From Deltaproteobacteria bacterium (GTDB taxonomy: Bacteria; Desulfobacterota; Desulfomonilia; UBA1062): a stretch of DNA of 64,000 nucleotides. Shown piece by piece: positions 1 to 64,000 of this stretch (positions are counted from its first letter, which is position 1; each line of letters opens with the position of its first letter). The stretch lies in the NCBI GenBank assembly GCA_011046135.1, contig DSBG01000092.1, positions 11,034 to 75,033 on the forward strand, in the 5' to 3' direction. Both the position numbers and the translations under genes were made by a program. Under the pieces are notes generated by a model. The model was not told where the DNA came from, searched no databases, and saw only the letters and a program-made list of their open reading frames with translations.

Positions 1-810
1 GTGCGGGATATTACCGAACGAAAACACGCGGAACGTGAGCGTGACCGCTACGAACTGAGGCTCGCACAGGCCCAGAAGATGGAGGCTATTGGAACGCTTG
101 CAGGGGGCATCGCCCACGATTTCAACAACATGCTCTCAGCCATTCTGGGCTATGGAGAACTGGTCAAAAGTGAGACGCCCCTTGAGAGTCGCGCACACAG
201 TTATTGTGATCAGGTTCTCAATGCAGCACTCAGGGCGCGCGAACTCGTCCAGCAGATCCTCAGCTTCGGGCGAATGTATAAGGCACAGCGGGAGCCGGTT
301 CAGGTTCACCTCATCATCAACGAAGCCCTCAAGCTTCTGGGGGCAACGATTCCTACCTCCATCGAGATAAGGAGCTCTATTGAAAAGGTTTCCACAGAAG
401 TGTTCGCAGACCCAACCGAAATCCATCAGATCATCATGAACCTCTGTACCAATGCATATCAGGCAATGGAAGAGGCAGGTGGCATACTTTCCATCGAGCT
501 CACGCGCATGACCCTCGATGAGCTCACCAGGAAATCTTTTACGGATCTTGGATCAGGTCCATATCTCAGGCTCAGGGTCAGAGACACCGGATGCGGAATG
601 GATGAGCATGTCCGGAAACACATCTTTGATCCGTTCTTCACCACAAAGGCCCCGGGAAAGGGAACCGGTTTGGGACTTGCCACTGTCCACAGGATCGTGA
701 AGGATTTGAAGGGAGAGCTCTCTCTGGAAAGCGAGCCGGGAAAGGGTACGACATTCACGATCTATCTTCCGTGCAGCAAGAAGGGCACAGAGGAAAAGAT
801 CGCCTGCTGA
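1..810 (+). CDS. sensor histidine kinase, C-terminal portion (HisKA + HATPase_c); 5' end lies outside the window
   Basis: The track ORF contains an H-box ([16 protein letters not shown]), and its ATP-binding lid motifs (DxGxG, GTGLGL) are present; the frame is open at base 1. Confidence 0.85.
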
Positions 811-930
811 TATCTCGTTGAGGAACCACCGTTCATCAGGAAAAGAGCATCCCAAACACCGAGGCGACGTGTTCATCGACGGGAAGAATCTCCCACACGA
901 TAACCGGGGATCGAAAGACATGAAAGAAGC

Positions 931-1005
931 TGGAGGCGGCAACCGGATTTGAACCGGTGAATAACGGTTTTGCAGACCGTCGCCTTACCACTTGGCTATG
1001 CCGCC
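931..1005 (-). tRNA. tRNA-Cys (anticodon GCA)
   Basis: The reverse complement folds as a 75-nt cloverleaf. A 7-bp acceptor stem pairs GGCGGCA with TGCCGCC. The D-arm reads GCC-AAGTGGTAA-GGC. The anticodon stem ACGGT/ACCGT carries the loop CTGCAAA, giving anticodon GCA. The T-arm is CCGG-TTCAAAT-CCGG and the 3' end is CCA. Confidence 0.85.
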
Positions 1006-1164
1006 GTGTTCCTGCAGGAAAGCATGTATCGTATACCGGGGAGTCCCCGAGAAAGTCAAGGTTCAAATACGATGACTCTCGTGGCCCGGTGTGATGGTCA
1101 GAGACGGAGAGGCTCTTCTGAGCGTCGTCCCCCCCGCACGAGGGACTCTGTGCAGGAGTTCTTG

Positions 1165-2130
1165 TTATACCTTTTCCCCTCCAGTCTCATTGGCCTGGGC
1201 GCGGATGTACTCCCGGAAGTCTCTCCCGGTACGGATGATCTCCCGCATGTCGGAACGCCGGGTCCACCTGCTGTGCAGCCAGAACCACTGGTGGGGGTAC
1301 TTTCGAACCACATCTTCCACCCATGCCTGCATGGTGTCGCTCAGGGGTTGCATGGCCTCCCTGAGGGTGCCGAAGTCTCTGGAATCCAGCGCCTCTGAGA
1401 AGACCACCCGGTAGGTGTCTCCTTCCTTGATGGCATGAACCGAGAGTACGAGGGCGTCGCCTTTCACGGCGAGAAATGCCGGGGCAGGGTTCGTCGGTGC
1501 GGGCATGCCGAAGAAGTCGCACAGGAGCCCGTCTGAGCGTTTTCCCCGCTGGTCTACCAGGATACCGATGATGTTGCCCTTCTTCAATTCTTTGACGAGC
1601 ATGAGGGCCTTGCCCGTGGGAGGCAGGATCGTGGCCCCCGAGCGTGCCCTGATACCGTCGATGATGGCCTCCAGCCGGGGGTCGTTGCGGACATCGGCCA
1701 TGACACAGAACCTGATGCCAATGACCCTGGGCAGGTGCGAGAGGACCTCCCAGTTCCCGATGTGGCCGGTGATGATCATGAGGCCGCGTCCGGTGGCGAG
1801 GGCTGCTTCGAGATGTTCCGTTCCTTCGACAACGATCCTCTTTCTGATCTCCTCATCGCCCATGAATGAGAAGCGGATCGCATCGATGAGGATGTCTCCA
1901 TGGAACATGAACACCTCTCTGACCAGGGAACTCCGGTACGCATCACCAAGGGCAGCCTTCATCTGGATCTGTGCGACCTTTCTGTGGAACCCGTCGAGGT
2001 AGTACCCGGCAAAGCCCAGGGCCCTGCCGATTGTAAGCACCGCGTTGTAGGGAAGGGTACGGATCAGGAACAGGGCTCCTGTGACGAGGTGATACTGGAG
2101 GGAGCTCAGAAGTGTGGATCGTTTTCCCAT
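1165..2130 (-). CDS. lipid A late acyltransferase, LpxL/LpxM (HtrB/MsbB) family paralog
   Basis: A 321-aa protein with an N-terminal membrane anchor and the HtrB-family core (HGDILIDAIRF...GRGLMIITGHIGNWE). It sits next to a second paralog. Confidence 0.75.
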   Translation of the reverse strand: MGKRSTLLSSLQYHLVTGALFLIRTLPYNAVLTIGRALGFAGYYLDGFHRKVAQIQMKAALGDAYRSSLVREVFMFHGDILIDAIRFSFMGDEEIRKRIVVEGTEHLEAALATGRGLMIITGHIGNWEVLSHLPRVIGIRFCVMADVRNDPRLEAIIDGIRARSGATILPPTGKALMLVKELKKGNIIGILVDQRGKRSDGLLCDFFGMPAPTNPAPAFLAVKGDALVLSVHAIKEGDTYRVVFSEALDSRDFGTLREAMQPLSDTMQAWVEDVVRKYPHQWFWLHSRWTRRSDMREIIRTGRDFREYIRAQANETGGEKV

Positions 2131-2142
2131 GAATGCTCGCCG

Positions 2143-3153
2143 CTACTGTTCTCGGGATCTGTCTGCATACGTGTTCGCCTGGGCAATGACATACGCTCTG
2201 AAGTCCAGACCCTTCCTGATGATGCGCCCCATGTCTTTTCTCCGCGTCCACCTGCTGTGGAGCCAGAGCCACTGCTCGGGATGTTCCCGTACCACGGAAC
2301 TCACCCATGCCTGCATCCAGGTGCTCAACTCCTGGACAGCGCGTGATTTCCAGGAATCAAAGACCGAGTCTATCTGGGTGTAGTCGTCCTGATAGGACCG
2401 GGTGTCAATGGGTTGTTCGAAACGGAACCGGTAATGATCACCTTCCTTGATGGTTGCCACTGGTATGACAAGGGCATCCCCCTTGAGCGCTATGAAGGCA
2501 GGGGCAGGGTTTGTAGGTGCAGGCATGCCGAGGAAGTCGCAGAAGAGTCCGGAATCCCGCTTTCCCATCTGGTCGATGACAAATCCCACGAGTCGACCCT
2601 TCTTCAGTTCCTTGATGAGCATGGGAACCATGCCTCCCTTCGGGGGAAGGTAGACGAATCCGCACCGGGATCGGATGTCCTCCATGATGGCCTGGATCCG
2701 GGGGTTCTTGTGGATGCGGCCCATGACACAGAACTCGATCCCGAGCAGTCTTGGGATATTTCCGAGGACCTCCCAGTTCATGTGGGCCGTGATCCCCAGC
2801 ACCCCCCGCCCTGAAGAGAGCACTGCCTCAAGGTTTTCTCTTCCCTCGATCACCACCCGTTTCTTAATCTCGTCATCGTCCAGGTAGGCGAACCTCAGGG
2901 CATCGATCATGAGCAGGACCTGGTTGATGAACACCTTTTTAGTAATGAGCGTTTCTTCTCCCCTGGTGCCCAGGGCGTGGCGGATCTGGAGGTTGCTGAT
3001 CCTTCGGTGGAGGGGGTCGAGGATCCACCCGAGGATTCCCAACGTTTTTCCCACAGCAACCACCAACGGATAGGGCAGGGATCGGATGAGAAAGAGGACA
3101 GTGCTGAACATGAGGGATTGGATCTCTCCAGCAATTCGATGTGCGATCTTCAT
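2143..3153 (-). CDS. lpxL: lipid A biosynthesis lauroyl/myristoyl acyltransferase (LpxL family)
   Basis: A 336-aa protein co-linear with the neighbouring paralog (VLFLIRSLPYP...ITAHMNWEVL) and directly upstream of gmhB-lpxK. Confidence 0.75.
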   Translation of the reverse strand: MKIAHRIAGEIQSLMFSTVLFLIRSLPYPLVVAVGKTLGILGWILDPLHRRISNLQIRHALGTRGEETLITKKVFINQVLLMIDALRFAYLDDDEIKKRVVIEGRENLEAVLSSGRGVLGITAHMNWEVLGNIPRLLGIEFCVMGRIHKNPRIQAIMEDIRSRCGFVYLPPKGGMVPMLIKELKKGRLVGFVIDQMGKRDSGLFCDFLGMPAPTNPAPAFIALKGDALVIPVATIKEGDHYRFRFEQPIDTRSYQDDYTQIDSVFDSWKSRAVQELSTWMQAWVSSVVREHPEQWLWLHSRWTRRKDMGRIIRKGLDFRAYVIAQANTYADRSREQ

Positions 3154-3702
3154 GGGGTCATGTCCTCCAGGATCCAGGAAACTGCCTCGGGCAGATCCCG
3201 TGCAATAAAATCAGCGCTGTGGTTGTGCATATCCATAACACTTGTTCTCAGGAGAATCCCTGTTCCCCCGACCCGGTGGATGGTTTCAATATCGTCGGGC
3301 TTGTCGCCTATCATATAGCATGCCCCGAGGTCCATGCCAAACTCTTGCGCTGCCTTCAAAAGCATTCCGGGCTGTGGTTTCCGGCACGAGCAGTGCATGC
3401 GATACGCGCTCACCGTACCATCGGGGTGGTGCGGGCAATAATAGATCCCGTCGATGCGTGCCCCCTGTTTGAGAAGAAGGCTAAGAAGCCGACCATGAAT
3501 GTCTGCGAGGATGGCTTCATCAAGAAATCCCCGCGCGATTCCCGACTGGTTCGTGGTCACGATGACCGGGATCCCCCGCTCATTGAGCATTTTCAGGGCA
3601 CGGGGTACCCCGGGAAGGATCTCGATCCCGTCGGGGTCTCTCAGGTAGTTCTTGTCCCGGATGATGGTATCATCCCTGTCGAGAAATACGCCTGTTCCTG
3701 AC
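3150..3702 (-). CDS. gmhB: D-glycero-D-manno-heptose 1,7-bisphosphate phosphatase (HAD family, GmhB-like)
   Basis: It carries an FLDRDDTI motif resembling the HAD DxDGT motif I, plus a C-terminal Cys cluster. The likely start is a TTG at 3702 preceded by AAGGAGA; the track ORF extends further 5' into lpxK. Confidence 0.7.
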
Positions 3703-4632
3703 AATGGTCTCGATCTCCTTGAGAATGGGTTCCATGGAGTCCATCCTGAGCGCAATCCTGACGCTCAAGAGCCTCTCTTTGACGTCTTGAATCCAGGGAT
3801 GTTCTATTCTGACAAGATCTTTCTCCGTGGTGATGATGAGATCCGACCCCTGGGCTTCTCTGACAATCATGCGCATGTCTCCGGCTGTGTAGGTATAGTG
3901 GTCTGCAAACACCCGTGAGGTTACTTGGGCCCCCAGGCTTCTCAATCCCGAGAGAAACCCTTCCGGGCGTGCGATTCCGCAGAAGGCGAACACCTTTTTT
4001 CCAAGAACGCTGGACAGGTCATGGGTGTTCCCGCTTACGTCTACAAAACAGCTCATCTCAATAGAAGCCTTCAGGGCATACGAGGAATTCTCCTTGGTGG
4101 AGATGATGATGTGTGCGCGGCTCAGGGAGGACAGGGGTTCTCTCAGGTGTCCTGCGGGAAGGAGGACCTCGCCGTCGAGGTTTCTTGACACGAGCACGAT
4201 ATCCAGGTCGCGGTGAATCCTGCGATGCTGGAACCCATCGTCGAGGATCACGAGGTCCGCATCGAGTTCGCTATACGCGAACCACGCTCCTTTCACCCGG
4301 TCGGGGGACTTTATCACCGGCACCCTGGTGGTCTGGGCCATGAGCAGGGCCTCGTCGCCCACATCGCGGCTCGAATGAGAACCGGTTACGAGCAGCGGAC
4401 CTGTGAGCCTGCCCCGATATCCCCTGGTGAGGATCACACAGCGGTGGCCTCGTTCCTTGAGCCTGCCTGAAAGCGCCATGACAAAAGGGGTCTTCCCGGT
4501 ACCACCGGTCTCGATGTTTCCGACACTGATGATCGCCGGTGGGGTGCGATGAACCGCCAGGATGCCCGCATCATAGAGGGCGTTGCGCCAGGATACGGCC
4601 CTGCCGTAGAGTGTTGAGAGGATCCTACTCAT
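3670..4632 (-). CDS. lpxK: tetraacyldisaccharide 4'-kinase
   Basis: A P-loop GGTGKTP in an LpxK-like context (VISVGNIETGGTGKTPFV). The start is taken as MSRIL at 4632, overlapping the msbA stop by 8 nt. Confidence 0.85.
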   Translation of the reverse strand: MSRILSTLYGRAVSWRNALYDAGILAVHRTPPAIISVGNIETGGTGKTPFVMALSGRLKERGHRCVILTRGYRGRLTGPLLVTGSHSSRDVGDEALLMAQTTRVPVIKSPDRVKGAWFAYSELDADLVILDDGFQHRRIHRDLDIVLVSRNLDGEVLLPAGHLREPLSSLSRAHIIISTKENSSYALKASIEMSCFVDVSGNTHDLSSVLGKKVFAFCGIARPEGFLSGLRSLGAQVTSRVFADHYTYTAGDMRMIVREAQGSDLIITTEKDLVRIEHPWIQDVKERLLSVRIALRMDSMEPILKEIETIVRNRRISRQG

Positions 4633-6388
4633 TGGAGAACTGAAGGCTGTACAGCCTTGTGTAATGGCCGTTTCGTGCGAGGAGGTTTTCATGGGTGCCC
4701 TGTTCCACGATGCTGCCCTGGGAGAGAACGATGATCCAATCCGCGTTCACGATCGTGGAGAGACGATGTGCAATCACCAGCGAGGTTCTGCCCTTCATGA
4801 GCTTGTCCATGGCTGACTGGACCTCACGTTCAGATTCCGTGTCCAGCGACGAGGTCGCCTCGTCCAGGATGAGGATGGGAGCGTCCTTGATGATGGCCCT
4901 GGCGATACAGATCCGCTGTTTCTGGCCTCCTGAAAGCCGCACCCCTGATTCGCCGATGACGGTATCGTAGCCCTGTTCCATGTCCTCGATGAATTCATGG
5001 GCATTGGCAGACCGTGCGGCTTGGATGATTTCATCCATTGAGGCGGTCTCTAATCCATAGGCGATGTTTGCCTTCACCGTGTCGTTGAACAGGATCATTT
5101 CCTGGGTTACCATGGCGATGTTGTCTCGCAGCGAGGCCAGCGTCACCTCCCTGATGTCGGTTCCATTCACCAGGATGTTCCCGCTGGTGACGTCGAAGAG
5201 TCTCGGCAGGAGATTGGCGATGGTGGTCTTCCCGGAGCCGGATTCTCCCACCAAGGCCACCTGCATCCCGGCTTTTGCCTGGAACGTGATTCCCTTGAGG
5301 GCATACTCCTCACACCCGTGATACCTGAACCACACGTCCTGAAATTCGAAATCGCCTCGTATCCTGCCGATTTTTTCCGCGCCCGGTTTCTCGGTGATCT
5401 CCGGGGTGGTATCGAGCACGGAGAAAATTCTCTTCGCCGCAGCGATTCCCTCCTGGATCTCGATATTCACGTTGTTGAGCTTTCGAATCGGTGAGTAGAG
5501 CAGGCCAAGCCCCAGGATGAACGATCCGAACTCACCCGGCGTGATGGACCCACTGATCACCTTCATCCCCCCGATCCAGAGGATGCTGGCAAAGGCAAGG
5601 CCGCCGATGAGTTCTATCAGGGGTCCGGAGATGGCACGAATGGCGATTCTCCTCATCCAGTTGCGATAGTACCTTCGATTTTCAGCGGAGAACCTCGTTT
5701 TCTCGTAGTTCTCCATGTTGTACGCCTTCACGATCCTGATGCCGCTGATGCCTTCGTCCAGGATACTCATGACATCTCCCATGACCTTCATGCTCCTGGT
5801 GGAGTAGCGCTTGAGTTTCTGTCCGAACCTGATAATGGGGTAGATCACCAGGGGAAAGACCACCATGGAGATGAGGGCGAGCTGCCAGTCCCGGTAGAAC
5901 ACCACGAACACGAGTCCTACCAGCGTGAAGGATTCCCTGATGAACCCGGTGATGGCGTTGGTGACAGAAGACTGGACCATGTTGACATCGTTGGTGATCC
6001 GGGAGATGAGGACTCCTGTGGGCGTTTTGAGAAAAAACGGCATGGACAGGGTCTGTATATGTGCGTAGAGCTGATCCCGCAGGTCCATGATGATGCGCTG
6101 GCCCACATCGGCAACGTAGTAGTAGCTGAAGTAATCACTGACACCCCTGATGAGGTAGATGGCGATGATCACGAGCGGGAAGACCTTCAGCATGAAGAGA
6201 TCCTGCTCGATCAGGATGTCATCCACCACGTATTTGAACAGCAGTGCCAGCAGCCCTGTTGTCCCGGATATGAAGAGCGTCAGAAACAGGGAAAAAGCCA
6301 GCTTGTGCCAGTAGGGCCTGATGTATCCCAGGAGCCTTCTGTAGATCCCGGTGTCCTTGATGGTTAGTGAAGCATCTCGCAGATCCAC
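4625..6388 (-). CDS. msbA: lipid A export ABC transporter, fused permease/ATPase (MsbA)
   Basis: A 587-aa protein with six N-terminal transmembrane segments, Walker A GESGSGKT, the ABC signature LSGGQKQR and Walker B ILILDEATS. It lies between lpxK and lpxB. Confidence 0.85.
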   Translation of the reverse strand: MDLRDASLTIKDTGIYRRLLGYIRPYWHKLAFSLFLTLFISGTTGLLALLFKYVVDDILIEQDLFMLKVFPLVIIAIYLIRGVSDYFSYYYVADVGQRIIMDLRDQLYAHIQTLSMPFFLKTPTGVLISRITNDVNMVQSSVTNAITGFIRESFTLVGLVFVVFYRDWQLALISMVVFPLVIYPIIRFGQKLKRYSTRSMKVMGDVMSILDEGISGIRIVKAYNMENYEKTRFSAENRRYYRNWMRRIAIRAISGPLIELIGGLAFASILWIGGMKVISGSITPGEFGSFILGLGLLYSPIRKLNNVNIEIQEGIAAAKRIFSVLDTTPEITEKPGAEKIGRIRGDFEFQDVWFRYHGCEEYALKGITFQAKAGMQVALVGESGSGKTTIANLLPRLFDVTSGNILVNGTDIREVTLASLRDNIAMVTQEMILFNDTVKANIAYGLETASMDEIIQAARSANAHEFIEDMEQGYDTVIGESGVRLSGGQKQRICIARAIIKDAPILILDEATSSLDTESEREVQSAMDKLMKGRTSLVIAHRLSTIVNADWIIVLSQGSIVEQGTHENLLARNGHYTRLYSLQFSNE

Positions 6389-7449
6389 TGTGCAACTCCT
6401 TGTGATGCCTTTTTCGTACCAAGAAGATCCCGCATGTGGGAAAAGGCGTTCCTTGTTTGGCAGAAAAGAGATCTATCCTGGATAAACCGCAGGAGGAACT
6501 CGGCCAGGCGGGTTCCGGTGAACTCGTGCTGGATGAGTTCGGGAACGATGCGTTTCCCAGAGATGATGTTCGGCATGCCGATGTGGGGTATCTTCACGAA
6601 GGAACTGGCAATGCAGTAGTTGATACGTGATGTTCTGTAGCAGATAATTTCGGGAATGCCTCGGACTGCCAGTTCGAGGGTCGATGTGCCGGATTTCACC
6701 ATGGCAAGGTCAACCTCGGGCAGTTCGCCGGTGAGCTCGATATCACCATCTACCAGCTTCTCGATGTCTCCGGGTTCCAGCCCAGGTGCCACAGGGAGGA
6801 GCCAGGAGATCTCGGGATGCTTTTCTCCCACGATGCGTTTCGCTTCCAGCATCACGGGAAGGATCTGTGAAATTTCGTGTGATCTGCTTCCGGGAAGCAG
6901 GGCAATACGCTTCGGAGGCCAGGAGACTTCTGCCATTTCACGTGCCAATTCCATAATGGGGTGGCCCACGTAGCGCGCGTTTACACCAAAGGAGCGGAAG
7001 AATTCCTCTTCGAAGGGAAAGATGACTGCAAGGCCATTGGTGATCTTGGAAAGGTGTTCAGCCCGGGACCGCCGCCAGGCCCAGGCCTGTGGAGCGATGT
7101 AGTAGAGCGTCCTGAACCCGTGCGCATGAGCCCTGCGGGCAATCCTCATGTTGAAGTCCGGCAGGTCGAGCAGGACCACGATGTCGGGGTTTCTCTGCTT
7201 CATGAGGTGCGTTAGCCCCTGGTAGACTTTCAGAATCCTTCCCATTTTAGGGATCACGTCAGAAAAGCCCATAACAGAGAGTTCATCCATGGAATAGACG
7301 CACTCCATGCCCGAGGCTTCCATCGCAGGACCACCCATGCCGAAAAAAGCGACACCATCATCAAGGGTCCTCACGGCCCTTATGACCTGTGAAGCGTGTC
7401 TGTCGGCGCTTGGTTCCCCTGCTACCATGAGGATGTTCTTCATAGTCAT
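6364..7449 (-). CDS. lpxB: lipid-A-disaccharide synthase
   Basis: A 361-aa GT19-family protein (MVAGEPSADRHA...YYIAPQAWAWR). Confidence 0.9.
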   Translation of the reverse strand: MTMKNILMVAGEPSADRHASQVIRAVRTLDDGVAFFGMGGPAMEASGMECVYSMDELSVMGFSDVIPKMGRILKVYQGLTHLMKQRNPDIVVLLDLPDFNMRIARRAHAHGFRTLYYIAPQAWAWRRSRAEHLSKITNGLAVIFPFEEEFFRSFGVNARYVGHPIMELAREMAEVSWPPKRIALLPGSRSHEISQILPVMLEAKRIVGEKHPEISWLLPVAPGLEPGDIEKLVDGDIELTGELPEVDLAMVKSGTSTLELAVRGIPEIICYRTSRINYCIASSFVKIPHIGMPNIISGKRIVPELIQHEFTGTRLAEFLLRFIQDRSLFCQTRNAFSHMRDLLGTKKASQGVAQWICEMLH

Positions 7450-7453
7450 CGCC

Positions 7454-8374
7454 CTAGGGCACGACCATCGAATCTTTTACCCGATACGCCATTTCTACGG
7501 CCTTGAGTCCGGCTTCCCCGTCCACTTCGACCTGGCTGCCCTCTCGCACCGCATCCACGAACGATCGGAGCTCAGCAGCCAGGGCGTCGGAATCATCAAT
7601 CTTAAGGTGGGTGTGGGTGATCTCTCTGTGCTCAGTGAGGGTGTAGATATCCACGGCGGACTGTGCAAAATCAATGGAGATATACGAGTCGCTCTGGAAA
7701 ATTCTGATCTTGCGCATGATCTCAGCACTGACCCTGCTTGCGGTGATATTGGCGATACACCCCGAGGCAAACTTGATCCTTGCATTGGCTATGTCGACCG
7801 AGCCCGTGAGGACCGGGACTCCAACGGATTCCACGGAGGTAACCTCTGAGGTGACCAGAGAGAGAATGATGTCGAGGTCATGGATCATGATGTCCAGGAT
7901 CACATCCACGTCCGCCCCGCGCTGCCTGAAGGGGCTTATCCGGTGAGCCTCGATGAACATGGGGTGCGTGATACTCGACTGAAGGTGCTTCAGGGCGGGG
8001 TTGAACCGCTCCAGGTGGCCGATCTGGAGCATGGCGGAGCCTCTGTGTGCTGCATCGATGAGAGAGACAGCGTCTTCGATGCGTGCCGCGATTGGTTTTT
8101 CCAGCAGGACGGCGATCCCCCGTTCCAGAAACGGCATCGCCACCTCGGCATGAGCGCTCGTGGGTACTGCGATGCTGACTGCATCGAGACGGTCAATGAT
8201 CCCCTCTGCTGAGGTGTAGGCTTGAGTGCCTGTTTCCCGGGAAACAAGGACCGCACGATCTTGATCGATATCCACCACCCCAAGGAGTTCGACATCCTCC
8301 ATGGCGGCGTACTTAAGGGCGTGGAATCTGCCGAGATACCCGACGCCGATCACGGCGGCCTTGAGGGGATTCAT
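7454..8374 (-). CDS. Gfo/Idh/MocA-family NAD(P)-dependent oxidoreductase (GnnA-like UDP-GlcNAc 3-dehydrogenase candidate)
   Basis: It has an N-terminal Rossmann motif AVIGVGYLGRFH and the family EKP motif (LLEKPIA). Its stop and start overlap lpxA by 4 nt (ATGA), and it sits between lpxA and lpxB. Confidence 0.75.
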   Translation of the reverse strand: MNPLKAAVIGVGYLGRFHALKYAAMEDVELLGVVDIDQDRAVLVSRETGTQAYTSAEGIIDRLDAVSIAVPTSAHAEVAMPFLERGIAVLLEKPIAARIEDAVSLIDAAHRGSAMLQIGHLERFNPALKHLQSSITHPMFIEAHRISPFRQRGADVDVILDIMIHDLDIILSLVTSEVTSVESVGVPVLTGSVDIANARIKFASGCIANITASRVSAEIMRKIRIFQSDSYISIDFAQSAVDIYTLTEHREITHTHLKIDDSDALAAELRSFVDAVREGSQVEVDGEAGLKAVEMAYRVKDSMVVP

Positions 8375-9144
8375 CTCGCGATACCCCGGGTCGAGGTGGA
8401 GAGGAACTCCACCAGCGCGCGGATCTCTTCCTCGGTGATCTCTTGTCTCAGCGCCTCGATAGCGTCTTTCAGGAGCAGTCCCTGCTTGAAGATGGTGCGG
8501 TAGGCCTTCTCGACCCGCTTGATCTGATCTGGTCTGAAACCGTTTCTCTTCAGTCCGATGGAGTTGACCCCGAACAGACGGGCACGGTCTCCTGCGGCGC
8601 GGGCATAGGGGACGATATCGAGACTTACCATGGATCCGCCCCCGATAATGGCATAGGCCCCGATGCGGGTAAACTGATGGATTGCGGAGAGGCCGCCGAT
8701 GATGGCATGATCCTGGATCTTCACATGGCCGGCCAGCGTCGCGAGATTGCCCATGACCACATGATTGCCGATGACGCAGTCATGGGCCACGTGGCAATAA
8801 GCCATGATGAGGTTGTTGTTCCCGATGGACGTGACTCCCCTGTCCTTAACGGTCCCCCGGTTGATGGTAACGAACTCCCGGATGGTGTTGTTTTCACCGA
8901 TGACCAGCCGTGTGTCCTCGCCACGATACGAGTGGTCCTGCGGGGGGGTTCCGATGCTCGCATATCCGGTGAAGGTGCAATTTCCTCCGATCTCGGCAGG
9001 ACCCCGAATCATGCAGTAGGGACCGATGGTGGTCTTCGCTCCGATGGATGTCCTCTCCCCGATCGTTGCATAGGGGCCGACGACCACATCGTCTGCAAGC
9101 TCAGCCCCATCGGCGATTAGGGCGGTGGGATCAATCTTTGCCAA
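8371..9144 (-). CDS. lpxA: acyl-ACP:UDP-N-acetylglucosamine O-acyltransferase
   Basis: Left-handed beta-helix hexapeptide repeats and an LpxA-specific C-terminal helical domain. The likely start is a TTG at 9144, 10 nt after AAGGAGG; the track ORF's extra N-terminal 99 aa overlap lpxD out of frame. Confidence 0.85.
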   Translation of the reverse strand: MAKIDPTALIADGAELADDVVVGPYATIGERTSIGAKTTIGPYCMIRGPAEIGGNCTFTGYASIGTPPQDHSYRGEDTRLVIGENNTIREFVTINRGTVKDRGVTSIGNNNLIMAYCHVAHDCVIGNHVVMGNLATLAGHVKIQDHAIIGGLSAIHQFTRIGAYAIIGGGSMVSLDIVPYARAAGDRARLFGVNSIGLKRNGFRPDQIKRVEKAYRTIFKQGLLLKDAIEALRQEITEEEIRALVEFLSTSTRGIAR

Positions 9145-10141
9145 TGGATTCGAGCCTCCTTTCCAGAGAGCGTATGCGCTTGAGCATTTCGGGAAGGTCC
9201 TTGTACACCTTCTGTACCCGGAGCCAGTGTCGGTGATCCATTGCGGGGAACCCCGAGACCACGCTCCCGGCAGCGAGATCCGATGCGATTCCAGCCCTGG
9301 CTGCTGCAACACAGCCGTCACCGATGGTGATATGTCCCCCGATTCCGCACTGGCCGGCAAGAACGACGTTTGACCCGATCTGTGCACTGCCCGAGATCCC
9401 GGTCTGAGAGACGATGATGGTGTGTTCACCGATGACAACATTGTGACCCACCTGGATGAGATTGTCCATCTTCACGCCGCTGCCGATCCTGGTGCTGGTG
9501 AGCGCTGCACGGTCGATCGTGCAGTTGCTCCCGATCTCGACATGGTCGCCGATGATCACGATCCCCTTCTGGGGGATCTTCACATGGCGGGACCCGTCCC
9601 AGACAAAGCCGAATCCGTCCGATCCAATGACGACGCCGCTGTGGATAATGCAGTTGCTGCCCAGGGTACATCCGTCATAGATCACGACATTCGGATAACA
9701 GACAGTCTGATCGCCGATGGTGACGTTTGCACCGAGATAGCACCCGGGATAGATGATGCACCCCTTCGATACCCTGGCACCGGCACCAACGTTCACGTGA
9801 GGGTAGATGCATGCCCCCGCATCGACAGAAGCATCGGGATGGATACAGGCCAGGGGGGATATTCCCGGCTCAGGGGTTTCATCGGGGTATACGAGAGACA
9901 CGACGCGGGCGAAATAGAGGTAGGGGTCCTTCGTGATGATCTGGGGAATGGCAGTTTCGATCTCGTGGGCGACAATGATCGCTCCTGCACGAGAGGTCTT
10001 CACCCTGTCCCTGTACTTCGGGTTTGCAAGAAACGTGATCTCGTCTGAGGATGCCTCCTCAAGGGTGGATGCTCCGGAGACAACCCGATCCTCTCCCTTG
10101 AGAATTCCGCCGAGTTCTGTAACGAGATCACTCAGGCGCAT
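9131..10141 (-). CDS. lpxD: UDP-3-O-acylglucosamine N-acyltransferase
   Basis: A 336-aa protein with an N-terminal uridine-binding domain, hexapeptide repeats and a C-terminal helix, typical of LpxD. Confidence 0.9.
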   Translation of the reverse strand: MRLSDLVTELGGILKGEDRVVSGASTLEEASSDEITFLANPKYRDRVKTSRAGAIIVAHEIETAIPQIITKDPYLYFARVVSLVYPDETPEPGISPLACIHPDASVDAGACIYPHVNVGAGARVSKGCIIYPGCYLGANVTIGDQTVCYPNVVIYDGCTLGSNCIIHSGVVIGSDGFGFVWDGSRHVKIPQKGIVIIGDHVEIGSNCTIDRAALTSTRIGSGVKMDNLIQVGHNVVIGEHTIIVSQTGISGSAQIGSNVVLAGQCGIGGHITIGDGCVAAARAGIASDLAAGSVVSGFPAMDHRHWLRVQKVYKDLPEMLKRIRSLERRLESIGKD

Positions 10142-10144
10142 GGG

Positions 10145-10687
10145 TTACTCTTTCTTGGAATTCTTGTTCTGATAGTGGTTGTTGAATATCTCCATGATGG
10201 GATCCGTGATGTCGATCTTTTCTGATGCATAGACGATGGCAGGATTACGCTTGTCAAGGATGAGATCGATGGCATGCTTCAGGCCGTAATCATTGATGAT
10301 GATGTCGAGTTCCATGCTCCAGGGTTTGAGCAGAGAAATCTCCAGACGTTTCAGATCGTCTTGGGCATCCTTTACGAGACGATTGTATTTTCTGAGCTCC
10401 TGTTCGTAGAGGGTTTCAAGTTCTGCCTTTGCTGCGACGCTCATGGTGGGGGATTTCGCGGCAATGTCGTCACCCATCGCTTTTATCTTCTCCTGCAACT
10501 TCTGGATCTCGATTTCTCGTTCATCCTTCAGCGCGCTGAGCTGTTTGAAGGCCTCCTTGCCTGCCAGGGATTCATACAGGATCCTCTGGGAGTCGATGTA
10601 GGCAATCCTGACGTTCTGAGCCCCTGCAGTTCCTGCAAGGAACAAGAGTACAGCGAGTGCTGTAACTATCCGGGTTCCGTGTCTCAT
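10145..10687 (-). CDS. skp: periplasmic chaperone Skp/OmpH
   Basis: A signal peptide (MRHGTRIVTALAVLLFLAGTAGAQ) followed by a long coiled-coil rich in K, E and Q. It lies between bamA and lpxD. The start is taken at the internal Met at 10687, which has an AAGGAG RBS. Confidence 0.75.
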   Translation of the reverse strand: MRHGTRIVTALAVLLFLAGTAGAQNVRIAYIDSQRILYESLAGKEAFKQLSALKDEREIEIQKLQEKIKAMGDDIAAKSPTMSVAAKAELETLYEQELRKYNRLVKDAQDDLKRLEISLLKPWSMELDIIINDYGLKHAIDLILDKRNPAIVYASEKIDITDPIMEIFNNHYQNKNSKKE

Positions 10688-10710
10688 AGGTATACTCCTT
10701 AATGTACGTG

Positions 10711-13143
10711 TTAGAAAAACCTTCCTATCGTGAAATCCCATTGCGATTTAGATTCAAAGTCTTTGGGATCGATGACCTTGCCGTATTCCAGGCGTAGCGG
10801 TCCCATGGGCGTCACCCACCTGATGCCTGCACCATAGGATCTCTTTAGGTTTGTGAGATCTATCATCTTTTCATAGGAATTCCCCTGGTCAAAAAACAGG
10901 ATCCCGTACAACCCGGGGATATTTGCGATGGGAAAACTGAGTTCTGTATTGAAAACGAGCATGCGTTTGCCCCCGATGACACTTCCGAAGGTGTCCCTGG
11001 GTCCGATCTCTCCGTACTTGAACCCCCTGATGCTGTTCATTCCACCGAGGGTAAAGCGTTCATATTCTGGAAGATCATCTCCCTGAGCAGGGTTGATGGT
11101 ACCCCATCTCGCCTTTAACATCAAGGCGAGAGTGTCCTTGTACAGGGGGAAGAACTGCGCTGCCGTCGCTGTGACTCGGGTGAAATGAAAGTCTCCTCCA
11201 AGGCCTGCATACTCGAGGGAGAGCATGAGATCCGAGCCTCTGGTGGGTCTGAAAAAATCGTTGGTGGTGTCTCGATGCAGGGTATTGGTAATGCTGCTCG
11301 TGACACCTCCTGTAATCTCGTCTTCTGAAAGAGCGCTCAGGTAGACGGGGTCGATATCCTTGAGTTCCAGAACGTGCGTGTACGAATAGATGATATAGTG
11401 CCGGATCTCCTCGATGAGCGGGTATCCAAGACGGATATTTCCTCCGCGGGACTCCTTTGTGTAGTACACATACTCTCTCTCCATGTTGAAGAGGCGCACG
11501 CCAAGGGAGACCGGACGTCCAAAGAGCCAGGGCTCTTCGAAATCCACCATGTAATTCTTCTTTTTTGCCCCGTATTCAGTGCTCAAGCGGCTCTTGAGAC
11601 CCAGACCCAGGAGGTTGTTTTCGCTCAACTCAAGGGTTCCCATCGCACCGTCGAGACTCGAATAGGCGATACCGAAGGCAAATGCCCCCGTAGTGGTCTC
11701 CTCGACGTCAACGAGCAGTGACATGGTTTCTTCTTCCCGGGGGATGGGGTCGATAGTCACGGTGCTGAAATAACCGAGCCTGGAGATCCTGTCCCTACTG
11801 CGCCTGAGGTCGGTTGAGGAGAACAGATCTCCCTCGTCGAGCTGCAATTCTCTCCGGATAACCTTGTCACGGGTTTTTTGATTTCCCCTGATGTAGATTG
11901 TGTCGATAGAAACAGGATTTCCCTTGGTGATCTTGAAGATCAGGCCCACGGTGGTTTCCTCTTCCTCCTTGGTGATGGGTCTGATCTGTGCGTAGGCATA
12001 CCCCTGATTCATATACACATCACGCAGATTTTCGATGGAGGTATGCACCTTGCTCTTGCTCATGACGTCCCCTGTCTTGAGGTCCAGCTTTTTCATGAGT
12101 TCTTCTCTTGGCTGAATGAGATCTCCGGTGATGTCAATGCTCCCGATGGTAAAGAGGGGGCCTTCTTCAATGGGGATGGTGATGAATATTCCTGTATCCT
12201 CTTGGACATCGACCCGAGGACGACCGACCTTCGCCTGGATGTATCCGTTGTCGGCATAGAACTGCTCGATCCTCAGGAGATCATTGTCGAGGCCCGCTTC
12301 GAGGTAGGAACCGGCGTGCCCGAACAGACCCAGGATCCATCGATTTTTTGTCTCCATGATGTCCCTGAGTTTCCTCGATGAGATGTTTTCATTTCCGTCG
12401 AACTCCACCTTGCGGACATAGAGCTTCTCGTTTTCTTCGATGGAGAAGGTCAACGTGATCCCGCCCTCGGTTGGCTGAGTATCGGAACCCACCATCACGT
12501 TGTAGAATCCCTTTTCACGGTAGAGGCTCCTGATGCGGTCTATGCTCGTTTTGAGCAGTCTCGTGTTCAGGATGTCGAAGCGTTTCAACCCAATGGCGGA
12601 GAGGATATCTTCGTCTTTGATCTTGTCGTTGCCCTCCACGTCGATACTGACGATCACGGGGTACTCGGTGACGACGAAGGTGAGCGTTCCCTCGGAGAAA
12701 GAGGCATCGCATGTCTCGAAGTAGCCCATGGCAAAGATGGATTCTATGTCCTTTCTGATCCTGTCCCTGTGGACGATATCACCACGTGTTGTGGTGATGC
12801 GGAATCGTATTGCCTCCGAGCTGATTCGGGATTGTCCCGTAATGTTCACCTGGTCCACCACACAGATGCCCTTGAGTCTGAGGTACCCGTCGAGGGCCTC
12901 CTCGGGTGTCGAAGCGGTGTAGGTCAGGTCTGTGGTATCATAGACGCGGAAGACTCCGTCGCTTGTTTCCATTGCGATACTCAGTGCTGCATCTGTCCGG
13001 AGCGAAACACAGAGAACCTCCTGGAGGATCTTGGAAAGGGTTGCGTCTGCTGTGGCGATGTTCACTACCGTGGCATTGAGGTAAAGTGGTGTGAGGAAAA
13101 ACAGGAGAATGATGAACAGGTGTCTAGACAACGTGAGGTTCAA
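10711..13143 (-). CDS. bamA: outer membrane protein assembly factor BamA
   Basis: An 810-aa protein with a signal peptide, POTRA repeats and a C-terminal Omp85 beta-barrel that ends in an aromatic residue (…GRFF). Confidence 0.9.
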   Translation of the reverse strand: MNLTLSRHLFIILLFFLTPLYLNATVVNIATADATLSKILQEVLCVSLRTDAALSIAMETSDGVFRVYDTTDLTYTASTPEEALDGYLRLKGICVVDQVNITGQSRISSEAIRFRITTTRGDIVHRDRIRKDIESIFAMGYFETCDASFSEGTLTFVVTEYPVIVSIDVEGNDKIKDEDILSAIGLKRFDILNTRLLKTSIDRIRSLYREKGFYNVMVGSDTQPTEGGITLTFSIEENEKLYVRKVEFDGNENISSRKLRDIMETKNRWILGLFGHAGSYLEAGLDNDLLRIEQFYADNGYIQAKVGRPRVDVQEDTGIFITIPIEEGPLFTIGSIDITGDLIQPREELMKKLDLKTGDVMSKSKVHTSIENLRDVYMNQGYAYAQIRPITKEEEETTVGLIFKITKGNPVSIDTIYIRGNQKTRDKVIRRELQLDEGDLFSSTDLRRSRDRISRLGYFSTVTIDPIPREEETMSLLVDVEETTTGAFAFGIAYSSLDGAMGTLELSENNLLGLGLKSRLSTEYGAKKKNYMVDFEEPWLFGRPVSLGVRLFNMEREYVYYTKESRGGNIRLGYPLIEEIRHYIIYSYTHVLELKDIDPVYLSALSEDEITGGVTSSITNTLHRDTTNDFFRPTRGSDLMLSLEYAGLGGDFHFTRVTATAAQFFPLYKDTLALMLKARWGTINPAQGDDLPEYERFTLGGMNSIRGFKYGEIGPRDTFGSVIGGKRMLVFNTELSFPIANIPGLYGILFFDQGNSYEKMIDLTNLKRSYGAGIRWVTPMGPLRLEYGKVIDPKDFESKSQWDFTIGRFF

Positions 13144-13813
13144 GGTGTCCCTCCTTCAGCACCAGGATCCTTTCTGTGATGCTTGCAAGGTCCATGTTGT
13201 GCGTGACGATGATCATGGTGATGCCAAGGGAACGTTTCAGGTCTGCGAAGAGATCCCGCACCCTGGCCCCGTTTTCCGGATCGAGGTCACCGGTGGGTTC
13301 GTCCGCCAGCAGGATATTGGGAGACATCATGAGGGAACGCGCTATGGCAACCCGCTGCTGTTCACCGCCGGAAAGTTCGCCGGGCTTGTGAGTGACCCTG
13401 TCGGAGAGCCCCACGACATCGAGGAGTTCACGGGCCTTCTTCGGGATGTCGGGCGTGATCCGTGCGCTCACGAGGGCAGGCATCATCACGTTTTCCAGGG
13501 CAGAAAATTCACTCAGCAGATAGTGAAACTGGAAGACAAGCCCGACCTTGAGGTTTCTGAAGGTCGAGATCTCCCGTTCATTCATGAGGCAGATGTCTTT
13601 GTCCCCGTAGCGTATTGTGCCGCTGTCGGGCTTTTCGAGACCTCCGAGGAGATGGAGGAGGGTGCTCTTACCGGATCCTGATGCTCCAACGATGGCGATG
13701 CATTCTCCCCGGGTTACTTCCATGGTAACCCCCTTGAGGACATGTATGAGTTCCGGTCCTTTTCTAAAGGATTTCTGCAGCTCTCGTGTTTGGAGTATTG
13801 GCTTATCCCTCAT
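13124..13813 (-). CDS. lolD: lipoprotein-releasing system ATP-binding protein (LolD-like ABC ATPase)
   Basis: Walker A GASGSGKST, signature LSGGEQQR, Walker B LLADEPTGDLD. It is adjacent to an FtsX-type permease. The start is MRDKPIL at 13813. Confidence 0.8.
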   Translation of the reverse strand: MRDKPILQTRELQKSFRKGPELIHVLKGVTMEVTRGECIAIVGASGSGKSTLLHLLGGLEKPDSGTIRYGDKDICLMNEREISTFRNLKVGLVFQFHYLLSEFSALENVMMPALVSARITPDIPKKARELLDVVGLSDRVTHKPGELSGGEQQRVAIARSLMMSPNILLADEPTGDLDPENGARVRDLFADLKRSLGITMIIVTHNMDLASITERILVLKEGHLEPHVV

Positions 13814-15038
13814 AACGCATGATCTCCACGGGATCCTGTTTTGCTGCCTGTCGCGCCGGGTAGATGGTGGCAAAGAACGAGAGAATCAACGAGGCAACGG
13901 TGATGAGGGCGACCTCAAAGAAGTTCACTTTTGTGGGTAACCCCGTGATATAGTAAACATCCTTGGGCATCACCTCGATTCCGAAAAGAAATTCCACCGT
14001 TCTGACCACCGGATCCAGGTTATAGGAGAGCAGAAGACCGAGTCCGAGCCCTGCAAGGGTACCTGTGACGCCAATGACCATACCCAGCGTCATGAAGATG
14101 CCGAGCACCTGGTTCGTGGTTGTGCCCATTGACTTGAGAATGGCGATGTCCTTCCTCTTTTCCGTGACCAGCATGATCAGGGTGCTGATAATGCTAAATG
14201 CGGCAACCAGGATGATGAACAGGAGAATAATGAACATCACGGTTTTTTCCAGTTTCAGGGCAGAGAAGAGACTTCTGTTCATATCTTTCCACGTTTTTGC
14301 CCAGAACCCGGGATCGAGGGAGGCGAGAAGTCTGCCGGCAATTGAATCCGCGTCATAGATATTCTTCACCTTGATCTCGATACCAGAAGGAAGGTCCTTC
14401 ATGGACATTCTTTTTGCTGATTCCAAGGAAATATAAACCATGTTGCTGTCAAACTCATACATGCCCGTGTTGAAAATACCCGTTACACGAAAGGACATGG
14501 ATTTCGGGATCATGCCAAGGGGCGTCATGGTCCCGGTGGGAGTGATCAGGGAGATCACATCCCCGATATGCATTCCCGTGTGAAGTGCAAGCTCTGATCC
14601 CACCAGGACCCCTGATTCACCGAGGTCACAGCAGGTACCCTCGACAATGATCTCCTTGAGACGAATTACCTGTGAGGCGGTTCGGGGATCAATCCCCCTG
14701 ATGACCACACCGGAAATGCCCGCCGGCGCAGAGACGAGACCCTGCGTGAGAATAAACGGTGTGGCACCCAGGACGTCCGGATCCTTCATAATGCCCTCGA
14801 TGATGCTGGTATGATCACGTATGCCGCCATCATAGGTGGAGATTACGATGTGGGACTGGGTTCCAAGGATCTTGGTTTTGATGTCTTCCTCGAACCCGTT
14901 CATGACAGACAGCACCACGATGAGCGCCATCACTCCCAAGGCAATACCTATGACGGAGAGTCCGGAGGTGAAACTGATAAATCTCTGACTCTTTTTTGCC
15001 CGCAGGTATCTTTTTGCGACGAGAAGTTCAAACCTCAG
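13803..15038 (-). CDS. lolE: lipoprotein-releasing system permease (LolC/LolE, FtsX/MacB family)
   Basis: Four transmembrane segments and a periplasmic domain. The conserved N-terminus ...[22 protein letters not shown]... continues upstream of the track's TTG with no intervening stop. The only RBS-spaced start is a CTG at 15038 (AAGGAGAGATATC-CTG). Confidence 0.7.
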
Positions 15039-16528
15039 GATATCTCTCCTTTGCGCAGCAACGGGAACAGAATGACATCCCTGATGGATGGGCTGTCAGT
15101 CAAGAGCATGACAAGCCTGTCGATTCCGATGCCCTCTCCTGCTGTGGGAGGCATGCCATATTCCAGGGCCCGGATGTAGTCTTCATCGATTTCGTCGATC
15201 CCCTCTTTTTTGCGAATCTGCTCGATGAAGCGTTCTCTCTGATCAACAGGATCGTTCAGTTCGCTGAAGGCGTTTGCTATCTCACGACCCCCGATGTAGA
15301 GTTCGAATCGATCCACGACTGAAGGGTCCTCGTTGTTCTTTCTGGACAGCGGTGAGACATCAGTCGGGTAGGATGTAATGAAGACGGGACCCGTGAGTTT
15401 CTCTTCAGTCGTTGTTTCAAAGAGAATCAGAAGGAGTTCCCCTTCTGACTCATCTCCCTCCAGTTCGATGCCAAGATTCCTGCAGTATGCCTGTGCAGCA
15501 CGCTTGTTTTCGAGCACCTCCTGGGGAACATTGCCCAGGGTTCTGGTTGCCTCTTTCAGGGTATACCGCTGCCAGGGAGGGCTGAGATCCAGCGAGAGGC
15601 CCTGGTAGGTAAGGGTGGTTGTTCCCAGAACCTTCATGGCGAGAGATGAGATCATGTCCTCGGTGAAAGCCATGAGGTCCGTGTAATCAGCATAGGCCAT
15701 GTAGAATTCCATCATGGTGAATTCAGGATTGTGCCTTGTGGAGATTCCCTCGTTTCTGAAATTTCGGTTGATCTCATAGACCCTCTCGAAACCCCCGACG
15801 ATGAGCCTCTTGAGGTAGAGCTCCGGGGCGATCCTCAGGTACAGATCCATGTCAAGGGCGTTGTGATGCGTGAGAAACGGCTTGGCGGTAGCCCCCCCTG
15901 GAATCGAATGCATCATGGGGGTTTCGACCTCGATGAAGCCCCGGGAGTCCATGTGCTCGCGTAAGGTCCTGATGATCTGTGTCCTCATGAGAAACGTTTC
16001 CCTGACCTCGGGTGTCACGATCAGATCGAGGTACCGTTGCCGGTAGCGGATCTCCACATCTTTGAGCCCATGCCATTTTTCCGGCAGTGGCCTGAAGGAT
16101 TTGGTGAGGAGTTCGAAGCCCTGGACATAGACGCTGAGCTCTCCCGTGCGGGTCTTGATAGGGGTTCCCCAGAGGCCGATGATGTCTCCGATGTCGAGTT
16201 TTTTGAACAGATCATAGGAATCATCACCCAGTCGGGCCTGCTCAAAGAATGCCTGGAGCTTGTCGGATGCTTCCTGGACGTGGATGAAAGATGCCTTGCC
16301 GAATTTTCTCACCGACATGATTCGACCGGCCAGATAGTGGACCGTTTCGACACGCGAAAGAGCTTCGGCATCAAGGTCCCCATAGGTTTCGATGAACCTC
16401 GAGATATCCGTATCTTTCCGGAAGGTATTGGGAAAAGGGACGACTCCTGACTCTTTTTTGAGGAGTTCAAACTTTTCGAAGCGCTGTTTTACAAGTCGAT
16501 TTACATCTTCCAAGATAGACAACCCCAC
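15035..16528 (-). CDS. lysS: lysine--tRNA ligase (class II)
   Basis: A 497-aa protein with an N-terminal OB anticodon-binding domain and class II motifs (…FRNEGIS…, [12 protein letters not shown]). Confidence 0.9.
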
Positions 16529-16647
16529 CAGTGTAGAAAGCCGAGACCTCTATAGAAGATTTCACGTCTCGAGTCAACAGATCTCATGAATCGAGATGTT
16601 CTCTCACGAGTACCCTTCCCATATCCTGGTGTGCTATAGGGGGGTGC

Positions 16648-17214
16648 ATGGGATATACACGTTCAGAAGAAACCGTTCTCGTGAGAATTGCCCGCCGGTC
16701 CATTGAGGCCATTCTCAAGGGGAGATCTCTGGAGGATCACGACATGGATCCGTGTCGTTTCTCTGCGGCACTCAGAGAGAAAAAGGCTGTCTTTGTGAGC
16801 CTGATCCTGAACTCGGAACTCAGGGGAAGCGCAGGATACCTGATGCCGCTCGTTCCTCTCTGGCAGGCGACCATGGAGAATGCACGAAATGCGGCCTTCA
16901 GAGATCCACGGTTCACCCCCCTGTGGCGTGATGAACTCCCCGAAGTCGAAATTGTCGTTCACGTGGTTTCTCGCGTGATGCACATCAGTGCTGAGGACAA
17001 ATTCAACCCCCGGGAAGAGGGATTTCTTCTCAGAAAGGGCTCTCGAATGGCTTTGTTTCTTCCCATGCCCTGGAGAACACCGCTGACCCCCAGAGATGAA
17101 GTTCTATCAAGGCTCTGCCGGGAGGTAGCCCATGATTCAGGCGGGAGCACCGCGGCAGAGGAAAGGGAGCGCCTGATCCTGGAAGGGATCATACGGGAAC
17201 AGGACACGGCTTGA
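16648..17214 (+). CDS. AMMECR1-domain protein
   Basis: A 188-aa protein carrying the AMMECR1 hallmark RGSAGYL and a downstream DPRF motif. Confidence 0.8.
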   Translation: MGYTRSEETVLVRIARRSIEAILKGRSLEDHDMDPCRFSAALREKKAVFVSLILNSELRGSAGYLMPLVPLWQATMENARNAAFRDPRFTPLWRDELPEVEIVVHVVSRVMHISAEDKFNPREEGFLLRKGSRMALFLPMPWRTPLTPRDEVLSRLCREVAHDSGGSTAAEERERLILEGIIREQDTA

Positions 17215-17260
17215 CGCGGTTGGCCGCTTTAGGCGGAGCCGTAGGGTGACCGGTGGGAAT

Positions 17261-18004
17261 TCAGGTGATCTCTTCCAGAGAGGAGACCACAATATCCATG
17301 TGTTCTCTGAGATTTTCCTCGGATGTAATGCCGACAACCCCGATGGTCAGCATCACGCCGGAGTTTCTTCCCAGGAGCCCGTCCATGATGGTATCACCCA
17401 CCAGGATGGCCTTGTCAGGACTGACGTGAAGATGATCACAGATCTTCATGACCATGTCGGGCGCAGGCTTTGAGTGAACGACACTGTCGGCTCCGATGAC
17501 GAAGTCGATGTACTGAGAGGCTCCAATGAGTTCCATATCCCTGAGGGCATCCGCCATTTTGTCGTTCGTGGCTACAGCGCTCAGAATTCCTTTCCGTTTG
17601 AGTGTTCTCAAAAGCGTGATCGCTCCCGGGGCAGCGTGAACACTCCGGGCACGAAGATCAGATCGAAAGACCCTCTGTCCCGCCTCACTCACGATCTGCT
17701 GAGCTCTGTCCCACCGGAGACCCTCATGGTAGAGACAGGAGGTCAGGAGCGCATCACACTCAGAAAAGGTGCCCATGGCAAGGGGGCCATACCCATCGAT
17801 TTCACCTCGATCGATACAGATGCCCAGGGCATCTTGAATCCGCTCCCTAAGAGCGGGATTCATGGGTGCTGAGGTTCCCAGTTCACGCAACAGGATTTCG
17901 ATAAGTCCGAGCCAGGTCTTTCTGAAATCTACCAGGGTGCCGTCCTTGTCAAAGATTACCAGTTCGGGTTCAGTCTGCGTGCCCGAAATGATCAACTGTG
18001 CCAT
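17261..18004 (-). CDS. HAD-superfamily hydrolase (phosphoglycolate phosphatase-like)
   Basis: Motif I FDKDGTLVD, a capping helical domain and a C-terminal GDTIMD (motif IV). Confidence 0.7.
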   Translation of the reverse strand: MAQLIISGTQTEPELVIFDKDGTLVDFRKTWLGLIEILLRELGTSAPMNPALRERIQDALGICIDRGEIDGYGPLAMGTFSECDALLTSCLYHEGLRWDRAQQIVSEAGQRVFRSDLRARSVHAAPGAITLLRTLKRKGILSAVATNDKMADALRDMELIGASQYIDFVIGADSVVHSKPAPDMVMKICDHLHVSPDKAILVGDTIMDGLLGRNSGVMLTIGVVGITSEENLREHMDIVVSSLEEIT

Positions 18005-18098
18005 GAAGGTTCTCCTGTACGAGGGAGTCGATTGATCGGGGAGTGATTGATTCCCTTCTCTTCATGATATATACTTTCGGAATCTGTATACAGGCGAA

Positions 18099-19325
18099 TT
18101 GAGAGCAATGATAGTGAAAAAACCCGCACGCCTATACCTGCTGAGTTTTCTCTTCGGTTTTGTCGTGTTTGTCCTGATCTTTTGCTGCAGCAGGGAGCAC
18201 AAAGAGGTGTCTCAACCCGACGACTCCCTGAAAACTCCGGTACAGATCCTGGTCCTCGCTTCAGACCCGGCAAAAAACGGCAGTGCTCCAGAAAAGGAAC
18301 TTGAGGGTGTTCTGCTCGCTCACGCCCTGATGCCGGTAGTGGCGAACACCCCGATTGAACTCAGCGTGCACGACTCTTCCGAGCGCGACGTGGGGAATAT
18401 CCTCAGTGAACTCATGGCCGACGATCATCTCGCAGGAATAATTATCTGCGGGAGTGACTTCAATGACGTGCCCTATCCACACGACGCCAGTTGTGGAGTT
18501 CCCGTGGTGGATCTCACGTGGGTTCGGGTATTTCCTGATGAACAGATGGGAAATTGTCTCGTATACTCGCCTGCTCCATCCCTTCAGGAACAGGCGGAAG
18601 CTGCGGCTGTTTTTCTCTCCTCCTCCCTAAAGATCAGAAAAGTTGCGATACTCGTCGATGATCGTCTCAGGGCTTCTGTGATGCTTGCGAGTCTCTTTGC
18701 TTCTCAGATGATCTCTGCCGGCGGTACCATCGTGGAACTTCTCTCCATCGGCCAGGAAGAGATGCATTCCGGGTCCCTTGACCGCATTCTGAGAAGCAAA
18801 CCCGAAGCACTCTTTCTGCCTGACTCTCCTGGTTTTACACAAAAAGCCCTGTCCCTCTTGGCTGAGTCCGATCTGCAGCTTCGCGTCGTGGTGAGCAATG
18901 TTGAGGATGAAGAAGTTCTCCTTGAATCTGCTTTGGTGATGTCCGAGAGTGTGTATCTGATTACCGGATATCATGCCGATGCCGTGCAGACCGAGAGCGC
19001 GCAGGTCTTTCTGAGGGAGTTCAGAAAACAGCACGCGAGAAGACTGCCTTCAGCGAGGGTTGCTCGGGGTGCCGAGGCCTACTTTTTCCTGGCCGATCAC
19101 ATAAGCCGACAAGAGTTGTTCAGGAAACCCTCCACAGGAGATAAAATGCTGCAAGAAGACAAGAGAACTGTCGGGATGCTGGGAATCGACGATCAGGAGG
19201 GTATACAGAAATCTCTCTACGTTGGTCGTGTACGACCGAGGTTTATGAGGACTACGATCCTTGAATACGTGGAAACGATAAAACCTGCTGTGCTAGATTC
19301 TGGAGGAGATATCCGGGCTCAGTAA
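18099..19325 (+). CDS. membrane-anchored periplasmic binding-protein-like (type 1 PBP fold) protein, function unknown
   Basis: A 408-aa protein with an N-terminal hydrophobic anchor followed by alternating beta-alpha segments typical of the LivK/ANF-receptor fold. No transporter partners are adjacent. Confidence 0.4.
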   Translation: MRAMIVKKPARLYLLSFLFGFVVFVLIFCCSREHKEVSQPDDSLKTPVQILVLASDPAKNGSAPEKELEGVLLAHALMPVVANTPIELSVHDSSERDVGNILSELMADDHLAGIIICGSDFNDVPYPHDASCGVPVVDLTWVRVFPDEQMGNCLVYSPAPSLQEQAEAAAVFLSSSLKIRKVAILVDDRLRASVMLASLFASQMISAGGTIVELLSIGQEEMHSGSLDRILRSKPEALFLPDSPGFTQKALSLLAESDLQLRVVVSNVEDEEVLLESALVMSESVYLITGYHADAVQTESAQVFLREFRKQHARRLPSARVARGAEAYFFLADHISRQELFRKPSTGDKMLQEDKRTVGMLGIDDQEGIQKSLYVGRVRPRFMRTTILEYVETIKPAVLDSGGDIRAQ

Positions 19326-19607
19326 CTTATCTGCAATTACCGTCATGTCAGGGCGGTAGATACCCTTGGCTATTGTCTCTCCGAGTTCATGTACCTTCTC
19401 TGAGCGAATGTCAGGTGCGGACAGAGCAGCATCCCGGATGTCGTGAAAGAGTTTCACCTTCTCCGATATTTCAACCTTGTCACGAAGCGATGAAAGCCCG
19501 GGGCTCCCGTCTGTGCTGGTCCCCTGTGCCTGATGAATCTTGGTGCTTGATGTTGAAGCATAGGCTTTTATTGCTTCAGGATTTGTGGTTATGTTAATTT
19601 TCATCAA
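19293..19607 (-). CDS. flgM: anti-sigma-28 factor FlgM
   Basis: A 104-aa protein. It matches the FlgM core KVEISEKVK and the C-terminal sigma-28-binding helix EKVHELGETIAKGIYRPDMTVIADKLL. Confidence 0.8.
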   Translation of the reverse strand: MMKINITTNPEAIKAYASTSSTKIHQAQGTSTDGSPGLSSLRDKVEISEKVKLFHDIRDAALSAPDIRSEKVHELGETIAKGIYRPDMTVIADKLLSPDISSRI

Positions 19608-19812
19608 TGAGAACCTCGCTCAAGCCTTTTTTAAGGCTGTGTTCCATCAGATCCCCGAACAGGCGCTGTGATGCATTGGGGGAAATGTTCACTGGATCAC
19701 TGGATCGATTATAGCCAATTCTCTCGGGGTCTCTCTTTACAGCATCGCTGATTTCATCCTGTTTATCATACGACCTGAGGATGTGATTGAAGAAGATGTT
19801 CTTGACCTCCAT
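19594..19812 (-). CDS. hypothetical 72-aa protein co-transcribed upstream of flgM
   Basis: The ORF has a strong RBS (AAGGAGAGGGC-ATG) and overlaps the flgM start by 14 nt. No family was recognised. Confidence 0.4.
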   Translation of the reverse strand: MEVKNIFFNHILRSYDKQDEISDAVKRDPERIGYNRSSDPVNISPNASQRLFGDLMEHSLKKGLSEVLIDEN

Positions 19813-19845
19813 GCCCTCTCCTTGTGAGATGTAAACCGTACCTAT

Positions 19846-19873
19846 CCTATCGGAAATGCGTTAGAATGCTTTA
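19846..19873 (-). promoter_or_regulatory. sigma-28 (FliA)-type promoter for the 72-aa ORF-flgM operon
   Basis: On the minus strand the sequence reads TAAA-N15-tCCGATAg, against the consensus TAAA-N15-GCCGATAA, about 30 nt upstream of the ORF at 19812. Confidence 0.45.
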
Positions 19874-20063
19874 AACAATTTTTCGTCTGGTTCTTCTCCT
19901 CGTTCCTGCTGTGAATGCGTCTATTTTTTTCTGAAGAAAGATGAATACATGGAGAGGACGTATCCTTGAGACGGGAGTCTCCATGCGGAAAAGGATGCTG
20001 CAGGGGAAATTATTGCCTGCCAGCCTGATCATGCAAACTGTCTTCTGAAGCGAATCTTGTCCC

Positions 20064-20080
20064 GTGGCATTGATATTGCT
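20064..20080 (+). promoter_or_regulatory. sigma-54 promoter upstream of flgF
   Basis: TGGCAT-tgata-TTGCT has GG and GC at consensus -24/-12 spacing. It lies 28 nt upstream of the flgF ATG and is followed by the RBS GAGGGAGGA. Confidence 0.55.
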
Positions 20081-20107
20081 CAAAGGACAGCCGAGGGAGG
20101 AAGTCAT

Positions 20108-20845
20108 ATGGAACAGGGAATGTACACGGCGGCCTCAGGTGCCATTGCCTTGGAAGAACGTCTTGAGGTGATATCCAATAACCTTGCCAACGTGAATACT
20201 ACCGGGTTCAAAAAAGATGCACTGGTGTTCGAAGAATTCTCGCGAATACTTGATACAGCATCGCTGGCTCCCGGTCAGTATCGCACTACACCGGTGGATG
20301 TCCGTGTGGGGGGATATTTTGTCGACACAACACCAGGTCCAGTCAGGATGACGAGGAATCCCCTCGATGTGGCCGTGATGGGAGATGGGTTTTTCGTCGT
20401 GAATACCGATGATGGCCCCCGGTATACCCGATCAGGATCGTTTCAGCTTTCTCCCGAGGGTGTCCTCGTGACTGTTCATGGGGATGCAATCCAGGGGGAA
20501 GGGGGTGATATCTTCATCGAAGATGGTGAGCTTGTCATCGATTCGAGTGGAAGCATCAGCATCAATGGTGCCGTCACCGATACGCTCCAGGTCGTGAAGA
20601 TCCCAGCGGAGGCACTTCTCCGGGAGGGAAACGGCCTCTTCTCCATAAGGGAAGGGTATTCCCCGGAGGTTCTTGACGCCCCTTGGGTCGCTCAAGGCAG
20701 CATCGAGGCCTCGAATGTCGATCCCATTCGGGAGATGATAACCATGATCACTGTTCAACATGCATACGAGTCGATCCAGAAGGTAATCAAGACAATCCAG
20801 GATAGTTATTCCCACTCCATACAGAAGGTGGGCACTATTGCATAA
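20108..20845 (+). CDS. flgF: flagellar basal-body rod protein FlgF
   Basis: An N-terminal rod motif (MYTAASGAIALEERLEVISNNLANVNTTGFKKD) and the C-terminal helix conserved in FlgF/FlgG. Confidence 0.8.
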   Translation: MEQGMYTAASGAIALEERLEVISNNLANVNTTGFKKDALVFEEFSRILDTASLAPGQYRTTPVDVRVGGYFVDTTPGPVRMTRNPLDVAVMGDGFFVVNTDDGPRYTRSGSFQLSPEGVLVTVHGDAIQGEGGDIFIEDGELVIDSSGSISINGAVTDTLQVVKIPAEALLREGNGLFSIREGYSPEVLDAPWVAQGSIEASNVDPIREMITMITVQHAYESIQKVIKTIQDSYSHSIQKVGTIA

Positions 20846-20863
20846 CAAAAAGGAGGAGAAGAC

Positions 20864-21646
20864 ATGATACGGGCAATGTGGACCTCTGCATCAGGTATGA
20901 GCGCACAGCAGATGATCATCGATGTCATGGCAAATAATCTTGCAAACGTGAATACAACCGGCTTCAAGAAGAGCAGGACGGAATTCGAAGATCTCTTCTA
21001 TGCAACCTATAAAGAGAAGGGAAATCCCAGCGCACTAGGCGGGACCGTGCCGGTAGGGATTCAGGTGGGTATGGGAACACGCCCGGTTTCTGTTCAGAAG
21101 ATTTTCACCCAGGGAGATTATGTTGAAACAAAGAACAATCTCGATCTTGCCATCGAAGGAAACGGGTTTTTTCTCTTATTTTCAGACGGTGAAGAAATCT
21201 ATACCCGAGACGGCGCCTTCAAGATCGACAGCGAAGGATACATTGTGAATTCAAGGGGAGAGCGGCTTCAGCCGGATTTTTCTGTTCCCACTGAGACAGC
21301 CTCCATAACCGTAGACAAGAACGGAGAGATCGCCTGTCTGTCATCGGCAGGTGATGTGATCAGCCAGGGGCAGATTCCCCTGTACCAGTTCACGAACCCT
21401 GCGGGACTCAAGTCCATAGGCAGGAATTCGTACATTACGACCCCCGCGTCGGGAGATCCGATCCAGGGAGTTGCAGGAAGCGTCAATTTTGGCACCATCT
21501 CTCAGGGCTATCTGGAGATCTCCAATGTGGATGCGGTGGAAGAGATGATCAATATGATCGCTGGTCAGAGGGCCTACGAGATCAATTCCAAGGCCATCAA
21601 AACAGCGGATGCCATGTTGCAGGTTGTCAGCAACATCGCACGGTAA
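20864..21646 (+). CDS. flgG: flagellar distal rod protein FlgG
   Basis: A 260-aa protein with ANNLANVNTTGFKK near the N-terminus and a GQRAYE…NSKAIKTADAML C-terminus. Confidence 0.9.
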   Translation: MIRAMWTSASGMSAQQMIIDVMANNLANVNTTGFKKSRTEFEDLFYATYKEKGNPSALGGTVPVGIQVGMGTRPVSVQKIFTQGDYVETKNNLDLAIEGNGFFLLFSDGEEIYTRDGAFKIDSEGYIVNSRGERLQPDFSVPTETASITVDKNGEIACLSSAGDVISQGQIPLYQFTNPAGLKSIGRNSYITTPASGDPIQGVAGSVNFGTISQGYLEISNVDAVEEMINMIAGQRAYEINSKAIKTADAMLQVVSNIAR

Positions 21647-21654
21647 GGGACATC

Positions 21655-22605
21655 ATGAAACAGGTTCTGCTGATTGTCCTGAGTGTGATCCTTCTGACAC
21701 CACCTGAGATCGTATCGGGTGAACCGACCCTTATCCAACTCAGGGAAAAAGCCGATGTCTCAGGGGATACGGTGCTCCTGAAGCATATCGCAGCTCTTAC
21801 GGGACCTGACGCGCACGATCTCGCCGGTCTTTCCATCATGCCTGCTCCACAGAGTCCTCTTCCCTCGAGTATTTCAGCGATGTACGTGGCTCAAAAAGTG
21901 CGGGCAATGCATTCTGGAGTAGTTGCATTCAGCGGTTCAGAAGAGGTGTCCATTACTCAGCGTTATGTGACTATTCCAACCAAGACGCTGGAGGAGATCT
22001 TCATCAGGGAAGTCATGGCGAAATCCCCCTGGAAGGATCATGCCACGATCGTTGTTGAGAACTTCAAGACTCCGGGACATGTTCGCGTACGAGAGATTGA
22101 CGCTCAGAGGTCCCAGGCAAAATTTTCCCCTCATGAGAACTTTTTGGGACTCACGACCATGACTCTGCAGTTTGGACGCGGTTCAAGCTCAGCGTCTTTC
22201 AACCTCTCAGCCCGTGTACGTGCCATTGCCCATGTGCCTGTTGCGAAAACACCGATCGATCGCGGAGCGCTCATCACACGAGCGGATCTGGAAACACGCG
22301 AACTTGATATCTCTGCCTTTCCATCCATCATCCTGGATCCGCAGGAGTGTGTGGGGATGAGGGCAAAGACAGGGCTCAGACAAGGGCGACCTATCCTGAG
22401 AATCAATGTAGAGGTTCCACCGGTAGTCTCCCGGGGAGATCTCGTGACTCTCGAGGTGAGGGTAAACAGCCTCATCGTACAGGACAAGGGGATCGCCTTG
22501 AGAGACGGGAATTTCTCGGATCAGATCCCGGTAAAAAACATAACATCTGGAAAGCAGGTGATTGGCACCGTTATTGCTGTATCAGTCGTACAGGTGAAAA
22601 TTTAG
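21655..22605 (+). CDS. flgA: flagellar P-ring assembly chaperone FlgA
   Basis: A signal peptide and a C-terminal SAF/FlgA domain (…GDLVTLEVRVNSLIVQDKGIALRDG…), between flgG and flgH. Confidence 0.75.
   Translation: MKQVLLIVLSVILLTPPEIVSGEPTLIQLREKADVSGDTVLLKHIAALTGPDAHDLAGLSIMPAPQSPLPSSISAMYVAQKVRAMHSGVVAFSGSEEVSITQRYVTIPTKTLEEIFIREVMAKSPWKDHATIVVENFKTPGHVRVREIDAQRSQAKFSPHENFLGLTTMTLQFGRGSSSASFNLSARVRAIAHVPVAKTPIDRGALITRADLETRELDISAFPSIILDPQECVGMRAKTGLRQGRPILRINVEVPPVVSRGDLVTLEVRVNSLIVQDKGIALRDGNFSDQIPVKNITSGKQVIGTVIAVSVVQVKI
22563..22578 (+). promoter_or_regulatory. sigma-54 promoter inside the 3' end of flgA, upstream of flgH
   Basis: TGGCAC-cgtta-TTGCT is a perfect match to TGGCAC-N5-TTGCW. 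It lies 37 nt upstream of the flgH start and is followed by the RBS AGGAGGA. Confidence 0.55.
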
Positions 22606-22614
22606 GAGGAAGAA

Positions 22615-23307
22615 ATGATCCAGCGATACAGTGTCATGGTTGCTGCTCTCCTGGTTTTGAGTGCTTGTGCCCACACGAGAAGCGGGCCTGAGTTTATCGA
22701 AGACACGATGGCTATTCCCGTGGAGGAAGAGCCCGTAGTCGTTGAGGCCCCTGGGTCATTATGGACACCCAGCGCCAAATTTGTGAACATGTACGGAGAT
22801 TTGAAGGCGTCTCGTGTTGGGGATATCGTTGTCGTCCAGGTTGTCGAGAGCTCGTCGGCCAACAAGGAAGCTAAGACAGAATCGGAGAAATCGAGCTCGG
22901 TCGACAATTCCGTCGACAATGTCCTCGGGTTGCCGCTTGATGCATCATCGGTCTTCGGATATAAGCTCAGCCCGACGCTTGCTGCGTCATCGTCCTCGGA
23001 TTTCGAGGCCGATGGAAAGACCTCGAGGAAAGGTTCTATCAGTGCGGTCGTCTCTGCAAGGGTTGTGCGCGTGCTTCCTTCGGGTAATATGATGATCAAC
23101 GGAAAGAAGCAGATCAGGGTGAATAACGAGCACCAGTACATCATTCTCTCCGGCATTGTTCGGCCCGAAGATATCAGCCCGTCAAACTCAATACAGTCGA
23201 CGTACATAGCCGACCTGCACCTTGACTACTACGGAAGTGGCATCATCGGTGACCAGCAAAACAAAGGTATTCTGGGCAGGGCCTTTGACAAAATATGGCC
23301 CTTCTGA
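22615..23307 (+). CDS. flgH: flagellar L-ring lipoprotein FlgH
   Basis: A lipobox (LVLSAC) and FlgH-family C-terminal repeats (…TYIADLHLDYYGSG…). Confidence 0.85.
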   Translation: MIQRYSVMVAALLVLSACAHTRSGPEFIEDTMAIPVEEEPVVVEAPGSLWTPSAKFVNMYGDLKASRVGDIVVVQVVESSSANKEAKTESEKSSSVDNSVDNVLGLPLDASSVFGYKLSPTLAASSSSDFEADGKTSRKGSISAVVSARVVRVLPSGNMMINGKKQIRVNNEHQYIILSGIVRPEDISPSNSIQSTYIADLHLDYYGSGIIGDQQNKGILGRAFDKIWPF

Positions 23308-23315
23308 GGTATGAC

Positions 23316-24401
23316 ATGAAAAGACTCTGTTTGGTTGTCCTCATTCTCATTCTGGGTGCTCACAATCTCTATGCGGTTCGGATCAAAGATCTTGTCGAAA
23401 TACAGGGCGTTAGGGAAAATAAGCTCACGGGATACGGGCTTGTTGTGGGGCTCACCGGAACAGGAGACAAGTCCGGTGCTGAAGTAACCATTCGCTCTCT
23501 TGCAAACATGTTGAGAAACATGGGCATTCAGGTCGATCCCACTACCTTGAAGCCCAAGAATGTTGCAGCGGTGATGGTCACCGCCAGCCTGCCGCCCTTT
23601 GCCAGGAGTTCACAAAAGCTCGACTGTACCGTGTCGTCCCTGGGTGATTCATCATCACTGGCCGGGGGAACCCTCATCTCCACCCCCCTGTTCGGACCTG
23701 ATGGAAAGGTCTATGCCATGGCACAGGGACCGGTGACTGTCGGAGGATTTGCCGTGGGCGGGGTCGGTGCCGGGATTGTCAAGAATATTCCCACTGTGGC
23801 AATGATTCCTTCCGGTGCAATTGTGGAACGATCGATGGATGCCTCCCTTGGTCCCCGGATACTGTTGTTGATGAACAATCCTGATTTCACCACCACGCAA
23901 CGGCTTGTGCGAACCATCAACGAGAAACTCGGAACAGAGGTTGCACACGCGCAGGATCTCACTTCCGTCGAAATCCAGGTTCCCCAGCAGTACCTCAACA
24001 GGATCGTAGATTTTGTTGCACTGATTGAATCAGTTGATGTCGCCCCTGATAACAGGGCGAGGGTAGTTGTCAATGAACGTACCGGGACCGTGGTCATGGG
24101 CGATGATGTGAGAATCTCCACCGTGGCCATTGCCCATGGGAATTTGAGCATCAGGATTACCGAGGAGCCTGTGGTATCTCAGCCGCTGCCGTTTTCTCGC
24201 GGCGATACCGTGATTCTTCCCCGGACCGGTGTGACCGTGGACGAAGGAGGAAAGAGCCTGGTGGTGCTTCCGAGCGGTACAACCATCGCAGATCTCGTCG
24301 GGGCCCTCAATGCGATCGGGGTAACGCCCCGGGATCTCCTGGTCATTCTGCAGTGCATAAAGAGCGCCGGTGCGCTGTATGCAGAACTGGAGGTCATATG
24401 A
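23316..24401 (+). CDS. flgI: flagellar P-ring protein FlgI
   Basis: A signal peptide followed by the FlgI core (RIKDLVEIQGVRENKLTGYGLVVGLTGTGD). The start is placed at MKRL at 23316, which has an RBS; the track ORF begins 21 nt earlier and overlaps flgH. Confidence 0.9.
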   Translation: MKRLCLVVLILILGAHNLYAVRIKDLVEIQGVRENKLTGYGLVVGLTGTGDKSGAEVTIRSLANMLRNMGIQVDPTTLKPKNVAAVMVTASLPPFARSSQKLDCTVSSLGDSSSLAGGTLISTPLFGPDGKVYAMAQGPVTVGGFAVGGVGAGIVKNIPTVAMIPSGAIVERSMDASLGPRILLLMNNPDFTTTQRLVRTINEKLGTEVAHAQDLTSVEIQVPQQYLNRIVDFVALIESVDVAPDNRARVVVNERTGTVVMGDDVRISTVAIAHGNLSIRITEEPVVSQPLPFSRGDTVILPRTGVTVDEGGKSLVVLPSGTTIADLVGALNAIGVTPRDLLVILQCIKSAGALYAELEVI

Positions 24402-24721
24402 TGTACGACGTAAGCCCCCTGACTCACATCCGGCATACGAACCCAGAGAAGGCCCTCGAGAAGGCATGCAAGGACTTTGAAGCCATTTTTATCCACCAGC
24501 TCCTAAAATCCATGGGCAAGACCGTGTCCGAGGGGATACTCGATGCAGGACTTGCCGATGAGATCTACAAGGACATGCTCTACATGAATATTGCGAGTTC
24601 GGTGGCTCAGTCAGGGGGACTTGGGCTCTCGGAGATTCTCAGTGAGTACATCAGGACCGATGGCACGCAAGAGCATGCAACCCGATTCCTGCCTGGTGAT
24701 AGGATTTCAACGAGCGAATGA
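24398..24721 (+). CDS. flgJ: flagellar rod-assembly protein FlgJ, rod-binding domain only
   Basis: It contains the Rod_binding motif FEAIFIHQLLKSMGKT…GGLGLSEIL and has no C-terminal glucosaminidase domain. Its ATG overlaps the flgI stop (ATGA). Confidence 0.7.
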   Translation: MMYDVSPLTHIRHTNPEKALEKACKDFEAIFIHQLLKSMGKTVSEGILDAGLADEIYKDMLYMNIASSVAQSGGLGLSEILSEYIRTDGTQEHATRFLPGDRISTSE

Positions 24722-24767
24722 GTCTCTGGTATGGAACAGGGAAAACAATGAAAGCCGGGGTGAGTAC

Positions 24768-25187
24768 ATGACCTGTACAGACATGATGGCGGCACTCGGG
24801 AAAGAAAAAGAGCTGATTGCAGCACTCAACGTGTGTCTCGAAGAGGAATTGGGATATATCTCAGCCCAGGACCTTGTGGGGCTGGAAGAATCTTTGCCGC
24901 ACAAGCAGAAACTGCTCCTCGAGATTGCGAAGAACAGACAGGGGATTGATATGGAGAGGGACCCCGACCAGGAACATGCACAGACCATCGGGATCCTTCA
25001 GCAGGAACTTATTGAACTGTGGAAAAAGGCAAACAACTTCAACGAATTGTCCAAGACGCTCGTGAGTAGCAGGCTCAATGACATTGAACGTCAGATCGCC
25101 ATCTTCCTTGCAGGGCTGAAGGGAACCTATACCAGACAGGGGAAGACGTCGGGTGTGCCTGCGCGCATGATAAAGACGGGAGTTTAG
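24768..25187 (+). CDS. FlgN-like flagellar export chaperone (candidate)
   Basis: An all-helical protein of about 140 aa immediately upstream of flgK. The start could be any of several nearby Met codons. Confidence 0.5.
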   Translation: MTCTDMMAALGKEKELIAALNVCLEEELGYISAQDLVGLEESLPHKQKLLLEIAKNRQGIDMERDPDQEHAQTIGILQQELIELWKKANNFNELSKTLVSSRLNDIERQIAIFLAGLKGTYTRQGKTSGVPARMIKTGV

Positions 25188-25188
25188 T

Positions 25189-26964
25189 ATGTCTAGCATA
25201 GGCGGGGCATTCGACATTGCACGATGGTCCATGTATTCCTCGCAGCTGGCCATCCAGATCACTGCACATAACATCGCCAACGCAAACACCGTCGGTTATT
25301 CGAGACAGAGCTTGCGTGTGGAGGCCAACAACCCAATCACCACCGGACCCGGCCAGATTGGGACTGGTGTTCGAGCCGCAGAGGTGATGAGGTCCTACGA
25401 TGCGTTCATCAATGAGCAGGTCTCGCAGAAAACTTCTGAGTATTTTTTCTGGAATGCCAAGAGAACTGCCATGGAGGAGATTGAGACAATCTTCAATGAG
25501 ACCAATGGGTTCGGGATCAATGCACAGATGGGAGAGTTCTGGAATGCATGGAGTGATCTTGCCAACCACCCCGAAGGGATACCGGAGCGTGAGGCCCTCC
25601 TGGCAAAAACAGACAATCTAATCCAGCACGTTCAGGATATTGACTATAATCTCAGATTCTACCAGATGCACCTGGACAGCGGCATCAGAGGATCCGTTGG
25701 TCATATCAATACTCTTATAGAGCAGATCGCTGACCTGAATAAAAGCATATCCAGCGTGGAGATCGATGGCCTCATTAACGCAAACGATCTGCGTGACCGC
25801 AGGGAACTTCTTTTGGAACAGCTCTCTGAATATCTGGATATCTCTTATTATGAAGAGGAAAATTCCGGTCAGATCATGGTCTACATCCTCGGTGGCACAC
25901 CGCTGGTGCTGGGCAAGGATGCCTATGAGCTCAGCATTGAGAGGAATCTCAGCACGGGGTTTTCAGACATACTGTGGATTGATTCATCGGGAAGGACGGT
26001 GAATATTACCAACAAGCTGAAAGGGGGAAAGATCTCCGGATGGATTGATGTAAGAGACAGAGATATCCCTTCATACCTCGAAATGCTCAACACGCTGAGC
26101 CGTGAACTCGTCTGGCAGGTCAATTCGCTGCATGCAGAAGGAGTGGGGCTTGCCCCGGTCACCTCCATGGTGGGGACGGTGTCAATATCCCAGGCAAGTG
26201 ACGATCTCGGTGCAGACTTTCTGTTCAGCAGCAGATATCAGCCAGGGGGGAATTTTGAAATCGTTGTCTATAACCAGACAGGAGCAGTGGCTGACACCTA
26301 TGTGATCACCCCCGCTGGAGATACGGTTCAGGACCTCATCGACGCCGTCAATTCAGTATCAGGGGGAGAGATCAGTGCATCCCTGAGCGGAGGAACGAGC
26401 GGATATTTCCAGATTCAGGCCTCCGGGGATTTCAGCTTCGCCATCAAAAAGGTCCCTGAGAGCCAGTCGAACAATTCCCTTGCCCTCCTGGGTGTCAACA
26501 CCTTCTTTTCATGGAGTGAGCAGACGGGATCCATGATGGAGGACATAACCCGAACCATGGATGTGAATGCTTCCCTGAAGGGAAATCCTCACCTCATCAG
26601 TGCAGGATACCTTGACAGTGAAGGCAGGGTTGCTCCTGGCCAGAATGAAGTGGCCCGAGCCATTTTCTCCCTGCAGGACAAGGTGATCCCCGACATGGGA
26701 GGCAGTGGTACAGACACCACCCTGAGTACCTTTTACAGCGCATTCATTGGAAAGGTTGGTGTGGATGTCACCAATGCAGTACAGAACGAGAAGTACAACG
26801 ACAGTCTCCTGGCGCAGTATAGCCGGAGGAAAGAGTCCATCACGGGAGTCAATCTCGATGACGAGATGGCTGAACTCCTCAAGTTTCAGCATCTCTACCA
26901 GGCAGCAGCCAAGATGATCTCCATTGCCGACGAGATGATGCAGACATTGCTTTCAATCAAATAA
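25189..26964 (+). CDS. flgK: flagellar hook-associated protein 1 (FlgK)
   Basis: A 591-aa protein with an N-terminal axial-family helix (QLAIQITAHNIANANTVGYSRQ) and a C-terminal LLKFQHLYQAAAKM motif. Confidence 0.85.
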   Translation: MSSIGGAFDIARWSMYSSQLAIQITAHNIANANTVGYSRQSLRVEANNPITTGPGQIGTGVRAAEVMRSYDAFINEQVSQKTSEYFFWNAKRTAMEEIETIFNETNGFGINAQMGEFWNAWSDLANHPEGIPEREALLAKTDNLIQHVQDIDYNLRFYQMHLDSGIRGSVGHINTLIEQIADLNKSISSVEIDGLINANDLRDRRELLLEQLSEYLDISYYEEENSGQIMVYILGGTPLVLGKDAYELSIERNLSTGFSDILWIDSSGRTVNITNKLKGGKISGWIDVRDRDIPSYLEMLNTLSRELVWQVNSLHAEGVGLAPVTSMVGTVSISQASDDLGADFLFSSRYQPGGNFEIVVYNQTGAVADTYVITPAGDTVQDLIDAVNSVSGGEISASLSGGTSGYFQIQASGDFSFAIKKVPESQSNNSLALLGVNTFFSWSEQTGSMMEDITRTMDVNASLKGNPHLISAGYLDSEGRVAPGQNEVARAIFSLQDKVIPDMGGSGTDTTLSTFYSAFIGKVGVDVTNAVQNEKYNDSLLAQYSRRKESITGVNLDDEMAELLKFQHLYQAAAKMISIADEMMQTLLSIK

Positions 26965-27006
26965 TCAGGTAGTATTCTGCAAACGTTTCTGGGCAGGGGG
27001 ATTTGA

Positions 27007-27246
27007 TTGCTGATATTGACCAGGAAGGTCGGGGAAGTAGTCGCCATTGGCGATGACATTCAGATCTCCATCGTTGAAATCAAGGGAATGCAGGTCAAGC
27101 TCGGGATCCAGGCACCCAGAGACGTACAGGTGCACAGGGAAGAGGTGTATCTCAAGATTCAGGAGGAAAATCGGCGTGCAGCGCTTGTTTCGAAGGACAG
27201 TCTCGGAATGGCTGAGGATTTGCTCTTGAAAAAGGAGAGTCCATGA
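27007..27246 (+). CDS. csrA: carbon storage regulator CsrA
   Basis: [19 protein letters not shown]…[16 protein letters not shown] matches the CsrA fold almost residue for residue. The start is a TTG with GGGGGA upstream. Confidence 0.85.
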
Positions 27247-27298
27247 TGCACAATCACGCGGTGAGACCGTCTGTGCGCAGACACAACAAAGCAGGAGG

Positions 27299-27559
27299 TT
27301 GAAAATCATGCGATGGCTCTTGAGCGGTATAGTATGGCTTATTCTCGCACCATTCAGGATCATAAAGTTCATTCTGTCCGATATCCTGCTCTTCGGGATA
27401 ATCGGAGGGGTGCTGTCTCTCATCAGGTCTTTCATCAGGATAATCACGAAGATTCTCTTGAATCCCATCACGCTCCTCATTCTTGCTGGGGCAGCAGCTG
27501 CTTTCGTGATTTCAGGCGAAGAAAGAAAGAATAAAGTCAAGGCCATTGTGGGGCTCTAG
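27299..27559 (+). CDS. small hydrophobic protein (about 86 aa, 2-3 transmembrane segments), hypothetical
   Basis: An ORF with hydrophobic segments after csrA. No family was recognised. Confidence 0.3.
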   Translation: MKIMRWLLSGIVWLILAPFRIIKFILSDILLFGIIGGVLSLIRSFIRIITKILLNPITLLILAGAAAAFVISGEERKNKVKAIVGL

Positions 27560-27946
27560 CCTCCACGAATCCCTCAGGGCGCTCCTCTCCTGACTGGAAT
27601 AGTTCCTCAGGGTGGAGTCTGCCCAGTTCAGTGATGATCTTTTTCCTGGTAATCGATTCAAGGGATAGCTGTGCCCCCTTCAAGGGCAGAGTTGTCAGCC
27701 GGGGAACTCTTCACCTCACATCATAACTCCAGGGACACGGCTTTTTTGCGGGCAGAAAGCCTGGCTGTGCCGTACATTGAGAGCGATGCTTCGGGAGAGC
27801 CACGGTTGAGAAAGGCGGACGTGAACGCTAAAAGGCGGGATGGTCCCTGTGGTTGACCACCCCGCCTGTGAGCAACGATTGGAAGACTATGGTATTCTTT
27901 GAACCGATGAGCTTCCCGCTACGACAGAGCGAAATCCAGGTGCCTG

Positions 27947-28321
<375 letters not shown>

Positions 28322-28480
28322 TTAGTGTGTTCGTCGAAGTCAGCATGTAACTCCGCTATCTTACCCGTCAAGAAAGGCGAAGGTCAATACCGTTTGGGCA
28401 GAAAAACAAGAAAACGTAGCGGTTGTGAGCCTGGCCAGCTATATTTTTCATAATAATCTGAATGGATTGCTCTCGATTCG

Positions 28481-29188
28481 TCAGTGGGCTTCCTCCATGG
28501 CACCGCTGATGTACATCATGGCAAGGAGGGTGAACACAAAGGCCTGCAGAACCGCGGTGAAGATCATGAGAACAAGAAAAGGCATGGGAATCAGGAAGGG
28601 GACGAGGACCAGGAGGACCACGAGTACCAGATCTTCGCCGAAGATGTTGCCGAAGAGCCTCATGGTAAGAGACACTGGGCGGGCCAAGTGGCCGATGAGT
28701 TCCACCGGAACCATGATAGGAGCCATCCACCACACAGGGCCGACGAAGTGTTTGAGGTATTTCATGCCATGAATCTTGATTCCTACGATGTGAGTCAGAA
28801 GGAAGACCACCAGTGCCATGGACAGGTTGGTGTTCAGGTTGGCCGTGGGTGAGTACAATCCCGGGATAATGCCACCTAGATTGCATACAAGAATGAACAG
28901 TGCCAGGGTGGCAATAAGGGGGAAGAAACGCAATCCATGTTCACCCATGGTATTTACCAGGAGGCTTCTCAGAACGCCCAGGACTACTTCGAGAAAGTTC
29001 TGGAGTCTGCCGGGAACCATTTTGAGACTCTTAATCAGAATGAAGGACACGATGATGAGGACGAGCATGTAGAACCAGCTGTAGGTCACGTGGTACATAT
29101 GATTTCCGTCGGCGAGATGGAAGGTGTGTTCTAAAAAATAATAGAGAGGTTTTGTGATGAAATCGAGAATAAGGAAACCATGATCCAT
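28481..29188 (-). CDS. atpB: F0F1 ATP synthase subunit a
   Basis: The conserved LTMRLFGNIFGEDL motif with the essential Arg, and 5-6 transmembrane segments. The start is MDHGF at 29188. Confidence 0.85.
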   Translation of the reverse strand: MDHGFLILDFITKPLYYFLEHTFHLADGNHMYHVTYSWFYMLVLIIVSFILIKSLKMVPGRLQNFLEVVLGVLRSLLVNTMGEHGLRFFPLIATLALFILVCNLGGIIPGLYSPTANLNTNLSMALVVFLLTHIVGIKIHGMKYLKHFVGPVWWMAPIMVPVELIGHLARPVSLTMRLFGNIFGEDLVLVVLLVLVPFLIPMPFLVLMIFTAVLQAFVFTLLAMMYISGAMEEAH

Positions 29189-29189
29189 G

Positions 29190-29573
29190 TTATTCTCCTC
29201 CTGCAATAATGTAGATGTAGCATGCATAGCTCATGATACCCAGCATGACGACGGACAGACCCAGGAGTAGTCCAAGCACATCGATGTGGAGAACCCCGAT
29301 CAGTGCATAGAGGATGATGCCCGTAGTGATCAGCCGGATGATGTAGCGTTTCTTCATGAACGATGTTCCCTGGTTGTCTCTCAGGGAGATGGCTTTCTTG
29401 GCGTGGGAGTAAAGCCACTGGAAATTGAGAATACAGATGGCACCACCAAGGAATACCCCCAAGGCGAACATGGTTCCGAACATGAGCAGCCCCCCGAGGC
29501 AGAGGAGAATCCAGATCGCATAGGTGAGATGCTCGATGCGTTTTTGAGCAGGGTCTTTACTTTCGGCTGTCAT
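29190..29573 (-). CDS. atpI: ATP synthase protein I (AtpI-like), membrane protein
   Basis: A 127-aa, four-helix hydrophobic protein immediately upstream of atpB. Confidence 0.5.
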   Translation of the reverse strand: MTAESKDPAQKRIEHLTYAIWILLCLGGLLMFGTMFALGVFLGGAICILNFQWLYSHAKKAISLRDNQGTSFMKKRYIIRLITTGIILYALIGVLHIDVLGLLLGLSVVMLGIMSYACYIYIIAGGE

Positions 29574-29805
29574 CCGGTTTATTCTCTCTGAAGAAGCGCA
29601 TATAATTTTTATACATGATGCGGAATCCAGACAAGATGCCCCCGAAGATGAACAACAGGGTGAAAATCGGTTCGGTCCCCATTCGATTGTCGAGATACAG
29701 GCCGATCACAAGACCCAAGACAATGGATATCACCATCGCAAACCCCATGGTGGAAAGGTCTGCGACGGAAAGGTAAAGGTTTTTCTTGTCCTTGTCGTTA
29801 CCCAT
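29557..29805 (-). CDS. AtpZ/AtpR-like small membrane protein (ATPase_gene1 family)
   Basis: An 82-aa protein with a GFAMVISIVLGLVIGLYLDNRMGTEPIFTLL pattern typical of AtpZ. It is the first gene of the F0 operon. Confidence 0.5.
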   Translation of the reverse strand: MGNDKDKKNLYLSVADLSTMGFAMVISIVLGLVIGLYLDNRMGTEPIFTLLFIFGGILSGFRIMYKNYMRFFRENKPDDSRK

Positions 29806-29843
29806 GGATTCCCTGCTTATTTAACCCCAATCAATGCGAGGGC

Positions 29844-29872
29844 ATATTACTGAATAGTGATTCATTATGCAA
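29844..29872 (-). promoter_or_regulatory. sigma-70-type promoter for the atpZ-atpI-atpB-atpE operon
   Basis: On the minus strand: TTGCAT, a 17-nt spacer, then TAATAT, ending about 35 nt upstream of the atpZ ATG. Confidence 0.45.
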
Positions 29873-30010
29873 GTACGTTTTTTGGTCCGTGCTCCGCTGT
29901 ATTGTATCAAGTAGCTGTACTGACAGAACCTCTGATACACGACAGTCATTCCTGAAAAATATCCTTGTGGCGATCACTGCTTTTGAGATACAAGACTCAA
30001 TTCGAGAGCC

Positions 30011-30847
30011 ATGACACTGAGTTACAGAAAGAGTACATCATCAGAGCCTTCACTGTTTATCAAACGCAGAAAGATGATCCTCGTCTTCCTTGGATTTCTT
30101 CTTCTGATGGTAGTTTTCGCAATTCTTCTGCACGGCACGGGGAAGCAGAAGAAGCTTTCCGGTGAACAAAATGCCGTTGCGTACGTGTATCGTGAGACTC
30201 TTCCAGCACAAGAGATCATGCAGGAAGGAGAGCATCGGCGCAAGGAACTCTTCATTGACGTCCTTCTGCCCCTTGTTCTCAAAATCAATGAAGAAATTCT
30301 CGCCCAGAGATCCGAACTGGAAAGAATACGGGACCGTCTGCTGTGGCTGACGAAAAAGCAGAAACGGTTTCTCGATGAACTTGCACAGCACTACAACGTT
30401 GAGTTCCAGAACTATGATGAACTGATTGAAATTCTTTTGACCCGGATCGATGTGCTCCCCACATCCCTTGTCCTTGCACAGGCAGCGATTGAATCGGGAT
30501 GGGGAACGTCTCGATTTTCCCTGGAAGGCAACAATGTCTTTGGTCTGAGAACACCCGAGGGACGTGGTATGGTGCCTGAAAAGCGCAGGGAAGGGGCTCG
30601 CTACCGGGTATCGTCCTTTTCCGACATCCAGAGCAGCATCAGGTTTTATCTCTGGACGATCAATACACACCCCATGTATGAAAAACTCAGACAGATCCGA
30701 TCCCAGAGCACCCCCCCTTACGATCCGATCCTGCTGGCCGAGGGGCTGGAATATTACTCCGAAATGGGGTATGCCTACATAGAGAAAGTCAAGGAAATCA
30801 TTGAATACAACAAGTTATATGTGTACGATTCATACACCCTGCAGTGA
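30011..30847 (+). CDS. membrane-anchored mannosyl-glycoprotein endo-beta-N-acetylglucosaminidase-like (Bax/FlgJ C-terminal type) peptidoglycan hydrolase
   Basis: An N-terminal transmembrane segment and a glucosaminidase-domain core (LAQAAIESGWGTSRFSLEGNNVFGL). The true start may be the MILVFLG Met at 30074. Confidence 0.65.
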   Translation: MTLSYRKSTSSEPSLFIKRRKMILVFLGFLLLMVVFAILLHGTGKQKKLSGEQNAVAYVYRETLPAQEIMQEGEHRRKELFIDVLLPLVLKINEEILAQRSELERIRDRLLWLTKKQKRFLDELAQHYNVEFQNYDELIEILLTRIDVLPTSLVLAQAAIESGWGTSRFSLEGNNVFGLRTPEGRGMVPEKRREGARYRVSSFSDIQSSIRFYLWTINTHPMYEKLRQIRSQSTPPYDPILLAEGLEYYSEMGYAYIEKVKEIIEYNKLYVYDSYTLQ

Positions 30848-31932
30848 TTCACCCTGCGAGAGGAAATGATTCAATGCAGCGACACAGCAGACTCCTCCTG
30901 ATTATAGCGACACTAGCCCTTATCATGGGTGCCGTCTGTATCACGCCATGTTCCCTCAGTGCCCACATCACCGTGTTGCTCTACCATAAGTTCGATGAAC
31001 AGGACTCTCCCTCCACCTCCACATCAAGCCAGTTGTTTGAGCAGCAGATGGCCTATCTGAAGGACAACGGGTACGCTGTTCTGTCTCTGGAGCAGCTGCT
31101 TGGATGCATAGAGGGAAGGATCCCGTTTCCCCATAAGGCTGTGGTCATAACCCTCGATGACGGAAATCTTTCACAGTATACAAAAGCGTTCCCCATTCTC
31201 AAACGACACGGGTACCCCTTCAGCGTGTTCATTTTTACGAGGGCACCCGGGGTGCCCGGCTACATGGACTGGGAACAGATCAGGGAATTAAAGAGGTTCG
31301 GGGCCGAGGTGGGCTCTCATACGCACACCCATCCGTACCTGACGGATCTCGCACCCCGTGAAATAGAGCAGGAACTCTCTCGATCGAAGAAGATTTTAGA
31401 AGACAATCTCGAAACCGAAATACGCTGGTTCGCCTATCCCTTCGGCTACTATGATGAAACCAGTCGCTCGCTGGTAAGACAGTCTGGTTATCGCCTTGCA
31501 TTCACCTCCGATCCCGGGAGTGCGGGGGCACACACCACGCCGCACGTTATTCCCCGCCAGGCGATTGTGGGAGACAATCTTGACATGACAGGCTTCATTG
31601 AAAAGCTGAACAGACCGCCCCTGAACGTTCTCAGGAGATCTCCTCAAAGCGGAAGGTTACCTGGGTCATCCATTTCAGAGATCAGTCTCACCATCGCCCG
31701 TCCCGAGTTATACCTGCCAGATCAGATTCAGGTGTTTCTCTCTGAAAAGGGCCAGATCCCCGCCAGTTTTGACCCTACCACAGGAATTCTGAGCTCCACA
31801 GAGTCCATCATGATCACGAGAAAAATGAACAGGGTCATCCTTACAGCGCGGAGGAAATCTGACAGGAGCTTTGCCATGGATTCCTACATGATCCTCCTCC
31901 CTGAGGAAGGGCTCCCTGAGTCAACCAAGTAA
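30844..31932 (+). CDS. polysaccharide deacetylase (NodB homology domain) family protein
   Basis: A signal peptide, then ITLDDG (motif 1) and HTHTHPYL (motif 2 His-His), plus a C-terminal extension of about 120 aa. Confidence 0.75.
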   Translation: MIHPARGNDSMQRHSRLLLIIATLALIMGAVCITPCSLSAHITVLLYHKFDEQDSPSTSTSSQLFEQQMAYLKDNGYAVLSLEQLLGCIEGRIPFPHKAVVITLDDGNLSQYTKAFPILKRHGYPFSVFIFTRAPGVPGYMDWEQIRELKRFGAEVGSHTHTHPYLTDLAPREIEQELSRSKKILEDNLETEIRWFAYPFGYYDETSRSLVRQSGYRLAFTSDPGSAGAHTTPHVIPRQAIVGDNLDMTGFIEKLNRPPLNVLRRSPQSGRLPGSSISEISLTIARPELYLPDQIQVFLSEKGQIPASFDPTTGILSSTESIMITRKMNRVILTARRKSDRSFAMDSYMILLPEEGLPESTK

Positions 31933-32032
31933 TCACCGGGGGAGTCCGCACAGGTTCTCCTGGGGAGAGTTGAGCGGAGAACGACCGATTTTTCTGTTGA
32001 ACACCTTCTCCCAAAAAGGCTAGATTCACCCA

Positions 32033-32524
32033 ATGGATTTGGTGGACACGATCGACATCAAGATTCTCTCCCTTCTCCAGGGAGATCTTCCGATTACCCG
32101 CAGGCCGTATTACAGGTTGGCCCTGCAGATAGGGATTCCAGAGGAAGAGTTCCTTGAGCGGATAGTTCGACTGAAGGAAGAGGGAGTTATCCGCGAGGTG
32201 AAAGTTGTGCTCAAACATCAGAGAGCCGGATTCTCCTCAGGTGCCATGGTTGCCTGGGCCGTTCCTGATGCCTCCCTTGACGAGATCGCTGAGCGGATCG
32301 CACTGAATGCGATGGTCAGTCACTGCTACGAACGTCCAGGATTCGGCAACTATCCCCTGTTTACCATGATCCACGGCAGGACTGACACAGAGGTGGATGC
32401 AGTGATTCAGGAGATCGCCTCGGACACGGGAATCCATGATTATCGAGTTTACCGCACACTGAGAGAGTTCAAGAAAACTTCCGCGAAGTACTTCTCTGAA
32501 GGACAGCGAATACATGACAAATGA
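32033..32524 (+). CDS. AsnC/Lrp-fold protein of the NirD/NirL/AhbA/AhbB (siroheme decarboxylase) type; alternatively a plain Lrp regulator
   Basis: A 163-aa protein with an N-terminal HTH (DIKILSLLQGDLPITRRPY) and a C-terminal RAM-like domain. It overlaps hemL by 11 nt. Confidence 0.45.
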   Translation: MDLVDTIDIKILSLLQGDLPITRRPYYRLALQIGIPEEEFLERIVRLKEEGVIREVKVVLKHQRAGFSSGAMVAWAVPDASLDEIAERIALNAMVSHCYERPGFGNYPLFTMIHGRTDTEVDAVIQEIASDTGIHDYRVYRTLREFKKTSAKYFSEGQRIHDK

Positions 32525-33800
32525 CGATCTCTTCCGCAGGGCACTCACGGTTATCCCCGGTGGTGTAAACTCGCCTGTTCGTGCCTTCGGGAAGGTCGGA
32601 GGGATCCCGAGGTTTTTTGAGCGCGCGCAGGGACCGTATCTGTGGGACGCAGAAGGCACCAGGTATATCGATCATATTCTTTCGTGGGGACCCATGATCC
32701 TTGGTCATTGTCATCCCGCCGTGGTGGCGGCAGTCAGGAACCAGGCAGGAAAAGCCCTGAGTTTCGGGGCGCCCACAGAACTCGAGGTCCGCATGGCGGA
32801 ACTGGTGTGTGCCGCCATGCCCTCCATGGAGATGGTACGCTTCGTGAGCTCCGGAACAGAGGCGACGATGAGTGCCATCAGACTCGCACGAGCCTTTACG
32901 GGAAGGGACGTCATTGTCAAGTTTGCAGGCTGTTACCATGGACACGTGGACAGCATGCTCGTCAAGGCAGGCTCCGGGGCGCTGACCCTGGGTATTCCTG
33001 ATACCCAGGGTATTCCGGGGGCAATTGCCTCGACAACGGGCGTGCTTCCCTATAACGACACCGATGCCTTTTCAGCGTTCATGGAGATGCACGGGGAACG
33101 TATTGCCGCCGTAATTGTGGAACCTGTGGCAGGGAATATGGGGGTTGTGCCTCCCCGGGAAGGGTTTCTTGCGACCCTGCGGATGTTGTGCTCCGAGAAC
33201 GGGACACTGCTCATCTTTGACGAGGTGATTACGGGCTTCAGGTTCTGTTTCGGGGGATACCAGAACCTCATCGATATCAGGCCGGACCTCACATGCCTGG
33301 GAAAGATCATCGGAGGAGGTCTTCCCGTCGGGGCATTTGGGGGAAGCAGGGAAGTCATGTCGTTGCTCGCTCCCGGGGGGCCGGTGTACCAGGCAGGGAC
33401 GCTTTCCGGGAACCCCATGGCCACTGCCTGTGGTCTGGCAACCCTTGAAGTGCTCAAGGCAGGAGATATCTATACGGGCTTGGATCACGCCATGGAAAAA
33501 TTCTCTCGGTCGCTCACAGAAGCTGCAACTCATCTGGGCATCCCGGTGACGGTGAACCGAATAGGCTCCATGGCCGGAATCTTCTTCCATGAAGGACCTG
33601 TGGAAACCCTTGATGATGTCATGAATGCGGACGTAAAGCAGTACCGGAAATTTTTCCATGAGATGCTGGACTTGGGCATCTATCTCGCCCCCTCACCCTT
33701 CGAAGCTCTGTTCATCTCTGCGGCGCACGAAGATGCCGTCCTTGAACAGAGCGTATCAGCTGCCCGCAGGTCCCTGGCTAGGCTCTTGCAGGAGGAGTGA
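32514..33800 (+). CDS. hemL: glutamate-1-semialdehyde 2,1-aminomutase
   Basis: A 428-aa aminotransferase class III protein with the PLP-Lys context …FDEVITGFR… and the HemL N-terminus RALTVIPGGVNSPVRAF. Confidence 0.9.
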   Translation: MTNDDLFRRALTVIPGGVNSPVRAFGKVGGIPRFFERAQGPYLWDAEGTRYIDHILSWGPMILGHCHPAVVAAVRNQAGKALSFGAPTELEVRMAELVCAAMPSMEMVRFVSSGTEATMSAIRLARAFTGRDVIVKFAGCYHGHVDSMLVKAGSGALTLGIPDTQGIPGAIASTTGVLPYNDTDAFSAFMEMHGERIAAVIVEPVAGNMGVVPPREGFLATLRMLCSENGTLLIFDEVITGFRFCFGGYQNLIDIRPDLTCLGKIIGGGLPVGAFGGSREVMSLLAPGGPVYQAGTLSGNPMATACGLATLEVLKAGDIYTGLDHAMEKFSRSLTEAATHLGIPVTVNRIGSMAGIFFHEGPVETLDDVMNADVKQYRKFFHEMLDLGIYLAPSPFEALFISAAHEDAVLEQSVSAARRSLARLLQEE

Positions 33801-36255
33801 TCCCGGCCTTTTCGAGTTCCTGCTGGTGGTGGTGCATCAGCACGCTGTGTTCAGGCTCTGTCTCCGGGAAAGCGAGTTTGAGCACTTCCTCGATGTTTTC
33901 CACGAGGTGGATACTCAGATCCCTTGTCAGTGAGCCTTCAATGTCATGGAGGTCTTTTTCATTCATCTTGGGCAGGATGATGTTGGTAATCCCTGAGCGC
34001 TTAGCCGCGAGAACCTTTTCCTTGATGCCTCCCACCGGAAGGACAACTCCACGCAGGGTAATCTCCCCGGTCATGGCGAGATCATCACGTACCACGGTGC
34101 CGGTGAGCAGGCTGATGATGGAGGTGACAATGGTTACTCCGGCAGAGGGTCCATCTTTCGGGATTGCTCCGGCAGGGACGTGGATGTGCATGCAGTGATC
34201 TTGAGCGATGGGATTTCCCATGCTCTTTATGATGCTCAGGGCGAGGCGTGCCGACTCCTTCATCACGTCTCCCATCTGTCCGGTGAGGATCATCTCTTCC
34301 TTCCCTTGTACCAGGGCTGATTCAACAAAGAGGATTTCTCCTCCATAGGGCGTCCATGCAAGTCCGGTGGCGATTCCCGGGATGTGGGTCCTCTGGGTGC
34401 TTTCTGGCAGATACTTCAAGGGGCCCAGTGCCTTGAAGATAAAGTCTTTCCCGATACAGAACGTCTCTTCACTCCCACGTGCCACCTCAGAAGCGATGAC
34501 CCTCAGGCACGAGGCAAGCTCTCTCTGGAGATTCCTCACTCCGGATTCACGGGTGTAGTATTGGATGATATACTCCAGAGATTCATCGTAGATTACAATG
34601 TTCCTGCCGCTCAATCCATTGGCCTCGATCTCCTTGGGAACCAGATAGTTCTTTGCAATCTGGAGTTTGTCTTCAAGGGTGTACCCCTCGATCTCGACAA
34701 TCTCGAGCCTGTCTTTCAGGGCATGGGGGATCGTGTCGATCACATTGGCCGTAGTTATGAAAAAGACCTTGGAGAGATCATAGGGGACATTGAGATAGTG
34801 GTCCACGAAGTTGTTGTTCTGCTCGGGGTCGAGGGCTTCGAGAAGTGCCGACGCAGGATCGCCGTGGATATCGTGGGAGAGCTTGTCAATCTCATCGAGC
34901 ATGAACAGGGGGTTCACTGTTCCTGCAAGCTTGATTCCGTTGACGATCCGGCCAGGCATGGCGCCAATATAGGTTCTCCTGTGGCCGCGTATCTCCGCTT
35001 CATCCCGCACACCGCCAAGGGAAATCCTGACAAATTTCCTGCCCATAGCACGAGCAATCGACCTGCCCAGGGATGTTTTCCCGACCCCGGGGGGGCCGAC
35101 GAAACACAGGATCGGACCTTTGAGTTCGCTCTTGAGCTTCTTCACCGCAAGGAACTCCATGATCCGTTTCTTTGGCTTTTTCAGGTCGAAATGATCCTCG
35201 TCGAGGATTTTCTCCACCGCAGGAATCTCAAGATTGTCCGGAGTCGTCTCAGTCCAGGGGAGATCCAGGATCCAGTCGAGATAGGTGCGGATGGTCACGT
35301 ATTCCGACGACGACGGCTGCATTCTTGCGATCCTTTTGAGGTCCTTGTCGATCTCAGACTTTACCTCATCGGGAAGCTCTTTGTCCTCGAGTTCCTTTTT
35401 GAGTTCTTCAACCTCGTCGTCCAGATCTGCAGCACCTTCACCGAGTTCATTCTTGATGGCCTTGAGCTGTTGTCTGAGGAAGTATTCACGCTGGGCATTG
35501 TTGATCTCGCCCTTGGCCTTTTCGCTGATCTTTGAGGAGAGTTCCAGGATCTCCAGTTCCTCCCTCAAGGCGCTGTGGAGCAGGGTGTACTTCTCCTGGA
35601 GAGAGAATTTCTCGAGTATCTGCTGCTTTTTTTCAACAGGGAAGGGCAGGTTTGTGGTGGTGGCGCTCATCAGCACAACGGGATCTTTGATTCTGGAAAG
35701 GCTCGAGAGAACGGTATCGAGGTTCTGGAACGACAATCGCGCGAGCTGGGAAAGAATCTCCCTGCTGGAAAGTGCCAGGGCATAGACCTCTCTGTCCGCT
35801 TCGAGGTTTTCACTGAGATAGGAAACCCGAGCCGTCATGCCGGGAGATGCATTGACCTGTTCGTCCAGGGCAATCTTGTGGATACCCCGAATCATGATGG
35901 AGATCTCGTTCGGCTTCAGGGGAGAGACTTTGGTGATCTTTGCCATACACCCGATATGGTAGATGTTCTCCCATGAGGCGAGCTGCAGCTCAGTATGGCG
36001 CTTCATGCCCACAGCGGCAATCACGCTGCCGCTGTCGTAGAGGTTTTTGATCAGAGCAATAGCTGCAGGATTGGATACAATCAGGGGGAGGTTCCCCCCG
36101 GGCAGCAGGATGGCATCCTTCAGAGGAAGTACAGGGAGAATTTCCGGCAGTTCTTCCTGCTCAAGGGGACTTTTTTCTCTTGATGAGCTTTTCAACAGAT
36201 TCTTCCACCACTGCATTTCACTCATAAAGGTAGGGTGATCCTCTGGGAAAGTCAA
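33778..36255 (-). CDS. lon: ATP-dependent protease La (Lon)
   Basis: An 825-aa protein with an N-terminal LON domain, an AAA+ domain (GPPGVGKTS) and a C-terminal serine protease domain (PKDGPSAG). Confidence 0.9.
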   Translation of the reverse strand: MTFPEDHPTFMSEMQWWKNLLKSSSREKSPLEQEELPEILPVLPLKDAILLPGGNLPLIVSNPAAIALIKNLYDSGSVIAAVGMKRHTELQLASWENIYHIGCMAKITKVSPLKPNEISIMIRGIHKIALDEQVNASPGMTARVSYLSENLEADREVYALALSSREILSQLARLSFQNLDTVLSSLSRIKDPVVLMSATTTNLPFPVEKKQQILEKFSLQEKYTLLHSALREELEILELSSKISEKAKGEINNAQREYFLRQQLKAIKNELGEGAADLDDEVEELKKELEDKELPDEVKSEIDKDLKRIARMQPSSSEYVTIRTYLDWILDLPWTETTPDNLEIPAVEKILDEDHFDLKKPKKRIMEFLAVKKLKSELKGPILCFVGPPGVGKTSLGRSIARAMGRKFVRISLGGVRDEAEIRGHRRTYIGAMPGRIVNGIKLAGTVNPLFMLDEIDKLSHDIHGDPASALLEALDPEQNNNFVDHYLNVPYDLSKVFFITTANVIDTIPHALKDRLEIVEIEGYTLEDKLQIAKNYLVPKEIEANGLSGRNIVIYDESLEYIIQYYTRESGVRNLQRELASCLRVIASEVARGSEETFCIGKDFIFKALGPLKYLPESTQRTHIPGIATGLAWTPYGGEILFVESALVQGKEEMILTGQMGDVMKESARLALSIIKSMGNPIAQDHCMHIHVPAGAIPKDGPSAGVTIVTSIISLLTGTVVRDDLAMTGEITLRGVVLPVGGIKEKVLAAKRSGITNIILPKMNEKDLHDIEGSLTRDLSIHLVENIEEVLKLAFPETEPEHSVLMHHHQQELEKAGITPPARA

Positions 36256-36260
36256 TCACT

Positions 36261-37268
36261 TCACGGGTGCGTTTTTCCCATGCAGAGGTATGGATGGAGT
36301 ACGGATCCTGGTGGAACGGTTGTCTGCTCAATCACACACCCCTGCCCGATGATGCTCCCTTCACCGATAGAGGCGTTGCGGATCCACACGTTCGGCAGAA
36401 TCCGGACGTTATCTCCAAGGCTGCTCTCTCCAAGGATGTGTACATTGGGCCAGATCTCTACGTCATGGCTGAAGGAGGCATTCATCCCGATCCAGGTGCT
36501 CGACGGGTCAAGGATCGTTACCCCTCTGTCCAAGAGGCCGCCATTGATATGTTCCTGCAGGCAGGCCTGCGCTTCGATGAGCTGTTTCCTGGAGTTGATC
36601 CCACGGGCTTCATTGAAATCCGAAATCTCGTAGGAAATTGCGGAATCAGCCCTCTCCACGATATCGGTCAGATAGAATTCGCCTTTTGCATTCTCGGGGG
36701 AGAGGCTGTCAACGGCCTGCAAGAGGAACTCCCTGCGAATGATGTAGACTCCCGTGTTGATCTCCGTAATCTGTCTCTGAGAATCAGACGCATCCTGTTC
36801 TTCCACGATGGCATTGACACGTCCTTCCGCAGAACGGAGGATCCTTCCATATCCATGGGGATCAGGAATGTGCGCGGTGAGCACACCCATGTCTGCATGC
36901 GTTTCTCGAAAGACCCTGATAAGTCCACGCAGAGATTCTTCCCGGATGAGGGGCATGTCTCCTGGAAGAATGATCACCTCGTCTGTGTTGATGCCCTCAA
37001 GGGCAGGTCTGGCAAGCAGGATAGCATGACCCGTACCGAGCTGAGGCTCCTGGAGAACCGTGATTACGGGAAAGGAGTTCAGGTAGCCCGCGACAACATC
37101 TCTTCCGTGGCCGATGACCGTGAGGATGGTGTCGCTGACTCGTCGGGACAAATCGAGAGAGTACCGGATCAGGGGTTCTCCAAGGATCTCGTGCATCACC
37201 TTGGGCCTGGAGGACTTCAATCTGGTGCCTTTCCCTGCGGCCAGGATTATGGTACAGGTGGTATACAT
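36261..37268 (-). CDS. GlmU-like sugar-1-phosphate nucleotidyltransferase with a short C-terminal hexapeptide-repeat domain
   Basis: Begins with the nucleotidyltransferase G-loop LAAGKGTRL, and ends with only 3-4 LbH repeats, far fewer than a full GlmU. The likely start is MYTTCTIIL at 37268. Confidence 0.55.
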   Translation of the reverse strand: MYTTCTIILAAGKGTRLKSSRPKVMHEILGEPLIRYSLDLSRRVSDTILTVIGHGRDVVAGYLNSFPVITVLQEPQLGTGHAILLARPALEGINTDEVIILPGDMPLIREESLRGLIRVFRETHADMGVLTAHIPDPHGYGRILRSAEGRVNAIVEEQDASDSQRQITEINTGVYIIRREFLLQAVDSLSPENAKGEFYLTDIVERADSAISYEISDFNEARGINSRKQLIEAQACLQEHINGGLLDRGVTILDPSSTWIGMNASFSHDVEIWPNVHILGESSLGDNVRILPNVWIRNASIGEGSIIGQGCVIEQTTVPPGSVLHPYLCMGKTHP

Positions 37269-37384
37269 TGAGGTGTTTGCTAGCATACAATGGAGGGATT
37301 CGCAAGAAAAGGGATGGCCTTCATTTGACTTGTCAAAGGAGTATGTATTTGTTAAGAGGCTGACATTTGCGAGCCTCACAGTGA

Positions 37385-39238
<1,854 letters not shown>

Positions 39239-39258
<20 letters not shown>

Positions 39259-39712
39259 TCTGTTCGGGATTCTCTTCGTGGTTATCTTTGTTGAGGCGAC
39301 CGTCATCCCCCATTTGTGGTCGCCCCTGAGGGTTGATTTATTCATTGGCATGATTATCGGTCTCATCATCCATACCCCCTACTCCCAGGGATTTCCCTTT
39401 GTCATCCTCGCATCCCTTTTTCTCCAGGCTTTTTCCGGCGCACGGCTCGGGTACCTGCCTCTGCTGTACGTGTTTACCTACCTCTGTATTGATCTGCTCA
39501 AGAATATTGTCTACCTGGAAAACGTATTTACCCAGCTCACCATCGGATTTCTCTTTTTCCTGGTCACGACAACGGCGGTTGTTGCCTCAGTTCAGGGCAG
39601 CATTATTGATACGAATCTGGGGGCGCTTCTTTTCGGAGCAGTCCTGACCGGGAGTATGAGCCCGATCATGGCGACTCTGGTGCGTCACCTCAAGAGTACC
39701 TATGAATCCTAA
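39239..39712 (+). CDS. mreD: rod-shape-determining protein MreD
   Basis: A polytopic membrane protein of about 157 aa between mreC and mrdA. Its start overlaps the end of mreC. Confidence 0.6.
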
Positions 39713-41531
39713 CCTCCCCCCTCCACACCTGAATGAAGAGATCAATGCCCGCTCCAAGATTCTCACGATATTCGTGATTTTTCTGTTTGCTGTTCTCCTC
39801 GTTCGGCTTTTCAGTATGCAGATCATCAGCGGCTCCTACTATGAGAGTCTCTCTCGAAACAACCGTATCCGGATGGTGAGTATCCATGCTCCGCGCGGGA
39901 AGGTGATGGACAGGGGAGGTGTGGTCCTTGTGGAGAACAGGCCAGCATATAACGTGATGATGATGCCCGAAGATGTTCCCAATATTGGTACGATTTCCCA
40001 GGATCTTGCCCGGATCCTGGAACAGACAGAAACTGAGATTGAAGACAGGATCAGTGATTCCAAGACGCGTCCGTACGATCAGGTCTTTCTCGCCAGGGAT
40101 ATCACCTTCAATCAAGTCGCGAGAATCGAATCAGAGATTTTCAATCTTCCCGGTATCTCCATCGATGTCACCCCGGAGAGGGATTACGTTTTTAAAGATC
40201 TTGCCCCCCACGTGATCGGTTTTCTCGGGGAGATCTCCCGAAGAGAACTCAATGTCCATGGAACCAAGGATTATCAGCGGGGAGACCTCATCGGCAAGAG
40301 TGGGGTAGAACTGGCCTGTGAAAAGATACTGCGGGGGAAAAAGGGCGCCAGAGTCTTTGAGGTGGATGCCTTGGGCAGAAAGATCAGGGTCATCGATGAG
40401 CGGCTGCCCGTGGTGGGTGAAACAGTTGTCCTTACCATTGATAAAGAGCTTCAGACCATTGCCAAGCTGGCTATGGCAGGACGCGCAGGAGCGGTGTTGG
40501 CGATCGTTCCCTCCACCGGTGAGGTTCTGGTCATGGTGAGTTCACCTTCCTTCGATCCCAGCATGTTTCTCTCTCCCATGGCACCCGAGGCATGGGATCA
40601 GATCACCTCCGATCCCCTTCACCCTCTTGAGAACAGAGCAATCAGGGGGCTCTATCCCCCAGGTTCCGTTTACAAACCCGTCGTTGCCCTGACTGCCTTC
40701 TCCGCGAGGATCGTTGATCCGAAAAAGGAGATCAACTGCCCGGGACACTATGTCCTGGGAACCCAGACCTACCGGTGCTGGAAGCCCGAGGGGCACGGGG
40801 CTCTGGCCTTTCTCGAGGCGATGAGTCAATCGTGCGACGTCTACTTCTACATCCTCGGTGAAAAGCTCGGTATCGATCGCATGGCAGAGACTTCACGATA
40901 CGTCGGGTTTGGAAGACCCACGGGAATCGATTTCGGTGATGAAGCCTCCGGGGTTGTTCCATCACCCGAGTGGAAACGTGCACGATTCGGAAAATCATGG
41001 CTTCCCGGCGAAACCATCATCTCAGCAATAGGACAAGGATATACGCTGGTTACCCCTGTGCAGGTTGCGAAGATCATGAGCGCACTGGTCAACGGGGGGA
41101 GGCTCTATACACCGAAGATCCTTGCTTCGACGCCAGTGAAGCTGGAAATGGTTCTCGATGTTTCTCCCGCAGACCTGGATCTCATCAAGGAAGGATTGCG
41201 CAGTGTCGTTGAGGGAGAACGAGGAACCGCACGAGGTATCCGTGACCCCATGTTTTCCATTGGGGGAAAAACCGGAACAGCCCAGGTGGTTAGTGGCTAC
41301 GCCTCAAGGCTCCCTGATCAGGCAGACATACCCTACCGGTATCGAGATCATGCATGGTTTTTCGGGTTTTCACCGGTGAACAACCCTGAGATACTGGTAG
41401 TGGCGGTAGTGGAACATGGTGGAAGCGGCTCGAGCATTGCAGCACCCATCGTGCGTGACGTGATCAAGGGATACTACTTTCTGAAGGGGACCTCGGGTGA
41501 GCAGGTACGCGAAGATAACGGGAAATATTGA
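39702..41531 (+). CDS. mrdA: penicillin-binding protein 2 (elongasome transpeptidase)
   Basis: A 609-aa protein with an N-terminal transmembrane segment and a PBP dimerisation domain. The transpeptidase region carries SxxK and KTGTA motifs (…YPPGSVYKP…, GGKTGTAQ). Confidence 0.85.
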   Translation: MNPNLPPPHLNEEINARSKILTIFVIFLFAVLLVRLFSMQIISGSYYESLSRNNRIRMVSIHAPRGKVMDRGGVVLVENRPAYNVMMMPEDVPNIGTISQDLARILEQTETEIEDRISDSKTRPYDQVFLARDITFNQVARIESEIFNLPGISIDVTPERDYVFKDLAPHVIGFLGEISRRELNVHGTKDYQRGDLIGKSGVELACEKILRGKKGARVFEVDALGRKIRVIDERLPVVGETVVLTIDKELQTIAKLAMAGRAGAVLAIVPSTGEVLVMVSSPSFDPSMFLSPMAPEAWDQITSDPLHPLENRAIRGLYPPGSVYKPVVALTAFSARIVDPKKEINCPGHYVLGTQTYRCWKPEGHGALAFLEAMSQSCDVYFYILGEKLGIDRMAETSRYVGFGRPTGIDFGDEASGVVPSPEWKRARFGKSWLPGETIISAIGQGYTLVTPVQVAKIMSALVNGGRLYTPKILASTPVKLEMVLDVSPADLDLIKEGLRSVVEGERGTARGIRDPMFSIGGKTGTAQVVSGYASRLPDQADIPYRYRDHAWFFGFSPVNNPEILVVAVVEHGGSGSSIAAPIVRDVIKGYYFLKGTSGEQVREDNGKY

Positions 41532-42588
41532 CTGGGGTCTCCTCCTGACCACCTATTCCATCGTGGCCATCGGGCTGCTCTCCCTGTACAGCGCGACGGA
41601 AGTCACAACCATGACCATCTTCTTCAAACAGCTCATCTGGATTGCCATCGGAACAGGCTTCCTGTTTGTTGCCTTCTTCCTGGATTATCGGGTCTATCTC
41701 CGGTCTGCATGGGTCATCTACTTCTGTGTGCTCGCCAGCCTCATACTGGTTCTCTTCATCGGCAGGGATATATCTGGCGCCAGGCGGTGGATCAGCCTGG
41801 GTCCAGTCGGGATCCAACCTTCTGAGCTCGCCAAAATCACCCTCATCATCTGGATCGGATTCTTGGGAGAGACCAAGAAGCACATCTCAGAATTCGGCTT
41901 CAGGGAACTCATCATTCCTGCAGGAATCATCCTTGTCCCCACAGGGCTCATCCTTGCTCAGCCGGATCTCGGGACAGCCTGCATGGTACTGTTCATTTCC
42001 CTGATAATGCTCCTGCTGCTGGGGATCAGGAAATCAACGGTTCTCTCCCTGGGAGCGATCTTTCTTTCGGCCCTTCCCTTTCTGTGGCTCTTGCTGAAAG
42101 ACTATCAGCGCAAGCGGATTCTCTCCTTCTTCGATCCTTCCCGGGATCCCCTGGGGAGCGGATACCATGCGATACAGTCAAAGATCGCCGTGGGTTCGGG
42201 TGGATTGTACGGCAAGGGACTTTTTCAGGGTACACAGACCCAGTTGCGCTTTCTCCCCGAACACCATACGGACTTCATCTACTCCGTGGTCGCAGAGGAA
42301 TGGGGATTTATCGGCTCTGCCGTAGTCATCATCCTGTACATCATTCTCATCACCAAGATCATATCCATCGGTCTGAAGGCAAAAGACAGGTTTGGTGCCC
42401 TGTTGTGCATGGGAATTGCCGCATACTTCACCCTTCACGCCGCCATCAACATCGGCATGACCATCGGGGTGTTCCCCGTTGTGGGAGTGCCCCTGCCCTT
42501 CATAAGCTATGGTGGATCTTTCATGGTGGTGAGCCTCTTCTGTATCGGGGTAGTGCTCAATGTATTCTGGAGGAGACACATCTTTTGA
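41497..42588 (+). CDS. mrdB: peptidoglycan glycosyltransferase RodA (SEDS family)
   Basis: A 363-aa, roughly 10-transmembrane SEDS protein with the conserved GSGGLYGKG…PEHHTDFIY region. Confidence 0.85.
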   Translation: MSRYAKITGNIDWGLLLTTYSIVAIGLLSLYSATEVTTMTIFFKQLIWIAIGTGFLFVAFFLDYRVYLRSAWVIYFCVLASLILVLFIGRDISGARRWISLGPVGIQPSELAKITLIIWIGFLGETKKHISEFGFRELIIPAGIILVPTGLILAQPDLGTACMVLFISLIMLLLLGIRKSTVLSLGAIFLSALPFLWLLLKDYQRKRILSFFDPSRDPLGSGYHAIQSKIAVGSGGLYGKGLFQGTQTQLRFLPEHHTDFIYSVVAEEWGFIGSAVVIILYIILITKIISIGLKAKDRFGALLCMGIAAYFTLHAAINIGMTIGVFPVVGVPLPFISYGGSFMVVSLFCIGVVLNVFWRRHIF

Positions 42589-42589
42589 T

Positions 42590-42612
42590 GGGTTACAGGG
42601 AGCGGGTAACCC
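42590..42612. terminator. GC-rich hairpin between the convergent rodA and MBL-hydrolase genes (candidate bidirectional terminator)
   Basis: GGGTTAC-agggagcgg-GTAACCC gives a 7-bp stem. It has no U-tract, so it is only a weak terminator candidate. Confidence 0.3.
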
Positions 42613-42646
42613 TCCTCGGATCCTCAGGTGACGGAGGTTGCGTGAA

Positions 42647-43582
42647 TCAGCTCTTCAGCATGAACCCGTCTTCTGATTCGATCACCCGGCTGTCATCGAT
42701 AAGCCTTTGAAGATGCTTGATGATCATCTGTTCCTCCCCATATCTCAGGATGAGATCACCCACGGAATGGTCTGTTCCATAGAACGGTGATCTGTCCACG
42801 AGGGATGTCAGGTTAACGGGCTTATTTCTGGGGATACAGTGGCAGAGGATACTGTTACGCGCCTCAAAGATCGAGGCGTATGACTCCAGGCGCTTGCTGA
42901 CATAGGGGCCTTTGACAGGTCTGGCATGGGAGGAGAAGTATGTCGTCACCGGCATCGTTGACGCCTGTTCGATGGATTTCCTGAACGTGGGAATGTCTGA
43001 TTCCCTGTGACCATACCAGGGCCCAAAGGGACTCAGGTCGATATCGAAGCCGAGCAGGATCTTTTCATCGGGTTCATAGAAGCAGTAGTGATCAAGCAGG
43101 TGTCCCGGACTGTGCACCGCGATGAATCTCAGCGACCCCGTAATCACCTCCCGACCGTGGGAAAAGCTCTCACTGAGGGAAAAATCCCTGAAGCCGGTGA
43201 CGGGAAGGTAGCGTTCTCTCCACAGAGCAGCGAGTTCTGTTCCCACGAATCTGTATCCGAGCAATTCCGCGCTGGAAATGCTATCCGAGCACTCTTTGGG
43301 AACAAGAATCCCGGGATCGCAGAGCTCCTGCAGCAACCAGTTTCCCGCTGTATGGTCAGGGTGGGAATGGGAATTGACGACGAGATCTATGCCGCACGTT
43401 CTGATCACCGTTTCCAAGACATCCAGACCACACCCCGAATCAAAAAGGACATGCGCTGTATCCAGGATGAGAAACGAATGGGAAAAGGGGGATCTTCCCC
43501 TGTTTTTTCCGTGAATGACATGAATCTTTTCCGAAATGCTTGTTACCCGTATTCCGGATTTTGTAAGCATGTCGATTCCCAT
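42647..43582 (-). CDS. MBL-fold metallo-hydrolase
   Basis: The HxHxDH motif (NSHSHPDHTAGN) and downstream His/Asp ligands. Confidence 0.7.
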   Translation of the reverse strand: MGIDMLTKSGIRVTSISEKIHVIHGKNRGRSPFSHSFLILDTAHVLFDSGCGLDVLETVIRTCGIDLVVNSHSHPDHTAGNWLLQELCDPGILVPKECSDSISSAELLGYRFVGTELAALWRERYLPVTGFRDFSLSESFSHGREVITGSLRFIAVHSPGHLLDHYCFYEPDEKILLGFDIDLSPFGPWYGHRESDIPTFRKSIEQASTMPVTTYFSSHARPVKGPYVSKRLESYASIFEARNSILCHCIPRNKPVNLTSLVDRSPFYGTDHSVGDLILRYGEEQMIIKHLQRLIDDSRVIESEDGFMLKS

Positions 43583-43686
43583 GACTATGTGACACTATAG
43601 ATGGTCATCTCTCCGAGGTCAAGAAGTCACGAGATCTGGACCACTGGTTGAACTCCGATGAGTTTCAGGGTAGTAACAGGGTGTAT

Positions 43687-44058
43687 ATGAAGCTCCGTCT
43701 CACAGGACCTGATATCATCCTCATCAGTACCATCTTGGCGGCTTCACTCCTCTGGGCTGCAGTCCTGAACCGCAGTGACAATGACGATCTTGTGGTTGCC
43801 TATTATACCAGAGAGGGTCTCCAGCAGGAACTCTCCCTGGATGTTGATACCCGTATACATCTTCCTGGTCCCCTCGGGAAGAGCATTGTCGAGACCTCAC
43901 GGGGAACCGTCCGTATGCTGTCTTCACCCTGTCCCAACAAACTCTGCATTCATATGGGGGTAATCTCTGGGGCGCATGAGAGCATTATTTGTATCCCAAA
44001 CCGGGTCCATGTGCTGATTCGTTCCAAGAAGCAGGCTGTCGACTCCATTACCTACTGA
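43687..44058 (+). CDS. hypothetical protein with an N-terminal transmembrane segment and a C-terminal Cys-containing beta domain (NusG-domain-II-like?)
   Basis: A 123-aa ORF with motifs …SPCPNKLCIHMG… and …ICIPNRV…. The family assignment is tentative. Confidence 0.35.
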   Translation: MKLRLTGPDIILISTILAASLLWAAVLNRSDNDDLVVAYYTREGLQQELSLDVDTRIHLPGPLGKSIVETSRGTVRMLSSPCPNKLCIHMGVISGAHESIICIPNRVHVLIRSKKQAVDSITY

Positions 44059-44273
44059 TACTGCTCGAAAAATACAGCTGTAGCCTCCTCGTACATCTTT
44101 TAATGGGTTCGGCTTACGAGCGGTTCTGCAGGATCATACTATCTGACGACACAGTGATGGGAGAGCAGTCAATCTATTGACGATATGGACGAGGGAGAAC
44201 CTTCAGCATCAGGTAGCGTTCTGTGTGGCCCAGTAACCAAATAAAATCACATGGCAATTTCTTGAATGGTATG

Positions 44274-44290
44274 CTGGCATTCTTCCTGCA
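44274..44290 (+). promoter_or_regulatory. sigma-54-like promoter candidate upstream of the orphan REC gene
   Basis: TGGCAT-tcttc-cTGCA has GG and GC at correct spacing, but the leader to the ATG at 44427 is long (about 125 nt). Confidence 0.3.
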
Positions 44291-44426
44291 GAAGAGGATG
44301 CATAGGGAGAGCGCTATCATGGAGCAGGGTGATCGTGTGCTTGCGTGAAATGATCCTGATCACGGCAGGCAGGTACTATGAGGGGCGTGTGTATGTATTG
44401 GAGCAGAAACGAGAGGGAGAGGTGAT

Positions 44427-44822
44427 ATGAGAAAAATACTCTTGGTGGAGGATGACGAGCTTCTTCAGGTGCTCATCAGGGATGAGCTCATGGATGAGGG
44501 GTATGAGGTCGTGACGGCACGCAACGGAATCGAGGCCATGTCTCTCTTGACAAACAGCGGACATAAAGAGCCGGATCTCATCATTATGGACATCCGTATG
44601 CCGAAGATGGACGGGATCGATACCATGGGTCATATTCTCAAGTCACGTCTCGAAAAGCCTGTAATCATCCATTCAGCCTATTCCGGATACAGGGAAAACC
44701 CGCTGACAATGGCTGCTGACGCATACCTCGTAAAATCGCATGACTTCTCACAGCTCAAGGCTACCGTCTGCGAGCTCCTGGATGCCAGGAGAGACGAGCC
44801 CCTTTCCGCCGGGGTTGCGTGA
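44427..44822 (+). CDS. single-domain response regulator (CheY-like receiver)
   Basis: A 131-aa protein with the acidic pocket (VEDDE), a phospho-acceptor Asp in IIMDIRMP and a conserved Lys near the C-terminus. Confidence 0.8.
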   Translation: MRKILLVEDDELLQVLIRDELMDEGYEVVTARNGIEAMSLLTNSGHKEPDLIIMDIRMPKMDGIDTMGHILKSRLEKPVIIHSAYSGYRENPLTMAADAYLVKSHDFSQLKATVCELLDARRDEPLSAGVA

Positions 44823-45208
44823 GAAACAGTCACGAGCCCCGGGGGCATCTGCTCACTTTAGTACCACTCAGGTGCCACGGTGAGGGATTCCGGTAACCAG
44901 GCGGTGAGGCGCTTCGTTCCCAAACCTCTTCAGCGACCAGGAGATTGCCCAGGATCGTGACTATGGTGAACGAGAGGAACATTTGGCGCTTGATCATTTT
45001 CACCAGAGAATGCATGGTTGCTCCAGGGAACATCTTTTTGAGGAAAAGATGGGGTCGAAGGGGGCTTTTTCTGCTCTGCCGGTGATGTCGCATGTTGAGC
45101 TCCTGCCATGAACCCTCCTGCAGGAGGAGACACCTCGAGGTCGTGGTGTCCAAGGGAACATCCATTTCTGGGGTGGAAGAGATTTTCACGCTCCCCGGAG
45201 GATAGACT

Positions 45209-45787
45209 ATGGATAAAGAACTGAGCAAAGATCAAGGCCGCCAGCTGGTGGCCCTCGCACGAAGGACCCTCGAAGAACGGTTCGGCATGGAAGGGAAAAC
45301 CCCGTCTTCCTCATCTATTCAAAGAGATGAAGCGCTTCAGGAAAGAAAGGGAACGTTTATCACCCTGTCTGAGAAGGGACAGTTGCGGGGATGCATCGGA
45401 AGCCTTGAGGCCAGGGAATCCCTTCTCGATGGTGTCAGGCGCAATGCCCTCAATGCCGCGTTCCATGACCCGCGATTCAGGGCTCTCTCACCTGATGAGC
45501 TCGACAGGGTGCAGATTGAAGTCAGTATTCTGTCACAACCCATACCCCTGATGTATACCGACAGTTCTGACCTGCTTTCAAAACTGACGCCTGGTCAGGA
45601 TGGAGTCATCATCAGCCTCGGTTCTGCCTCGGCGACCTTTCTTCCCCAGGTATGGGAACAGCTCCCTGACAAGGAGGTTTTTCTCTCCAACCTGTGCAGG
45701 AAAGCAGGCCTTTCCTCTGACGCATGGAGAAACAGGAATCTCGAGGTCTTCACGTATCGGGTTCAATCTTTTAAAGAGACGGACTGA
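45209..45787 (+). CDS. AMMECR1-domain protein (second paralog)
   Basis: It carries LRGCIGSL and DPRF motifs and is co-linear with the 16648 paralog. Confidence 0.8.
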   Translation: MDKELSKDQGRQLVALARRTLEERFGMEGKTPSSSSIQRDEALQERKGTFITLSEKGQLRGCIGSLEARESLLDGVRRNALNAAFHDPRFRALSPDELDRVQIEVSILSQPIPLMYTDSSDLLSKLTPGQDGVIISLGSASATFLPQVWEQLPDKEVFLSNLCRKAGLSSDAWRNRNLEVFTYRVQSFKETD

Positions 45788-45895
45788 TCACTTCACCCAG
45801 GTTGTTGCCGAAGGTCTCTCCCCGTATCAGCTTCTGTTTTCTCGGCTGTCCGTGATCATGCCCGGGATGCGTGCATCATCAAGGGCCGTGTGAGC

Positions 45896-46057
45896 CTAGT
45901 TTGGTGACGAGACGGCGTCTTTGTAGATGATGTACAGAGAAATACCCACCAGCAGTGCTCCAATGGCCAGGCTCATGGCATCGCTTCTTAGGATGCCGTA
46001 GATGAAGTCGGCGATACCGATGACCATGAAAAGGAGTGGTATCAGGAAGCGTTTCAT
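45896..46057 (-). CDS. small two-helix membrane protein, hypothetical
   Basis: A 53-aa hydrophobic ORF (MKRFLIPLLFMVIGIADFIYGIL…). It has weak support. Confidence 0.25.
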   Translation of the reverse strand: MKRFLIPLLFMVIGIADFIYGILRSDAMSLAIGALLVGISLYIIYKDAVSSPN

Positions 46058-46253
46058 CGAGGATATCCCCCGTGGGAAACCCGACAGGAACTCTGCCGGG
46101 TCGGCACCCAACGACAGCGAGGAGGGTGAACCTCTTTTCTGCAGAGGGTGAGGATCGCACTGCGATCGATCACGACTTCTTTTGGCTGATTCACGGCATT
46201 CTTCCCATCATCTCTGTGCCGAAAGCCTTCGCGCGACGTTATTCCAGGCATTT

Positions 46254-47720
46254 TCACCCGATCTGGTCTCCCTTCTCGATCCCGCACAGTTCTTTTGCGA
46301 TTTTCTGCTTGTGCTTCATGTTGATCAGCCGGCTGATCATGATGCGCTGGGCCTGCGGAGAGCCTGCCCCGTGCATGGACTCGGTCAGGTACCCCACAGC
46401 GGCAGTTCCCATTGTGATATTCTCGATGAGCCGTAGAATCCGCGCCCGATGCTCGGTGGGGATGTCGGCCCTTGTCCTGTAGTACTTCTTTACCCACCTT
46501 CCGACCTCCGGTGAGTCAAAATCAGCGGCCGAGGGCAGGGTGACCAGCAGGCCACCAGCGACGTCCTGGGCAAGGCGCGCGAGTTCATAGGGAAATCTCG
46601 TCACGTTCTGCTTGTGGACATTCGCCAGCAGCACATCCACCAGGTAGGTTCCGCTCGGCTCCCGGTGACCTTCTGCAGCACAGGCAATGCACCCGCAGAA
46701 GAGCGTCTCGTTGAGGTGATTCATTTCAACGATCTTGTCCTTGATATGGGATGCCCTGTGTGCCCCGTTGTACTCTGCGATGGTCTGGGTCGCGCCGATG
46801 AGCACGTCGCCAACGCCCACCTTGCATGCATAGCTCTGTCGGTGATAAGCGGCGAAGTTTTCCACGAGCTGGGTGGTGAAGTCATATTCCTTGTACATAA
46901 ATACGCGCTCCCAGGGAACGAAGACCTTGTCGAACACCACGAGGGCCTCGTGGCCACCGTAGAAGAGGTTGCCGCGATCAAAGGTCATACCTTCGAGTTT
47001 TCTCGTGTCGCAGGACTGGCGGCCCAGGATGTAGGTGAGCCCTTCTGTATCGCTGGGCAGTGCAAAGGAGATGGCATAATCTCTGTCCTCCTCCCTCATG
47101 GTGAGGGTGGGCATGACGATGATTTCATGCGAGTTGACTGCGCCAGTCTGGTGGGCCTTGGCGCCACTGACCACGATCCCGTCCGGCCGCTCTTCGACCA
47201 CATGTACGAAGACATCTTCATCAAGCTGCTTGCTCGGGGCGACTGACCGGTCTCCCTTGGGGTCGGTCATGGCGCCGTCACAGGTCAGATCGTTCTCCTG
47301 AACATACTCGAGATACTTCAGGAATCGCCCGTAGTACTCCGTCCCATACCTGGCATCGATGGCATGGGTGGTGATGGACAGGGAATTCATGGCGTCCATA
47401 CCCACACACCTCTGGAAGCAGCAGGCAGTCTGTGAACCCAGGAGCCTGCCCATTTTACTCTTTTTTACCAGGTCATCCCTGTTCTGGTGGATGTGGGTGA
47501 ACCGGTTGATCTTTTTTCCCGTGAGGTGTGATCGTGTGGTCATGATGTCTTCGTATTCAGGCCTGTGCGCCAGTTCATAGGTGGCCGCCACCGCATTCAT
47601 GGATGGCCTGATGATGGGATTGTCCACCACGTTCTCAACCCTTTTTCCAAACAGGTACACCTTCAACTGAAGCTTTCTCAGACTCTCCTCGTACTGTTTC
47701 GCATTCATGAGACTGTTCAT
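46254..47720 (-). CDS. abfD: 4-hydroxybutyryl-CoA dehydratase/vinylacetyl-CoA isomerase-like (HpaB/AbfD family flavo-FeS enzyme)
   Basis: The N-terminus MNSLMNAKQYEESLRKLQLKVYLFGKRVENVVDNPIIRPSMN resembles the Clostridium aminobutyricum AbfD N-terminus. There is an early Cys cluster (…ACCFQRC…) and a later His/Cys, consistent with the [4Fe-4S] ligands. Confidence 0.7.
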   Translation of the reverse strand: MNSLMNAKQYEESLRKLQLKVYLFGKRVENVVDNPIIRPSMNAVAATYELAHRPEYEDIMTTRSHLTGKKINRFTHIHQNRDDLVKKSKMGRLLGSQTACCFQRCVGMDAMNSLSITTHAIDARYGTEYYGRFLKYLEYVQENDLTCDGAMTDPKGDRSVAPSKQLDEDVFVHVVEERPDGIVVSGAKAHQTGAVNSHEIIVMPTLTMREEDRDYAISFALPSDTEGLTYILGRQSCDTRKLEGMTFDRGNLFYGGHEALVVFDKVFVPWERVFMYKEYDFTTQLVENFAAYHRQSYACKVGVGDVLIGATQTIAEYNGAHRASHIKDKIVEMNHLNETLFCGCIACAAEGHREPSGTYLVDVLLANVHKQNVTRFPYELARLAQDVAGGLLVTLPSAADFDSPEVGRWVKKYYRTRADIPTEHRARILRLIENITMGTAAVGYLTESMHGAGSPQAQRIMISRLINMKHKQKIAKELCGIEKGDQIG

Positions 47721-48354
47721 AAGGAATGCTCCTTTTGTATTCCCATGCCGTTCATTCAACATGGTCATCTCGCCCTGAGATGAACATACCGTAAAACGAA
47801 GGCTGGCTTCTCTCTCCAGCGTTTTCCGTCCACTGTCTTTCTGTACTACAAAACCGCGAAGGCTGAAAGCGCCTTCCTCAGATTCAATGAGATCACCCGG
47901 GATACCTCTATCCGGTGCACAGAGATAATGAGAGAGATAGAGCCCTGTTTCGAAATATTTTTTGGTGCAGACTCTTCGCGGGGCAGTTCGGATACGTACG
48001 TTCGCTGCAGTCCACGGGAACGTGCAGAGATGAGAACCTTCCCTCTCTTGACAGGATTACGGGGAAGTGGCTAGGTGTTTTTAGAGCAGAAGACCAGTCT
48101 GAATTGGTAGAGTCAGTGACACCTCTGATGAAAAGGGAGGCTGTGCCCCTGCGCCATGGCTCGAGATCATGGCATTCGTTCCGCTGGAAGCAGAGAGCAT
48201 GGACAAATCAGAAGGATTGAGAGTTGGCTTTGATTCGTAACACAGCAGTTCTCAGATCTTTACTCGTTTATCTGCCCCTTGCTGAGGATGAGCCAATCTT
48301 CTCCAGGAGGAGCCTTTCAGGAGATCTTTCCATAACTTCCCTGCCGAGGAACCC

Positions 48355-49734
48355 ATGATTGAAAGCGTCGTCATTGGAGCGTACCTGGTGGGCATGCTTG
48401 CAATCGGTCTTGTGAGTTTCGGCAAGATCAGGAACATAGCGAGTTTCTATGTGGGTGACAGGTCGGGAACGACGTCACTCGTGAGCGGCTCTCTCCTTGC
48501 AACAATTGTGGGAGGATCCAGCACGTTAGGCCTAGTGGGACTGGGATACAGCAGAGGGCTCGTCGGGGCCTGGTGGATGCTCGTCGGGGCGGGAGGATTG
48601 CTGGTGCTCTCATTCTGGCTTTCAGGAAAAGTTCGATCCTATGAAGTCTACACCCTGCCGGAAATCCTGAAGGCACAGTATGGGAGTGAGGCCGTCAAGG
48701 TGATCGCCTCCCTGCTCATTTCTCTGGCTTGGATCGGGATCATCGCTGCACAGATCATCGCCGGTGGCAAGATCCTCACAACCCTGTGGGCGGTCGATCT
48801 CGAGATATCCATGATGCTCATCTCGGCGGTCTGCATTCTCTACACCACTCTGGGGGGGCAGTACTCCATCCTGAAGACCGATTTCATCCAGTTAATCATC
48901 ATTCTGGCCGGGGTCTTCATCTGTCTGGTATTCAGTCTCGTGAACGCAGGAGGCATAGCGTCCATGGCGGCGAACCTTCCCCCGGGCCATCTCTCATTTC
49001 CGACATCGCCAACGTTTTCTGTTCATGACCTCGTGCTCTTTTGTCTCTTTGTCGGAACCACCTTTATCGTGGGCCCCGATATCTATTCCCGTCTCTTCTG
49101 TGCCCGGTCACAGGGGGTTGCACGTCGAGCGAGCCTTGTGGCGGCGCTTATCATGATTCCCCTGGCTTTTTCTCTTGCCCTGATAGGGATGTCCGCACGG
49201 ATCATGCTTCCCGAAGTGCCCCCCGAGAGTGCATTCCCATCCCTTGTCATGTTCCTGCTGCCGACTGGGCTCAATGCCCTGGTAATTGCGGCCCTGCTCG
49301 CCGCCGTCATGTCTTCGGCAGACACCTGCCTGCTCACCACGAGCATGATGATCACAGCCGATGTAATCCAGCCGTTGCTCGGGAAAGAGCTTTCAGATAC
49401 GAAGCTCATCTTTCTTTCCCGGGTGGTGATACTGATTATTGGAATCCTTTCCCTTGCCATCGCGATGGATGCACGCGGGATTATCAGCTCCCTGCTGCTC
49501 GCCTACACAGTTTATTCAGGCGGACTGTTCATTCCCGTTGTTTTCGGGTTCTATGCTCACACCATGAGACTGCATCACTTCGGCGCTCTCCTCGCGGTAA
49601 TCAGCGGCGGTGGTCTTGCCCTGTTTCTCACGCTCTCTTCACGTGACGACCTGCTCCTGCTGTGTTTCCCGGTTTCAGTCGCCTCACTCATTGCAGGGAG
49701 CTTTTTCGGCAGGTATTTCTCCAGCAGGAGATGA
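48355..49734 (+). CDS. sodium:solute symporter family (SSF) transporter
   Basis: A 459-aa protein with roughly 13 transmembrane segments and SSF-like N-terminal segments (…FYVGDRSGTTSLVSGSLLATIVGGSSTLGLVG…). Confidence 0.8.
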   Translation: MIESVVIGAYLVGMLAIGLVSFGKIRNIASFYVGDRSGTTSLVSGSLLATIVGGSSTLGLVGLGYSRGLVGAWWMLVGAGGLLVLSFWLSGKVRSYEVYTLPEILKAQYGSEAVKVIASLLISLAWIGIIAAQIIAGGKILTTLWAVDLEISMMLISAVCILYTTLGGQYSILKTDFIQLIIILAGVFICLVFSLVNAGGIASMAANLPPGHLSFPTSPTFSVHDLVLFCLFVGTTFIVGPDIYSRLFCARSQGVARRASLVAALIMIPLAFSLALIGMSARIMLPEVPPESAFPSLVMFLLPTGLNALVIAALLAAVMSSADTCLLTTSMMITADVIQPLLGKELSDTKLIFLSRVVILIIGILSLAIAMDARGIISSLLLAYTVYSGGLFIPVVFGFYAHTMRLHHFGALLAVISGGGLALFLTLSSRDDLLLLCFPVSVASLIAGSFFGRYFSSRR

Positions 49735-49921
49735 GCAGTGCTCTGGAAAACAACGGCTCACTAGCAGGAATCGGCACCTGGTTCCCAGTTTCTGTTTTTC
49801 GTGTCAACCTGTGGTGGTTTGTGGATACCGGATGATTTTTCTGCTGTTGAGAATACTCATTACGAGAGCGTGGACTCTGGGCAGCATACAGAAACTCTTT
49901 TCCCGGCCCGCCTCGAAGAAA

Positions 49922-51589
49922 TCATGGGGTTCCACGTTTGAGGCGTCTCTTGTTCGAATATGCGGTGATACGTGAGATCAGTTCTTTTCGTCTGGCTTCC
50001 AGGGAGGTGTTCCCCGAGAGGTAGAGCTGGAGGAAGGAGCATCTGATTTCCTCGGGCAGGACTCTTTCCAGGGACACGTTGAGATAACTCAGGTTTTTTG
50101 CGATGAGGTACAGACTTGGATAGCGTACCCGGTGCAATCTGTCCAGGTCGATGAGATAGATTTGATCATCGCCTATGAGTAGATTCTCGGCCTTGAAATC
50201 CGTGTGGACGATACCCATTTCATGGATACCCCTGACAAATTGTGCAATTCTCGGGAGAGAAGTTCCTACACACGACGTATCCTTGAGGTATGTTGCAAGG
50301 TCAGGGGCATGGACGTATCTCGTTGCCAGATACGATGAGAGGAGAACTCCACAGAACCTCTTTTCGCAGGAGAACAGGACATCGGGGGTGGCAATCCCGA
50401 GCTCCTCGAGCATGAGTGATGCCTCGAACGCCCGTCGTGCTCTGCTCTTCCTGAAGAGATTCTTCAGACTGTCTCTGATTCCCTTGTAGTTGTACCTTTT
50501 CAAGAAGATAGTCTCTGCTCCGAGCTGACCGCACTTGACAAGGGAGGTTTTTGAACGGTTCACCACCGTGGTGCTGAAGGTCTCCATGAAACGATCAGGA
50601 TCGTGAACCTCGGCAGGGATTGATGTTTTGGGCTTGAGATACCAGGTATACCTATTTGCGAAGTGGAACCCATGTTTTCTCGGGCACGGTTCCATTCCCC
50701 AGCTCCGGGGCTGTCCGAGGAGATGCCACAGGAGAAGGGAACATGATTTTCTGAGTCTGTCCTTGAAGGCCGGGTTGTATGCCATGAAGAGGTGTCCCAG
50801 GCTTTCGAAGAAGAGCTTCGCTATCGTGAGTCCATACAGAGCGAAATACTGACATGATCCCTTGTGCTTGCGGAAAAATCGGAAGAGGGAACGGTGAAAT
50901 TCCACATTTCTCCTGAGATTGGCTTTTTTCGCGGTGACACCTTGGTGGTGCACGACCGATAGGTGGGGGAGGTGCCACACCTCGAAACCTCTGTCACGGG
51001 CACGTTTGCAGAGATCTGTCTCTTCAAGGTAGAAAAAAAAGCCTTCATCCAGCATCCCGATGAGATCGAAGAGCTGTCGCTTGATCATCATACATGCGCC
51101 GATCACGGAGGGCACTTCAACAGACCGGGTGAATCCCGAACGCTTGCTGGGATACAGGCGTGGGAACAGGATTTTGAGCAAGGATTTGTTTACCACCTGT
51201 GTGAAGAGGTTCGGGATCACATCCACGGAATTTTGGAGCCTTCCATCAGGGAAGACGAGTTGAGGACCGCAGATCATGCAGCGTGGATTCTCCGAAAGAA
51301 AATTTTCCATGGGGGTGATACAGTCGGAGGAAAGGACGGCATCGGAATTCAGGAGCAAAACTACATCTCCCTTTGCCCGTATGAGTCCTCGGTTCACGGC
51401 ACGCGCGAAACCCAAGTTCCTGCCGTTTTCGATGATGGTCACGGAAACATCATTGTCTGGCAGGAGAGCATCCGGAGCATTGTTTACCAGAATAATCTCG
51501 TAGGCACACCTCACGTGGGTTTTCAGCGAGGAAAGGCACTGGTCAAGAAGCTCGTCATGACCCATGGTAACGATGATGATGCTGACCAT
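49922..51589 (-). CDS. fusion protein: family-2 glycosyltransferase (N-terminal) plus a Kdo/WaaP-family lipopolysaccharide kinase domain (C-terminal)
   Basis: A GT-A fold (SIIIVTMGHDE…LLNSDAV…) is followed by a kinase domain with …FLKRYNY… and the catalytic HTDFKAENLLI…IDLDR motifs. Confidence 0.7.
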   Translation of the reverse strand: MVSIIIVTMGHDELLDQCLSSLKTHVRCAYEIILVNNAPDALLPDNDVSVTIIENGRNLGFARAVNRGLIRAKGDVVLLLNSDAVLSSDCITPMENFLSENPRCMICGPQLVFPDGRLQNSVDVIPNLFTQVVNKSLLKILFPRLYPSKRSGFTRSVEVPSVIGACMMIKRQLFDLIGMLDEGFFFYLEETDLCKRARDRGFEVWHLPHLSVVHHQGVTAKKANLRRNVEFHRSLFRFFRKHKGSCQYFALYGLTIAKLFFESLGHLFMAYNPAFKDRLRKSCSLLLWHLLGQPRSWGMEPCPRKHGFHFANRYTWYLKPKTSIPAEVHDPDRFMETFSTTVVNRSKTSLVKCGQLGAETIFLKRYNYKGIRDSLKNLFRKSRARRAFEASLMLEELGIATPDVLFSCEKRFCGVLLSSYLATRYVHAPDLATYLKDTSCVGTSLPRIAQFVRGIHEMGIVHTDFKAENLLIGDDQIYLIDLDRLHRVRYPSLYLIAKNLSYLNVSLERVLPEEIRCSFLQLYLSGNTSLEARRKELISRITAYSNKRRLKRGTP

Positions 51590-51799
51590 CTGGCTCACCT
51601 TTAAAGAGAAATGCCCGGTTCTGCGGGTGAACGAAGAACAGCGCCGAGATCTCGGAATCATGTTCAGGGCGTATGCCGTGGCACGCTCCTCTGGTTCTGG
51701 TGATCGGCCTGCACTTCAAATTCTTACCTATACGATATTTTTTGGGATGCCAAGTGAAAGAAAGGACCTTGGATTTTGACATGGGATCAAGTTGTGGTA

Positions 51800-52744
51800 A
51801 TGAAGTTGTCCATGGACGTGACTATCATCGGTGCTGCACGGAGAAACAACGGTATCGGGGAATTCATCGCCAGATACTTTCATGCCCGGGGAGCTTCCAT
51901 AACTGCAGTGCTCGGGACCTCTGAGCAGACCACCTCGGCGGCTGCAGATCACCTGCGACGGTATGGAATCAAGGCTTCGGCATATACAGACTTCTCCCGC
52001 ATGATTTCTGAGCAGAAGCCCGATGCCGTGGTGATCGCCTCTCCCGGACCGACCCACGTGTCGTACCTGCAGCAGTGTGTTGATGCCGGAGTTCATATCT
52101 TTTGCGAAAAGCCCATAATCTCCCCTGGTGCCGAGGTACATGAGCGCTTTCTCACCGATCTCTTTGATCAGGCCTCCTCCCGTGGGATCAGGATCGCCAT
52201 GAATTCCCAGTGGCCATTTTCCCTGCCGTTTTATGATGCACTCTGTGGAAGATTTTCTCCAGGTGAGATCGAGAGCTTTTTTATCCACCTTTCTCCCCTG
52301 ATGCGAGGACGGGCGATGATTCCCGAGTCTCTGCCCCATGCTCTAAGCCTGATGCACGCACGTGTGGGCCCGGGTAAGATAGAAGATCTCAGCCTGATGG
52401 AAACAGACGCAGGGCTTCTGATCAAATTTTTCTACGCCTCTCTTTGGGGCCGGTGTTCAGTCGTGGTGGAACTGGAACAGGAGGAGTATCAACCGAGGAG
52501 CTTCTCATACGGATTCAACGGGAGGATTGTCCACCGGAACATTGAACCTTCTACATACACTATTTCCTTGACGTACCGCGACAAAACCCTGAAAATACCG
52601 GATCCTCTCGAGCTATCAGTGGGTGATTTCATAACTGCGTTGAATACAGGTTCACAGCCCATGATTGATACGGAGCATATTCTTGAAACGTCTTCCCTGC
52701 TGCAGGATATCTACAGGGAATATACGATGGAGACCAAGGGGTAA
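51800..52744 (+). CDS. Gfo/Idh/MocA-family NAD(P)-dependent sugar oxidoreductase
   Basis: A Rossmann N-terminus (VTIIGAARRNNGIGEF) and the EKP motif (FCEKPIISP). Its stop is 2 nt before the radical-SAM start. Confidence 0.7.
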   Translation: MKLSMDVTIIGAARRNNGIGEFIARYFHARGASITAVLGTSEQTTSAAADHLRRYGIKASAYTDFSRMISEQKPDAVVIASPGPTHVSYLQQCVDAGVHIFCEKPIISPGAEVHERFLTDLFDQASSRGIRIAMNSQWPFSLPFYDALCGRFSPGEIESFFIHLSPLMRGRAMIPESLPHALSLMHARVGPGKIEDLSLMETDAGLLIKFFYASLWGRCSVVVELEQEEYQPRSFSYGFNGRIVHRNIEPSTYTISLTYRDKTLKIPDPLELSVGDFITALNTGSQPMIDTEHILETSSLLQDIYREYTMETKG

Positions 52745-52746
52745 GT

Positions 52747-53964
52747 ATGGAACAACTCAAAGAGAGAGAGCACGATTTCAGCGCAAAACTCAGGCAGGCT
52801 TCAGTCATCGAATCTCTCAAGGAGTACATCTCCTGGCAGAGAAAGGTGCGGTCATCATCGGGACAGCCGGTGTTTCCACGACGTGGACCGATCTCGGTCA
52901 ACCTGGATCTTACAACGGCATGTAACTTCTCCTGCCCCCACTGTGTGGATTCACGGATGCTCAACACCGGTGATTATCTTGATCTCGACACGATCAAGCG
53001 GAGCATCGAGACACTGCAGAACAACGGGCTGCTCTCGGTGATTCTCATCGGCGGTGGAGAACCGACCATTCATAAGAACTTCGAAGAGCTTGTGAGGTTC
53101 CTTTCCCGGCAGGGCCTCCAGATCGGCATTGCCACCAACGGCTCCCGTCTCGAGAGGGTCGCATCCGTTGCGGATGCGTTCAAGGAAGGTGATTGGCTGA
53201 GGCTGTCCCTCGATGCGGCTCGCGAGAGTACTTTTTTCAAGTCCCACCGACCACGAGGCCGAATCAGCCTCGAGAAGATTCTCGGTGATGCTTCTGAGAT
53301 CAAGAATGCCAACAGTGCCCTCTCCCTGGGATACTCCTTCGTGATCGTGTGGAAAGGCATTCTCATCAATGGTTATGAACTCTGCGAAAATGTTCAGGAG
53401 ATTCCCGAAGCGGTGAGGTTGGCACGCGAGAACCACTTCGACTATATTTCCTTCAAACCGTGTCTCCTGCGCCTTGATGGATCTCTGAAGGAGTCGATCT
53501 TCAGTCAGCCCGATGAAGAGCATGAAACACAGGTCATTGATGAAATTACACGGAATCTGGAAAAAGCCAGGCATGAGGCATCTGACGGTGTGAAGATTCT
53601 CGAGAGCATCAATCTTGATGCGATGCTGAACAGGAAGGTCCATGAACTCAAGGTTCAACCTCAGGTGTGCCACAGTCAGTTTTTCCGGACAGTGATCGCT
53701 CCGTCCGGTATTTTCCACTGTCCCGCGCTGCGAGGAGTTGATCTGGGAAGAATCGGGAGCGAAGATGGGTATAAATCTGCGGGGAACTTTGAGCAGACGC
53801 AGGCCAACCTCGAACGCTCCCTGAGGAACTTTGATGCAGCGAAGGAATGTGATGTGGTGGTATGTTTCTACCATCACGTGAACTGGTGGATCGAGAAGTT
53901 CATCACCTCTCGAAAGAGCGTCCGGTCCCTGACCAAGGTCGAGGACGATAATTTCTTTCTGTAG
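52747..53964 (+). CDS. radical SAM protein, possibly with a C-terminal auxiliary Cys motif, function unknown
   Basis: The motif CNFSCPHC (CxxxCxxC) follows a roughly 50-aa N-terminal extension. A glycine-rich SAM motif ILIGGGEPT is present. Additional Cys residues lie near the C-terminus (…CHSQFF…HCPAL…CDVVVC…). Confidence 0.75.
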   Translation: MEQLKEREHDFSAKLRQASVIESLKEYISWQRKVRSSSGQPVFPRRGPISVNLDLTTACNFSCPHCVDSRMLNTGDYLDLDTIKRSIETLQNNGLLSVILIGGGEPTIHKNFEELVRFLSRQGLQIGIATNGSRLERVASVADAFKEGDWLRLSLDAARESTFFKSHRPRGRISLEKILGDASEIKNANSALSLGYSFVIVWKGILINGYELCENVQEIPEAVRLARENHFDYISFKPCLLRLDGSLKESIFSQPDEEHETQVIDEITRNLEKARHEASDGVKILESINLDAMLNRKVHELKVQPQVCHSQFFRTVIAPSGIFHCPALRGVDLGRIGSEDGYKSAGNFEQTQANLERSLRNFDAAKECDVVVCFYHHVNWWIEKFITSRKSVRSLTKVEDDNFFL

Positions 53965-53965
53965 C

Positions 53966-55006
53966 ATGTCCATGGAATGCACGAAGATAGGGGTAATTCA
54001 TCTCAATCAGATCGGCGATCTCCTTTTCTCTCTGCCGCTACTTGCTTCGCTCCGTGAACGATTCCCCCGCGCCCGGATTGATTCCATTCTGAGGCCCGCG
54101 CTCAAGGATCTCCTGGAAGACTCCCCTTTCGTCGATCGTTTCATTGTGCGCGATCAGGGAAGCGTGCCATGGTTCAGGCTTGCCAGGGCTCTCAGGAGAG
54201 AGCGTTACGATCTTGTGCTCTGCCTTTCAAGATCAGAAGGAGCCCTCACACTGGCCGCAGCAATCAACGCGAGGGTTTCTGCCGGCTTTGCCACGTTTCC
54301 CTGGGACATGTGTCTGGATGTGAAGGAAACCCTCGAGGGTCACAACAGCTGGTACAATAATGCGAAGCTTCTCAGGCTGCTGGAGATCATTCCAAGCCGG
54401 GATAGCTATGTGGGGCTCTTGCGGGTGAGTGACTCGGCATATCGGGGTGATCTGCCGGAGAGATTTGTCGTGATCTCGCCCGGTGCGTCCAAGAGACGGC
54501 TCATAAAAGCGTGGGACGAGAAGAAATTTGCAGAACTCATGGTAGCGTTACGCGAGCACGCTTCTCTCACTCCGGTTATCGTGGGAGGTAACGACTCAAG
54601 GGCTTGCGCTGCTCTCATCAGTTCACACTACCGGGAAATCAGAGGATTCTCACGCGCATCAGAAGAACTGCTCGACCTCACCGGAGCAATGTCACTGAGG
54701 GAACTCTGCTCTCTCCTCACACGTGCAAGGTTGTTTGTGGGGATAGATTCAGGGGTGATGCACCTTTCTTCGGCCCTTGACATACCGGTTGTGGGGCTCT
54801 TCGGCCCCACAGACCCGTTCTATGTCGGGCCTCAAAATACAAAGAGCATCGTGGTAAAACAGGAGGTCTCCTGCTCTCCCTGCTACATCAGAACACCCTG
54901 CAGCCACAGGGAGTGCATGGAGAATCTTCCGGTTTCCAGTGTCTTGGATGCCTGCAGGACTCTTTTGGAAAACAGGGAGGAAGAGCACGTCACAAGGCAT
55001 GCATGA
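53966..55006 (+). CDS. ADP-heptose:LPS heptosyltransferase (GT9 family)
   Basis: The GT9 N-terminus IGVIHLNQIGDLLFSLPLLASLR and a C-terminal GxDSGxMHLA motif. Confidence 0.8.
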   Translation: MSMECTKIGVIHLNQIGDLLFSLPLLASLRERFPRARIDSILRPALKDLLEDSPFVDRFIVRDQGSVPWFRLARALRRERYDLVLCLSRSEGALTLAAAINARVSAGFATFPWDMCLDVKETLEGHNSWYNNAKLLRLLEIIPSRDSYVGLLRVSDSAYRGDLPERFVVISPGASKRRLIKAWDEKKFAELMVALREHASLTPVIVGGNDSRACAALISSHYREIRGFSRASEELLDLTGAMSLRELCSLLTRARLFVGIDSGVMHLSSALDIPVVGLFGPTDPFYVGPQNTKSIVVKQEVSCSPCYIRTPCSHRECMENLPVSSVLDACRTLLENREEEHVTRHA

Positions 55007-55030
55007 GTGAATCGGTGATGACACAAGAAC

Positions 55031-56536
55031 GTGTCACAGCGTGGGAATCCGTTGTGCTCAAACTCCGGGCAACATCCCGCGCGAGGGAGAGAGGCCATTA
55101 CCATCTACGAAGTCATTCGAAGGAACTATCCGGATCACCGCATGAAGCTCTTTCAGGAGCGGTCATCGCGGAAGATCGTTGTTCTCGAGAAGCAGGGCAG
55201 CACAGAGTATTTCTGTAAGGTTTACGACGCAAGCGACTTCCTGTCCAGGATGAGGAACAGATTCTTCCCGAAGACCCTCAAAGAGGCGGACATGCTCGGT
55301 CGCTTAAAAGAAAAAGGTCTCCCGGTACCCGAGATTCAGGGTCACATGCTGCATGCTGGAGCAAGTGCACTTATTACCAGGGCCATTGAACCAGCTCAAT
55401 CCCTCTGGGAGGTGGATCCTTCCATCCGGGGGACAATCATGCTGGAGATGGCTGTCCTCCTGCTCAAGCACGGGTTTTCTCACCGCGACATGCATCCGGG
55501 CAACATCATTCTCGACAGTTCCGGCAGAGCGTTCCTCATCGATGCCTATGAAATTTCCGCCCATGGCCGCATCGGGAAAAGGGAGATTATTCGTCTATTT
55601 GCCCAGATTTTCAATGCATCCAATATCTCACCTGCTGATCTTGAGAAACATCTCGTTGGGTTTCAGCACATCGACGATTCTGCCACGTTGGCTGCCAAGA
55701 TCGTGCGGTCGGCCCTGAGAACAAAGAGGAGATACGTGAGGAAGCGGGTGAAACGGTCCATGAGAGAAGGAAGTTTCTCCACGGTTCTGAAAACAGGGAA
55801 TTTCTCGGCATGGATCCGCAGAGGGGAGGCCATCGATGTGGAAAGCATCATTGCCCGGCACGAAGCAAATCTGGCAAACGGTATCGATATTCTGAAGGTC
55901 CAGGACAAGACGCAACTGAGCAGGGTGGACCAGTACTGCGTGAAATCGTACCGGAAATCCTGGCCCTTTGGAGAGCCATATGCCAGAAGATCCTGGAAGG
56001 GGCTCCTCACACTTGTCTTCAATGGGATTAAGACCGCCGGTCCGGTTGCGTTGGTTGTTTTCAAAGATGGGAGGAGTTCACTCATTACCTCTGTCCTGGA
56101 TCACCAAGATCTCGATCAATTTATCGGTGAATCATACAGAACACTGGACATGCACGAACGGATCGGAATTGCCCGCGCGTTCGGTTCCGTGATTGGGACC
56201 CTTCACTCCCGCAGGATCTACCATGCTGATCTCAAGGCGTGTAACATCAAGATTGACCCGGAAACACGTGAGTTCTTTTTTCTGGACACGGATCGAGTAG
56301 GACAACAGAGGCACCTTTCCAAGGACAGGGTGTACGAAAATCTGGTTCAGATCAATACGAGCATCCCGAGGTTCGTAAGTCGTGGCGAGAGAATGTCATT
56401 CATCAATGCCTATGCGGCAAGAACCGGACAGAACCCCAAGGAGGTCTTCATCCGGGTATGGGAACTCTCCCGCACAAGGGGCATCCTATACTGTTCTTCA
56501 GAGGGAGATCGGTTCGAAGGGTGGATCGAGAAATAA
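55031..56536 (+). CDS. tandem double Kdo/WaaP-family LPS (heptose/Kdo) kinase
   Basis: Two kinase cores with the catalytic loops HRDMHPGNIIL…IDAYE and YHADLKACNIKI…LDTDR. The start is a GTG and is uncertain. Confidence 0.65.
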   Translation: MSQRGNPLCSNSGQHPARGREAITIYEVIRRNYPDHRMKLFQERSSRKIVVLEKQGSTEYFCKVYDASDFLSRMRNRFFPKTLKEADMLGRLKEKGLPVPEIQGHMLHAGASALITRAIEPAQSLWEVDPSIRGTIMLEMAVLLLKHGFSHRDMHPGNIILDSSGRAFLIDAYEISAHGRIGKREIIRLFAQIFNASNISPADLEKHLVGFQHIDDSATLAAKIVRSALRTKRRYVRKRVKRSMREGSFSTVLKTGNFSAWIRRGEAIDVESIIARHEANLANGIDILKVQDKTQLSRVDQYCVKSYRKSWPFGEPYARRSWKGLLTLVFNGIKTAGPVALVVFKDGRSSLITSVLDHQDLDQFIGESYRTLDMHERIGIARAFGSVIGTLHSRRIYHADLKACNIKIDPETREFFFLDTDRVGQQRHLSKDRVYENLVQINTSIPRFVSRGERMSFINAYAARTGQNPKEVFIRVWELSRTRGILYCSSEGDRFEGWIEK

Positions 56537-56554
56537 GCCAGGCAGGACACACGC

Positions 56555-57538
56555 CTACTTCGCAAGAACTGCATTGAGTTTTTCCAGCACATCGGATGCA
56601 GTGATGGATTTCATGCAGACAGGATCGTCGCACACGCGCCTGTTGCATGGTGAACAGTGAAGATCCTTTCGAATCACTTCCCCGACAAAAGGTCCAGTCC
56701 GCCTTGGATCGGCAGGACCAAAGAGTGCGATGACTTTTTTCCCCAGGGCTACCGCCAGATGCATGGGCCCGGTGTCACAGCTGATTACTGCGTGTGATCC
56801 TGCAAGAACCTCTTTGAGTTCGAGGAGGGATGTTTTTCCGGTAAGGTTGATAACCTCCTGTCCTGCCATGGTCTCGATCTCATGAGAAAACTGCACGTCT
56901 TCTCGGCCGCCGGTCAGGACACAGGGGATGCCGTATCGTTGTACGCATTCGCGCACAAGGCTGGAGAACCCTTCGGCGGTCCAGCGGTTTGCCGGTTTTG
57001 TGGCTCCGATGTTGAGAACCAGGTACTCTCGGGGCAGAGCATGCGATGGTATTCCCGTAACGGGAATCTCCCAGCGGATATCATTATCAGGAACACCGAG
57101 GTGTTTCGCGAACTCAAGATACTGATACACCATGTGAGCGGAAGGATCGCTTTTCGGGATGCGTTCAAAGGGCATGATCCAGGTCATTTCTTTACACCGC
57201 TGCCTGTCGAAACCGATTCGTCTGGTGCTCCGGGAGATCATGCACATGAGGGAAGATTTCGCGGTGCGTTGGAGGTCAAGGGAAATGTCCCAGTACCCTT
57301 TTGAGAGCTGGATAATGATCTTTGGAACAGATAGAGGAAGCCGATTCTTATCAAAGAGGATAACAGAATCAACAGAGGGGTGACCTGATACGAGGGGTAA
57401 GCTCAGAGGCTCGACGAGCCAGTGTATCCGGGCCCCCAGATGGATCTTCAGGGTAACTGCCAGTGGCAGGCTGTTCACCACATCTCCCATGGCACCGAGT
57501 TTCACAAAGAGGATATCCATTTGTTTCTGATAAAACAT
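56555..57538 (-). CDS. ADP-heptose:LPS heptosyltransferase (GT9 family), second copy
   Basis: ILFVKLGAMGDVVNSLPLAVTLK at the N-terminus and GPMHLAVALGKKVIALFGPADP near the C-terminus. Confidence 0.8.
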   Translation of the reverse strand: MFYQKQMDILFVKLGAMGDVVNSLPLAVTLKIHLGARIHWLVEPLSLPLVSGHPSVDSVILFDKNRLPLSVPKIIIQLSKGYWDISLDLQRTAKSSLMCMISRSTRRIGFDRQRCKEMTWIMPFERIPKSDPSAHMVYQYLEFAKHLGVPDNDIRWEIPVTGIPSHALPREYLVLNIGATKPANRWTAEGFSSLVRECVQRYGIPCVLTGGREDVQFSHEIETMAGQEVINLTGKTSLLELKEVLAGSHAVISCDTGPMHLAVALGKKVIALFGPADPRRTGPFVGEVIRKDLHCSPCNRRVCDDPVCMKSITASDVLEKLNAVLAK

Positions 57539-57667
57539 AATCCTCGCTCAGGCAAGGACTCGAAGAGCAGCATGAGTGATTTCTGAGCCGAAGAACAGCT
57601 TTTCAGTACTGGAGGGGTGGCTGCGTACGTGGTGCAATCTCAGGGAATGGTGCGTGAAAACTCCCCC

Positions 57668-57697
57668 TTGACGTGTATTGACTCACGGGCGTAGACT
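57668..57697 (+). promoter_or_regulatory. sigma-70-like promoter upstream of the coiled-coil protein gene
   Basis: TTGACG, an 18-nt spacer, then TAGACT, about 30 nt upstream of the ATG at 57730. Confidence 0.3.
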
Positions 57698-57729
57698 CTT
57701 CTTACTGACAGGTCCCAGGGAAGTGAATA

Positions 57730-58218
57730 ATGGCAGAGGGAAAAAAGAAATCCATGGTTCCACTGATATTTCCAGTTCTCGTTTTCCTGGTAGGCCTGGT
57801 GCTTGGGTACTACTTTTGGGGAACAAAGAGCACGGAACAGATCGACTTCAAGGCATCCCTCCAGCAGACCATAACCTACATTGCAACGCTGGAGCACAGA
57901 AATGCGAGACTTCAGGATCAGGTGAATTCCCTGGAGAACGAGCTTGCTCTCTTGGAGCAGAAGCACCTGGAGGTCTCGTCCAGCGAGTCTGACCAGGTGA
58001 AACACCTCACCGACAGGGTGAATACCCTTCAGAGGCAGAATGAGGAACTGCGTGCGACCATTGCTGATAACCTGCAGCTCTACGAGGAGAATCAGAAACT
58101 CAAGGAACGCATCGATACACTTGAGCACATGCTGAATACATTGAGGGCAGGTCAGCAGGATCTTACCCTCCCCCCGGAGACAGAGCAGCCCCCTGGGGAA
58201 AAGGAAAAGCCGTTCTAA
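57730..58218 (+). CDS. membrane-anchored coiled-coil protein, hypothetical
   Basis: One N-terminal transmembrane segment followed by heptad-repeat coiled coil and a Pro/Glu-rich tail. Confidence 0.5.
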   Translation: MAEGKKKSMVPLIFPVLVFLVGLVLGYYFWGTKSTEQIDFKASLQQTITYIATLEHRNARLQDQVNSLENELALLEQKHLEVSSSESDQVKHLTDRVNTLQRQNEELRATIADNLQLYEENQKLKERIDTLEHMLNTLRAGQQDLTLPPETEQPPGEKEKPF

Positions 58219-58220
58219 GG

Positions 58221-59648
58221 TCACTCCTCTCTGATCTTGTCGATGAACACTCTTGCGATATCAGGATCGAACTGGGTTCCCATACACCCGCGGATCTCTT
58301 CACAGGCCTTCTCTGCAGGGAGCCCTTTACGGTACGGTCTGTCAGAGGTCATTGCATCGTACGAATCGGCCAGAGCGATGATTCTTGAGAGATAGGGAAT
58401 CTCTCTCTCCTTGAGGCCGGAGGGATATCCCTTCCCGTCATAGCGTTCGTGGTGATGTCTGATGATCTCGGTCTCCCGCGCCATTGGGGGCAGTGGTGTG
58501 AGGATATCGGCCCCGATATCGGGATGTCGTTTGATGACTTCAAATTCTGCATCCGTGAGGTTGTCGGTTTTCAGCAGAATGCTGTCAGGAATCCCAACCT
58601 TCCCGATGTCGTGCAGTGAGGCTGAGATAGAGAGGACATCGCGCTCCTCCTGGGGCAGGTTGAGTGATGATGCGACTGCCAGAGAAAGCGTCGTCACGCG
58701 CGTCGAGTGCTGGGAAGTGTGTGGGTCTCTGGCGTCAAGTATCTTGGCCATGGAGTTCAGGGTTGAGAGCATATTCTCGTAGAGACCCTCGTAGAGAGCG
58801 ACATTTTCCATACGTTCCGCTGTTCTATTGAGGAGATAGCTGATCTTTCCCTCTTTTTCCTCGCCGAGCATGCTGTTCGAGTGGATATCAAGGGTCCCGA
58901 AAACCTGGCCTTCGATCATGAGGGGGAAAATCGTGTTGAAGATTCTCGGAATATATTTTTCTGAGTGGTTTCTCCGCACGATTTTGCCCTTGAGCAGTTC
59001 GCTGTCGATGACATGCTCATGTCCATTCTCAGGGTCGATAAGTCTCCAGGTTTTTCTGTTCAGAGGAAGGAATCGTACCTCCGAATCCTCGAGCAGCTGC
59101 TTAGAAACATCGACGATTGCACTGACTAAATCCCGGATACCCTTGAGAGAGATGATTTTTTCTGAAATTGCCTGGAGCGAGGAAATTTCCTGATTCTTGT
59201 CTTCCAGCTGTCCCACGAGATTATCGATGAGCCGATGGAGCTGAAGGGTGTCTGAAAACTTCTTGTTCTCCTCCAGGATCAACTTTTCCCGTTTCACCTT
59301 GCTGAGCATGAGCTGTATCTGGCTCACCTTGAAAGGCTTCGAGATGAAATCGGATGCACCATACTTCATGGCGTCAATGGCGATTTCCAGTGAGGCGTAA
59401 CCCGTGATCACGATGATGGGAAGAGAGACGTTCCATGCCTTGATTCTCTTGATGAGTTCGATTCCTGTCATCTTGGGCATCATGATGTCCGTGAACACGC
59501 ACAGGTAGGACTCATCCTGGAGAAGAGTCAGTGCATCAACACCATCGGTGGCAGTTCGAGCCGTATAACCCAGTTCTTCGACCAGATCAGAGATGGTTTC
59601 CCGGATGCCGGGATCGTCATCTACGATGAGAACCTTGTCAACTATCAT
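58221..59648 (-). CDS. response regulator with REC, GAF-like and HD-GYP (c-di-GMP phosphodiesterase) domains
   Basis: An N-terminal receiver (…VFTDIMMP…) and a C-terminal HD domain with HDIGK and the HHERYDGKGYP signature. Confidence 0.8.
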   Translation of the reverse strand: MIVDKVLIVDDDPGIRETISDLVEELGYTARTATDGVDALTLLQDESYLCVFTDIMMPKMTGIELIKRIKAWNVSLPIIVITGYASLEIAIDAMKYGASDFISKPFKVSQIQLMLSKVKREKLILEENKKFSDTLQLHRLIDNLVGQLEDKNQEISSLQAISEKIISLKGIRDLVSAIVDVSKQLLEDSEVRFLPLNRKTWRLIDPENGHEHVIDSELLKGKIVRRNHSEKYIPRIFNTIFPLMIEGQVFGTLDIHSNSMLGEEKEGKISYLLNRTAERMENVALYEGLYENMLSTLNSMAKILDARDPHTSQHSTRVTTLSLAVASSLNLPQEERDVLSISASLHDIGKVGIPDSILLKTDNLTDAEFEVIKRHPDIGADILTPLPPMARETEIIRHHHERYDGKGYPSGLKEREIPYLSRIIALADSYDAMTSDRPYRKGLPAEKACEEIRGCMGTQFDPDIARVFIDKIREE

Positions 59649-60277
59649 ACGATCCTTCTCAGAAGCTTGCCTTTGTACTCTCCGAACTCCTTCTCGGAAA
59701 TGAGGCCATCAATCTTCAGTCTTCCCAGGTGTTCGATTGCGGATAAGGCCTTGCCCAGGTCTGCTGAAGCCTGTAAAGAAAAAGGCCGCATGGGTTCGGG
59801 GATAGACTCCAGGGTTTCCTTTACCTCGTGGACTTCATGCTTCAACTTCGCCTGAAGGCACTTGATCTCTTCCTTGAGTTGATCGATCTCCCTCATGAGG
59901 TTTTTCTTCTGGTGTAAGCGTTGAATGACAAACCGGATCTCTTCGATGTTGAAGGGTTTCTTGATATAGAAGAAGGCGCCCTTGTTCACAGCATCTATGG
60001 CAGAATCAAGGGATGCATACCCGGTTATGAGAACAAAGGGAATATTCAGATTCCGCGACGTTATCTCCTGCAGGAGTTCGAGGCCACTGATACCGGGGAG
60101 CATCAGGTCAGATATGATGAGGTCGAAACCCTGCTTTTCAACGACTGAGAGAAAGTCTTCGGCACAATGAAACCGTTTTGTTCGGATTCCTTCTTCTTTG
60201 AGGATCTGTTCGATGAGGTCGAGGATTTCATCTTCGTCGTCTACAATAGCTGCACGAACTTGTTCCATGCTTAGCAT
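59645..60277 (-). CDS. response regulator receiver fused to a coiled-coil and a C-terminal SHOCT-like domain
   Basis: A REC domain (…LIISDLMLPG…), a heptad linker and the tail LGRLKIDGLISEKEFGEYKGKLL. Its stop overlaps the HD-GYP start by 4 nt. Confidence 0.6.
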   Translation of the reverse strand: MLSMEQVRAAIVDDEDEILDLIEQILKEEGIRTKRFHCAEDFLSVVEKQGFDLIISDLMLPGISGLELLQEITSRNLNIPFVLITGYASLDSAIDAVNKGAFFYIKKPFNIEEIRFVIQRLHQKKNLMREIDQLKEEIKCLQAKLKHEVHEVKETLESIPEPMRPFSLQASADLGKALSAIEHLGRLKIDGLISEKEFGEYKGKLLRRIV

Positions 60278-60415
60278 TATCGAAACCTCTGCAGGCGAAC
60301 TTGAGAGAATCTCGGGCACTCTGAGCCCGAATGGGATAGATTCAGAAACGATTCACAGCACGGCTTTCGTTGCATAAAAAAGGAAGATTCTGGTGCAGGG
60401 GACCAAGGCCTGGGG

Positions 60416-61411
60416 TCAATCTCTGATTCTGTACAGTCTTCTGATCGCCCTGTTGTGCTCCTTCAGTGAGGTGGAAAACGAGTGGGTGCCATCTCTGTTG
60501 GATACAAAGTAGAGGTAGTCTGTACTCGCCGGCCACAAAGCCGCCCTGATGGAAGCAATACCCGGATTGCAGATGGGACCCGGAGGGAGTCCTCTGATTC
60601 TGTAGGTATTATACGGAGAGTCTCTCAGGAGGTCTTCCGGTCGGATAGTTCGACTGAATCCGTCTATACCGTATACAACCGTCGGGTCTGCCTGGAGTGG
60701 CATATTCTTCCTCAATCTATTGTGAAATACCGATGAAATGATCGGTTTTTCCTCATGAACTACAGCCTCTTTTTCGATGATGGAAGCCAGGGTGAGCACC
60801 TCGATCCGGCTCATGTCAAGTTCTTCCGCGCGAACGTCAAAGTCATTGGTATAGAGTTCGCTGAAACGGTTGATCATTTTGGCCATGATCTCCAGAGGTG
60901 TCATATGGGGTGATAGGAAATAGGTATCAGGAAAGAGGAATCCCTCCACTGACGGTGCGCCCAGATCGAAGAACGACGATGTTTCGGCCCTGAGAGCACT
61001 CTGGACAAACTCCTCTCTGGTTACAAGACCAGTGTTGGTGATGATATCGGCGATGGTGTAAATGGTCGATCCTTCCGGAATGGTTATGCGATATCGCAAT
61101 GTCTTTCCTCGGAAGAGGATTTCCATGATCTCCATGGGGAGATGCCTGCCTTCGAATATGTAGGTTCCGGCCTTAAGAAATCTGTATTTAGAGCTTGCGA
61201 GCGTCAGGGCCATGAACATGGGGGCATCGGTGACAATGCCCTCATGCTCCAGGAGACGGGAGATCTCCCAGGCACTCTGGCCAGGAGTGATTTCGATTTG
61301 CAGCGGCATTTCCGGAGCTGTCGGTGTGGTAAGGAACAGATATGCATGGATGATAAAGACCACCACGACTCCTGCCGTGAATGCGCACGTCATATGCACA
61401 AGGGTCTTCAT
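60416..61411 (-). CDS. mltG: endolytic murein transglycosylase MltG (YceG family)
   Basis: An N-terminal transmembrane segment and the YceG core (…LTLASIIEKEA…, …FYGRPAREGTSF…). Confidence 0.8.
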   Translation of the reverse strand: MKTLVHMTCAFTAGVVVVFIIHAYLFLTTPTAPEMPLQIEITPGQSAWEISRLLEHEGIVTDAPMFMALTLASSKYRFLKAGTYIFEGRHLPMEIMEILFRGKTLRYRITIPEGSTIYTIADIITNTGLVTREEFVQSALRAETSSFFDLGAPSVEGFLFPDTYFLSPHMTPLEIMAKMINRFSELYTNDFDVRAEELDMSRIEVLTLASIIEKEAVVHEEKPIISSVFHNRLRKNMPLQADPTVVYGIDGFSRTIRPEDLLRDSPYNTYRIRGLPPGPICNPGIASIRAALWPASTDYLYFVSNRDGTHSFSTSLKEHNRAIRRLYRIRD

Positions 61412-61809
61412 GATCCGTGGGTATCCAGATATTCTTTGAGGATAAGGCTTGCAGCGATCTTATCAACCACCTTCCTCCGCTTCCTGCCTCTGACCTGGTG
61501 TGCCATGAGCAGTTCATGGGCGTCGAAAGAACTGAGGCGTTCGTCGAAGAACTCCACGGGAAGATCGAGGAAGATCTCGAGATTCTGGGCCCACGACATG
61601 ACTTCTCTGGCGATTTCGGAGACGCTTCCGTCCATGTTGAGGGGAAGCCCTACAATGACTCTTTTCACCTCATAGTCTGTGGTGATCTTGAGGAGTTCGT
61701 CCATGTGGGAGCCGTCAGCGTGGACAGCAACAGTTTTCAGCGGATGCGCCATAGTGCACCCTGGATCGCTGATGGCGACTCCCAAGCGTTTCGTGCCGTA
61801 ATCAATGGC
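61408..61809 (-). CDS. ruvX: putative pre-16S rRNA nuclease / Holliday-junction-resolvase-like YqgF (RuvX)
   Basis: MAIDYGTKRLGVAISD at the N-terminus and a C-terminal …DERLSSF… region. Its stop overlaps the mltG start. Confidence 0.8.
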   Translation of the reverse strand, partial: AIDYGTKRLGVAISDPGCTMAHPLKTVAVHADGSHMDELLKITTDYEVKRVIVGLPLNMDGSVSEIAREVMSWAQNLEIFLDLPVEFFDERLSSFDAHELLMAHQVRGRKRRKVVDKIAASLILKEYLDTHGS

Positions 61810-61969
61810 CATGATGCGTACAGCAGTTCGCAGGCCAGTCACGTCCCGTTGCATGATCATGTTCATCGCCCTTGGCGTGTACTCCGCTGCAGCCCACAGT
61901 GGCAGAGAGTTTCATGAAAGTGCAGAGAACGAGTCAGGGCTTCATCTTCTCTGTTCATGCGTTCCCGTC

Positions 61970-62881
61970 TTATTTCCACTGAAACTCCTTCACTTCTACC
62001 TGAAAGGACGTCCCCTCACGAGCGGGTCTCCCGTAGAAAGCGATGGCGAAGGGCAGTTCCTGCGACGAGGCGATGATGCCTGTGGAGGCAGGTTCAGCAT
62101 TCAACAAGGCATCGATATCCGCTCTCTTGTTCCGGGTGAATTCATAGGCGTGGGGTACGATGCCCGCAAAGGCGGAGCGGGTATCGATGAGCTTGTTCTG
62201 AGGATCATACACCCGGGCCTGAACCATAACAGACTGCAGGGGTTTCTGGGAGAGTTTCACGATGACGCCCTTGATTACGAGCACGGCACCTTCGCTGGGG
62301 CTGGTGAGGAGTTCATAGGTAATACTCTGTTCAGGGATAGAGAAGAAGGGTCCCGTTTCAATGACCTGTTGCTCCTGCTCATCTTGAGCCGCTCCAAAGA
62401 AGGGGAGATTACCCCGGATAAACCACACTCCAGCCAGGACAAGCGTAACAAGGACGGCAATAAAGAGAAAAACCCACGAGGATCTCTTCTTCCTTTTCTC
62501 TGGTTTCGAGACGAGCCCTTCCTCTGGAGCGATATCAGCACCTTTTCCAAGGATGGAATCGATCTCCCTGATCACGGAAGAGGGTTGAACTTCTGATTCA
62601 TAGTCGGCGCCGGGTTCCTTGCGTGGGGGGGGCTCGTCGGTTTCCGCGATCTCCTGAGAGCTCTCTTCGGACGGGACGAGACCTTCTTCCTGTGTTTCGG
62701 CAGGCGATTCGTTCTGGCGAATGAGGGAATCAAACTCCTCTTCAATGGTGGGTTGTTTTTCGATGATGTGGATGAAGACGTGAGAGCACACGCTGCAGCG
62801 CATTTTCACACGGGGTTTCCCCACTGATGACTGATCGAATTTGAAGCTGCTCTGGCATTTCGGGCATGTGATAATGGTCAC
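61970..62881 (-). CDS. MJ0042-type zinc-ribbon protein with a transmembrane segment and a C-terminal DUF3426-like domain
   Basis: An N-terminal CPKC…CSVC zinc ribbon, an acidic linker, one transmembrane segment and a beta-rich C-terminal domain. Confidence 0.55.
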   Translation of the reverse strand: MTIITCPKCQSSFKFDQSSVGKPRVKMRCSVCSHVFIHIIEKQPTIEEEFDSLIRQNESPAETQEEGLVPSEESSQEIAETDEPPPRKEPGADYESEVQPSSVIREIDSILGKGADIAPEEGLVSKPEKRKKRSSWVFLFIAVLVTLVLAGVWFIRGNLPFFGAAQDEQEQQVIETGPFFSIPEQSITYELLTSPSEGAVLVIKGVIVKLSQKPLQSVMVQARVYDPQNKLIDTRSAFAGIVPHAYEFTRNKRADIDALLNAEPASTGIIASSQELPFAIAFYGRPAREGTSFQVEVKEFQWK

Positions 62882-63408
62882 CGGGAGCCCTCCCTGTCCA
62901 TAGAATCAAGGACATAAATATCGGGCAAAGCCCGATAGTTCTCAGCATAGTCAAGCCCGTAACCGACAATGAAACCGTCTGATAAACGAAACCCGAAGTA
63001 ATCAGGTGTAATCAGGGAGCACCTCCGGAAGGTCTTGTCTATCATGGTGCAGATTTTCACAGAGGCCGGATTTCTCTTTTCAAGCCTTTTTTTAAATGCA
63101 ATCAGGCTGTTTCCGGTATCCATGATATCATCCACGATGAGCACGTGTTTCCCTTCAATGACATCTTCGAGATCATCCAAGACTTTCACTTCCGATTGGG
63201 GACAGTCGGCATTCCCGTAACTGGAAAGCCGTGCGAAACCTATTTTTATGGGTAAGTCTATGTGCCTGATAAGGTCTGACATGAACACGAACCCTCCTTT
63301 GAGGATTCCCACGATGAACAGGTCTTGTCCCCTGTATGCAGAAGAGATCTCTTGCCCGAGTTCTTGGACTTTTTGTGCTATATCGCTGGCGGAATAGAGG
63401 ATTTTCAT
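62878..63408 (-). CDS. hpt: hypoxanthine phosphoribosyltransferase
   Basis: The PRPP-binding motif VLIVDDIMDTGNS and the overall Hpt layout. The start is MKILYSASD at 63408. Confidence 0.85.
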   Translation of the reverse strand: MKILYSASDIAQKVQELGQEISSAYRGQDLFIVGILKGGFVFMSDLIRHIDLPIKIGFARLSSYGNADCPQSEVKVLDDLEDVIEGKHVLIVDDIMDTGNSLIAFKKRLEKRNPASVKICTMIDKTFRRCSLITPDYFGFRLSDGFIVGYGLDYAENYRALPDIYVLDSMDREGSR

Positions 63409-63618
63409 GGGAGAAGGTATATCGTATTGCACACAGGGTGTCAACGAGGTGCTCCGTGTGCAGGGGTGTGGGGTGCAGTCAAGAATCCCGGCATCTTCTG
63501 TTAGAGATTCAGAACGGTGGACCTTGTTCTTTTATCTTGAATAATGCATCGTTTTTCGTATATGTAACACAAGGTTGCTCGGTTATCTGCATGCTCATCT
63601 GCAGTAGTTCGGGCTGTA

Positions 63619-63978
63619 TTGTTTTTTCATGCAGGGGAAATCCATTACCCCCTAGGAGGTGATCGAGGAGTGGAAGAACAGAGGAACCATAAACGGGCAC
63701 ATGTGAAGATCCTTATGGGTTATCGTTCCGATGATCAGTCCTATAAAATGGGGAGGGTGAGAAACATCAGTCGCTCGGGTATGTTTGTGGAGACCGAGTC
63801 GCCCGAACATATGAACGGCTACGTCATCGCAAGCCTGGATATCGATGACTTTGGAAAGGTGCTCTGGGTTCAGGGAAGGGTAGTGCGGAAAACCGACGAA
63901 GGAATGGCCGTTGTCTTCACCAGCAAGGACGAGAAAGGCTTGGACGCTCTCCTGTCTTTTCAGGGCATTCCTTTCTGA
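63619..63978 (+). CDS. PilZ-domain protein (c-di-GMP-binding candidate)
   Basis: RNHKRAH (an RxxxR-like motif) followed by NISRSGMFVET (a D/NxSxxG motif). The true start may be the GTG near 63672, which follows a GGAGGTGA RBS. Confidence 0.6.
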   Translation: MFFHAGEIHYPLGGDRGVEEQRNHKRAHVKILMGYRSDDQSYKMGRVRNISRSGMFVETESPEHMNGYVIASLDIDDFGKVLWVQGRVVRKTDEGMAVVFTSKDEKGLDALLSFQGIPF

Positions 63979-64000
63979 ACCACCTGATTCTGCAGTGAAC

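Follow-up and report, generated by a model that had tools for sequence, protein, structure and literature searches.

The window analysed here (the whole stretch of 64,000 nucleotides), from an uncultured Desulfomonilia bacterium, carries a gene for an oxidoreductase of the Gfo/Idh/MocA family between lpxA and lpxB. This locus raises the question of whether the encoded protein is a UDP-GlcNAc 3-dehydrogenase of the GnnA type, acting in lipid A synthesis, and, if so, where its partner aminotransferase, GnnB, is encoded.

An oxidoreductase gene within a lipid A operon

The gene in question, referred to below as gnnA, occupies positions 7454-8374 of the minus strand, with an ATG start and a TAG stop, and encodes a predicted UDP-GlcNAc 3-dehydrogenase of 306 aa. 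Directly upstream lies lpxA (8371-9144, minus strand; TTG start, 257 aa), whose product is the acyl-ACP-dependent acyltransferase for UDP-GlcNAc (or UDP-GlcNAc3N). It scores 353 bits against the NCBIfam equivalog NF003657, for which the cutoff is 226, and 335 bits against TIGR01852. The TGA stop of lpxA and the ATG start of gnnA share an ATGA at 8371-8374 on the minus strand, which can be read directly from the sequence (...ATC GCG AGA TGA ATC CCC... in minus-strand letters), implying, because stop and start overlap, that the gnnA start is translationally coupled to lpxA. On the other side, the ATG of lpxB, the lipid A disaccharide synthase gene (6364-7449, minus strand; TIGR00215, 254 bits, cutoff 190), was read 4 nt past the gnnA stop. 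The initial annotation had placed a Gfo/Idh/MocA gene between lpxA and lpxB with an ATGA overlap, and the open reading frame, the flanking genes and the junction all agree with that description. Its wording "fused into the lpxA-lpxB operon" holds in the sense that the gene is embedded and translationally coupled, but not in the sense of a gene fusion, as gnnA is a separate reading frame.

The genes on either side, all on the minus strand, are given in the order bamA-skp-lpxD-lpxA-gnnA-lpxB-msbA-lpxK-gmhB-lpxL-lpxL. Upstream, bamA (10711-13143; Pfam POTRA and Omp85) and skp/ompH (10145-10741; Pfam OmpH) were identified on public gene calls, and lpxD (9131-10141; NF002060, 404 bits, cutoff 207) overlaps the start of lpxA by 14 nt, with no fabZ between lpxD and lpxA in the window operon. 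Downstream, msbA, encoding the lipid A flippase (4625-6388; TIGR02203, 648 bits, cutoff 602), overlaps the end of lpxB and is followed by lpxK for the tetraacyldisaccharide 4'-kinase (3670-4692; TIGR00682, 211 bits, cutoff 92). The assignments of lpxD, lpxA, lpxB, msbA and lpxK thus all exceed the curated NCBIfam cutoffs. A gmhB-like gene for a heptose 1,7-bisphosphate phosphatase (3150-3755) scores 158 bits against NF006506, below the cutoff of 178, and exceeds the cutoffs of HAD-IIIA domain models; the tandem pair of LpxL-type late acyltransferase genes at the end (2143-3153 and 1165-2130) matches Pfam Lip_A_acyltrans and, below cutoff, NCBIfam lauroyl acyltransferase models. The same 306-aa gnnA product is present in three independent public gene-call sets (ENA, Logan and JGI) made on identical contigs. 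These calls likewise give lpxA 257 aa, and they assign a later start to lpxK (320 aa) and 184 aa to the gmhB-like product.

Relationship of the protein to GnnA

A public entry for the identical protein, from a Deltaproteobacteria/Desulfomonilia MAG, bears merely the name "Gfo/Idh/MocA family oxidoreductase". To place it more closely within that family, we compared it with Pfam and NCBIfam models, with all PDB sequences and, as an AlphaFold2 (AF2) model built on 15 homologues (mean pLDDT 90.9), with PDB structures. The Pfam matches, to GFO_IDH_MocA (PF01408, 89 bits) and to the C-terminal domains PF22725 (C3) and PF02894 (C), together with the AF2 model reveal the two-domain architecture of the family, an N-terminal Rossmann domain and a C-terminal alpha/beta domain. 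The top NCBIfam family is a UDP-GlcNAc 3-dehydrogenase, NF040723, matched from end to end, with residues 4-298 of the protein aligned to positions 1-296 of the 302 in the model. This best-scoring curated family is named as archaeal (UDP-GlcNAcDh_Arch), and the 212 bits obtained are well under its equivalog cutoff of 450 bits. In archaea this enzyme belongs to another pathway. On this evidence the protein is placed outside the NF040723 equivalog and belongs instead with the bacterial GnnA proteins.

A phmmer search of all PDB sequences returned Acidithiobacillus ferrooxidans GnnA (7BVJ/7BVK) as the best match, at E 3e-60 over residues 4-300, and the next-best sequence stood at E 1.7e-18 with 24% identity. 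The window protein is 39.7% identical to the A. ferrooxidans enzyme, roughly the same closeness as that of homologues encoded next to gnnB, which are on average 42.7% identical to it. Similarly, when the AF2 model was compared with the PDB by Foldseek, ranks 1-5 were all chains of A. ferrooxidans GnnA (TM 0.88-0.91), with an E value of 5e-33 vs 4e-24 for the next protein. The identification as GnnA-like in the initial annotation is therefore upheld: 7BVJ comes first by sequence and by fold (TM 0.89-0.90), the top curated family has the corresponding activity, and homologues are linked to gnnB. By sequence and predicted fold, the closest characterised relative is clearly A. ferrooxidans GnnA.

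Proteins of this family have a GxGxxG motif, an acidic residue after beta-2, an EKP lysine and an H-D pair as dinucleotide-binding and catalytic motifs. When 14 relatives, 58-81% identical to the window protein, were aligned with it, 84 columns were invariant in the resulting 15-sequence alignment and included all of the motif residues: GVGYLG at residues 10-15 (with G10, G12 and G15 forming GxGxxG), D35, E92-K93-P94 and H165-D166. The same motif residues are common to the gnnB-linked homologues and to 7BVJ. A second Gfo/Idh/MocA gene occurs in the window at 51800-52744; it was considered as a gnnA paralogue and rejected, its similarity to gnnA being limited to the surroundings of the EKP motif (27 bits).

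Gene order among relatives and the search for GnnB

More than 100 clusters of relatives at 58-81% identity were found in similar MAGs and metagenomes. We fetched loci with either the GnnA alignment or the protein, 80 from species-representative genomes and 80 from metagenomes, and placed LpxD, FabZ, LpxA, LpxI, GnnA, GnnB, LpxB, MsbA and LpxK on them by tblastn. All 38 Desulfomonilia-type loci (58-100% identity) have the order lpxD-lpxA-gnnA-lpxB-msbA-lpxK as far as their contigs extend, and tblastn detected no gnnB, fabZ or lpxI in any of these 38 operons. The ATGA junction between lpxA and gnnA recurs in relatives (L007-L010 and L099). Since gene order, and at several loci the ATGA as well, is conserved throughout this set, gnnA is under selection in connection with lipid A synthesis. 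Across the 127 loci that could be classified, the gene after gnnA is lpxB in 100 and gnnB in 27, and the slot of gnnA beside lpxB, after lpxA or lpxI where these are present, is conserved across phyla. Because the three-gene order lpxA-gnnA-lpxB holds in 38 of 38 Desulfomonilia-type loci and lpxB comes next in 100 of the 127, the position of the window gene between lpxA and lpxB is not due to chance.

Many other Desulfobacterota, Binatia and related MAGs have the order lpxD-fabZ-lpxA-lpxI-gnnA-lpxB, with LpxI verified by Pfam in L028 and identified as a tblastn match at the other loci. A gnnB directly after gnnA was found in Geobacter-type, Methylococcales, Chromatiales and some other loci; a Desulfuromonadaceae contig whose homologue is 53% identical has the classical gnnA-gnnB arrangement, lpxD-fabZ-lpxA-gnnA-DegT-lpxB-msbA, and homologues at 46-54% identity reside in lpxA-gnnA-gnnB-lpxB operons of Desulfuromonadia and Gammaproteobacteria. 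Outside the clades of Geobacter and Gammaproteobacteria, most loci therefore have gnnA adjoining lpxB with no gnnB, a result that is new from this survey. Far from being peculiar to the window, this layout prevails in Desulfomonilia as well as in many further Desulfobacterota and Binatia, and the Desulfomonilia operon, with neither fabZ nor lpxI, is its most compact version. As linkage to gnnB is the minority layout, a missing neighbouring gnnB gives no ground for rejecting the assignment as GnnA.

The search for an aminotransferase began from the statement in the initial annotation that the window holds no DegT gene, which proved correct: Pfam scans of every ORF of 340-430 aa in the window yielded no DegT domain, and six-frame tblastn of the window with a bona fide GnnB from a gnnA-gnnB operon as query yielded no GnnB (best E 0.28). 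Public contigs extend this result, with no DegT gene in the 8.8 kb past one end of the window and the 10 kb past the other. The one other aminotransferase gene in the window, at 32514-33800, encodes a class III enzyme; it was rejected as an alternative partner because it is HemL (593 bits, cutoff 527). Beyond the window, no DegT-like gene was found near gnnA in 142 gnnB-less loci, nor near any Desulfomonilia-type homologue, over 10 kb or as far as the contig reached. The 27 genes adjacent to gnnA account for every DegT-like match (E <= 1e-3) across the 2.28 Mb of DNA that was fetched. An insertion of 1.1 kb between gnnA and lpxB in one locus (L103) was inspected as a possible gnnB and rejected, as it encodes a membrane protein of 201 aa.

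GnnB was also sought directly in protein databases. Among the top matches of single-sequence and profile searches, which were not directed at a taxon, no GnnB was labelled Desulfomonilia; the top matches were at least 58% identical, and those with a named organism all came from gnnB-linked or unrelated lineages. This absence from the top matches is weak evidence, since closer Geobacter and gammaproteobacterial sequences dominate the lists. In an exhaustive search of representatives at 50% identity, core GnnB fell into about three clusters, below which DegT proteins followed without a clear break (27,969 representatives at E <= 1e-30), and the names of the top representative clusters (Ignavibacteria, Dictyoglomus and KSB1) were uninformative. 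All of the high-identity GnnB orthologues that we looked up are linked to gnnA, including two further matches on long contigs (L170 and L171) that again have the order gnnA-gnnB-lpxB.

Unlinked genes have precedents. In M. loti, gnnA and gnnB are documented as unlinked (PMC5644692); Phyllobacterium, Bradyrhizobium and Brucella have a gnnA-gnnB pair located away from lpxA, lpxB and lpxD (PMC5644692); and in Granulibacter, whose lipid A contains 2,3-diamino-2,3-dideoxyglucose (GlcN3N), the candidate genes for gnnB are unlinked, and their products share only 37-39% identity with GnnB of A. ferrooxidans (PMC8036547).

The 100 gnnB-less proteins were compared with the 27 gnnB-linked ones column by column. 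Conservation reaches at least 90% in 100 alignment columns of the gnnB-linked set, and in 70 of these it reaches that level in the gnnB-less set too. Most gnnB-less members depart from the gnnB-linked proteins in just three columns: a V/I exchange, an I/L exchange and a loop, which is 7 residues shorter in the Desulfomonilia-type proteins than in other members of the family. The polar and motif residues are all retained, so that this comparison of 100 with 27 proteins gave no indication of active-site divergence. In a neighbor-joining tree, A. ferrooxidans GnnA falls outside all of the surveyed sequences, most gnnB-linked members belong to the clades of Geobacter and Gammaproteobacteria, and the gnnB-less members are mostly separate and correlated with taxon. 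There are exceptions in both directions: gnnB-less L062 lies within Geobacter and gnnB-less L036 and L038 within Methylococcales, and L021 and L058, which do have gnnB, are placed elsewhere. The occurrence of gnnB-less members within gnnB-linked clades suggests a labile gene order rather than a changed function, and the alignments give no sign of functional divergence of the window protein from gnnB-linked GnnA. The initial annotation had allowed either a gnnB elsewhere or another role for the enzyme. Because the gnnB-less layout is widespread and is not accompanied by active-site divergence, we favour a gnnB, or an equivalent DegT gene, encoded elsewhere in the genome.

Proposed pathway and comparison with known systems

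Together, these observations make it probable that the window gene encodes a working NAD+-dependent UDP-GlcNAc 3-dehydrogenase of the GnnA type, which cooperates with an unlinked DegT aminotransferase to give a GlcN3N-based lipid A; enzyme activity, unlinked partner and lipid A structure are what we infer as most likely from the family assignment and the gene order. We propose that gnnA is co-transcribed with the lipid A core genes and translationally coupled to lpxA. The predicted GnnA would oxidise the 3''-OH of UDP-GlcNAc to the 3-ketone with NAD+, and a PLP-dependent aminotransferase of the DegT family, encoded elsewhere, would turn the ketone into UDP-GlcNAc3N. The amine of this sugar nucleotide would then be N-acylated by LpxA, and LpxC, LpxD, LpxB and LpxK would build a lipid A with a 2,3-diamino-2,3-dideoxyglucose backbone, carrying amide-linked acyl chains at position 3. 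As a 3-keto sugar would offer LpxA nothing that can be acylated, a conserved dehydrogenase coupled to lpxA would be hard to account for unless its ketone product is aminated.

The LpxA of the window, judged from its sequence, is an ordinary LpxA. It is nearer to the LpxA structures 4EQY, 5JXX, 5DEM, 3R0S and 1LXA, which we take to be the Burkholderia, Moraxella, Pseudomonas, Campylobacter and E. coli enzymes, respectively, than to 3HSQ, presumably that of Leptospira. The selectivity of the Leptospira enzyme was reportedly ascribed by Robins et al. in 2009 to the orientation of a backbone carbonyl and not to side chains. Since selectivity is thus said to lie in backbone geometry, an alignment of LpxA residues is unlikely to be decisive about the substrate.

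Three other explanations were weighed. A dehydrogenase derived from GnnA could work without any GnnB in another role in envelope synthesis, such as the oxidation or epimerisation of C3, either in UDP-GlcNAc or in an intermediate further along the lipid A pathway, or together with an aminating partner that is not a DegT protein. The lack of a neighbouring gnnB in most classifiable loci and of a DegT-like gene around the 142 gnnB-less loci would fit such a role, as would the mostly separate, taxon-correlated position of the gnnB-less proteins in the tree and the shortened loop of the Desulfomonilia proteins. We nevertheless regard it as unlikely, given that the active site is undiverged, that L062, L036 and L038 sit inside gnnB-linked clades, that M. 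loti provides a documented case of separated genes and that a dead-end oxidation within a lipid A operon would make little sense. There is, by the same token, a small chance that Desulfomonilia and many further Desulfobacterota, Binatia and related lineages truly have no GnnB orthologue and that the 3-keto product passes to another, so far unrecognised enzyme or to another chemistry; C3 epimerisation or amination by a non-DegT enzyme, for example, may then lead to a lipid A variant or a pathway branch undescribed so far.

It is very improbable that gnnA is a decaying relic of the loss of gnnB in an organism with a plain GlcN backbone. The Desulfomonilia operon does lack gnnB, fabZ and lpxI by comparison with related operons, which might be read as erosion, but the reading frame is intact, its product is conserved over 14 relatives with every motif residue invariant, the fold is predicted with high confidence, and retention of this kind across a whole class is not expected of a relic. 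Finally, a generic sugar or inositol dehydrogenase that came to lie between lpxA and lpxB by accident and has no part in lipid A synthesis, for which one could cite weaker matches to myo-inositol 2-dehydrogenase (TIGR04380, a distant second among NCBIfam models at 111 bits against a cutoff of 355) and to inositol dehydrogenases in the PDB (E 1e-14 to 1e-18), is scarcely credible beside a GnnA match about 40 orders of magnitude better and a start codon that overlaps the lpxA stop, and is effectively refuted by the synteny with lpxB or gnnB that is conserved across phyla.

If a GnnA with an unlinked GnnB does operate here, as we think probable, the lipid A of Desulfomonilia would have amide-linked acyl chains at position 3 on a GlcN3N backbone, and the same would probably be true of many anaerobic Desulfobacterota and Binatia with the same lpxB-adjacent gene. 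We know of no lipid A structure for any member of the Desulfomonilia, and GlcN3N lipid A has to our knowledge not been reported for this lineage, other Desulfobacterota or Binatia; a literature search likewise returned no paper on GlcN3N in Desulfobacterota. The assignment would also allow a more precise name for proteins now labelled "Gfo/Idh/MocA family oxidoreductase". Where the GlcN3N trait has been studied, it alters outer-membrane stability and innate immune recognition, according to the summary of van Mourik et al. 2010 given in PMC8036547.

Among known systems, the WbpB/WlbA UDP-GlcNAcA 3-dehydrogenases belong to the same superfamily and follow the same logic of a dehydrogenase paired with a DegT protein, their aminotransferases being WbpE/WlbC. 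At E <= 1e-5 the PDB search matched 44 sequences, none of which we recognised as WbpB or WlbA; the window protein is therefore a far closer relative of GnnA than of these enzymes. The lpxA-lpxI-gnnA-lpxB operons (such as L028, L042 and L063) resemble the window in that a gnnA-type gene immediately precedes lpxB and no gnnB lies nearby; unlike the window, where gnnA abuts lpxA, they keep fabZ, and lpxI separates lpxA from gnnA. Desulfosarcina variabilis (L069) has the gnnB-less order of these operons but no LpxI match. With the gnnA-gnnB pairs (such as L005, L015, L040, L035, L170 and L171), whose proteins are 46-54% identical to that of the window, the gene shares its slot, which is upstream of lpxB and often right after lpxA. 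The pairs of Desulfuromonadia, Geobacter and Gammaproteobacteria, however, have a DegT gene after gnnA and before lpxB, and in most cases a fabZ that separates lpxD from lpxA; the Desulfomonilia operon has neither.

The A. ferrooxidans GnnA, said to be the subject of a 2004 paper by Sweet, Ribeiro and Raetz, remains the closest point of reference. In contrast to it, the window gene is not followed by gnnB, and its product is about 7 residues shorter, in the loop after residue 250, and reads GHLERFNP where the A. ferrooxidans protein has GHIKRVHP. The two share the two-domain fold (TM 0.9), 40% identity over the full length and the GxGxxG, EKP and H-D motifs, and the genes of both are associated with lpxA and lpxB. 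The window gene is, accordingly, an ordinary further member of the known GnnA family and no new kind of system.

Loop difference in GnnA

Compared with the Geobacter type, GnnA of the Desulfomonilia type lacks a seven-residue loop, which reads SMIPGLP in the Geobacter type; the gap falls after residue 250 of the window protein (gene at 7454-8374), at columns 252-258 of its alignment with 14 relatives. The same loop reads GAGTVPGIPG in the A. ferrooxidans GnnA and is likewise missing from the Desulfomonilia type. A conserved Gly and a conserved Pro of the gnnB-linked homologues, those in which the DegT aminotransferase gene gnnB directly follows gnnA, fall within this missing loop, which might act as a lid or in oligomer contacts.

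Composition and surroundings of the lipid A operon

The operons also differ in gene content. Whereas other Desulfobacterota carry fabZ at the lpxD-lpxA junction and lpxI at the lpxA-gnnA junction, the Desulfomonilia operon (1165-13143 in the window) has neither gene. No LpxI was found in the window by tblastn, and neither lpxC nor lpxH was present among the window ORFs scanned; these searches thus gave no UDP-2,3-diacylglucosamine hydrolase for this organism.

On one Desulfomonilia-type metagenome contig (L103), gnnA and lpxB are separated by an inserted gene for a 201-aa multi-pass membrane protein (L103:4583-5188), an insertion absent from all other relatives. Shortly past the downstream end of the lipid A operon, contig L088, which reaches beyond the start of the window, carries a PAS histidine kinase gene and then an omptin-family outer-membrane protease gene (L088:13584-14615; ~2.5-3.5 kb before window position 1). 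The same omptin adjoins the operon in locus L006.

Other genes of the window

An LPS-core cluster at 49922-57538 contains an oxidoreductase and radical SAM pair. In order of coordinates it comprises a GT2-Kdo-kinase fusion (49922-51661), a second Gfo/Idh/MocA gene, unrelated to gnnA, of which only the Rossmann domain was recognised (51800-52744), and, directly after the latter, the radical SAM gene (52747-53964). Two GT9 heptosyltransferase genes, one adjoining the radical SAM gene (53966-55006) and the other at 56555-57538, lie on either side of the gene for a Kdo/WaaP-kinase-like protein (55031-56536). Instead of an oxygenase, the HpaB-family protein encoded at 46254-47768 (Pfam HpaB_N and HpaB) may be an enzyme of the 4-hydroxybutyryl-CoA dehydratase type, and its host is presumably an anaerobe. 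A flagellar basal-body cluster (flgF/G, flgA, flgH, flgI, flgK; 20057-26964) and a cell-shape cluster (mreB, mreC, PBP2, rodA; 37400-42588) are ordinary housekeeping context; with these clusters in the window, the contig is therefore chromosomal.

LpxA paralogues around gnnA

Some genomes have two LpxA paralogues around gnnA. These are arranged as lpxA-gnnA-lpxA' (L026:3-2465), as lpxA-lpxI-lpxA' beside gnnA-gnnB-lpxB (L170:8456-10954), or with the second lpxA within a divergent lpxB-lpxA-fabZ string after gnnA-gnnB (L078:9234-14736). The double LpxA of these three loci is reminiscent of the lpxA/lpxA' pair of Capnocytophaga, which has been proposed to serve a hybrid GlcN3N-GlcN backbone (PMC3342949).

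What the first reader, a model, noticed from the sequence alone, without database searches (positions are those of the whole stretch)
49922..57538. LPS-core-type locus with three Kdo/WaaP-family kinase domains and two GT9 heptosyltransferases
Five co-localised genes encode a GT2 fused to a kinase, two heptosyltransferases and a tandem double kinase. The locus lacks typical outer-core or O-antigen genes. This suggests a compact, heavily phosphorylated heptose/Kdo inner core.
Basis: partly seen in the sequence, partly recalled or inferred. Interest (0 to 1): 0.55.

Follow-up and report, generated by a model that had tools for sequence, protein, structure and literature searches.

The report
LPS-core locus with radical-SAM heptose tailoring

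Summary
Window 49922-57538 holds a GT2 fused to a Kdo/WaaP-type kinase, two GT9 glycosyltransferases and a tandem double kinase. All three kinase domains keep their catalytic residues.

The interval holds six genes, not five. The two unnamed genes are a Gfo/Idh/MocA oxidoreductase (about 51800-52744) and a radical SAM enzyme (52747-53964). With the downstream GT9 (53966-55006) they are the evolutionary core of the locus.
- Gfo lies directly upstream of the rSAM in 73 of 75 genome loci and 58 of 67 metagenome loci.
- A GT9 lies directly downstream in 59 of 74 and 31 of 60.
- Kinase genes are detected near the rSAM in only 27 of 80 and 9 of 80.

Other family members are fused to Gfo, or to an HldD-like ADP-heptose 6-epimerase inside a gmhA/hldA/hldC/gmhB cluster. 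Others are paired with an aldo-keto reductase or an omega-aminotransferase.

Best reading: an LPS inner-core locus in which the rSAM makes an oxo-ADP-heptose, Gfo reduces it (net deoxygenation or epimerisation), GT9a transfers it, and the kinases phosphorylate the core. The chemistry is inferred, not shown. The same window holds a lipid A cluster with a GmhB-like gene. No waaA was found.

The parts
49922..51661 (-). Fusion protein (579 aa): an N-terminal GT2 glycosyltransferase and a C-terminal Kdo/WaaP-family kinase, transcribed divergently from the operon.
   Evidence: Pfam PF00535 (63 bits) and PF06293 (49 bits). GT2 motifs N105-x-D107 and E213-E214-T-D216, and kinase residues K388, D488, K490, N493, D505 and D507, are invariant in 15 orthologues. 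In locus L087 the GT2 and a single Kdo kinase are separate neighbouring genes.
51800..52744 (+). Gfo/Idh/MocA-family NAD(P)-dependent sugar oxidoreductase, the partner of the radical SAM enzyme. The ORF opens at TTG 51776. The likely start is ATG 51800 or ATG 51812.
   Evidence: PF01408, 60 bits. The 'CEKP' motif is visible in the sequence. The best solved relatives are inositol and sugar dehydrogenases. It lies directly upstream of the rSAM on the same strand in 73 of 75 genome loci and 58 of 67 metagenome loci. It is fused to the rSAM in P0181, P0182, P0190 and P0195. Homologue alignments begin at residues 12-13 of the ORF.
52747..53964 (+). Radical SAM enzyme (405 aa) of an unnamed family, with a CX3CX2C motif and four further invariant Cys. 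Predicted to act on ADP-heptose.
   Evidence: PF04055, 71 bits. No NCBIfam model reaches its cut-off. C59, C63, C66, C308, C325, C368 and C373 are invariant in 32 diverged members. AF2 model pLDDT 86. The best fold match is DesII (TM 0.58), followed by SkfB, SuiB, BlsE, viperin and MoaA. It is 55-82% identical across the closest listed Desulfobacterota homologues. 426 GTDB species encode a relative. 77 clusters at 50% identity match with E below 1e-30.
53966..55006 (+). GT9a: a GT9 (heptosyltransferase-family) glycosyltransferase, proposed to be the dedicated transferase for the tailored heptose.
   Evidence: PF01075, 108 bits. Best NCBIfam hits are heptosyltransferase II and III, both below cut-off. 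It keeps the N-terminal 'GD' and the 'DSGxMH' motifs seen in WaaF and 3TOV. A GT9 lies directly downstream of the rSAM in 59 of 74 genome loci and 31 of 60 metagenome loci. It starts 1 nt after the rSAM stop codon.
55031..56536 (+). Tandem double Kdo/WaaP-type kinase: two protein-kinase-like domains in one chain. The deposited annotation starts at ATG 55142. Homologues support the longer GTG 55031 form.
   Evidence: PF06293, 60.9 bits, two stretches. Catalytic residues are conserved in both halves. AF2 pLDDT 93, with tandem-kinase fold matches. It is 100% identical to a MAG protein of a 'Deltaproteobacteria bacterium', ENN34_06610.
56555..57538 (-). GT9b: a WaaC-like GT9 glycosyltransferase and candidate heptosyltransferase I, convergent with the operon.
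   Evidence: PF01075, 122 bits. The best NCBIfam hit is heptosyltransferase I (118.9 bits, cut-off 185.3). It aligns over residues 7-284 with E. coli WaaC residues 1-290. It is only 26% identical to GT9a.
3150..3755 (-). GmhB-like HAD phosphatase inside the lipid A cluster. This is supporting context: an ADP-heptose pathway step.
   Evidence: The best NCBIfam hit is D-glycero-beta-D-manno-heptose 1,7-bisphosphate 7-phosphatase (158.5 bits, cut-off 178).
1165..10141 (-). Lipid A biosynthesis and export cluster: two LpxL-type acyltransferases, a GmhB-like gene, LpxK, MsbA, LpxB, a Gfo-type dehydrogenase, LpxA and LpxD. This is context showing that the organism makes LPS.
   Evidence: Pfam hits. 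Skp, BamA and LolCD follow.

Best explanation
The interval is an LPS inner-core (cell-surface glycolipid) assembly locus of an uncultured anaerobic Desulfomonilia-type deltaproteobacterium. It has two functional layers.

Layer 1, conserved across Desulfobacterota: the operon Gfo oxidoreductase, radical SAM enzyme, GT9a.
- The radical SAM enzyme has a CX3CX2C cluster plus a probable four-Cys auxiliary cluster.
- I propose that it abstracts a hydrogen atom from the sugar of ADP-heptose and converts a carbinol or diol into a carbonyl, by dehydratase/lyase or dehydrogenase chemistry.
- The NAD(P)-dependent Gfo enzyme then reduces that carbonyl. The result is a tailored ADP-heptose, most likely a deoxy-heptose and less likely an epimer.
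- GT9a transfers this sugar onto the growing core.

Layer 2, specific to this lineage:
- GT9b (WaaC-like) adds a heptose to the Kdo-lipid A acceptor.
- The GT2 domain adds a further sugar.
- The three Kdo/WaaP-type kinase domains phosphorylate core sugars.

Shown: the gene content, the intact catalytic motifs, the conserved gene order, the fusions and the co-location with ADP-heptose genes. Inferred: the substrate (ADP-heptose), the order of the steps, the chemical outcome, and the acceptors of both GT9s and of the kinases.
For: - Domain content and intact motifs.
- The six-gene module is conserved at 42-82% identity in other MAGs, with the GT2-kinase and GT9b genes in different positions around a fixed Gfo-rSAM-GT9a-kinase core.
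- Census: Gfo directly upstream in 73 of 75 genome loci and 58 of 67 metagenome loci. GT9 directly downstream in 59 of 74 and 31 of 60.
- Fusions of the kind that link functional partners: Gfo-rSAM in P0181, P0182, P0190 and P0195. The P0181 fusion is again followed by a GT9.
- An HldD-like SDR is fused to the rSAM in P0185: TIGR02197 ADP-glyceromanno-heptose 6-epimerase, 264 bits, full length, cut-off 274.6. It is seen on two contigs from two different sequencing datasets. It sits in a cluster with GmhA-HldC, HldA, GmhB, a GT9 and an aldo-keto reductase immediately downstream.
- HldC directly follows the triad in L047, L049 and L076, and lies shortly after it in L117 and L167. HldD lies directly upstream in L141. 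Bona fide HldC (197 bits, above its cut-off) and HldD (381 bits, above its cut-off) lie within about 8 kb in a complete genome, L085.
- More distant members (41-49% identical to the window rSAM) have an omega-aminotransferase in place of Gfo, followed by the rSAM and a GT9. Partners of five kinds occur: Gfo, aldo-keto reductase, SDR, aminotransferase and (in P0199) a Ham1/RdgB NTP pyrophosphatase. Four of the five process carbonyl groups, which points to an oxo-sugar product.
- The best fold match is DesII, a radical SAM lyase/dehydrogenase acting on a TDP-sugar. BlsE, viperin and MoaA also act on nucleotide-linked substrates.
- Precedent for a radical SAM dehydratase with an NADPH reductase partner: AprD4/AprD3 (PMC5461906).
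- LPS context: a lipid A cluster and a GmhB-like gene in the same window.
- Precedent for several inner-core kinases in one operon: P. aeruginosa WaaP, WapP, WapQ and PA5006 (PMC3147165, abstract listed).
Against: - No biochemical data exist for any member of the family. Substrate and product rest on gene neighbourhood and fusions.
- ADP-heptose pathway genes lie near the rSAM in only 12 of 160 loci.
- A GT9 is absent directly downstream in 15 of 74 genome loci and 29 of 60 metagenome loci.
- Both GT9s, the HldD-like domain of P0185 and the window's GmhB-like protein score below NCBIfam's curated cut-offs.
- Fold similarity to DesII is modest (TM 0.58, 14% identity). Peptide-modifying rSAM enzymes (SkfB, SuiB) score about as well.
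- No waaA (Kdo transferase) was found in the window.
- The auxiliary cluster is inferred from four invariant Cys only.
- L088 probably belongs to an F420-using organism. The module is therefore not restricted to LPS.
- One fusion partner, the Ham1/RdgB NTP pyrophosphatase of P0199, does not fit the carbonyl-processing pattern.
Confidence: 0.55

Rival explanations
1. An ordinary, compact LPS inner-core locus exactly: two heptosyltransferases and three core kinases giving a heavily phosphorylated heptose/Kdo core. The oxidoreductase and radical SAM genes would be unrelated passengers.
For: GT9, GT2 and Kdo-kinase domains with intact catalytic residues. Lipid A genes in the same window. Several core kinases in one operon are known from P. 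aeruginosa (PMC3147165).
Against: - The 'passengers' are the most conserved genes of the locus: the rSAM is 55-82% identical among its closest listed homologues, against 35-64% for the double kinase.
- They are translationally coupled to GT9a, with gaps of 2 nt and 1 nt.
- They keep their position in 73 of 75 genome loci and are fused to each other in other organisms.
- Kinases are detected in only 27 of 80 genome loci.
Confidence: 0.1
2. The locus builds a glycoconjugate other than LPS, for example a heptosylated protein, a capsule or another glycolipid. The GT9 enzymes would be non-LPS transferases and the kinases would act on that glycan or on proteins.
For: - Both GT9s fall below the NCBIfam heptosyltransferase I, II and III cut-offs.
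- The triad stands alone, away from other core genes, in the complete genome L085.
- Relatives occur in an O-antigen-like cluster with a Wzt ABC transporter (L093) and in a cluster of a probable F420-using organism (L088).
- The closest single-domain fold matches of the kinase include WbdD, an O-antigen-terminating kinase, and Bud32 and RIO protein kinases.
Against: - GT9b aligns over its full length with WaaC.
- The match to the protein-heptosylating TibC/Aah family is marginal (21.7 bits, cut-off 200).
- The kinases pass the Pfam threshold for the LPS kinase family.
- In L087 the triad sits in a classical core-type cluster of GT9, GT2, GT4 and Kdo kinases.
- The organism makes lipid A and needs core genes somewhere.
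Confidence: 0.15
3. The rSAM and Gfo enzymes act on something other than the ADP-heptose donor. Candidates are the already transferred core sugar on lipid A, CMP-Kdo or Kdo, or a free nucleotide by viperin-like chemistry. Alternatively the pair is a plain dehydrogenase/epimerase couple with no deoxygenation.
For: - The best NCBIfam similarities are to viperin and MoaA, which act on NTPs.
- A Ham1/RdgB NTP pyrophosphatase is fused to the rSAM in P0199.
- Four-Cys auxiliary clusters are typical of rSAM dehydrogenases such as BtrN and anSME (my own knowledge).
- Most loci have no ADP-heptose genes nearby.
Against: - The HldD-like fusion and the gmhA/hldA/hldC/gmhB cluster in L088.
- HldC or HldD adjacent to the pair in further loci.
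- Tight coupling to a GT9, whose family donor is ADP-heptose.
- A dehydrogenase followed by a reductase would be futile, or would duplicate what an NAD-dependent epimerase does alone. Canonical HldD is present in L085.
Confidence: 0.2

Closest known systems
Enterobacterial and Pseudomonas waa (rfa) inner-core loci: WaaC, WaaF and WaaQ heptosyltransferases with WaaP, WaaY, WapP and WapQ kinases
   Same: GT9 transferases next to Kdo/WaaP-family kinases. Several kinases in one cluster, as in P. aeruginosa (PMC3147165). An organism with a lipid A pathway. A glycosyltransferase and a kinase are functionally linked. In E. coli the order WaaG, WaaP, WaaQ, WaaY is sequential (my own knowledge).
   Different: - No waaA, waaG or waaL in the locus.
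- The kinases occur as a tandem double kinase and as a GT2-kinase fusion.
- The GT9s are below the equivalog cut-offs.
- A radical SAM enzyme and a Gfo oxidoreductase sit inside the operon. No described waa locus that I found has this.
AprD4/AprD3: radical SAM 1,2-diol dehydratase with an NADPH-dependent reductase (C3' deoxygenation in apramycin and tobramycin biosynthesis)
   Same: A radical SAM enzyme paired with a nicotinamide-dependent reductase that acts on a sugar. The net result is deoxygenation through a keto intermediate (PMC5461906).
   Different: - The AprD4 substrate is a free pseudodisaccharide in antibiotic biosynthesis, not a nucleotide sugar for a cell-envelope glycan.
- The partner here belongs to the Gfo/Idh/MocA family.
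DesII, with its aminotransferase DesI (TDP-desosamine pathway), and BlsE
   Same: Radical SAM enzymes acting on nucleotide-linked sugars. DesII is the best structural match. The aminotransferase-rSAM pairing in L092 and L093 recalls DesI/DesII, where an amino group is installed and then removed by a radical step (my own knowledge).
   Different: - Only 13-15% identity and TM 0.55-0.58 to DesII.
- This family has four extra invariant Cys.
- The aminotransferase partner is class III (omega-type), not DegT/DesI-type.
- The donor nucleotide is predicted to be ADP, not TDP or cytosine.
GDP-6-deoxy-heptose pathways of Campylobacter, Yersinia and Burkholderia (DmhA/DmhB-type SDR dehydratase and reductase)
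   Same: They make deoxy- or epimerised heptoses for surface glycans from a nucleotide-activated heptose.
   Different: - Those pathways use GDP-D-glycero-alpha-D-manno-heptose and cofactor-bound SDR 4,6-dehydratases, with no radical chemistry (my own knowledge; PMC9978623 names one GDP-linked heptose intermediate in C. jejuni).
- Here the context is ADP-heptose, GT9 and a radical SAM enzyme.

Membership tests
Kdo/WaaP lipopolysaccharide kinase family (PF06293) | The profile match exceeds Pfam's gathering score | tested here: met
   GT2-kinase 49.1 bits and double kinase 60.9 bits, against a cut-off of 21.3.
Kdo/WaaP lipopolysaccharide kinase family (PF06293) | Protein-kinase-like catalytic residues: beta3 Lys, catalytic-loop Asp and Asn, and metal-binding Asp | tested here: met
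   K388, D488, N493 and D505/D507 are invariant in 15 orthologues. K26, D116, N121 and D134, and K268, D363, N368 and D382/D384, are conserved in 22 homologues. Two homologues (P0050, P0051) have a degenerate N-terminal domain loop.
Kdo/WaaP lipopolysaccharide kinase family (PF06293) | Phosphorylates heptose or Kdo of the LPS inner core | not testable with these tools
   NCBIfam's KdkA model scores 50-52 bits against a cut-off of 142. The substrate is unknown.
LPS heptosyltransferases WaaC, WaaF and WaaQ (GT9) | GT9 fold and profile (PF01075) | tested here: met
   108 and 122 bits against a cut-off of 22. Both align to the solved WaaC, WaaF and 3TOV chains, and conserved Gly-Asp and D(S/T)GxxH motifs are visible.
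LPS heptosyltransferases WaaC, WaaF and WaaQ (GT9) | Reaches the curated equivalog score of heptosyltransferase I, II or III | tested here: not met
   GT9a: 111.1 (II, cut-off 134.6) and 108.4 (III, cut-off 170.2). GT9b: 118.9 (I, cut-off 185.3).
LPS inner-core biosynthesis locus | The host makes lipid A and has an outer membrane | tested here: met
   LpxL x2, LpxK, MsbA, LpxB, LpxA, LpxD, Skp, BamA, LolCD, FlgH and FlgI in the same window.
LPS inner-core biosynthesis locus | Kdo transferase WaaA and the ADP-heptose pathway are present in the genome | tested here: inconclusive
   No waaA among the ORFs I scanned with Pfam across the 64-kb window. Those were selected ORFs, mostly of 150 aa or more, so the scan is not exhaustive. 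A GmhB-like gene is present but scores below its cut-off. The rest of the genome was not available.
Radical SAM superfamily (PF04055) | CX3CX2C cluster motif and a profile match | tested here: met
   C59-X3-C63-X2-C66 is invariant. 71.4 bits against a cut-off of 29.5. The GGGEP motif is invariant.
SPASM/twitch radical SAM enzymes (auxiliary Fe-S cluster) | A C-terminal Cys-rich domain binding an auxiliary cluster | tested here: inconclusive
   Four further invariant Cys (C308, C325, C368, C373) in 32 members. There is no Pfam SPASM hit, and I could not inspect model coordinates.
Viperin, MoaA, DesII and BlsE families | Reaches the family's curated score | tested here: not met
   Prokaryotic viperin 59.1 bits (cut-off 180). 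MoaA 56.9 bits (cut-off 284). BlsE and DesII show structural similarity only (TM 0.55-0.58).
Gfo/Idh/MocA oxidoreductases | N-terminal NAD(P)-binding Rossmann domain with the EKP motif | tested here: met
   PF01408, 60 bits against a cut-off of 24. 'FCEKP' at residues 109-113 of the ORF. The C-terminal domain is not recognised by Pfam.
AprD4/AprD3-type radical dehydratase and reductase pair | Homology to AprD4, and 1,2-diol dehydratase activity | not tested
   No AprD4 sequence or structure was available in the tools used. The analogy is by logic only (PMC5461906).

The most novel reading that the evidence does not exclude
The Gfo-rSAM-GT9 triad defines a previously undescribed pathway that is widespread in anaerobes. 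A radical SAM enzyme tailors ADP-heptose into a new activated heptose for the LPS core: a deoxy-heptose, or an amino-deoxy-heptose in the aminotransferase variants. I found no report of a radical SAM enzyme acting on ADP-heptose or in LPS core biosynthesis. The family would be modular, with interchangeable enzymes that finish the carbonyl: Gfo, aldo-keto reductase, HldD-like SDR or omega-aminotransferase.
Probability: 0.45. Interest if true: 0.72.

Novelty: new variant of a known kind. Interest (0 to 1): 0.58.

Why it matters
As far as I know, LPS inner-core chemistry outside Proteobacteria and in strict anaerobes is little charted. ADP-heptose is also an innate-immune agonist (reference list of PMC9978623).

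If the radical SAM enzyme really remodels ADP-heptose, three things follow.
- A new reaction class is added to heptose and LPS biosynthesis.
- A new heptose should be looked for in the LPS of sulfate reducers and syntrophs.
- A three-gene cassette becomes available for in vitro testing and for glyco-engineering.

The tandem kinase and the GT2-kinase fusion also show how core glycosylation and phosphorylation can be physically coupled.

If the radical SAM prediction fails, what remains is an ordinary LPS-core locus.

Tried and rejected
- An exact-sequence look-up of the 501-aa double kinase found nothing. The deposited gene model is the shorter 464-aa form.
- Promoter and terminator scans of 49500-58400 gave no more sites than shuffled sequence. 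No statement on transcription units rests on them.
- Sequence searches of the PDB with the rSAM, alone and as a profile, matched only the generic radical SAM core.
- Cluster look-ups of ten distant family members returned no organism names. I could not name a cultured host.
- Literature searches combining radical SAM with ADP-heptose, heptosyltransferase or LPS core found no paper describing such a system. The library does not cover subscription journals.
- I considered that the rSAM-Gfo pair replaces HldD. I rejected this because a bona fide HldD is encoded about 4 kb from the triad in L085 and an HldD-like domain is fused to the rSAM in P0185.
- I considered a link to mycofactocin or arsenosugar systems, prompted by weak GT2 and rSAM hits. 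I rejected it because all scores are far below the cut-offs and the partner genes are absent.

Full report
**1. What is there**

The interval 49922-57538 contains six ORFs with significant family matches.

| Coordinates | Strand | Length | Identity |
|---|---|---|---|
| 49922-51661 | - | 579 aa | GT2 domain fused to a Kdo/WaaP-type kinase domain |
| 51776-52744 (probable start 51800 or 51812) | + | 322 aa (ORF) | Gfo/Idh/MocA oxidoreductase |
| 52747-53964 | + | 405 aa | radical SAM protein |
| 53966-55006 | + | 346 aa | GT9 glycosyltransferase (GT9a) |
| 55031-56536 | + | 501 aa | two Kdo/WaaP-like kinase domains in tandem |
| 56555-57538 | - | 327 aa | second GT9 (GT9b) |

It counted five genes, named four, and did not recognise the oxidoreductase or the radical SAM gene.

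**2.

All three kinase domains keep the residues needed for phosphotransfer.
- In the GT2-kinase fusion, K388, D488, K490, N493, D505 and D507 are invariant in 15 orthologues.
- In the double kinase (22 homologues, numbered from the ATG at 55142), the N-terminal domain keeps K26 and D134 in every sequence, and D116, H118, G120 and N121 in at least 90%.
- The C-terminal domain keeps K268, H361, D363, K365, N368, D382 and D384 in every sequence.

An AlphaFold model of the double kinase (pLDDT 93) aligns over its whole length with tandem-kinase structures such as the EGFR kinase-domain duplication and JAK. Each half resembles Bud32/PRPK, WbdD and RIO2.

Both GT9 proteins are clear GT9 members. 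GT9b aligns end to end with E. coli WaaC. Neither reaches NCBIfam's curated scores for heptosyltransferase I, II or III. The two are only 26% identical to each other.

**3. Host and surroundings**

The double kinase is identical to a protein of a metagenome-assembled 'Deltaproteobacteria bacterium'. The nearest relatives are labelled Desulfomonilia or Thermodesulfobacteriota.

The same window carries:
- a lipid A cluster: two LpxL-type acyltransferases, a GmhB-like phosphatase, LpxK, MsbA, LpxB, a Gfo-type dehydrogenase, LpxA and LpxD;
- Skp, BamA and LolCD;
- flagellar L-ring and P-ring genes.

The organism is therefore a diderm that makes lipid A, and it probably makes ADP-heptose. I found no waaA among the ORFs I scanned.

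**4. Comparative genomics changes the picture**

The radical SAM protein is the best-conserved gene of the locus. It is 55-82% identical among its closest listed homologues, against 35-64% for the double kinase. 426 GTDB species encode a relative.

| Position relative to the rSAM | 80 genome loci | 80 metagenome loci |
|---|---|---|
| Gfo directly upstream, same strand | 73 of 75 | 58 of 67 |
| GT9 directly downstream | 59 of 74 | 31 of 60 |
| Kinase gene detected nearby | 27 of 80 | 9 of 80 |

Denominators below 80 exclude loci cut by a contig end. In the window the three genes are separated by 2 nt and 1 nt. The full six-gene set recurs in the closest clade. There the GT2-kinase and GT9b genes take different positions, and the locus often lies next to a response-regulator/HD-domain pair and mltG. 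In L087 the GT2 and a single Kdo kinase are separate genes, next to two methyltransferases, a GT4 and a double kinase. That is a classical core-type cluster.

**5. What the radical SAM enzyme probably acts on**

An exhaustive profile search found 77 clusters (at 50% identity) with E below 1e-30. Several are fusion proteins.
- Gfo-rSAM: P0181, P0182, P0190 and P0195. The P0181 fusion is again followed by a GT9.
- HldD-like SDR-rSAM: P0185. The SDR half matches TIGR02197, ADP-glyceromanno-heptose 6-epimerase, at 264 bits over its full length against a cut-off of 274.6.
- Ham1/RdgB-rSAM: P0199.

The HldD-rSAM fusion occurs on two contigs from two different sequencing datasets. It lies in a cluster with a GmhA-HldC fusion, HldA, GmhB, a GT9, a sugar aminotransferase and an aldo-keto reductase immediately downstream.

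Other loci link the pair to ADP-heptose genes.
- HldC directly follows the triad in L047, L049 and L076, and lies shortly after it in L117 and L167.
- HldD directly precedes Gfo-rSAM in L141.
- HldA and HldD, or HldA and HldC, lie nearby in L143, L168 and L172.
- A complete genome (L085) has bona fide HldC and HldD within about 8 kb.

The pair is therefore not a substitute for HldD. It performs an additional step.

**6. What chemistry**

More distant family members (41-49% identical to the window rSAM) have an omega-type class III aminotransferase in the position of Gfo, again followed by the rSAM and a GT9. The partners seen are Gfo, aldo-keto reductase, SDR, aminotransferase and, in one fusion, a Ham1/RdgB NTP pyrophosphatase. 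Four of the five are enzymes that process a carbonyl. This suggests that the rSAM generates an oxo-sugar, or in the aminotransferase variants possibly consumes its amino derivative.

The AlphaFold model (pLDDT 86) is closest to DesII, a radical SAM lyase/dehydrogenase acting on a TDP-sugar (TM 0.58). BlsE, viperin and MoaA follow. The peptide maturases SkfB and SuiB score similarly.

Seven Cys are invariant in 32 diverged members: the CX3CX2C triad plus C308, C325, C368 and C373. This is consistent with a second, fully ligated Fe-S cluster.

The best precedent for this logic is AprD4/AprD3, a radical SAM diol dehydratase with an NADPH reductase that together deoxygenate a sugar (PMC5461906).

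I therefore favour the sequence: oxo-ADP-heptose formed by radical dehydration, reduction by Gfo, and transfer by GT9a. An oxidation and reduction that nets an epimerisation is a less likely alternative. An NAD-dependent enzyme could do that alone, and HldD already exists in these genomes.

**7. The rest of the locus**

These assignments are inferred by family analogy.
- GT9b is WaaC-like and probably adds a heptose to Kdo-lipid A.
- The GT2 domain adds another sugar.
- The three kinase domains phosphorylate core sugars.

Several inner-core kinases in one operon are known in P. aeruginosa (PMC3147165). The tandem and GT-fused architectures are unusual, but they are variations on that theme.

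**8. Comparison and novelty**

The locus works like a waa inner-core locus and is best filed as a new variant of that kind. The radical SAM family is not a member of any curated family I could test. Viperin, MoaA and the other models in the NCBIfam list are all far below their cut-offs, and DesII and BlsE match by fold only. Four literature searches found no description of a radical SAM enzyme linked to ADP-heptose, GT9 or LPS core. That library omits most subscription journals.

**9. Confidence**

| Claim | Confidence |
|---|---|
| The genes, domains and motifs are as described | above 0.95 |
| Gfo, rSAM and GT9a form one functional unit | about 0.85 |
| The locus serves LPS core or a closely related envelope glycan | about 0.8 |
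| The rSAM substrate is ADP-heptose or a direct derivative | about 0.6 |
| The net outcome is deoxygenation | about 0.35 |

The overall confidence in the combined explanation is 0.55.

Noticed in passing
window 7454-8374 (-): A second Gfo/Idh/MocA gene sits between lpxB and lpxA. Its best NCBIfam hit is UDP-N-acetylglucosamine 3-dehydrogenase (212 bits, cut-off 450). This is GnnA-like and hints at a lipid A based on 2,3-diamino-glucose.
   Followed up: no
window 55031-55142: The deposited gene model of the double kinase (464 aa, ATG 55142) looks truncated at the N-terminus. Homologues align from residues 11-25 of the ORF that starts at GTG 55031.
   Followed up: partly
P0050 and P0051 (homologues of window 55031-56536): In two homologues the N-terminal kinase domain has lost the catalytic-loop motif (KDLAARD or KELVARD in place of D-x-H-x-G-N). 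One lineage seems to be drifting toward a pseudokinase-kinase arrangement.
   Followed up: no
L088:1-17559: This cluster combines the ADP-heptose pathway (GmhA-HldC, HldA, GmhB) with the HldD-rSAM fusion and an aldo-keto reductase. It also holds a BlsE-like rSAM, a SPASM rSAM, an F420-dependent LLM oxidoreductase, a DegT aminotransferase and a GT9. It looks like a pathway for a heavily tailored heptose in an F420-using organism.
   Followed up: partly
L090:624-2762 (P0199): A Ham1/RdgB non-canonical NTP pyrophosphatase is fused to the rSAM through a Pro-rich linker. It was seen in two samples on a 3-kb contig. The reason for the pairing is unexplained.
   Followed up: partly
L092:4871-8457 and L093:2904-6005: A variant cassette: omega-aminotransferase, rSAM, GT9. 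In L093 it sits in an O-antigen-like cluster with a Wzt ABC transporter, a pyruvyl transferase, NeuB and a B12-binding rSAM.
   Followed up: partly
window 58221-61411 (-): A response regulator with an HD_5 (HD-GYP-like) domain, a second response regulator and MltG lie next to the core locus. The same genes accompany it in more than 20 related genomes.
   Followed up: no
window 57640-58224 (-) and 57730-58218 (+): Two overlapping ORFs on opposite strands. The + strand product gives only weak, below-threshold matches to mostly coiled-coil families. The coding strand is ambiguous, because related loci annotate a small gene here in either orientation.
   Followed up: no
window 16648-17214 (+) and 45209-45787 (+): Two AMMECR1-family paralogues in one 64-kb window.
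   Followed up: no
window 20057-26964 (+): A flagellar basal-body and hook-associated cluster (flgF/G-like, flgA, flgH, flgI, flgN, flgK). It includes the outer-membrane L-ring, which confirms a diderm envelope.
   Followed up: no

Follow-up and report, generated by a model that had tools for sequence, protein, structure and literature searches.

A coupled oxidoreductase and radical-SAM gene pair at an LPS-core locus as a candidate unit for tailoring nucleotide-activated heptose

We have analysed a window of 64,000 nt, that is, the whole stretch of DNA considered here, from Deltaproteobacteria bacterium (GCA_011046135.1, DSBG01000092.1, positions 11,034 to 75,033, forward strand). In this window, a gene for an NAD(P) oxidoreductase of the Gfo/Idh/MocA family is followed by a radical-SAM (rSAM) gene, and both lie among genes for glycosyltransferases and Kdo/WaaP-type kinases (Table 1). 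The oxidoreductase stop codon (TAA, 52742-52744) and the rSAM start codon (ATG, 52747) are separated by the letters 'gt', so that the spacer is exactly 2 nt. The rSAM stop codon lies 1 nt before the start of the first GT9 gene (GT9a), and the protein with two kinase domains closes the plus-strand run. The GT2-kinase fusion is located on the minus strand and is thus divergent from the pair, and the second GT9 gene is convergent with the oxidoreductase-rSAM operon. When the region of 51.5-57.7 kb was scanned for promoters and terminators, the results were no better than those from shuffled sequences. The ORFs, the 2-nt spacer, the CxxxCxxC and GGGEPT motifs and the GT2-kinase and GT9 flanks, as described in an earlier sequence-only reading of this DNA, were confirmed by sequence and Pfam.

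Table 1. Positions of the genes and motifs discussed, numbered along the window.
Feature	Position	Strand	Basis
GmhB-like heptose-1,7-bisphosphate phosphatase	3150..3755	-	NF006506 158.5 bits vs cut-off 178; tblastn match
GT2 glycosyltransferase + Kdo/WaaP-type kinase fusion	49922..51661	-	PF00535 3.2e-17, PF06293 6.2e-13
Gfo/Idh/MocA NAD(P) oxidoreductase	51776..52744	+	PF01408 4.6e-16; partner of rSAM
Radical-SAM (rSAM) gene, 405 aa	52747..53964	+	Radical_SAM (PF04055) 1.3e-19; C-terminal twitch-like domain
CX3CX2C motif (C59, C63, C66), predicted SAM-cleaving [4Fe-4S] site	52921..52944	+	direct sequence reading
GGGEPT (GGE) SAM-binding motif, aa 102-107	53050..53067	+	direct sequence reading; invariant in alignment
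C308, C325, C368, C373, predicted auxiliary-cluster Cys	53668..53865	+	invariant across both subfamilies
GT9 (heptosyltransferase-family) glycosyltransferase, GT9a	53966..55006	+	PF01075 4.8e-31
Protein with two Kdo/WaaP-type kinase domains	55031..56536	+	PF06293 1.5e-16, two stretches
Second GT9, heptosyltransferase I-like	56555..57538	-	PF01075 3.2e-35; TIGR02193 118.9 bits vs cut-off 185

The GT9 family is not made up solely of heptosyltransferases. GT9a reaches the domain threshold of PF01075 with 108 bits and remains under the cut-offs of the heptosyltransferase II/III equivalog models TIGR02195 (111 vs 134.6) and TIGR02201 (108 vs 170); we presume that GT9a is the user of the modified sugar. 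The GmhB-like gene is found within the lipid-A gene cluster of the window and suggests that the organism makes a nucleotide-heptose.

The longest ORF of the oxidoreductase begins with TTG at 51776. In a public annotation, the identical protein (P0121, 314 aa) is called from an ATG at 51800, and this is the likely start. The N-terminal Rossmann domain was recognised by PF01408 with 60 bits (cut-off 24). In an alignment of 40 sequences, the EKP motif (E103-K104-P105, nt 52106-52114) is (nearly) invariant and the (D/E)176-x3-H180 motif is conserved, and the catalytic Lys of EKP is retained in the oxidoreductase. A Pfam scan of the protein did not detect the C-terminal domain. When the AF2 model (pLDDT 94) was compared with the PDB by Foldseek, sugar oxidoreductases were matched with a TM of about 0.7, among them GnnA, KijD10, WlbA, inositol dehydrogenase and 1,5-anhydrofructose reductase. 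Based on the whole-chain fold match and the conserved (D/E)-x3-H, the oxidoreductase is predicted to have the C-terminal alpha/beta substrate-binding domain of the Gfo/Idh/MocA family with the catalytic Asp/His. In other phyla, the rSAM occurs together with oxidoreductase orthologues of 31-33% identity, and the partner oxidoreductases across phyla form one orthologous lineage. The window also holds another Gfo-family gene, which is unrelated to this lineage.

The rSAM protein scored 71 bits against PF04055 (cut-off 29.5) and shows both the GGE motif and the partial (beta/alpha)6 TIM-barrel fold by which the superfamily is recognised. The CX3CX2C motif is invariant in alignments of 58 and 22 sequences. 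SPASM/twitch domains are C-terminal and hold one or two clusters (PMC8326336). The four C-terminal Cys residues are kept down to about 38% identity in both subfamilies of the rSAM, and in the AF2 model C308 is followed by a hairpin of residues 314-323 (strands 314-318 and 321-323), C325, a helix of residues 345-361 and C368-x4-C373. The twitch topology in the BtrN and anSME structures consists of a beta-hairpin flanked by Cys and then a helix. With its invariant Cys residues and their arrangement in the model, the C-terminus of the rSAM resembles a twitch-type domain for a predicted single auxiliary Fe-S cluster. PF13186 (SPASM) gave no match in the rSAM at E <= 0.01, and the seven-Cys SPASM pattern is absent, the invariant C-terminal Cys residues being four only. 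The suggestion of an auxiliary-cluster C-terminus was supported for a twitch-like domain.

The rSAM fits none of the curated families. Its scores against the viperin profiles (NF038283, 59 bits vs 180; TIGR04278, 32 bits vs 450) and MoaA (TIGR02666, 56.9 bits vs 284) are below the cut-offs, and no close relationship to AprD4 was found in structure or sequence. Among solved structures, the nearest folds are those of the nucleotide-sugar enzymes BlsE and DesII, followed by SkfB, SuiB, MoaA and viperin. Sequence and profile alignments to PDB entries cover residues of about 35-185 only and are thus uninformative on the C-terminal half. As neither profile nor fold searches matched a characterised family, we consider the rSAM a member of an uncharacterised one, and the sequence-only reading, which a well-characterised family unrelated to glycans would have contradicted, stands on this point. 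We also considered whether Cys239 might donate the H atom in an epimerase reaction of the rSAM. This residue is located at the end of a core strand (residues 233-238) and is invariant within the subfamily of the window; the sister subfamily has Phe there, and Cys239 was therefore dropped as a family-wide catalytic residue.

An rSAM relative is encoded in 477 GTDB species genomes, and we examined the loci of the best 80 of these, all from MAGs, which are mostly from Desulfobacterota with some from Planctomycetota. Oxidoreductase-rSAM pairs were also found in Acidobacteriota and Gammaproteobacteria, and the adjacency is kept across four phyla. Among these 80 best loci, the oxidoreductase lies directly 5' of the rSAM in 70 of the 72 informative loci, and a GT9 gene lies directly 3' of it in 57/69. 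Moreover, at least six distinct proteins are natural oxidoreductase-rSAM fusions (P0241, P0242, P0255, P0258, P0447 and P0489), and P0447 was found on 5 contigs. Because of the two adjacencies and these fusions, the observed coupling is beyond chance. The adjacency across four phyla and the fusions also support the proposal, already made from the window sequence, that the oxidoreductase and the rSAM act as a functional two-enzyme unit.

In the surroundings of the pair, the GT2-kinase fusion gene is present at 13 related loci, and the two-domain Kdo/WaaP kinase keeps its position in about 20 loci. The GT9 proteins that accompany the pair in different phyla share 23-33% identity and do not form one orthologous lineage. 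Two further rSAM fusions were set aside. An RdgB/Ham1-rSAM fusion (P0256) was seen once only, on a contig of 3 kb, and was left out of the evidence, and a HAD(GmhB)-rSAM fusion (P0393, 564 aa, PF00702) has an exact internal duplication in its sequence, indicating an assembly artefact. On rSAM members of 425-465 aa, the marks of PF00702 are weak. The sole plasmid match, an rSAM of 28% identity whose gene adjoins a sugar ABC transporter on a megaplasmid of Streptomyces, is too distant to inform.

We observed that the pair stands beside LPS-core and lipid-A genes in relatives, and the synteny on which the sequence-only reading depended is thus borne out. LpxK, LpxL, WaaA, KdkA-like kinases, WaaG-like GT4 and ArnT/C/B-like genes occur everywhere examined in Desulfobacterota and in one gammaproteobacterium. 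On the other hand, an Acidobacteriota locus and the fusion P0447 are outside the heptose context, beside genes for FabA/ApeI-like proteins, ketosynthase, methyltransferase and acyl-AMP ligase, and one oxidoreductase-rSAM pair stands alone beside Mla genes.

The link to ADP-heptose comes from fusions and operons. Three distinct proteins (P0251, P0391 and P0392, 63-66% mutual identity) are fusions of an HldD-like domain, that is, an ADP-heptose 6-epimerase-like domain, with the rSAM, and P0392 and P0251 each also occur on another contig that was assembled independently. The HldD-like domain of P0251 scored 267 bits on TIGR02197, just under the cut-off of 274.6. These fusions belong to the sister subfamily, which is about 44% identical to the rSAM of the window and is outside its own subfamily. 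GmhA-HldC, HldA and GmhB are encoded as well at L082 and L084, two of the loci with these fusions, and GT9 is present in all three. In a Planctomycetota locus (L087), the genes hldD, oxidoreductase and rSAM overlap, and the stand-alone hldD exceeds the same cut-off with 371 bits. Within the subfamily of the window, several loci have HldC after GT9, and two (L031 and L066) have HldD, GmhA or GmhB near the pair. The sequence-only reading had proposed a core sugar as the target in general terms. The fusions and operons point to ADP-heptose as the probable substrate, not to a generic core sugar.

It is quite unlikely, in our estimation, that the pair modifies Kdo or another lipid A-attached inner-core residue and not a heptose donor, for example through O2-independent hydroxylation or oxidation of Kdo, as an anaerobic counterpart of KdoO, or by making the substrate for the adjacent Kdo/WaaP kinases. 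In favour of such a role, the genes on either side of the pair in the window encode three Kdo/WaaP-type kinase domains, although heptose kinases also belong to this family, and KdkA-like kinases, LpxK and LpxL often occur nearby. Most carriers are anaerobes, which are unable to use the O2-dependent KdoO. In the Acidiferrobacterales locus the pair adjoins WaaA and a Kdo kinase, but this locus already has KdoO (PF11004) by the pair. Also, the HldD-rSAM fusions and the operon of hldD, oxidoreductase and rSAM indicate ADP-heptose, and the nearest rSAM folds work on soluble nucleoside-linked sugars.

The association with heptose genes might instead reflect a general clustering of envelope-glycan genes, in which case the soluble substrate of the pair would be another sugar or a cyclitol, for instance a UDP-hexose or an inositol-type compound, and may vary by lineage. 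We consider this unlikely, given that GT9 adjoins the rSAM in 57/69 loci, that three independent HldD fusions exist, and that HldC, GmhA and GmhB are neighbours in the same subfamily; no inositol-phosphate synthase or UDP-sugar enzyme was consistently found near the pair in related loci. It is highly improbable that the LPS location is incidental and the rSAM is a SPASM/twitch maturase of a RiPP, protein or cofactor (such as SkfB, SuiB, anSME, PqqE or a tungsten-cofactor maturase) or a viperin-like dehydratase. Its scores are far under the family cut-offs (69 vs 380; 59 vs 180; 57 vs 284), and about 45 residues precede the core, with no N-terminal domain of RRE size. We know of no viperins with an auxiliary-cluster domain. 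Furthermore, no conserved precursor-peptide gene lies nearby, the context is LPS across 80 loci, and the rSAM has a sugar oxidoreductase as its constant partner, in some cases within one fusion protein.

On balance, we lean towards the reading that the oxidoreductase and the rSAM form a unit that, via a keto-heptose, tailors the nucleotide-activated heptose (most likely ADP-glycero-manno-heptose) destined for the LPS inner core, and that GT9 installs the product. The analysis establishes the coupling of the genes, the domain anatomy, the fusions and the LPS and heptose setting of the loci. We infer the substrate from the fusions and the gene neighbourhood only, and the keto intermediate, the order of steps and the product are likewise proposed. 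The rSAM would cleave SAM at the CX3CX2C cluster, and the resulting 5'-deoxyadenosyl radical would take H from a heptose carbon that bears a hydroxyl. Two routes could then lead from the substrate radical to a keto-heptose, namely a dehydration like that of AprD4, viperin and DesII, in which the adjacent hydroxyl is lost, or a dehydrogenation like that of BtrN, in which the twitch-domain cluster serves a one-electron oxidation. The Gfo/Idh/MocA partner would reduce or otherwise interconvert the ketone with NAD(P)H, and the net product would be a deoxy-heptose or epimeric heptose donor. In this case, the co-transcribed GT9 would attach the product to the core and the neighbouring kinases would decorate it.

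A keto-sugar intermediate had been suggested from the window sequence, together with a dehydrogenase-first, radical-second order. The intermediate is still the most economical logic, and the order could run either way. In the HldD-fusion loci, which lack the oxidoreductase, an aldo-keto reductase gene lies directly after the rSAM and a DegT aminotransferase gene is adjacent, and a 318-353-aa unannotated neighbour, considered as a hidden Gfo homologue, fails the oxidoreductase profile. Aldo-keto reductases and DegT aminotransferases are consumers of sugar ketones. Since they replace the oxidoreductase in these loci, the partner may equally reduce a ketone made by the rSAM; in the reverse order, the oxidoreductase could make the ketone first. 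C-methylation, which had also been suggested, is unlikely, as the rSAM has no cobalamin-binding or methyltransferase-type domain and its fold neighbours are DesII, BlsE, MoaA and viperin.

The reactions that build the LPS inner core are seen as a closed list, namely Kdo and heptose transfer, phosphorylation and a few decorations, and to our knowledge no radical chemistry is among them. We suggest, tentatively and with less confidence than the tailoring itself, that the unit, as two proteins or as one fusion, carries out the first radical-SAM step of LPS inner-core biosynthesis, converting ADP-heptose to an undescribed deoxy or epimeric donor for dedicated GT9s. If so, it would represent a new enzymatic step, and probably a new core sugar, in large, mostly uncultured lineages, and this sugar would be common yet unrecognised in the LPS core of environmental Gram-negative bacteria. 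The rSAM family would also enlarge the small group of radical-SAM enzymes on sugar nucleotides. ADP-heptose is an innate-immune agonist, and enzymes that alter it are therefore of broader interest. Literature searches on radical-SAM enzymes in connection with ADP-heptose, heptosyltransferases, MocA proteins, lipid A or Kdo returned nothing relevant and no published description of the pair, and neither LPS nor Kdo nor heptose is named in a 2026 review of rSAMs that modify lipids.

In comparison with known systems, the canonical route to ADP-L-glycero-beta-D-manno-heptose proceeds through GmhA, HldE or HldA and HldC, GmhB and HldD, and its GT9s are WaaC, WaaF and WaaQ. The window locus and its relatives share this gene company, with HldD fused or overlapping, HldC, GmhA and GmhB as neighbours and GT9 genes on both sides. 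However, the canonical pathway has no radical-SAM or Gfo/Idh/MocA step, and the GT9s of the window score under the curated equivalog cut-offs. DesII (TDP-4-amino-4,6-dideoxy-D-glucose deaminase, desosamine) and BlsE (cytosylglucuronate decarboxylase, blasticidin S) have the nearest folds, but the identity is only 13-18% and the sequence match is confined to the N-terminal half of the rSAM (26 bits to BlsE). They belong to actinomycete antibiotic pathways, not LPS, and have no fixed Gfo/Idh/MocA partner; we know of no four-Cys auxiliary cluster in either. The dehydrogenases BtrN and SpeY, the epimerases NeoN and HygY, and AbmJ/AbmM of the albomycin thioheptose have a C-terminal single-cluster twitch-type domain, as is predicted for the rSAM of the window, and the twitch carbohydrate enzymes (BtrN, SpeY, NeoN, HygY and AbmJ) target a sugar C-H beside oxygen. 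Among them, AbmJ is an earlier case of radical chemistry on a sugar derived from a heptose (PMC9978623). For the conserved pair, the best functional analogy is AprD4/AprD3 of apramycin C3' deoxygenation, in which an rSAM 1,2-diol dehydratase makes a keto-sugar through radical dehydration and a dedicated NADPH-dependent reductase completes the deoxygenation (PMC5461906). We consider that the rSAM represents an uncharacterised family in which radical chemistry already known from sugars is put to use in a new setting.

The Gfo/Idh/MocA oxidoreductase and the radical-SAM protein (rSAM) are closely packed in an LPS-core locus. The oxidoreductase stop codon, TAA, occupies 52742-52744, and the rSAM ATG follows two bases on. 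This 2-nt junction, the rSAM motifs and the flanking GT2-kinase fusion and GT9 gene had been noticed in the sequence-only reading, and all were found as described. The oxidoreductase begins with TTG 51776 in the longest ORF and with ATG 51800 in the public identical protein P0121 (314 aa). The kinase architectures on both sides of the operon, a GT2-Kdo/WaaP fusion and one protein with two Kdo/WaaP domains, are unusual, and both are kept in closer relatives. The GT9 genes score below curated equivalog cut-offs. Close relatives (82% identical) are labelled Desulfomonilia MAGs, and a partial copy (99% identical) also comes from a Desulfomonilia-labelled MAG. Two antisense ORFs overlapping the pair are probably shadow ORFs of the conserved plus-strand genes.

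Coordinates of the features discussed (window positions unless a related locus is named)
Feature	Location	Strand	Remarks
Second Gfo/Idh/MocA gene	7454-8374	-	between lpxA and lpxB
Flagellar basal-body/hook-associated block	20057-26964	+	FlgF/G-like rods, FlgA, FlgH, FlgI, FlgN, FlgK; between lipid-A cluster and LPS-core locus
GT2 plus Kdo/WaaP-kinase fusion	49922-51661	-	opposite strand, upstream of the pair
Antisense ORF over oxidoreductase	51728-52339	-	203 aa
Gfo/Idh/MocA oxidoreductase	51776-52744	+	PF01408, 4.6e-16
Radical-SAM protein	52747-53964	+	PF04055, 1.3e-19
Antisense ORF over rSAM	52951-53982	-	343 aa
GT9 gene (GT9a)	53966-55006	+	starts 1 nt past the rSAM stop
Protein with two Kdo/WaaP kinase domains	55031-56536	+	after GT9a
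Second GT9 gene	56555-57538	convergent	after the double-kinase gene
HldD-like-rSAM fusion gene	L081 8001-10166		high-GC locus
HldD-like-rSAM fusion gene	L082 8001-10184		high-GC locus
HldD-like-rSAM fusion gene	L084 5427-7559		high-GC locus
Split partner oxidoreductase	L016 9064-9982		long-read MAG
Unit beside lipid/glycolipid genes	L086 6040-8230		Acidobacteriota MAG
Unit beside lipid/glycolipid genes	L090 807-3035		P0447 fusion contigs
Distant rSAM homologue	L093 8980-10092		Streptomyces sp. BHT-5-2 plasmid p1, NZ_CP081497.1; 28% identical

At its 5' end, the window has a classical BamA-Skp-LpxD-LpxA-(Gfo)-LpxB-MsbA-LpxK-(GmhB-like)-LpxL-LpxL cluster. Accordingly, the host makes conventional lipid A and probably also nucleotide-heptose. 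The second Gfo gene encodes a protein resembling UDP-GlcNAc 3-dehydrogenase of the GnnA type (212 bits against a cut-off of 450), which hints at GlcN3N-containing lipid A. A flagellar block was also found in the window.

In a GTDB scan with one genome per species, 477 genomes encoded an rSAM relative, and the best 80 loci, all from MAGs, were retrieved. Searching these with the window proteins (tblastn) showed that, of the 72 loci with sufficient sequence upstream of the rSAM, 70 have the oxidoreductase as the immediately preceding gene on the same strand, and that a GT9 gene lies directly downstream of the rSAM in 57/69. The order oxidoreductase-rSAM-GT9, most of the gene order that the sequence-only reading had proposed to check, is thus conserved in the majority of loci, with LPS genes as the recurrent neighbours. 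Loci L018 and L023 have no oxidoreductase, and in L016 it appears as two adjacent pieces, through a frameshift error or because the gene is a pseudogene. When 1.8 billion representative proteins were searched exhaustively with a profile, 139 of them matched at E <= 1e-30. Several of these are 710-745 aa long, and inspection identified genuine oxidoreductase-rSAM fusions (P0241, P0242, P0255, P0258, P0447 and P0489), P0447 being seen on five contigs from different samples. Over their full length, the partner oxidoreductases of Planctomycetota, Acidobacteriota and Gammaproteobacteria share 31-33% identity with that of the window; the second Gfo-family gene of the window has no meaningful similarity to them. 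Conserved adjacency, fusion proteins and a shared partner lineage therefore establish the oxidoreductase and the rSAM as a co-inherited functional unit.

Other architectures were also encountered. In P0256 (712 aa, on a 3-kb Logan contig), a Pro/Thr-rich linker connects the rSAM with a domain of the RdgB/Ham1 XTP/dITP diphosphatase type, which scores 218 bits where the cut-off is 234; this protein may be a gene-calling or assembly artefact because it occurs only once. P0393 (564 aa) was rejected as a domain fusion; a stretch of about 150 residues is exactly duplicated within it, almost certainly through an assembly error. The distant homologue on the 2.8-Mb, linear, unannotated Streptomyces replicon directly follows a sugar-type ABC transporter with one binding protein and two permeases.

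The rSAM carries C59-x3-C63-x2-C66 and GGGEPT (aa 102-107), and family lengths are strikingly uniform, with 405 aa in nearly all members. Its AF2 model (pLDDT 86.5) begins with a short N-terminal extension of two helices, which leads into the rSAM core and then a C-terminal domain. The extension, with an invariant H-D-F-x2-K-L-x-Q motif, is too small to be a peptide-recognition (RRE) domain. When both subfamilies were aligned, down to 37-42% identity, exactly seven Cys were invariant, namely the three of the SAM cluster and C308, C325, C368 and C373. In the model, C308 and C325 flank a beta-hairpin (314-323), which is followed by a helix (345-361) and then C368 and C373. This pattern is that of a predicted twitch-type single auxiliary cluster; of the SPASM/twitch-like C-terminus suggested earlier, the twitch-like part is retained and the SPASM part, having no Pfam match, is not. 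C239 is invariant in the window's subfamily and is Phe in the sister subfamily, which rules out a family-wide catalytic role. Curated NCBIfam models gave no score near their own cut-offs, the best being tungsten-cofactor maturase (69 vs 380 bits), prokaryotic viperin (59 vs 180) and MoaA (57 vs 284). The top Foldseek match was DesII, and the nearest solved relatives were a mix of nucleoside- or nucleotide-(sugar)-acting rSAMs and twitch/SPASM maturases. Judged by sequence, the rSAM is a distinct family, because all of these relatives are only 13-22% identical; the profile and structure searches matched no characterised family.

The oxidoreductase model (pLDDT 94) superposes at TM ~0.7 and 12-18% identity on sugar-acting Gfo/Idh/MocA enzymes, including GnnA (UDP-GlcNAc 3-dehydrogenase), 1,5-anhydrofructose reductase, inositol dehydrogenase, levoglucosan dehydrogenase, WlbA and KijD10. 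With the EKP motif and (D/E)-x3-H both kept, the enzyme is expected to be active. Its second Rossmann strand ends in V-L-G-T/S, with no acidic residue. In this fold, such an absence is frequently linked with NADP(H) as cofactor and with reductive function, and from the sequence we tentatively suggest both here.

Clustering of all ORFs of the 80 loci, with spot checks against NCBIfam, showed LPS genes throughout as recurrent neighbours: GT9 transferases, Kdo/WaaP-type kinases of several architectures, LpxK, LpxL, WaaG-like GT4, and ArnT-, ArnC- and ArnB-like genes. Next to the pair in an Acidiferrobacterales MAG (Gammaproteobacteria) are WaaA, a Kdo kinase, GT9 and KdoO. Stand-alone HldC (heptose-1-phosphate adenylyltransferase; 168 bits vs 181.5) directly follows GT9 in several loci, HldC and a homologue of HldD lie within 8 kb in L031, and GmhA and GmhB are present in L066. 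Some family members stand alone. In L086 and L090, the unit lies beside FabA/ApeI-like, ketosynthase, ACP, methyltransferase, Asp/Arg-hydroxylase-family and acyl-AMP-ligase genes, and no GT9 or heptose genes were found in these clusters. Substrates may differ between lineages.

HldD makes ADP-L-glycero-beta-D-manno-heptose. In the sister subfamily, the N-terminal domain of the fusion protein P0251 scores 267 bits on TIGR02197, the ADP-glyceromanno-heptose 6-epimerase model (cut-off 274.6; E 1.6e-79), and its rSAM domain is 44% identical to the window rSAM over 395 residues. Searching with P0251 found two further full-length fusions, P0391 and P0392 (63-66% identical). This HldD-like-rSAM fusion is real and conserved, because there are three related full-length examples and two of them, P0392 and P0251, were each seen again on another contig of independent assembly. 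One Planctomycetota MAG carries a bona fide hldD (371 bits), the oxidoreductase gene and the rSAM gene in that order, each overlapping the next. We consider this fusion and operon linkage the strongest available pointer to ADP-heptose as the substrate. The three fusion loci all hold GT9, a DegT aminotransferase, a luciferase-like oxidoreductase and at least one further rSAM (SPASM-type in each; a 303-aa protein in L082 and L084). L082 and L084 add GmhA-HldC, HldA (338 bits vs 345), GmhB and, directly behind the fusion gene, an aldo-keto reductase, and L082 also has a methyltransferase. The three fusion loci look like clusters for a heavily modified heptose or heptosamine. No Gfo partner was found in them, and the fused HldD-like domain may functionally replace it rather than supply substrate; ADP-heptose is implicated in either role.

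We consider it very probable that the coupled unit modifies an LPS-core sugar. With distinctly less assurance, we lean towards a reaction on ADP-heptose that passes through a keto intermediate. The sequence-only reading, a keto-sugar followed by a radical step on a core sugar, is thus supported in part, with its substrate sharpened. The rSAM would convert ADP-heptose to a keto-heptose by hydrogen abstraction at a carbinol carbon, followed either by elimination of a vicinal hydroxyl with AprD4-type logic or by one-electron oxidation via the predicted auxiliary cluster, as in BtrN-type dehydrogenases. The oxidoreductase would then reduce the ketone, with net deoxygenation or epimerisation, and the co-transcribed GT9a would transfer the product. 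A ketone made by the rSAM fits the aldo-keto reductase and aminotransferase next to the rSAM where the Gfo partner is missing; in the alternative, reverse order, the oxidoreductase would make the ketone before the radical step. C-methylation, suggested earlier, is unlikely because the rSAM has neither a cobalamin nor a methyltransferase-type domain.

Full-text literature searches linking radical SAM with heptosyltransferase, Kdo/lipid A, ADP-heptose or MocA found nothing relevant, and LPS, Kdo and heptose are all absent from a 2026 review of lipid-modifying rSAM enzymes. Viperin and DesII have a mode of action related to that of AprD4. DesII and BlsE are closest to the rSAM in fold. In function, the unit is closest to AprD4/AprD3, the aminoglycoside rSAM and nicotinamide-reductase pair, in which AprD4 removes a vicinal hydroxyl by a radical route and has the NADPH-dependent AprD3 as its partner (PMC5461906). 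The comparisons assigned the unit to none of the AprD4/AprD3, DesII or BlsE families. What would be new is the use of radical sugar-nucleotide tailoring, a known chemistry, in primary LPS-core biosynthesis, by a family that is widespread and uncharacterised.
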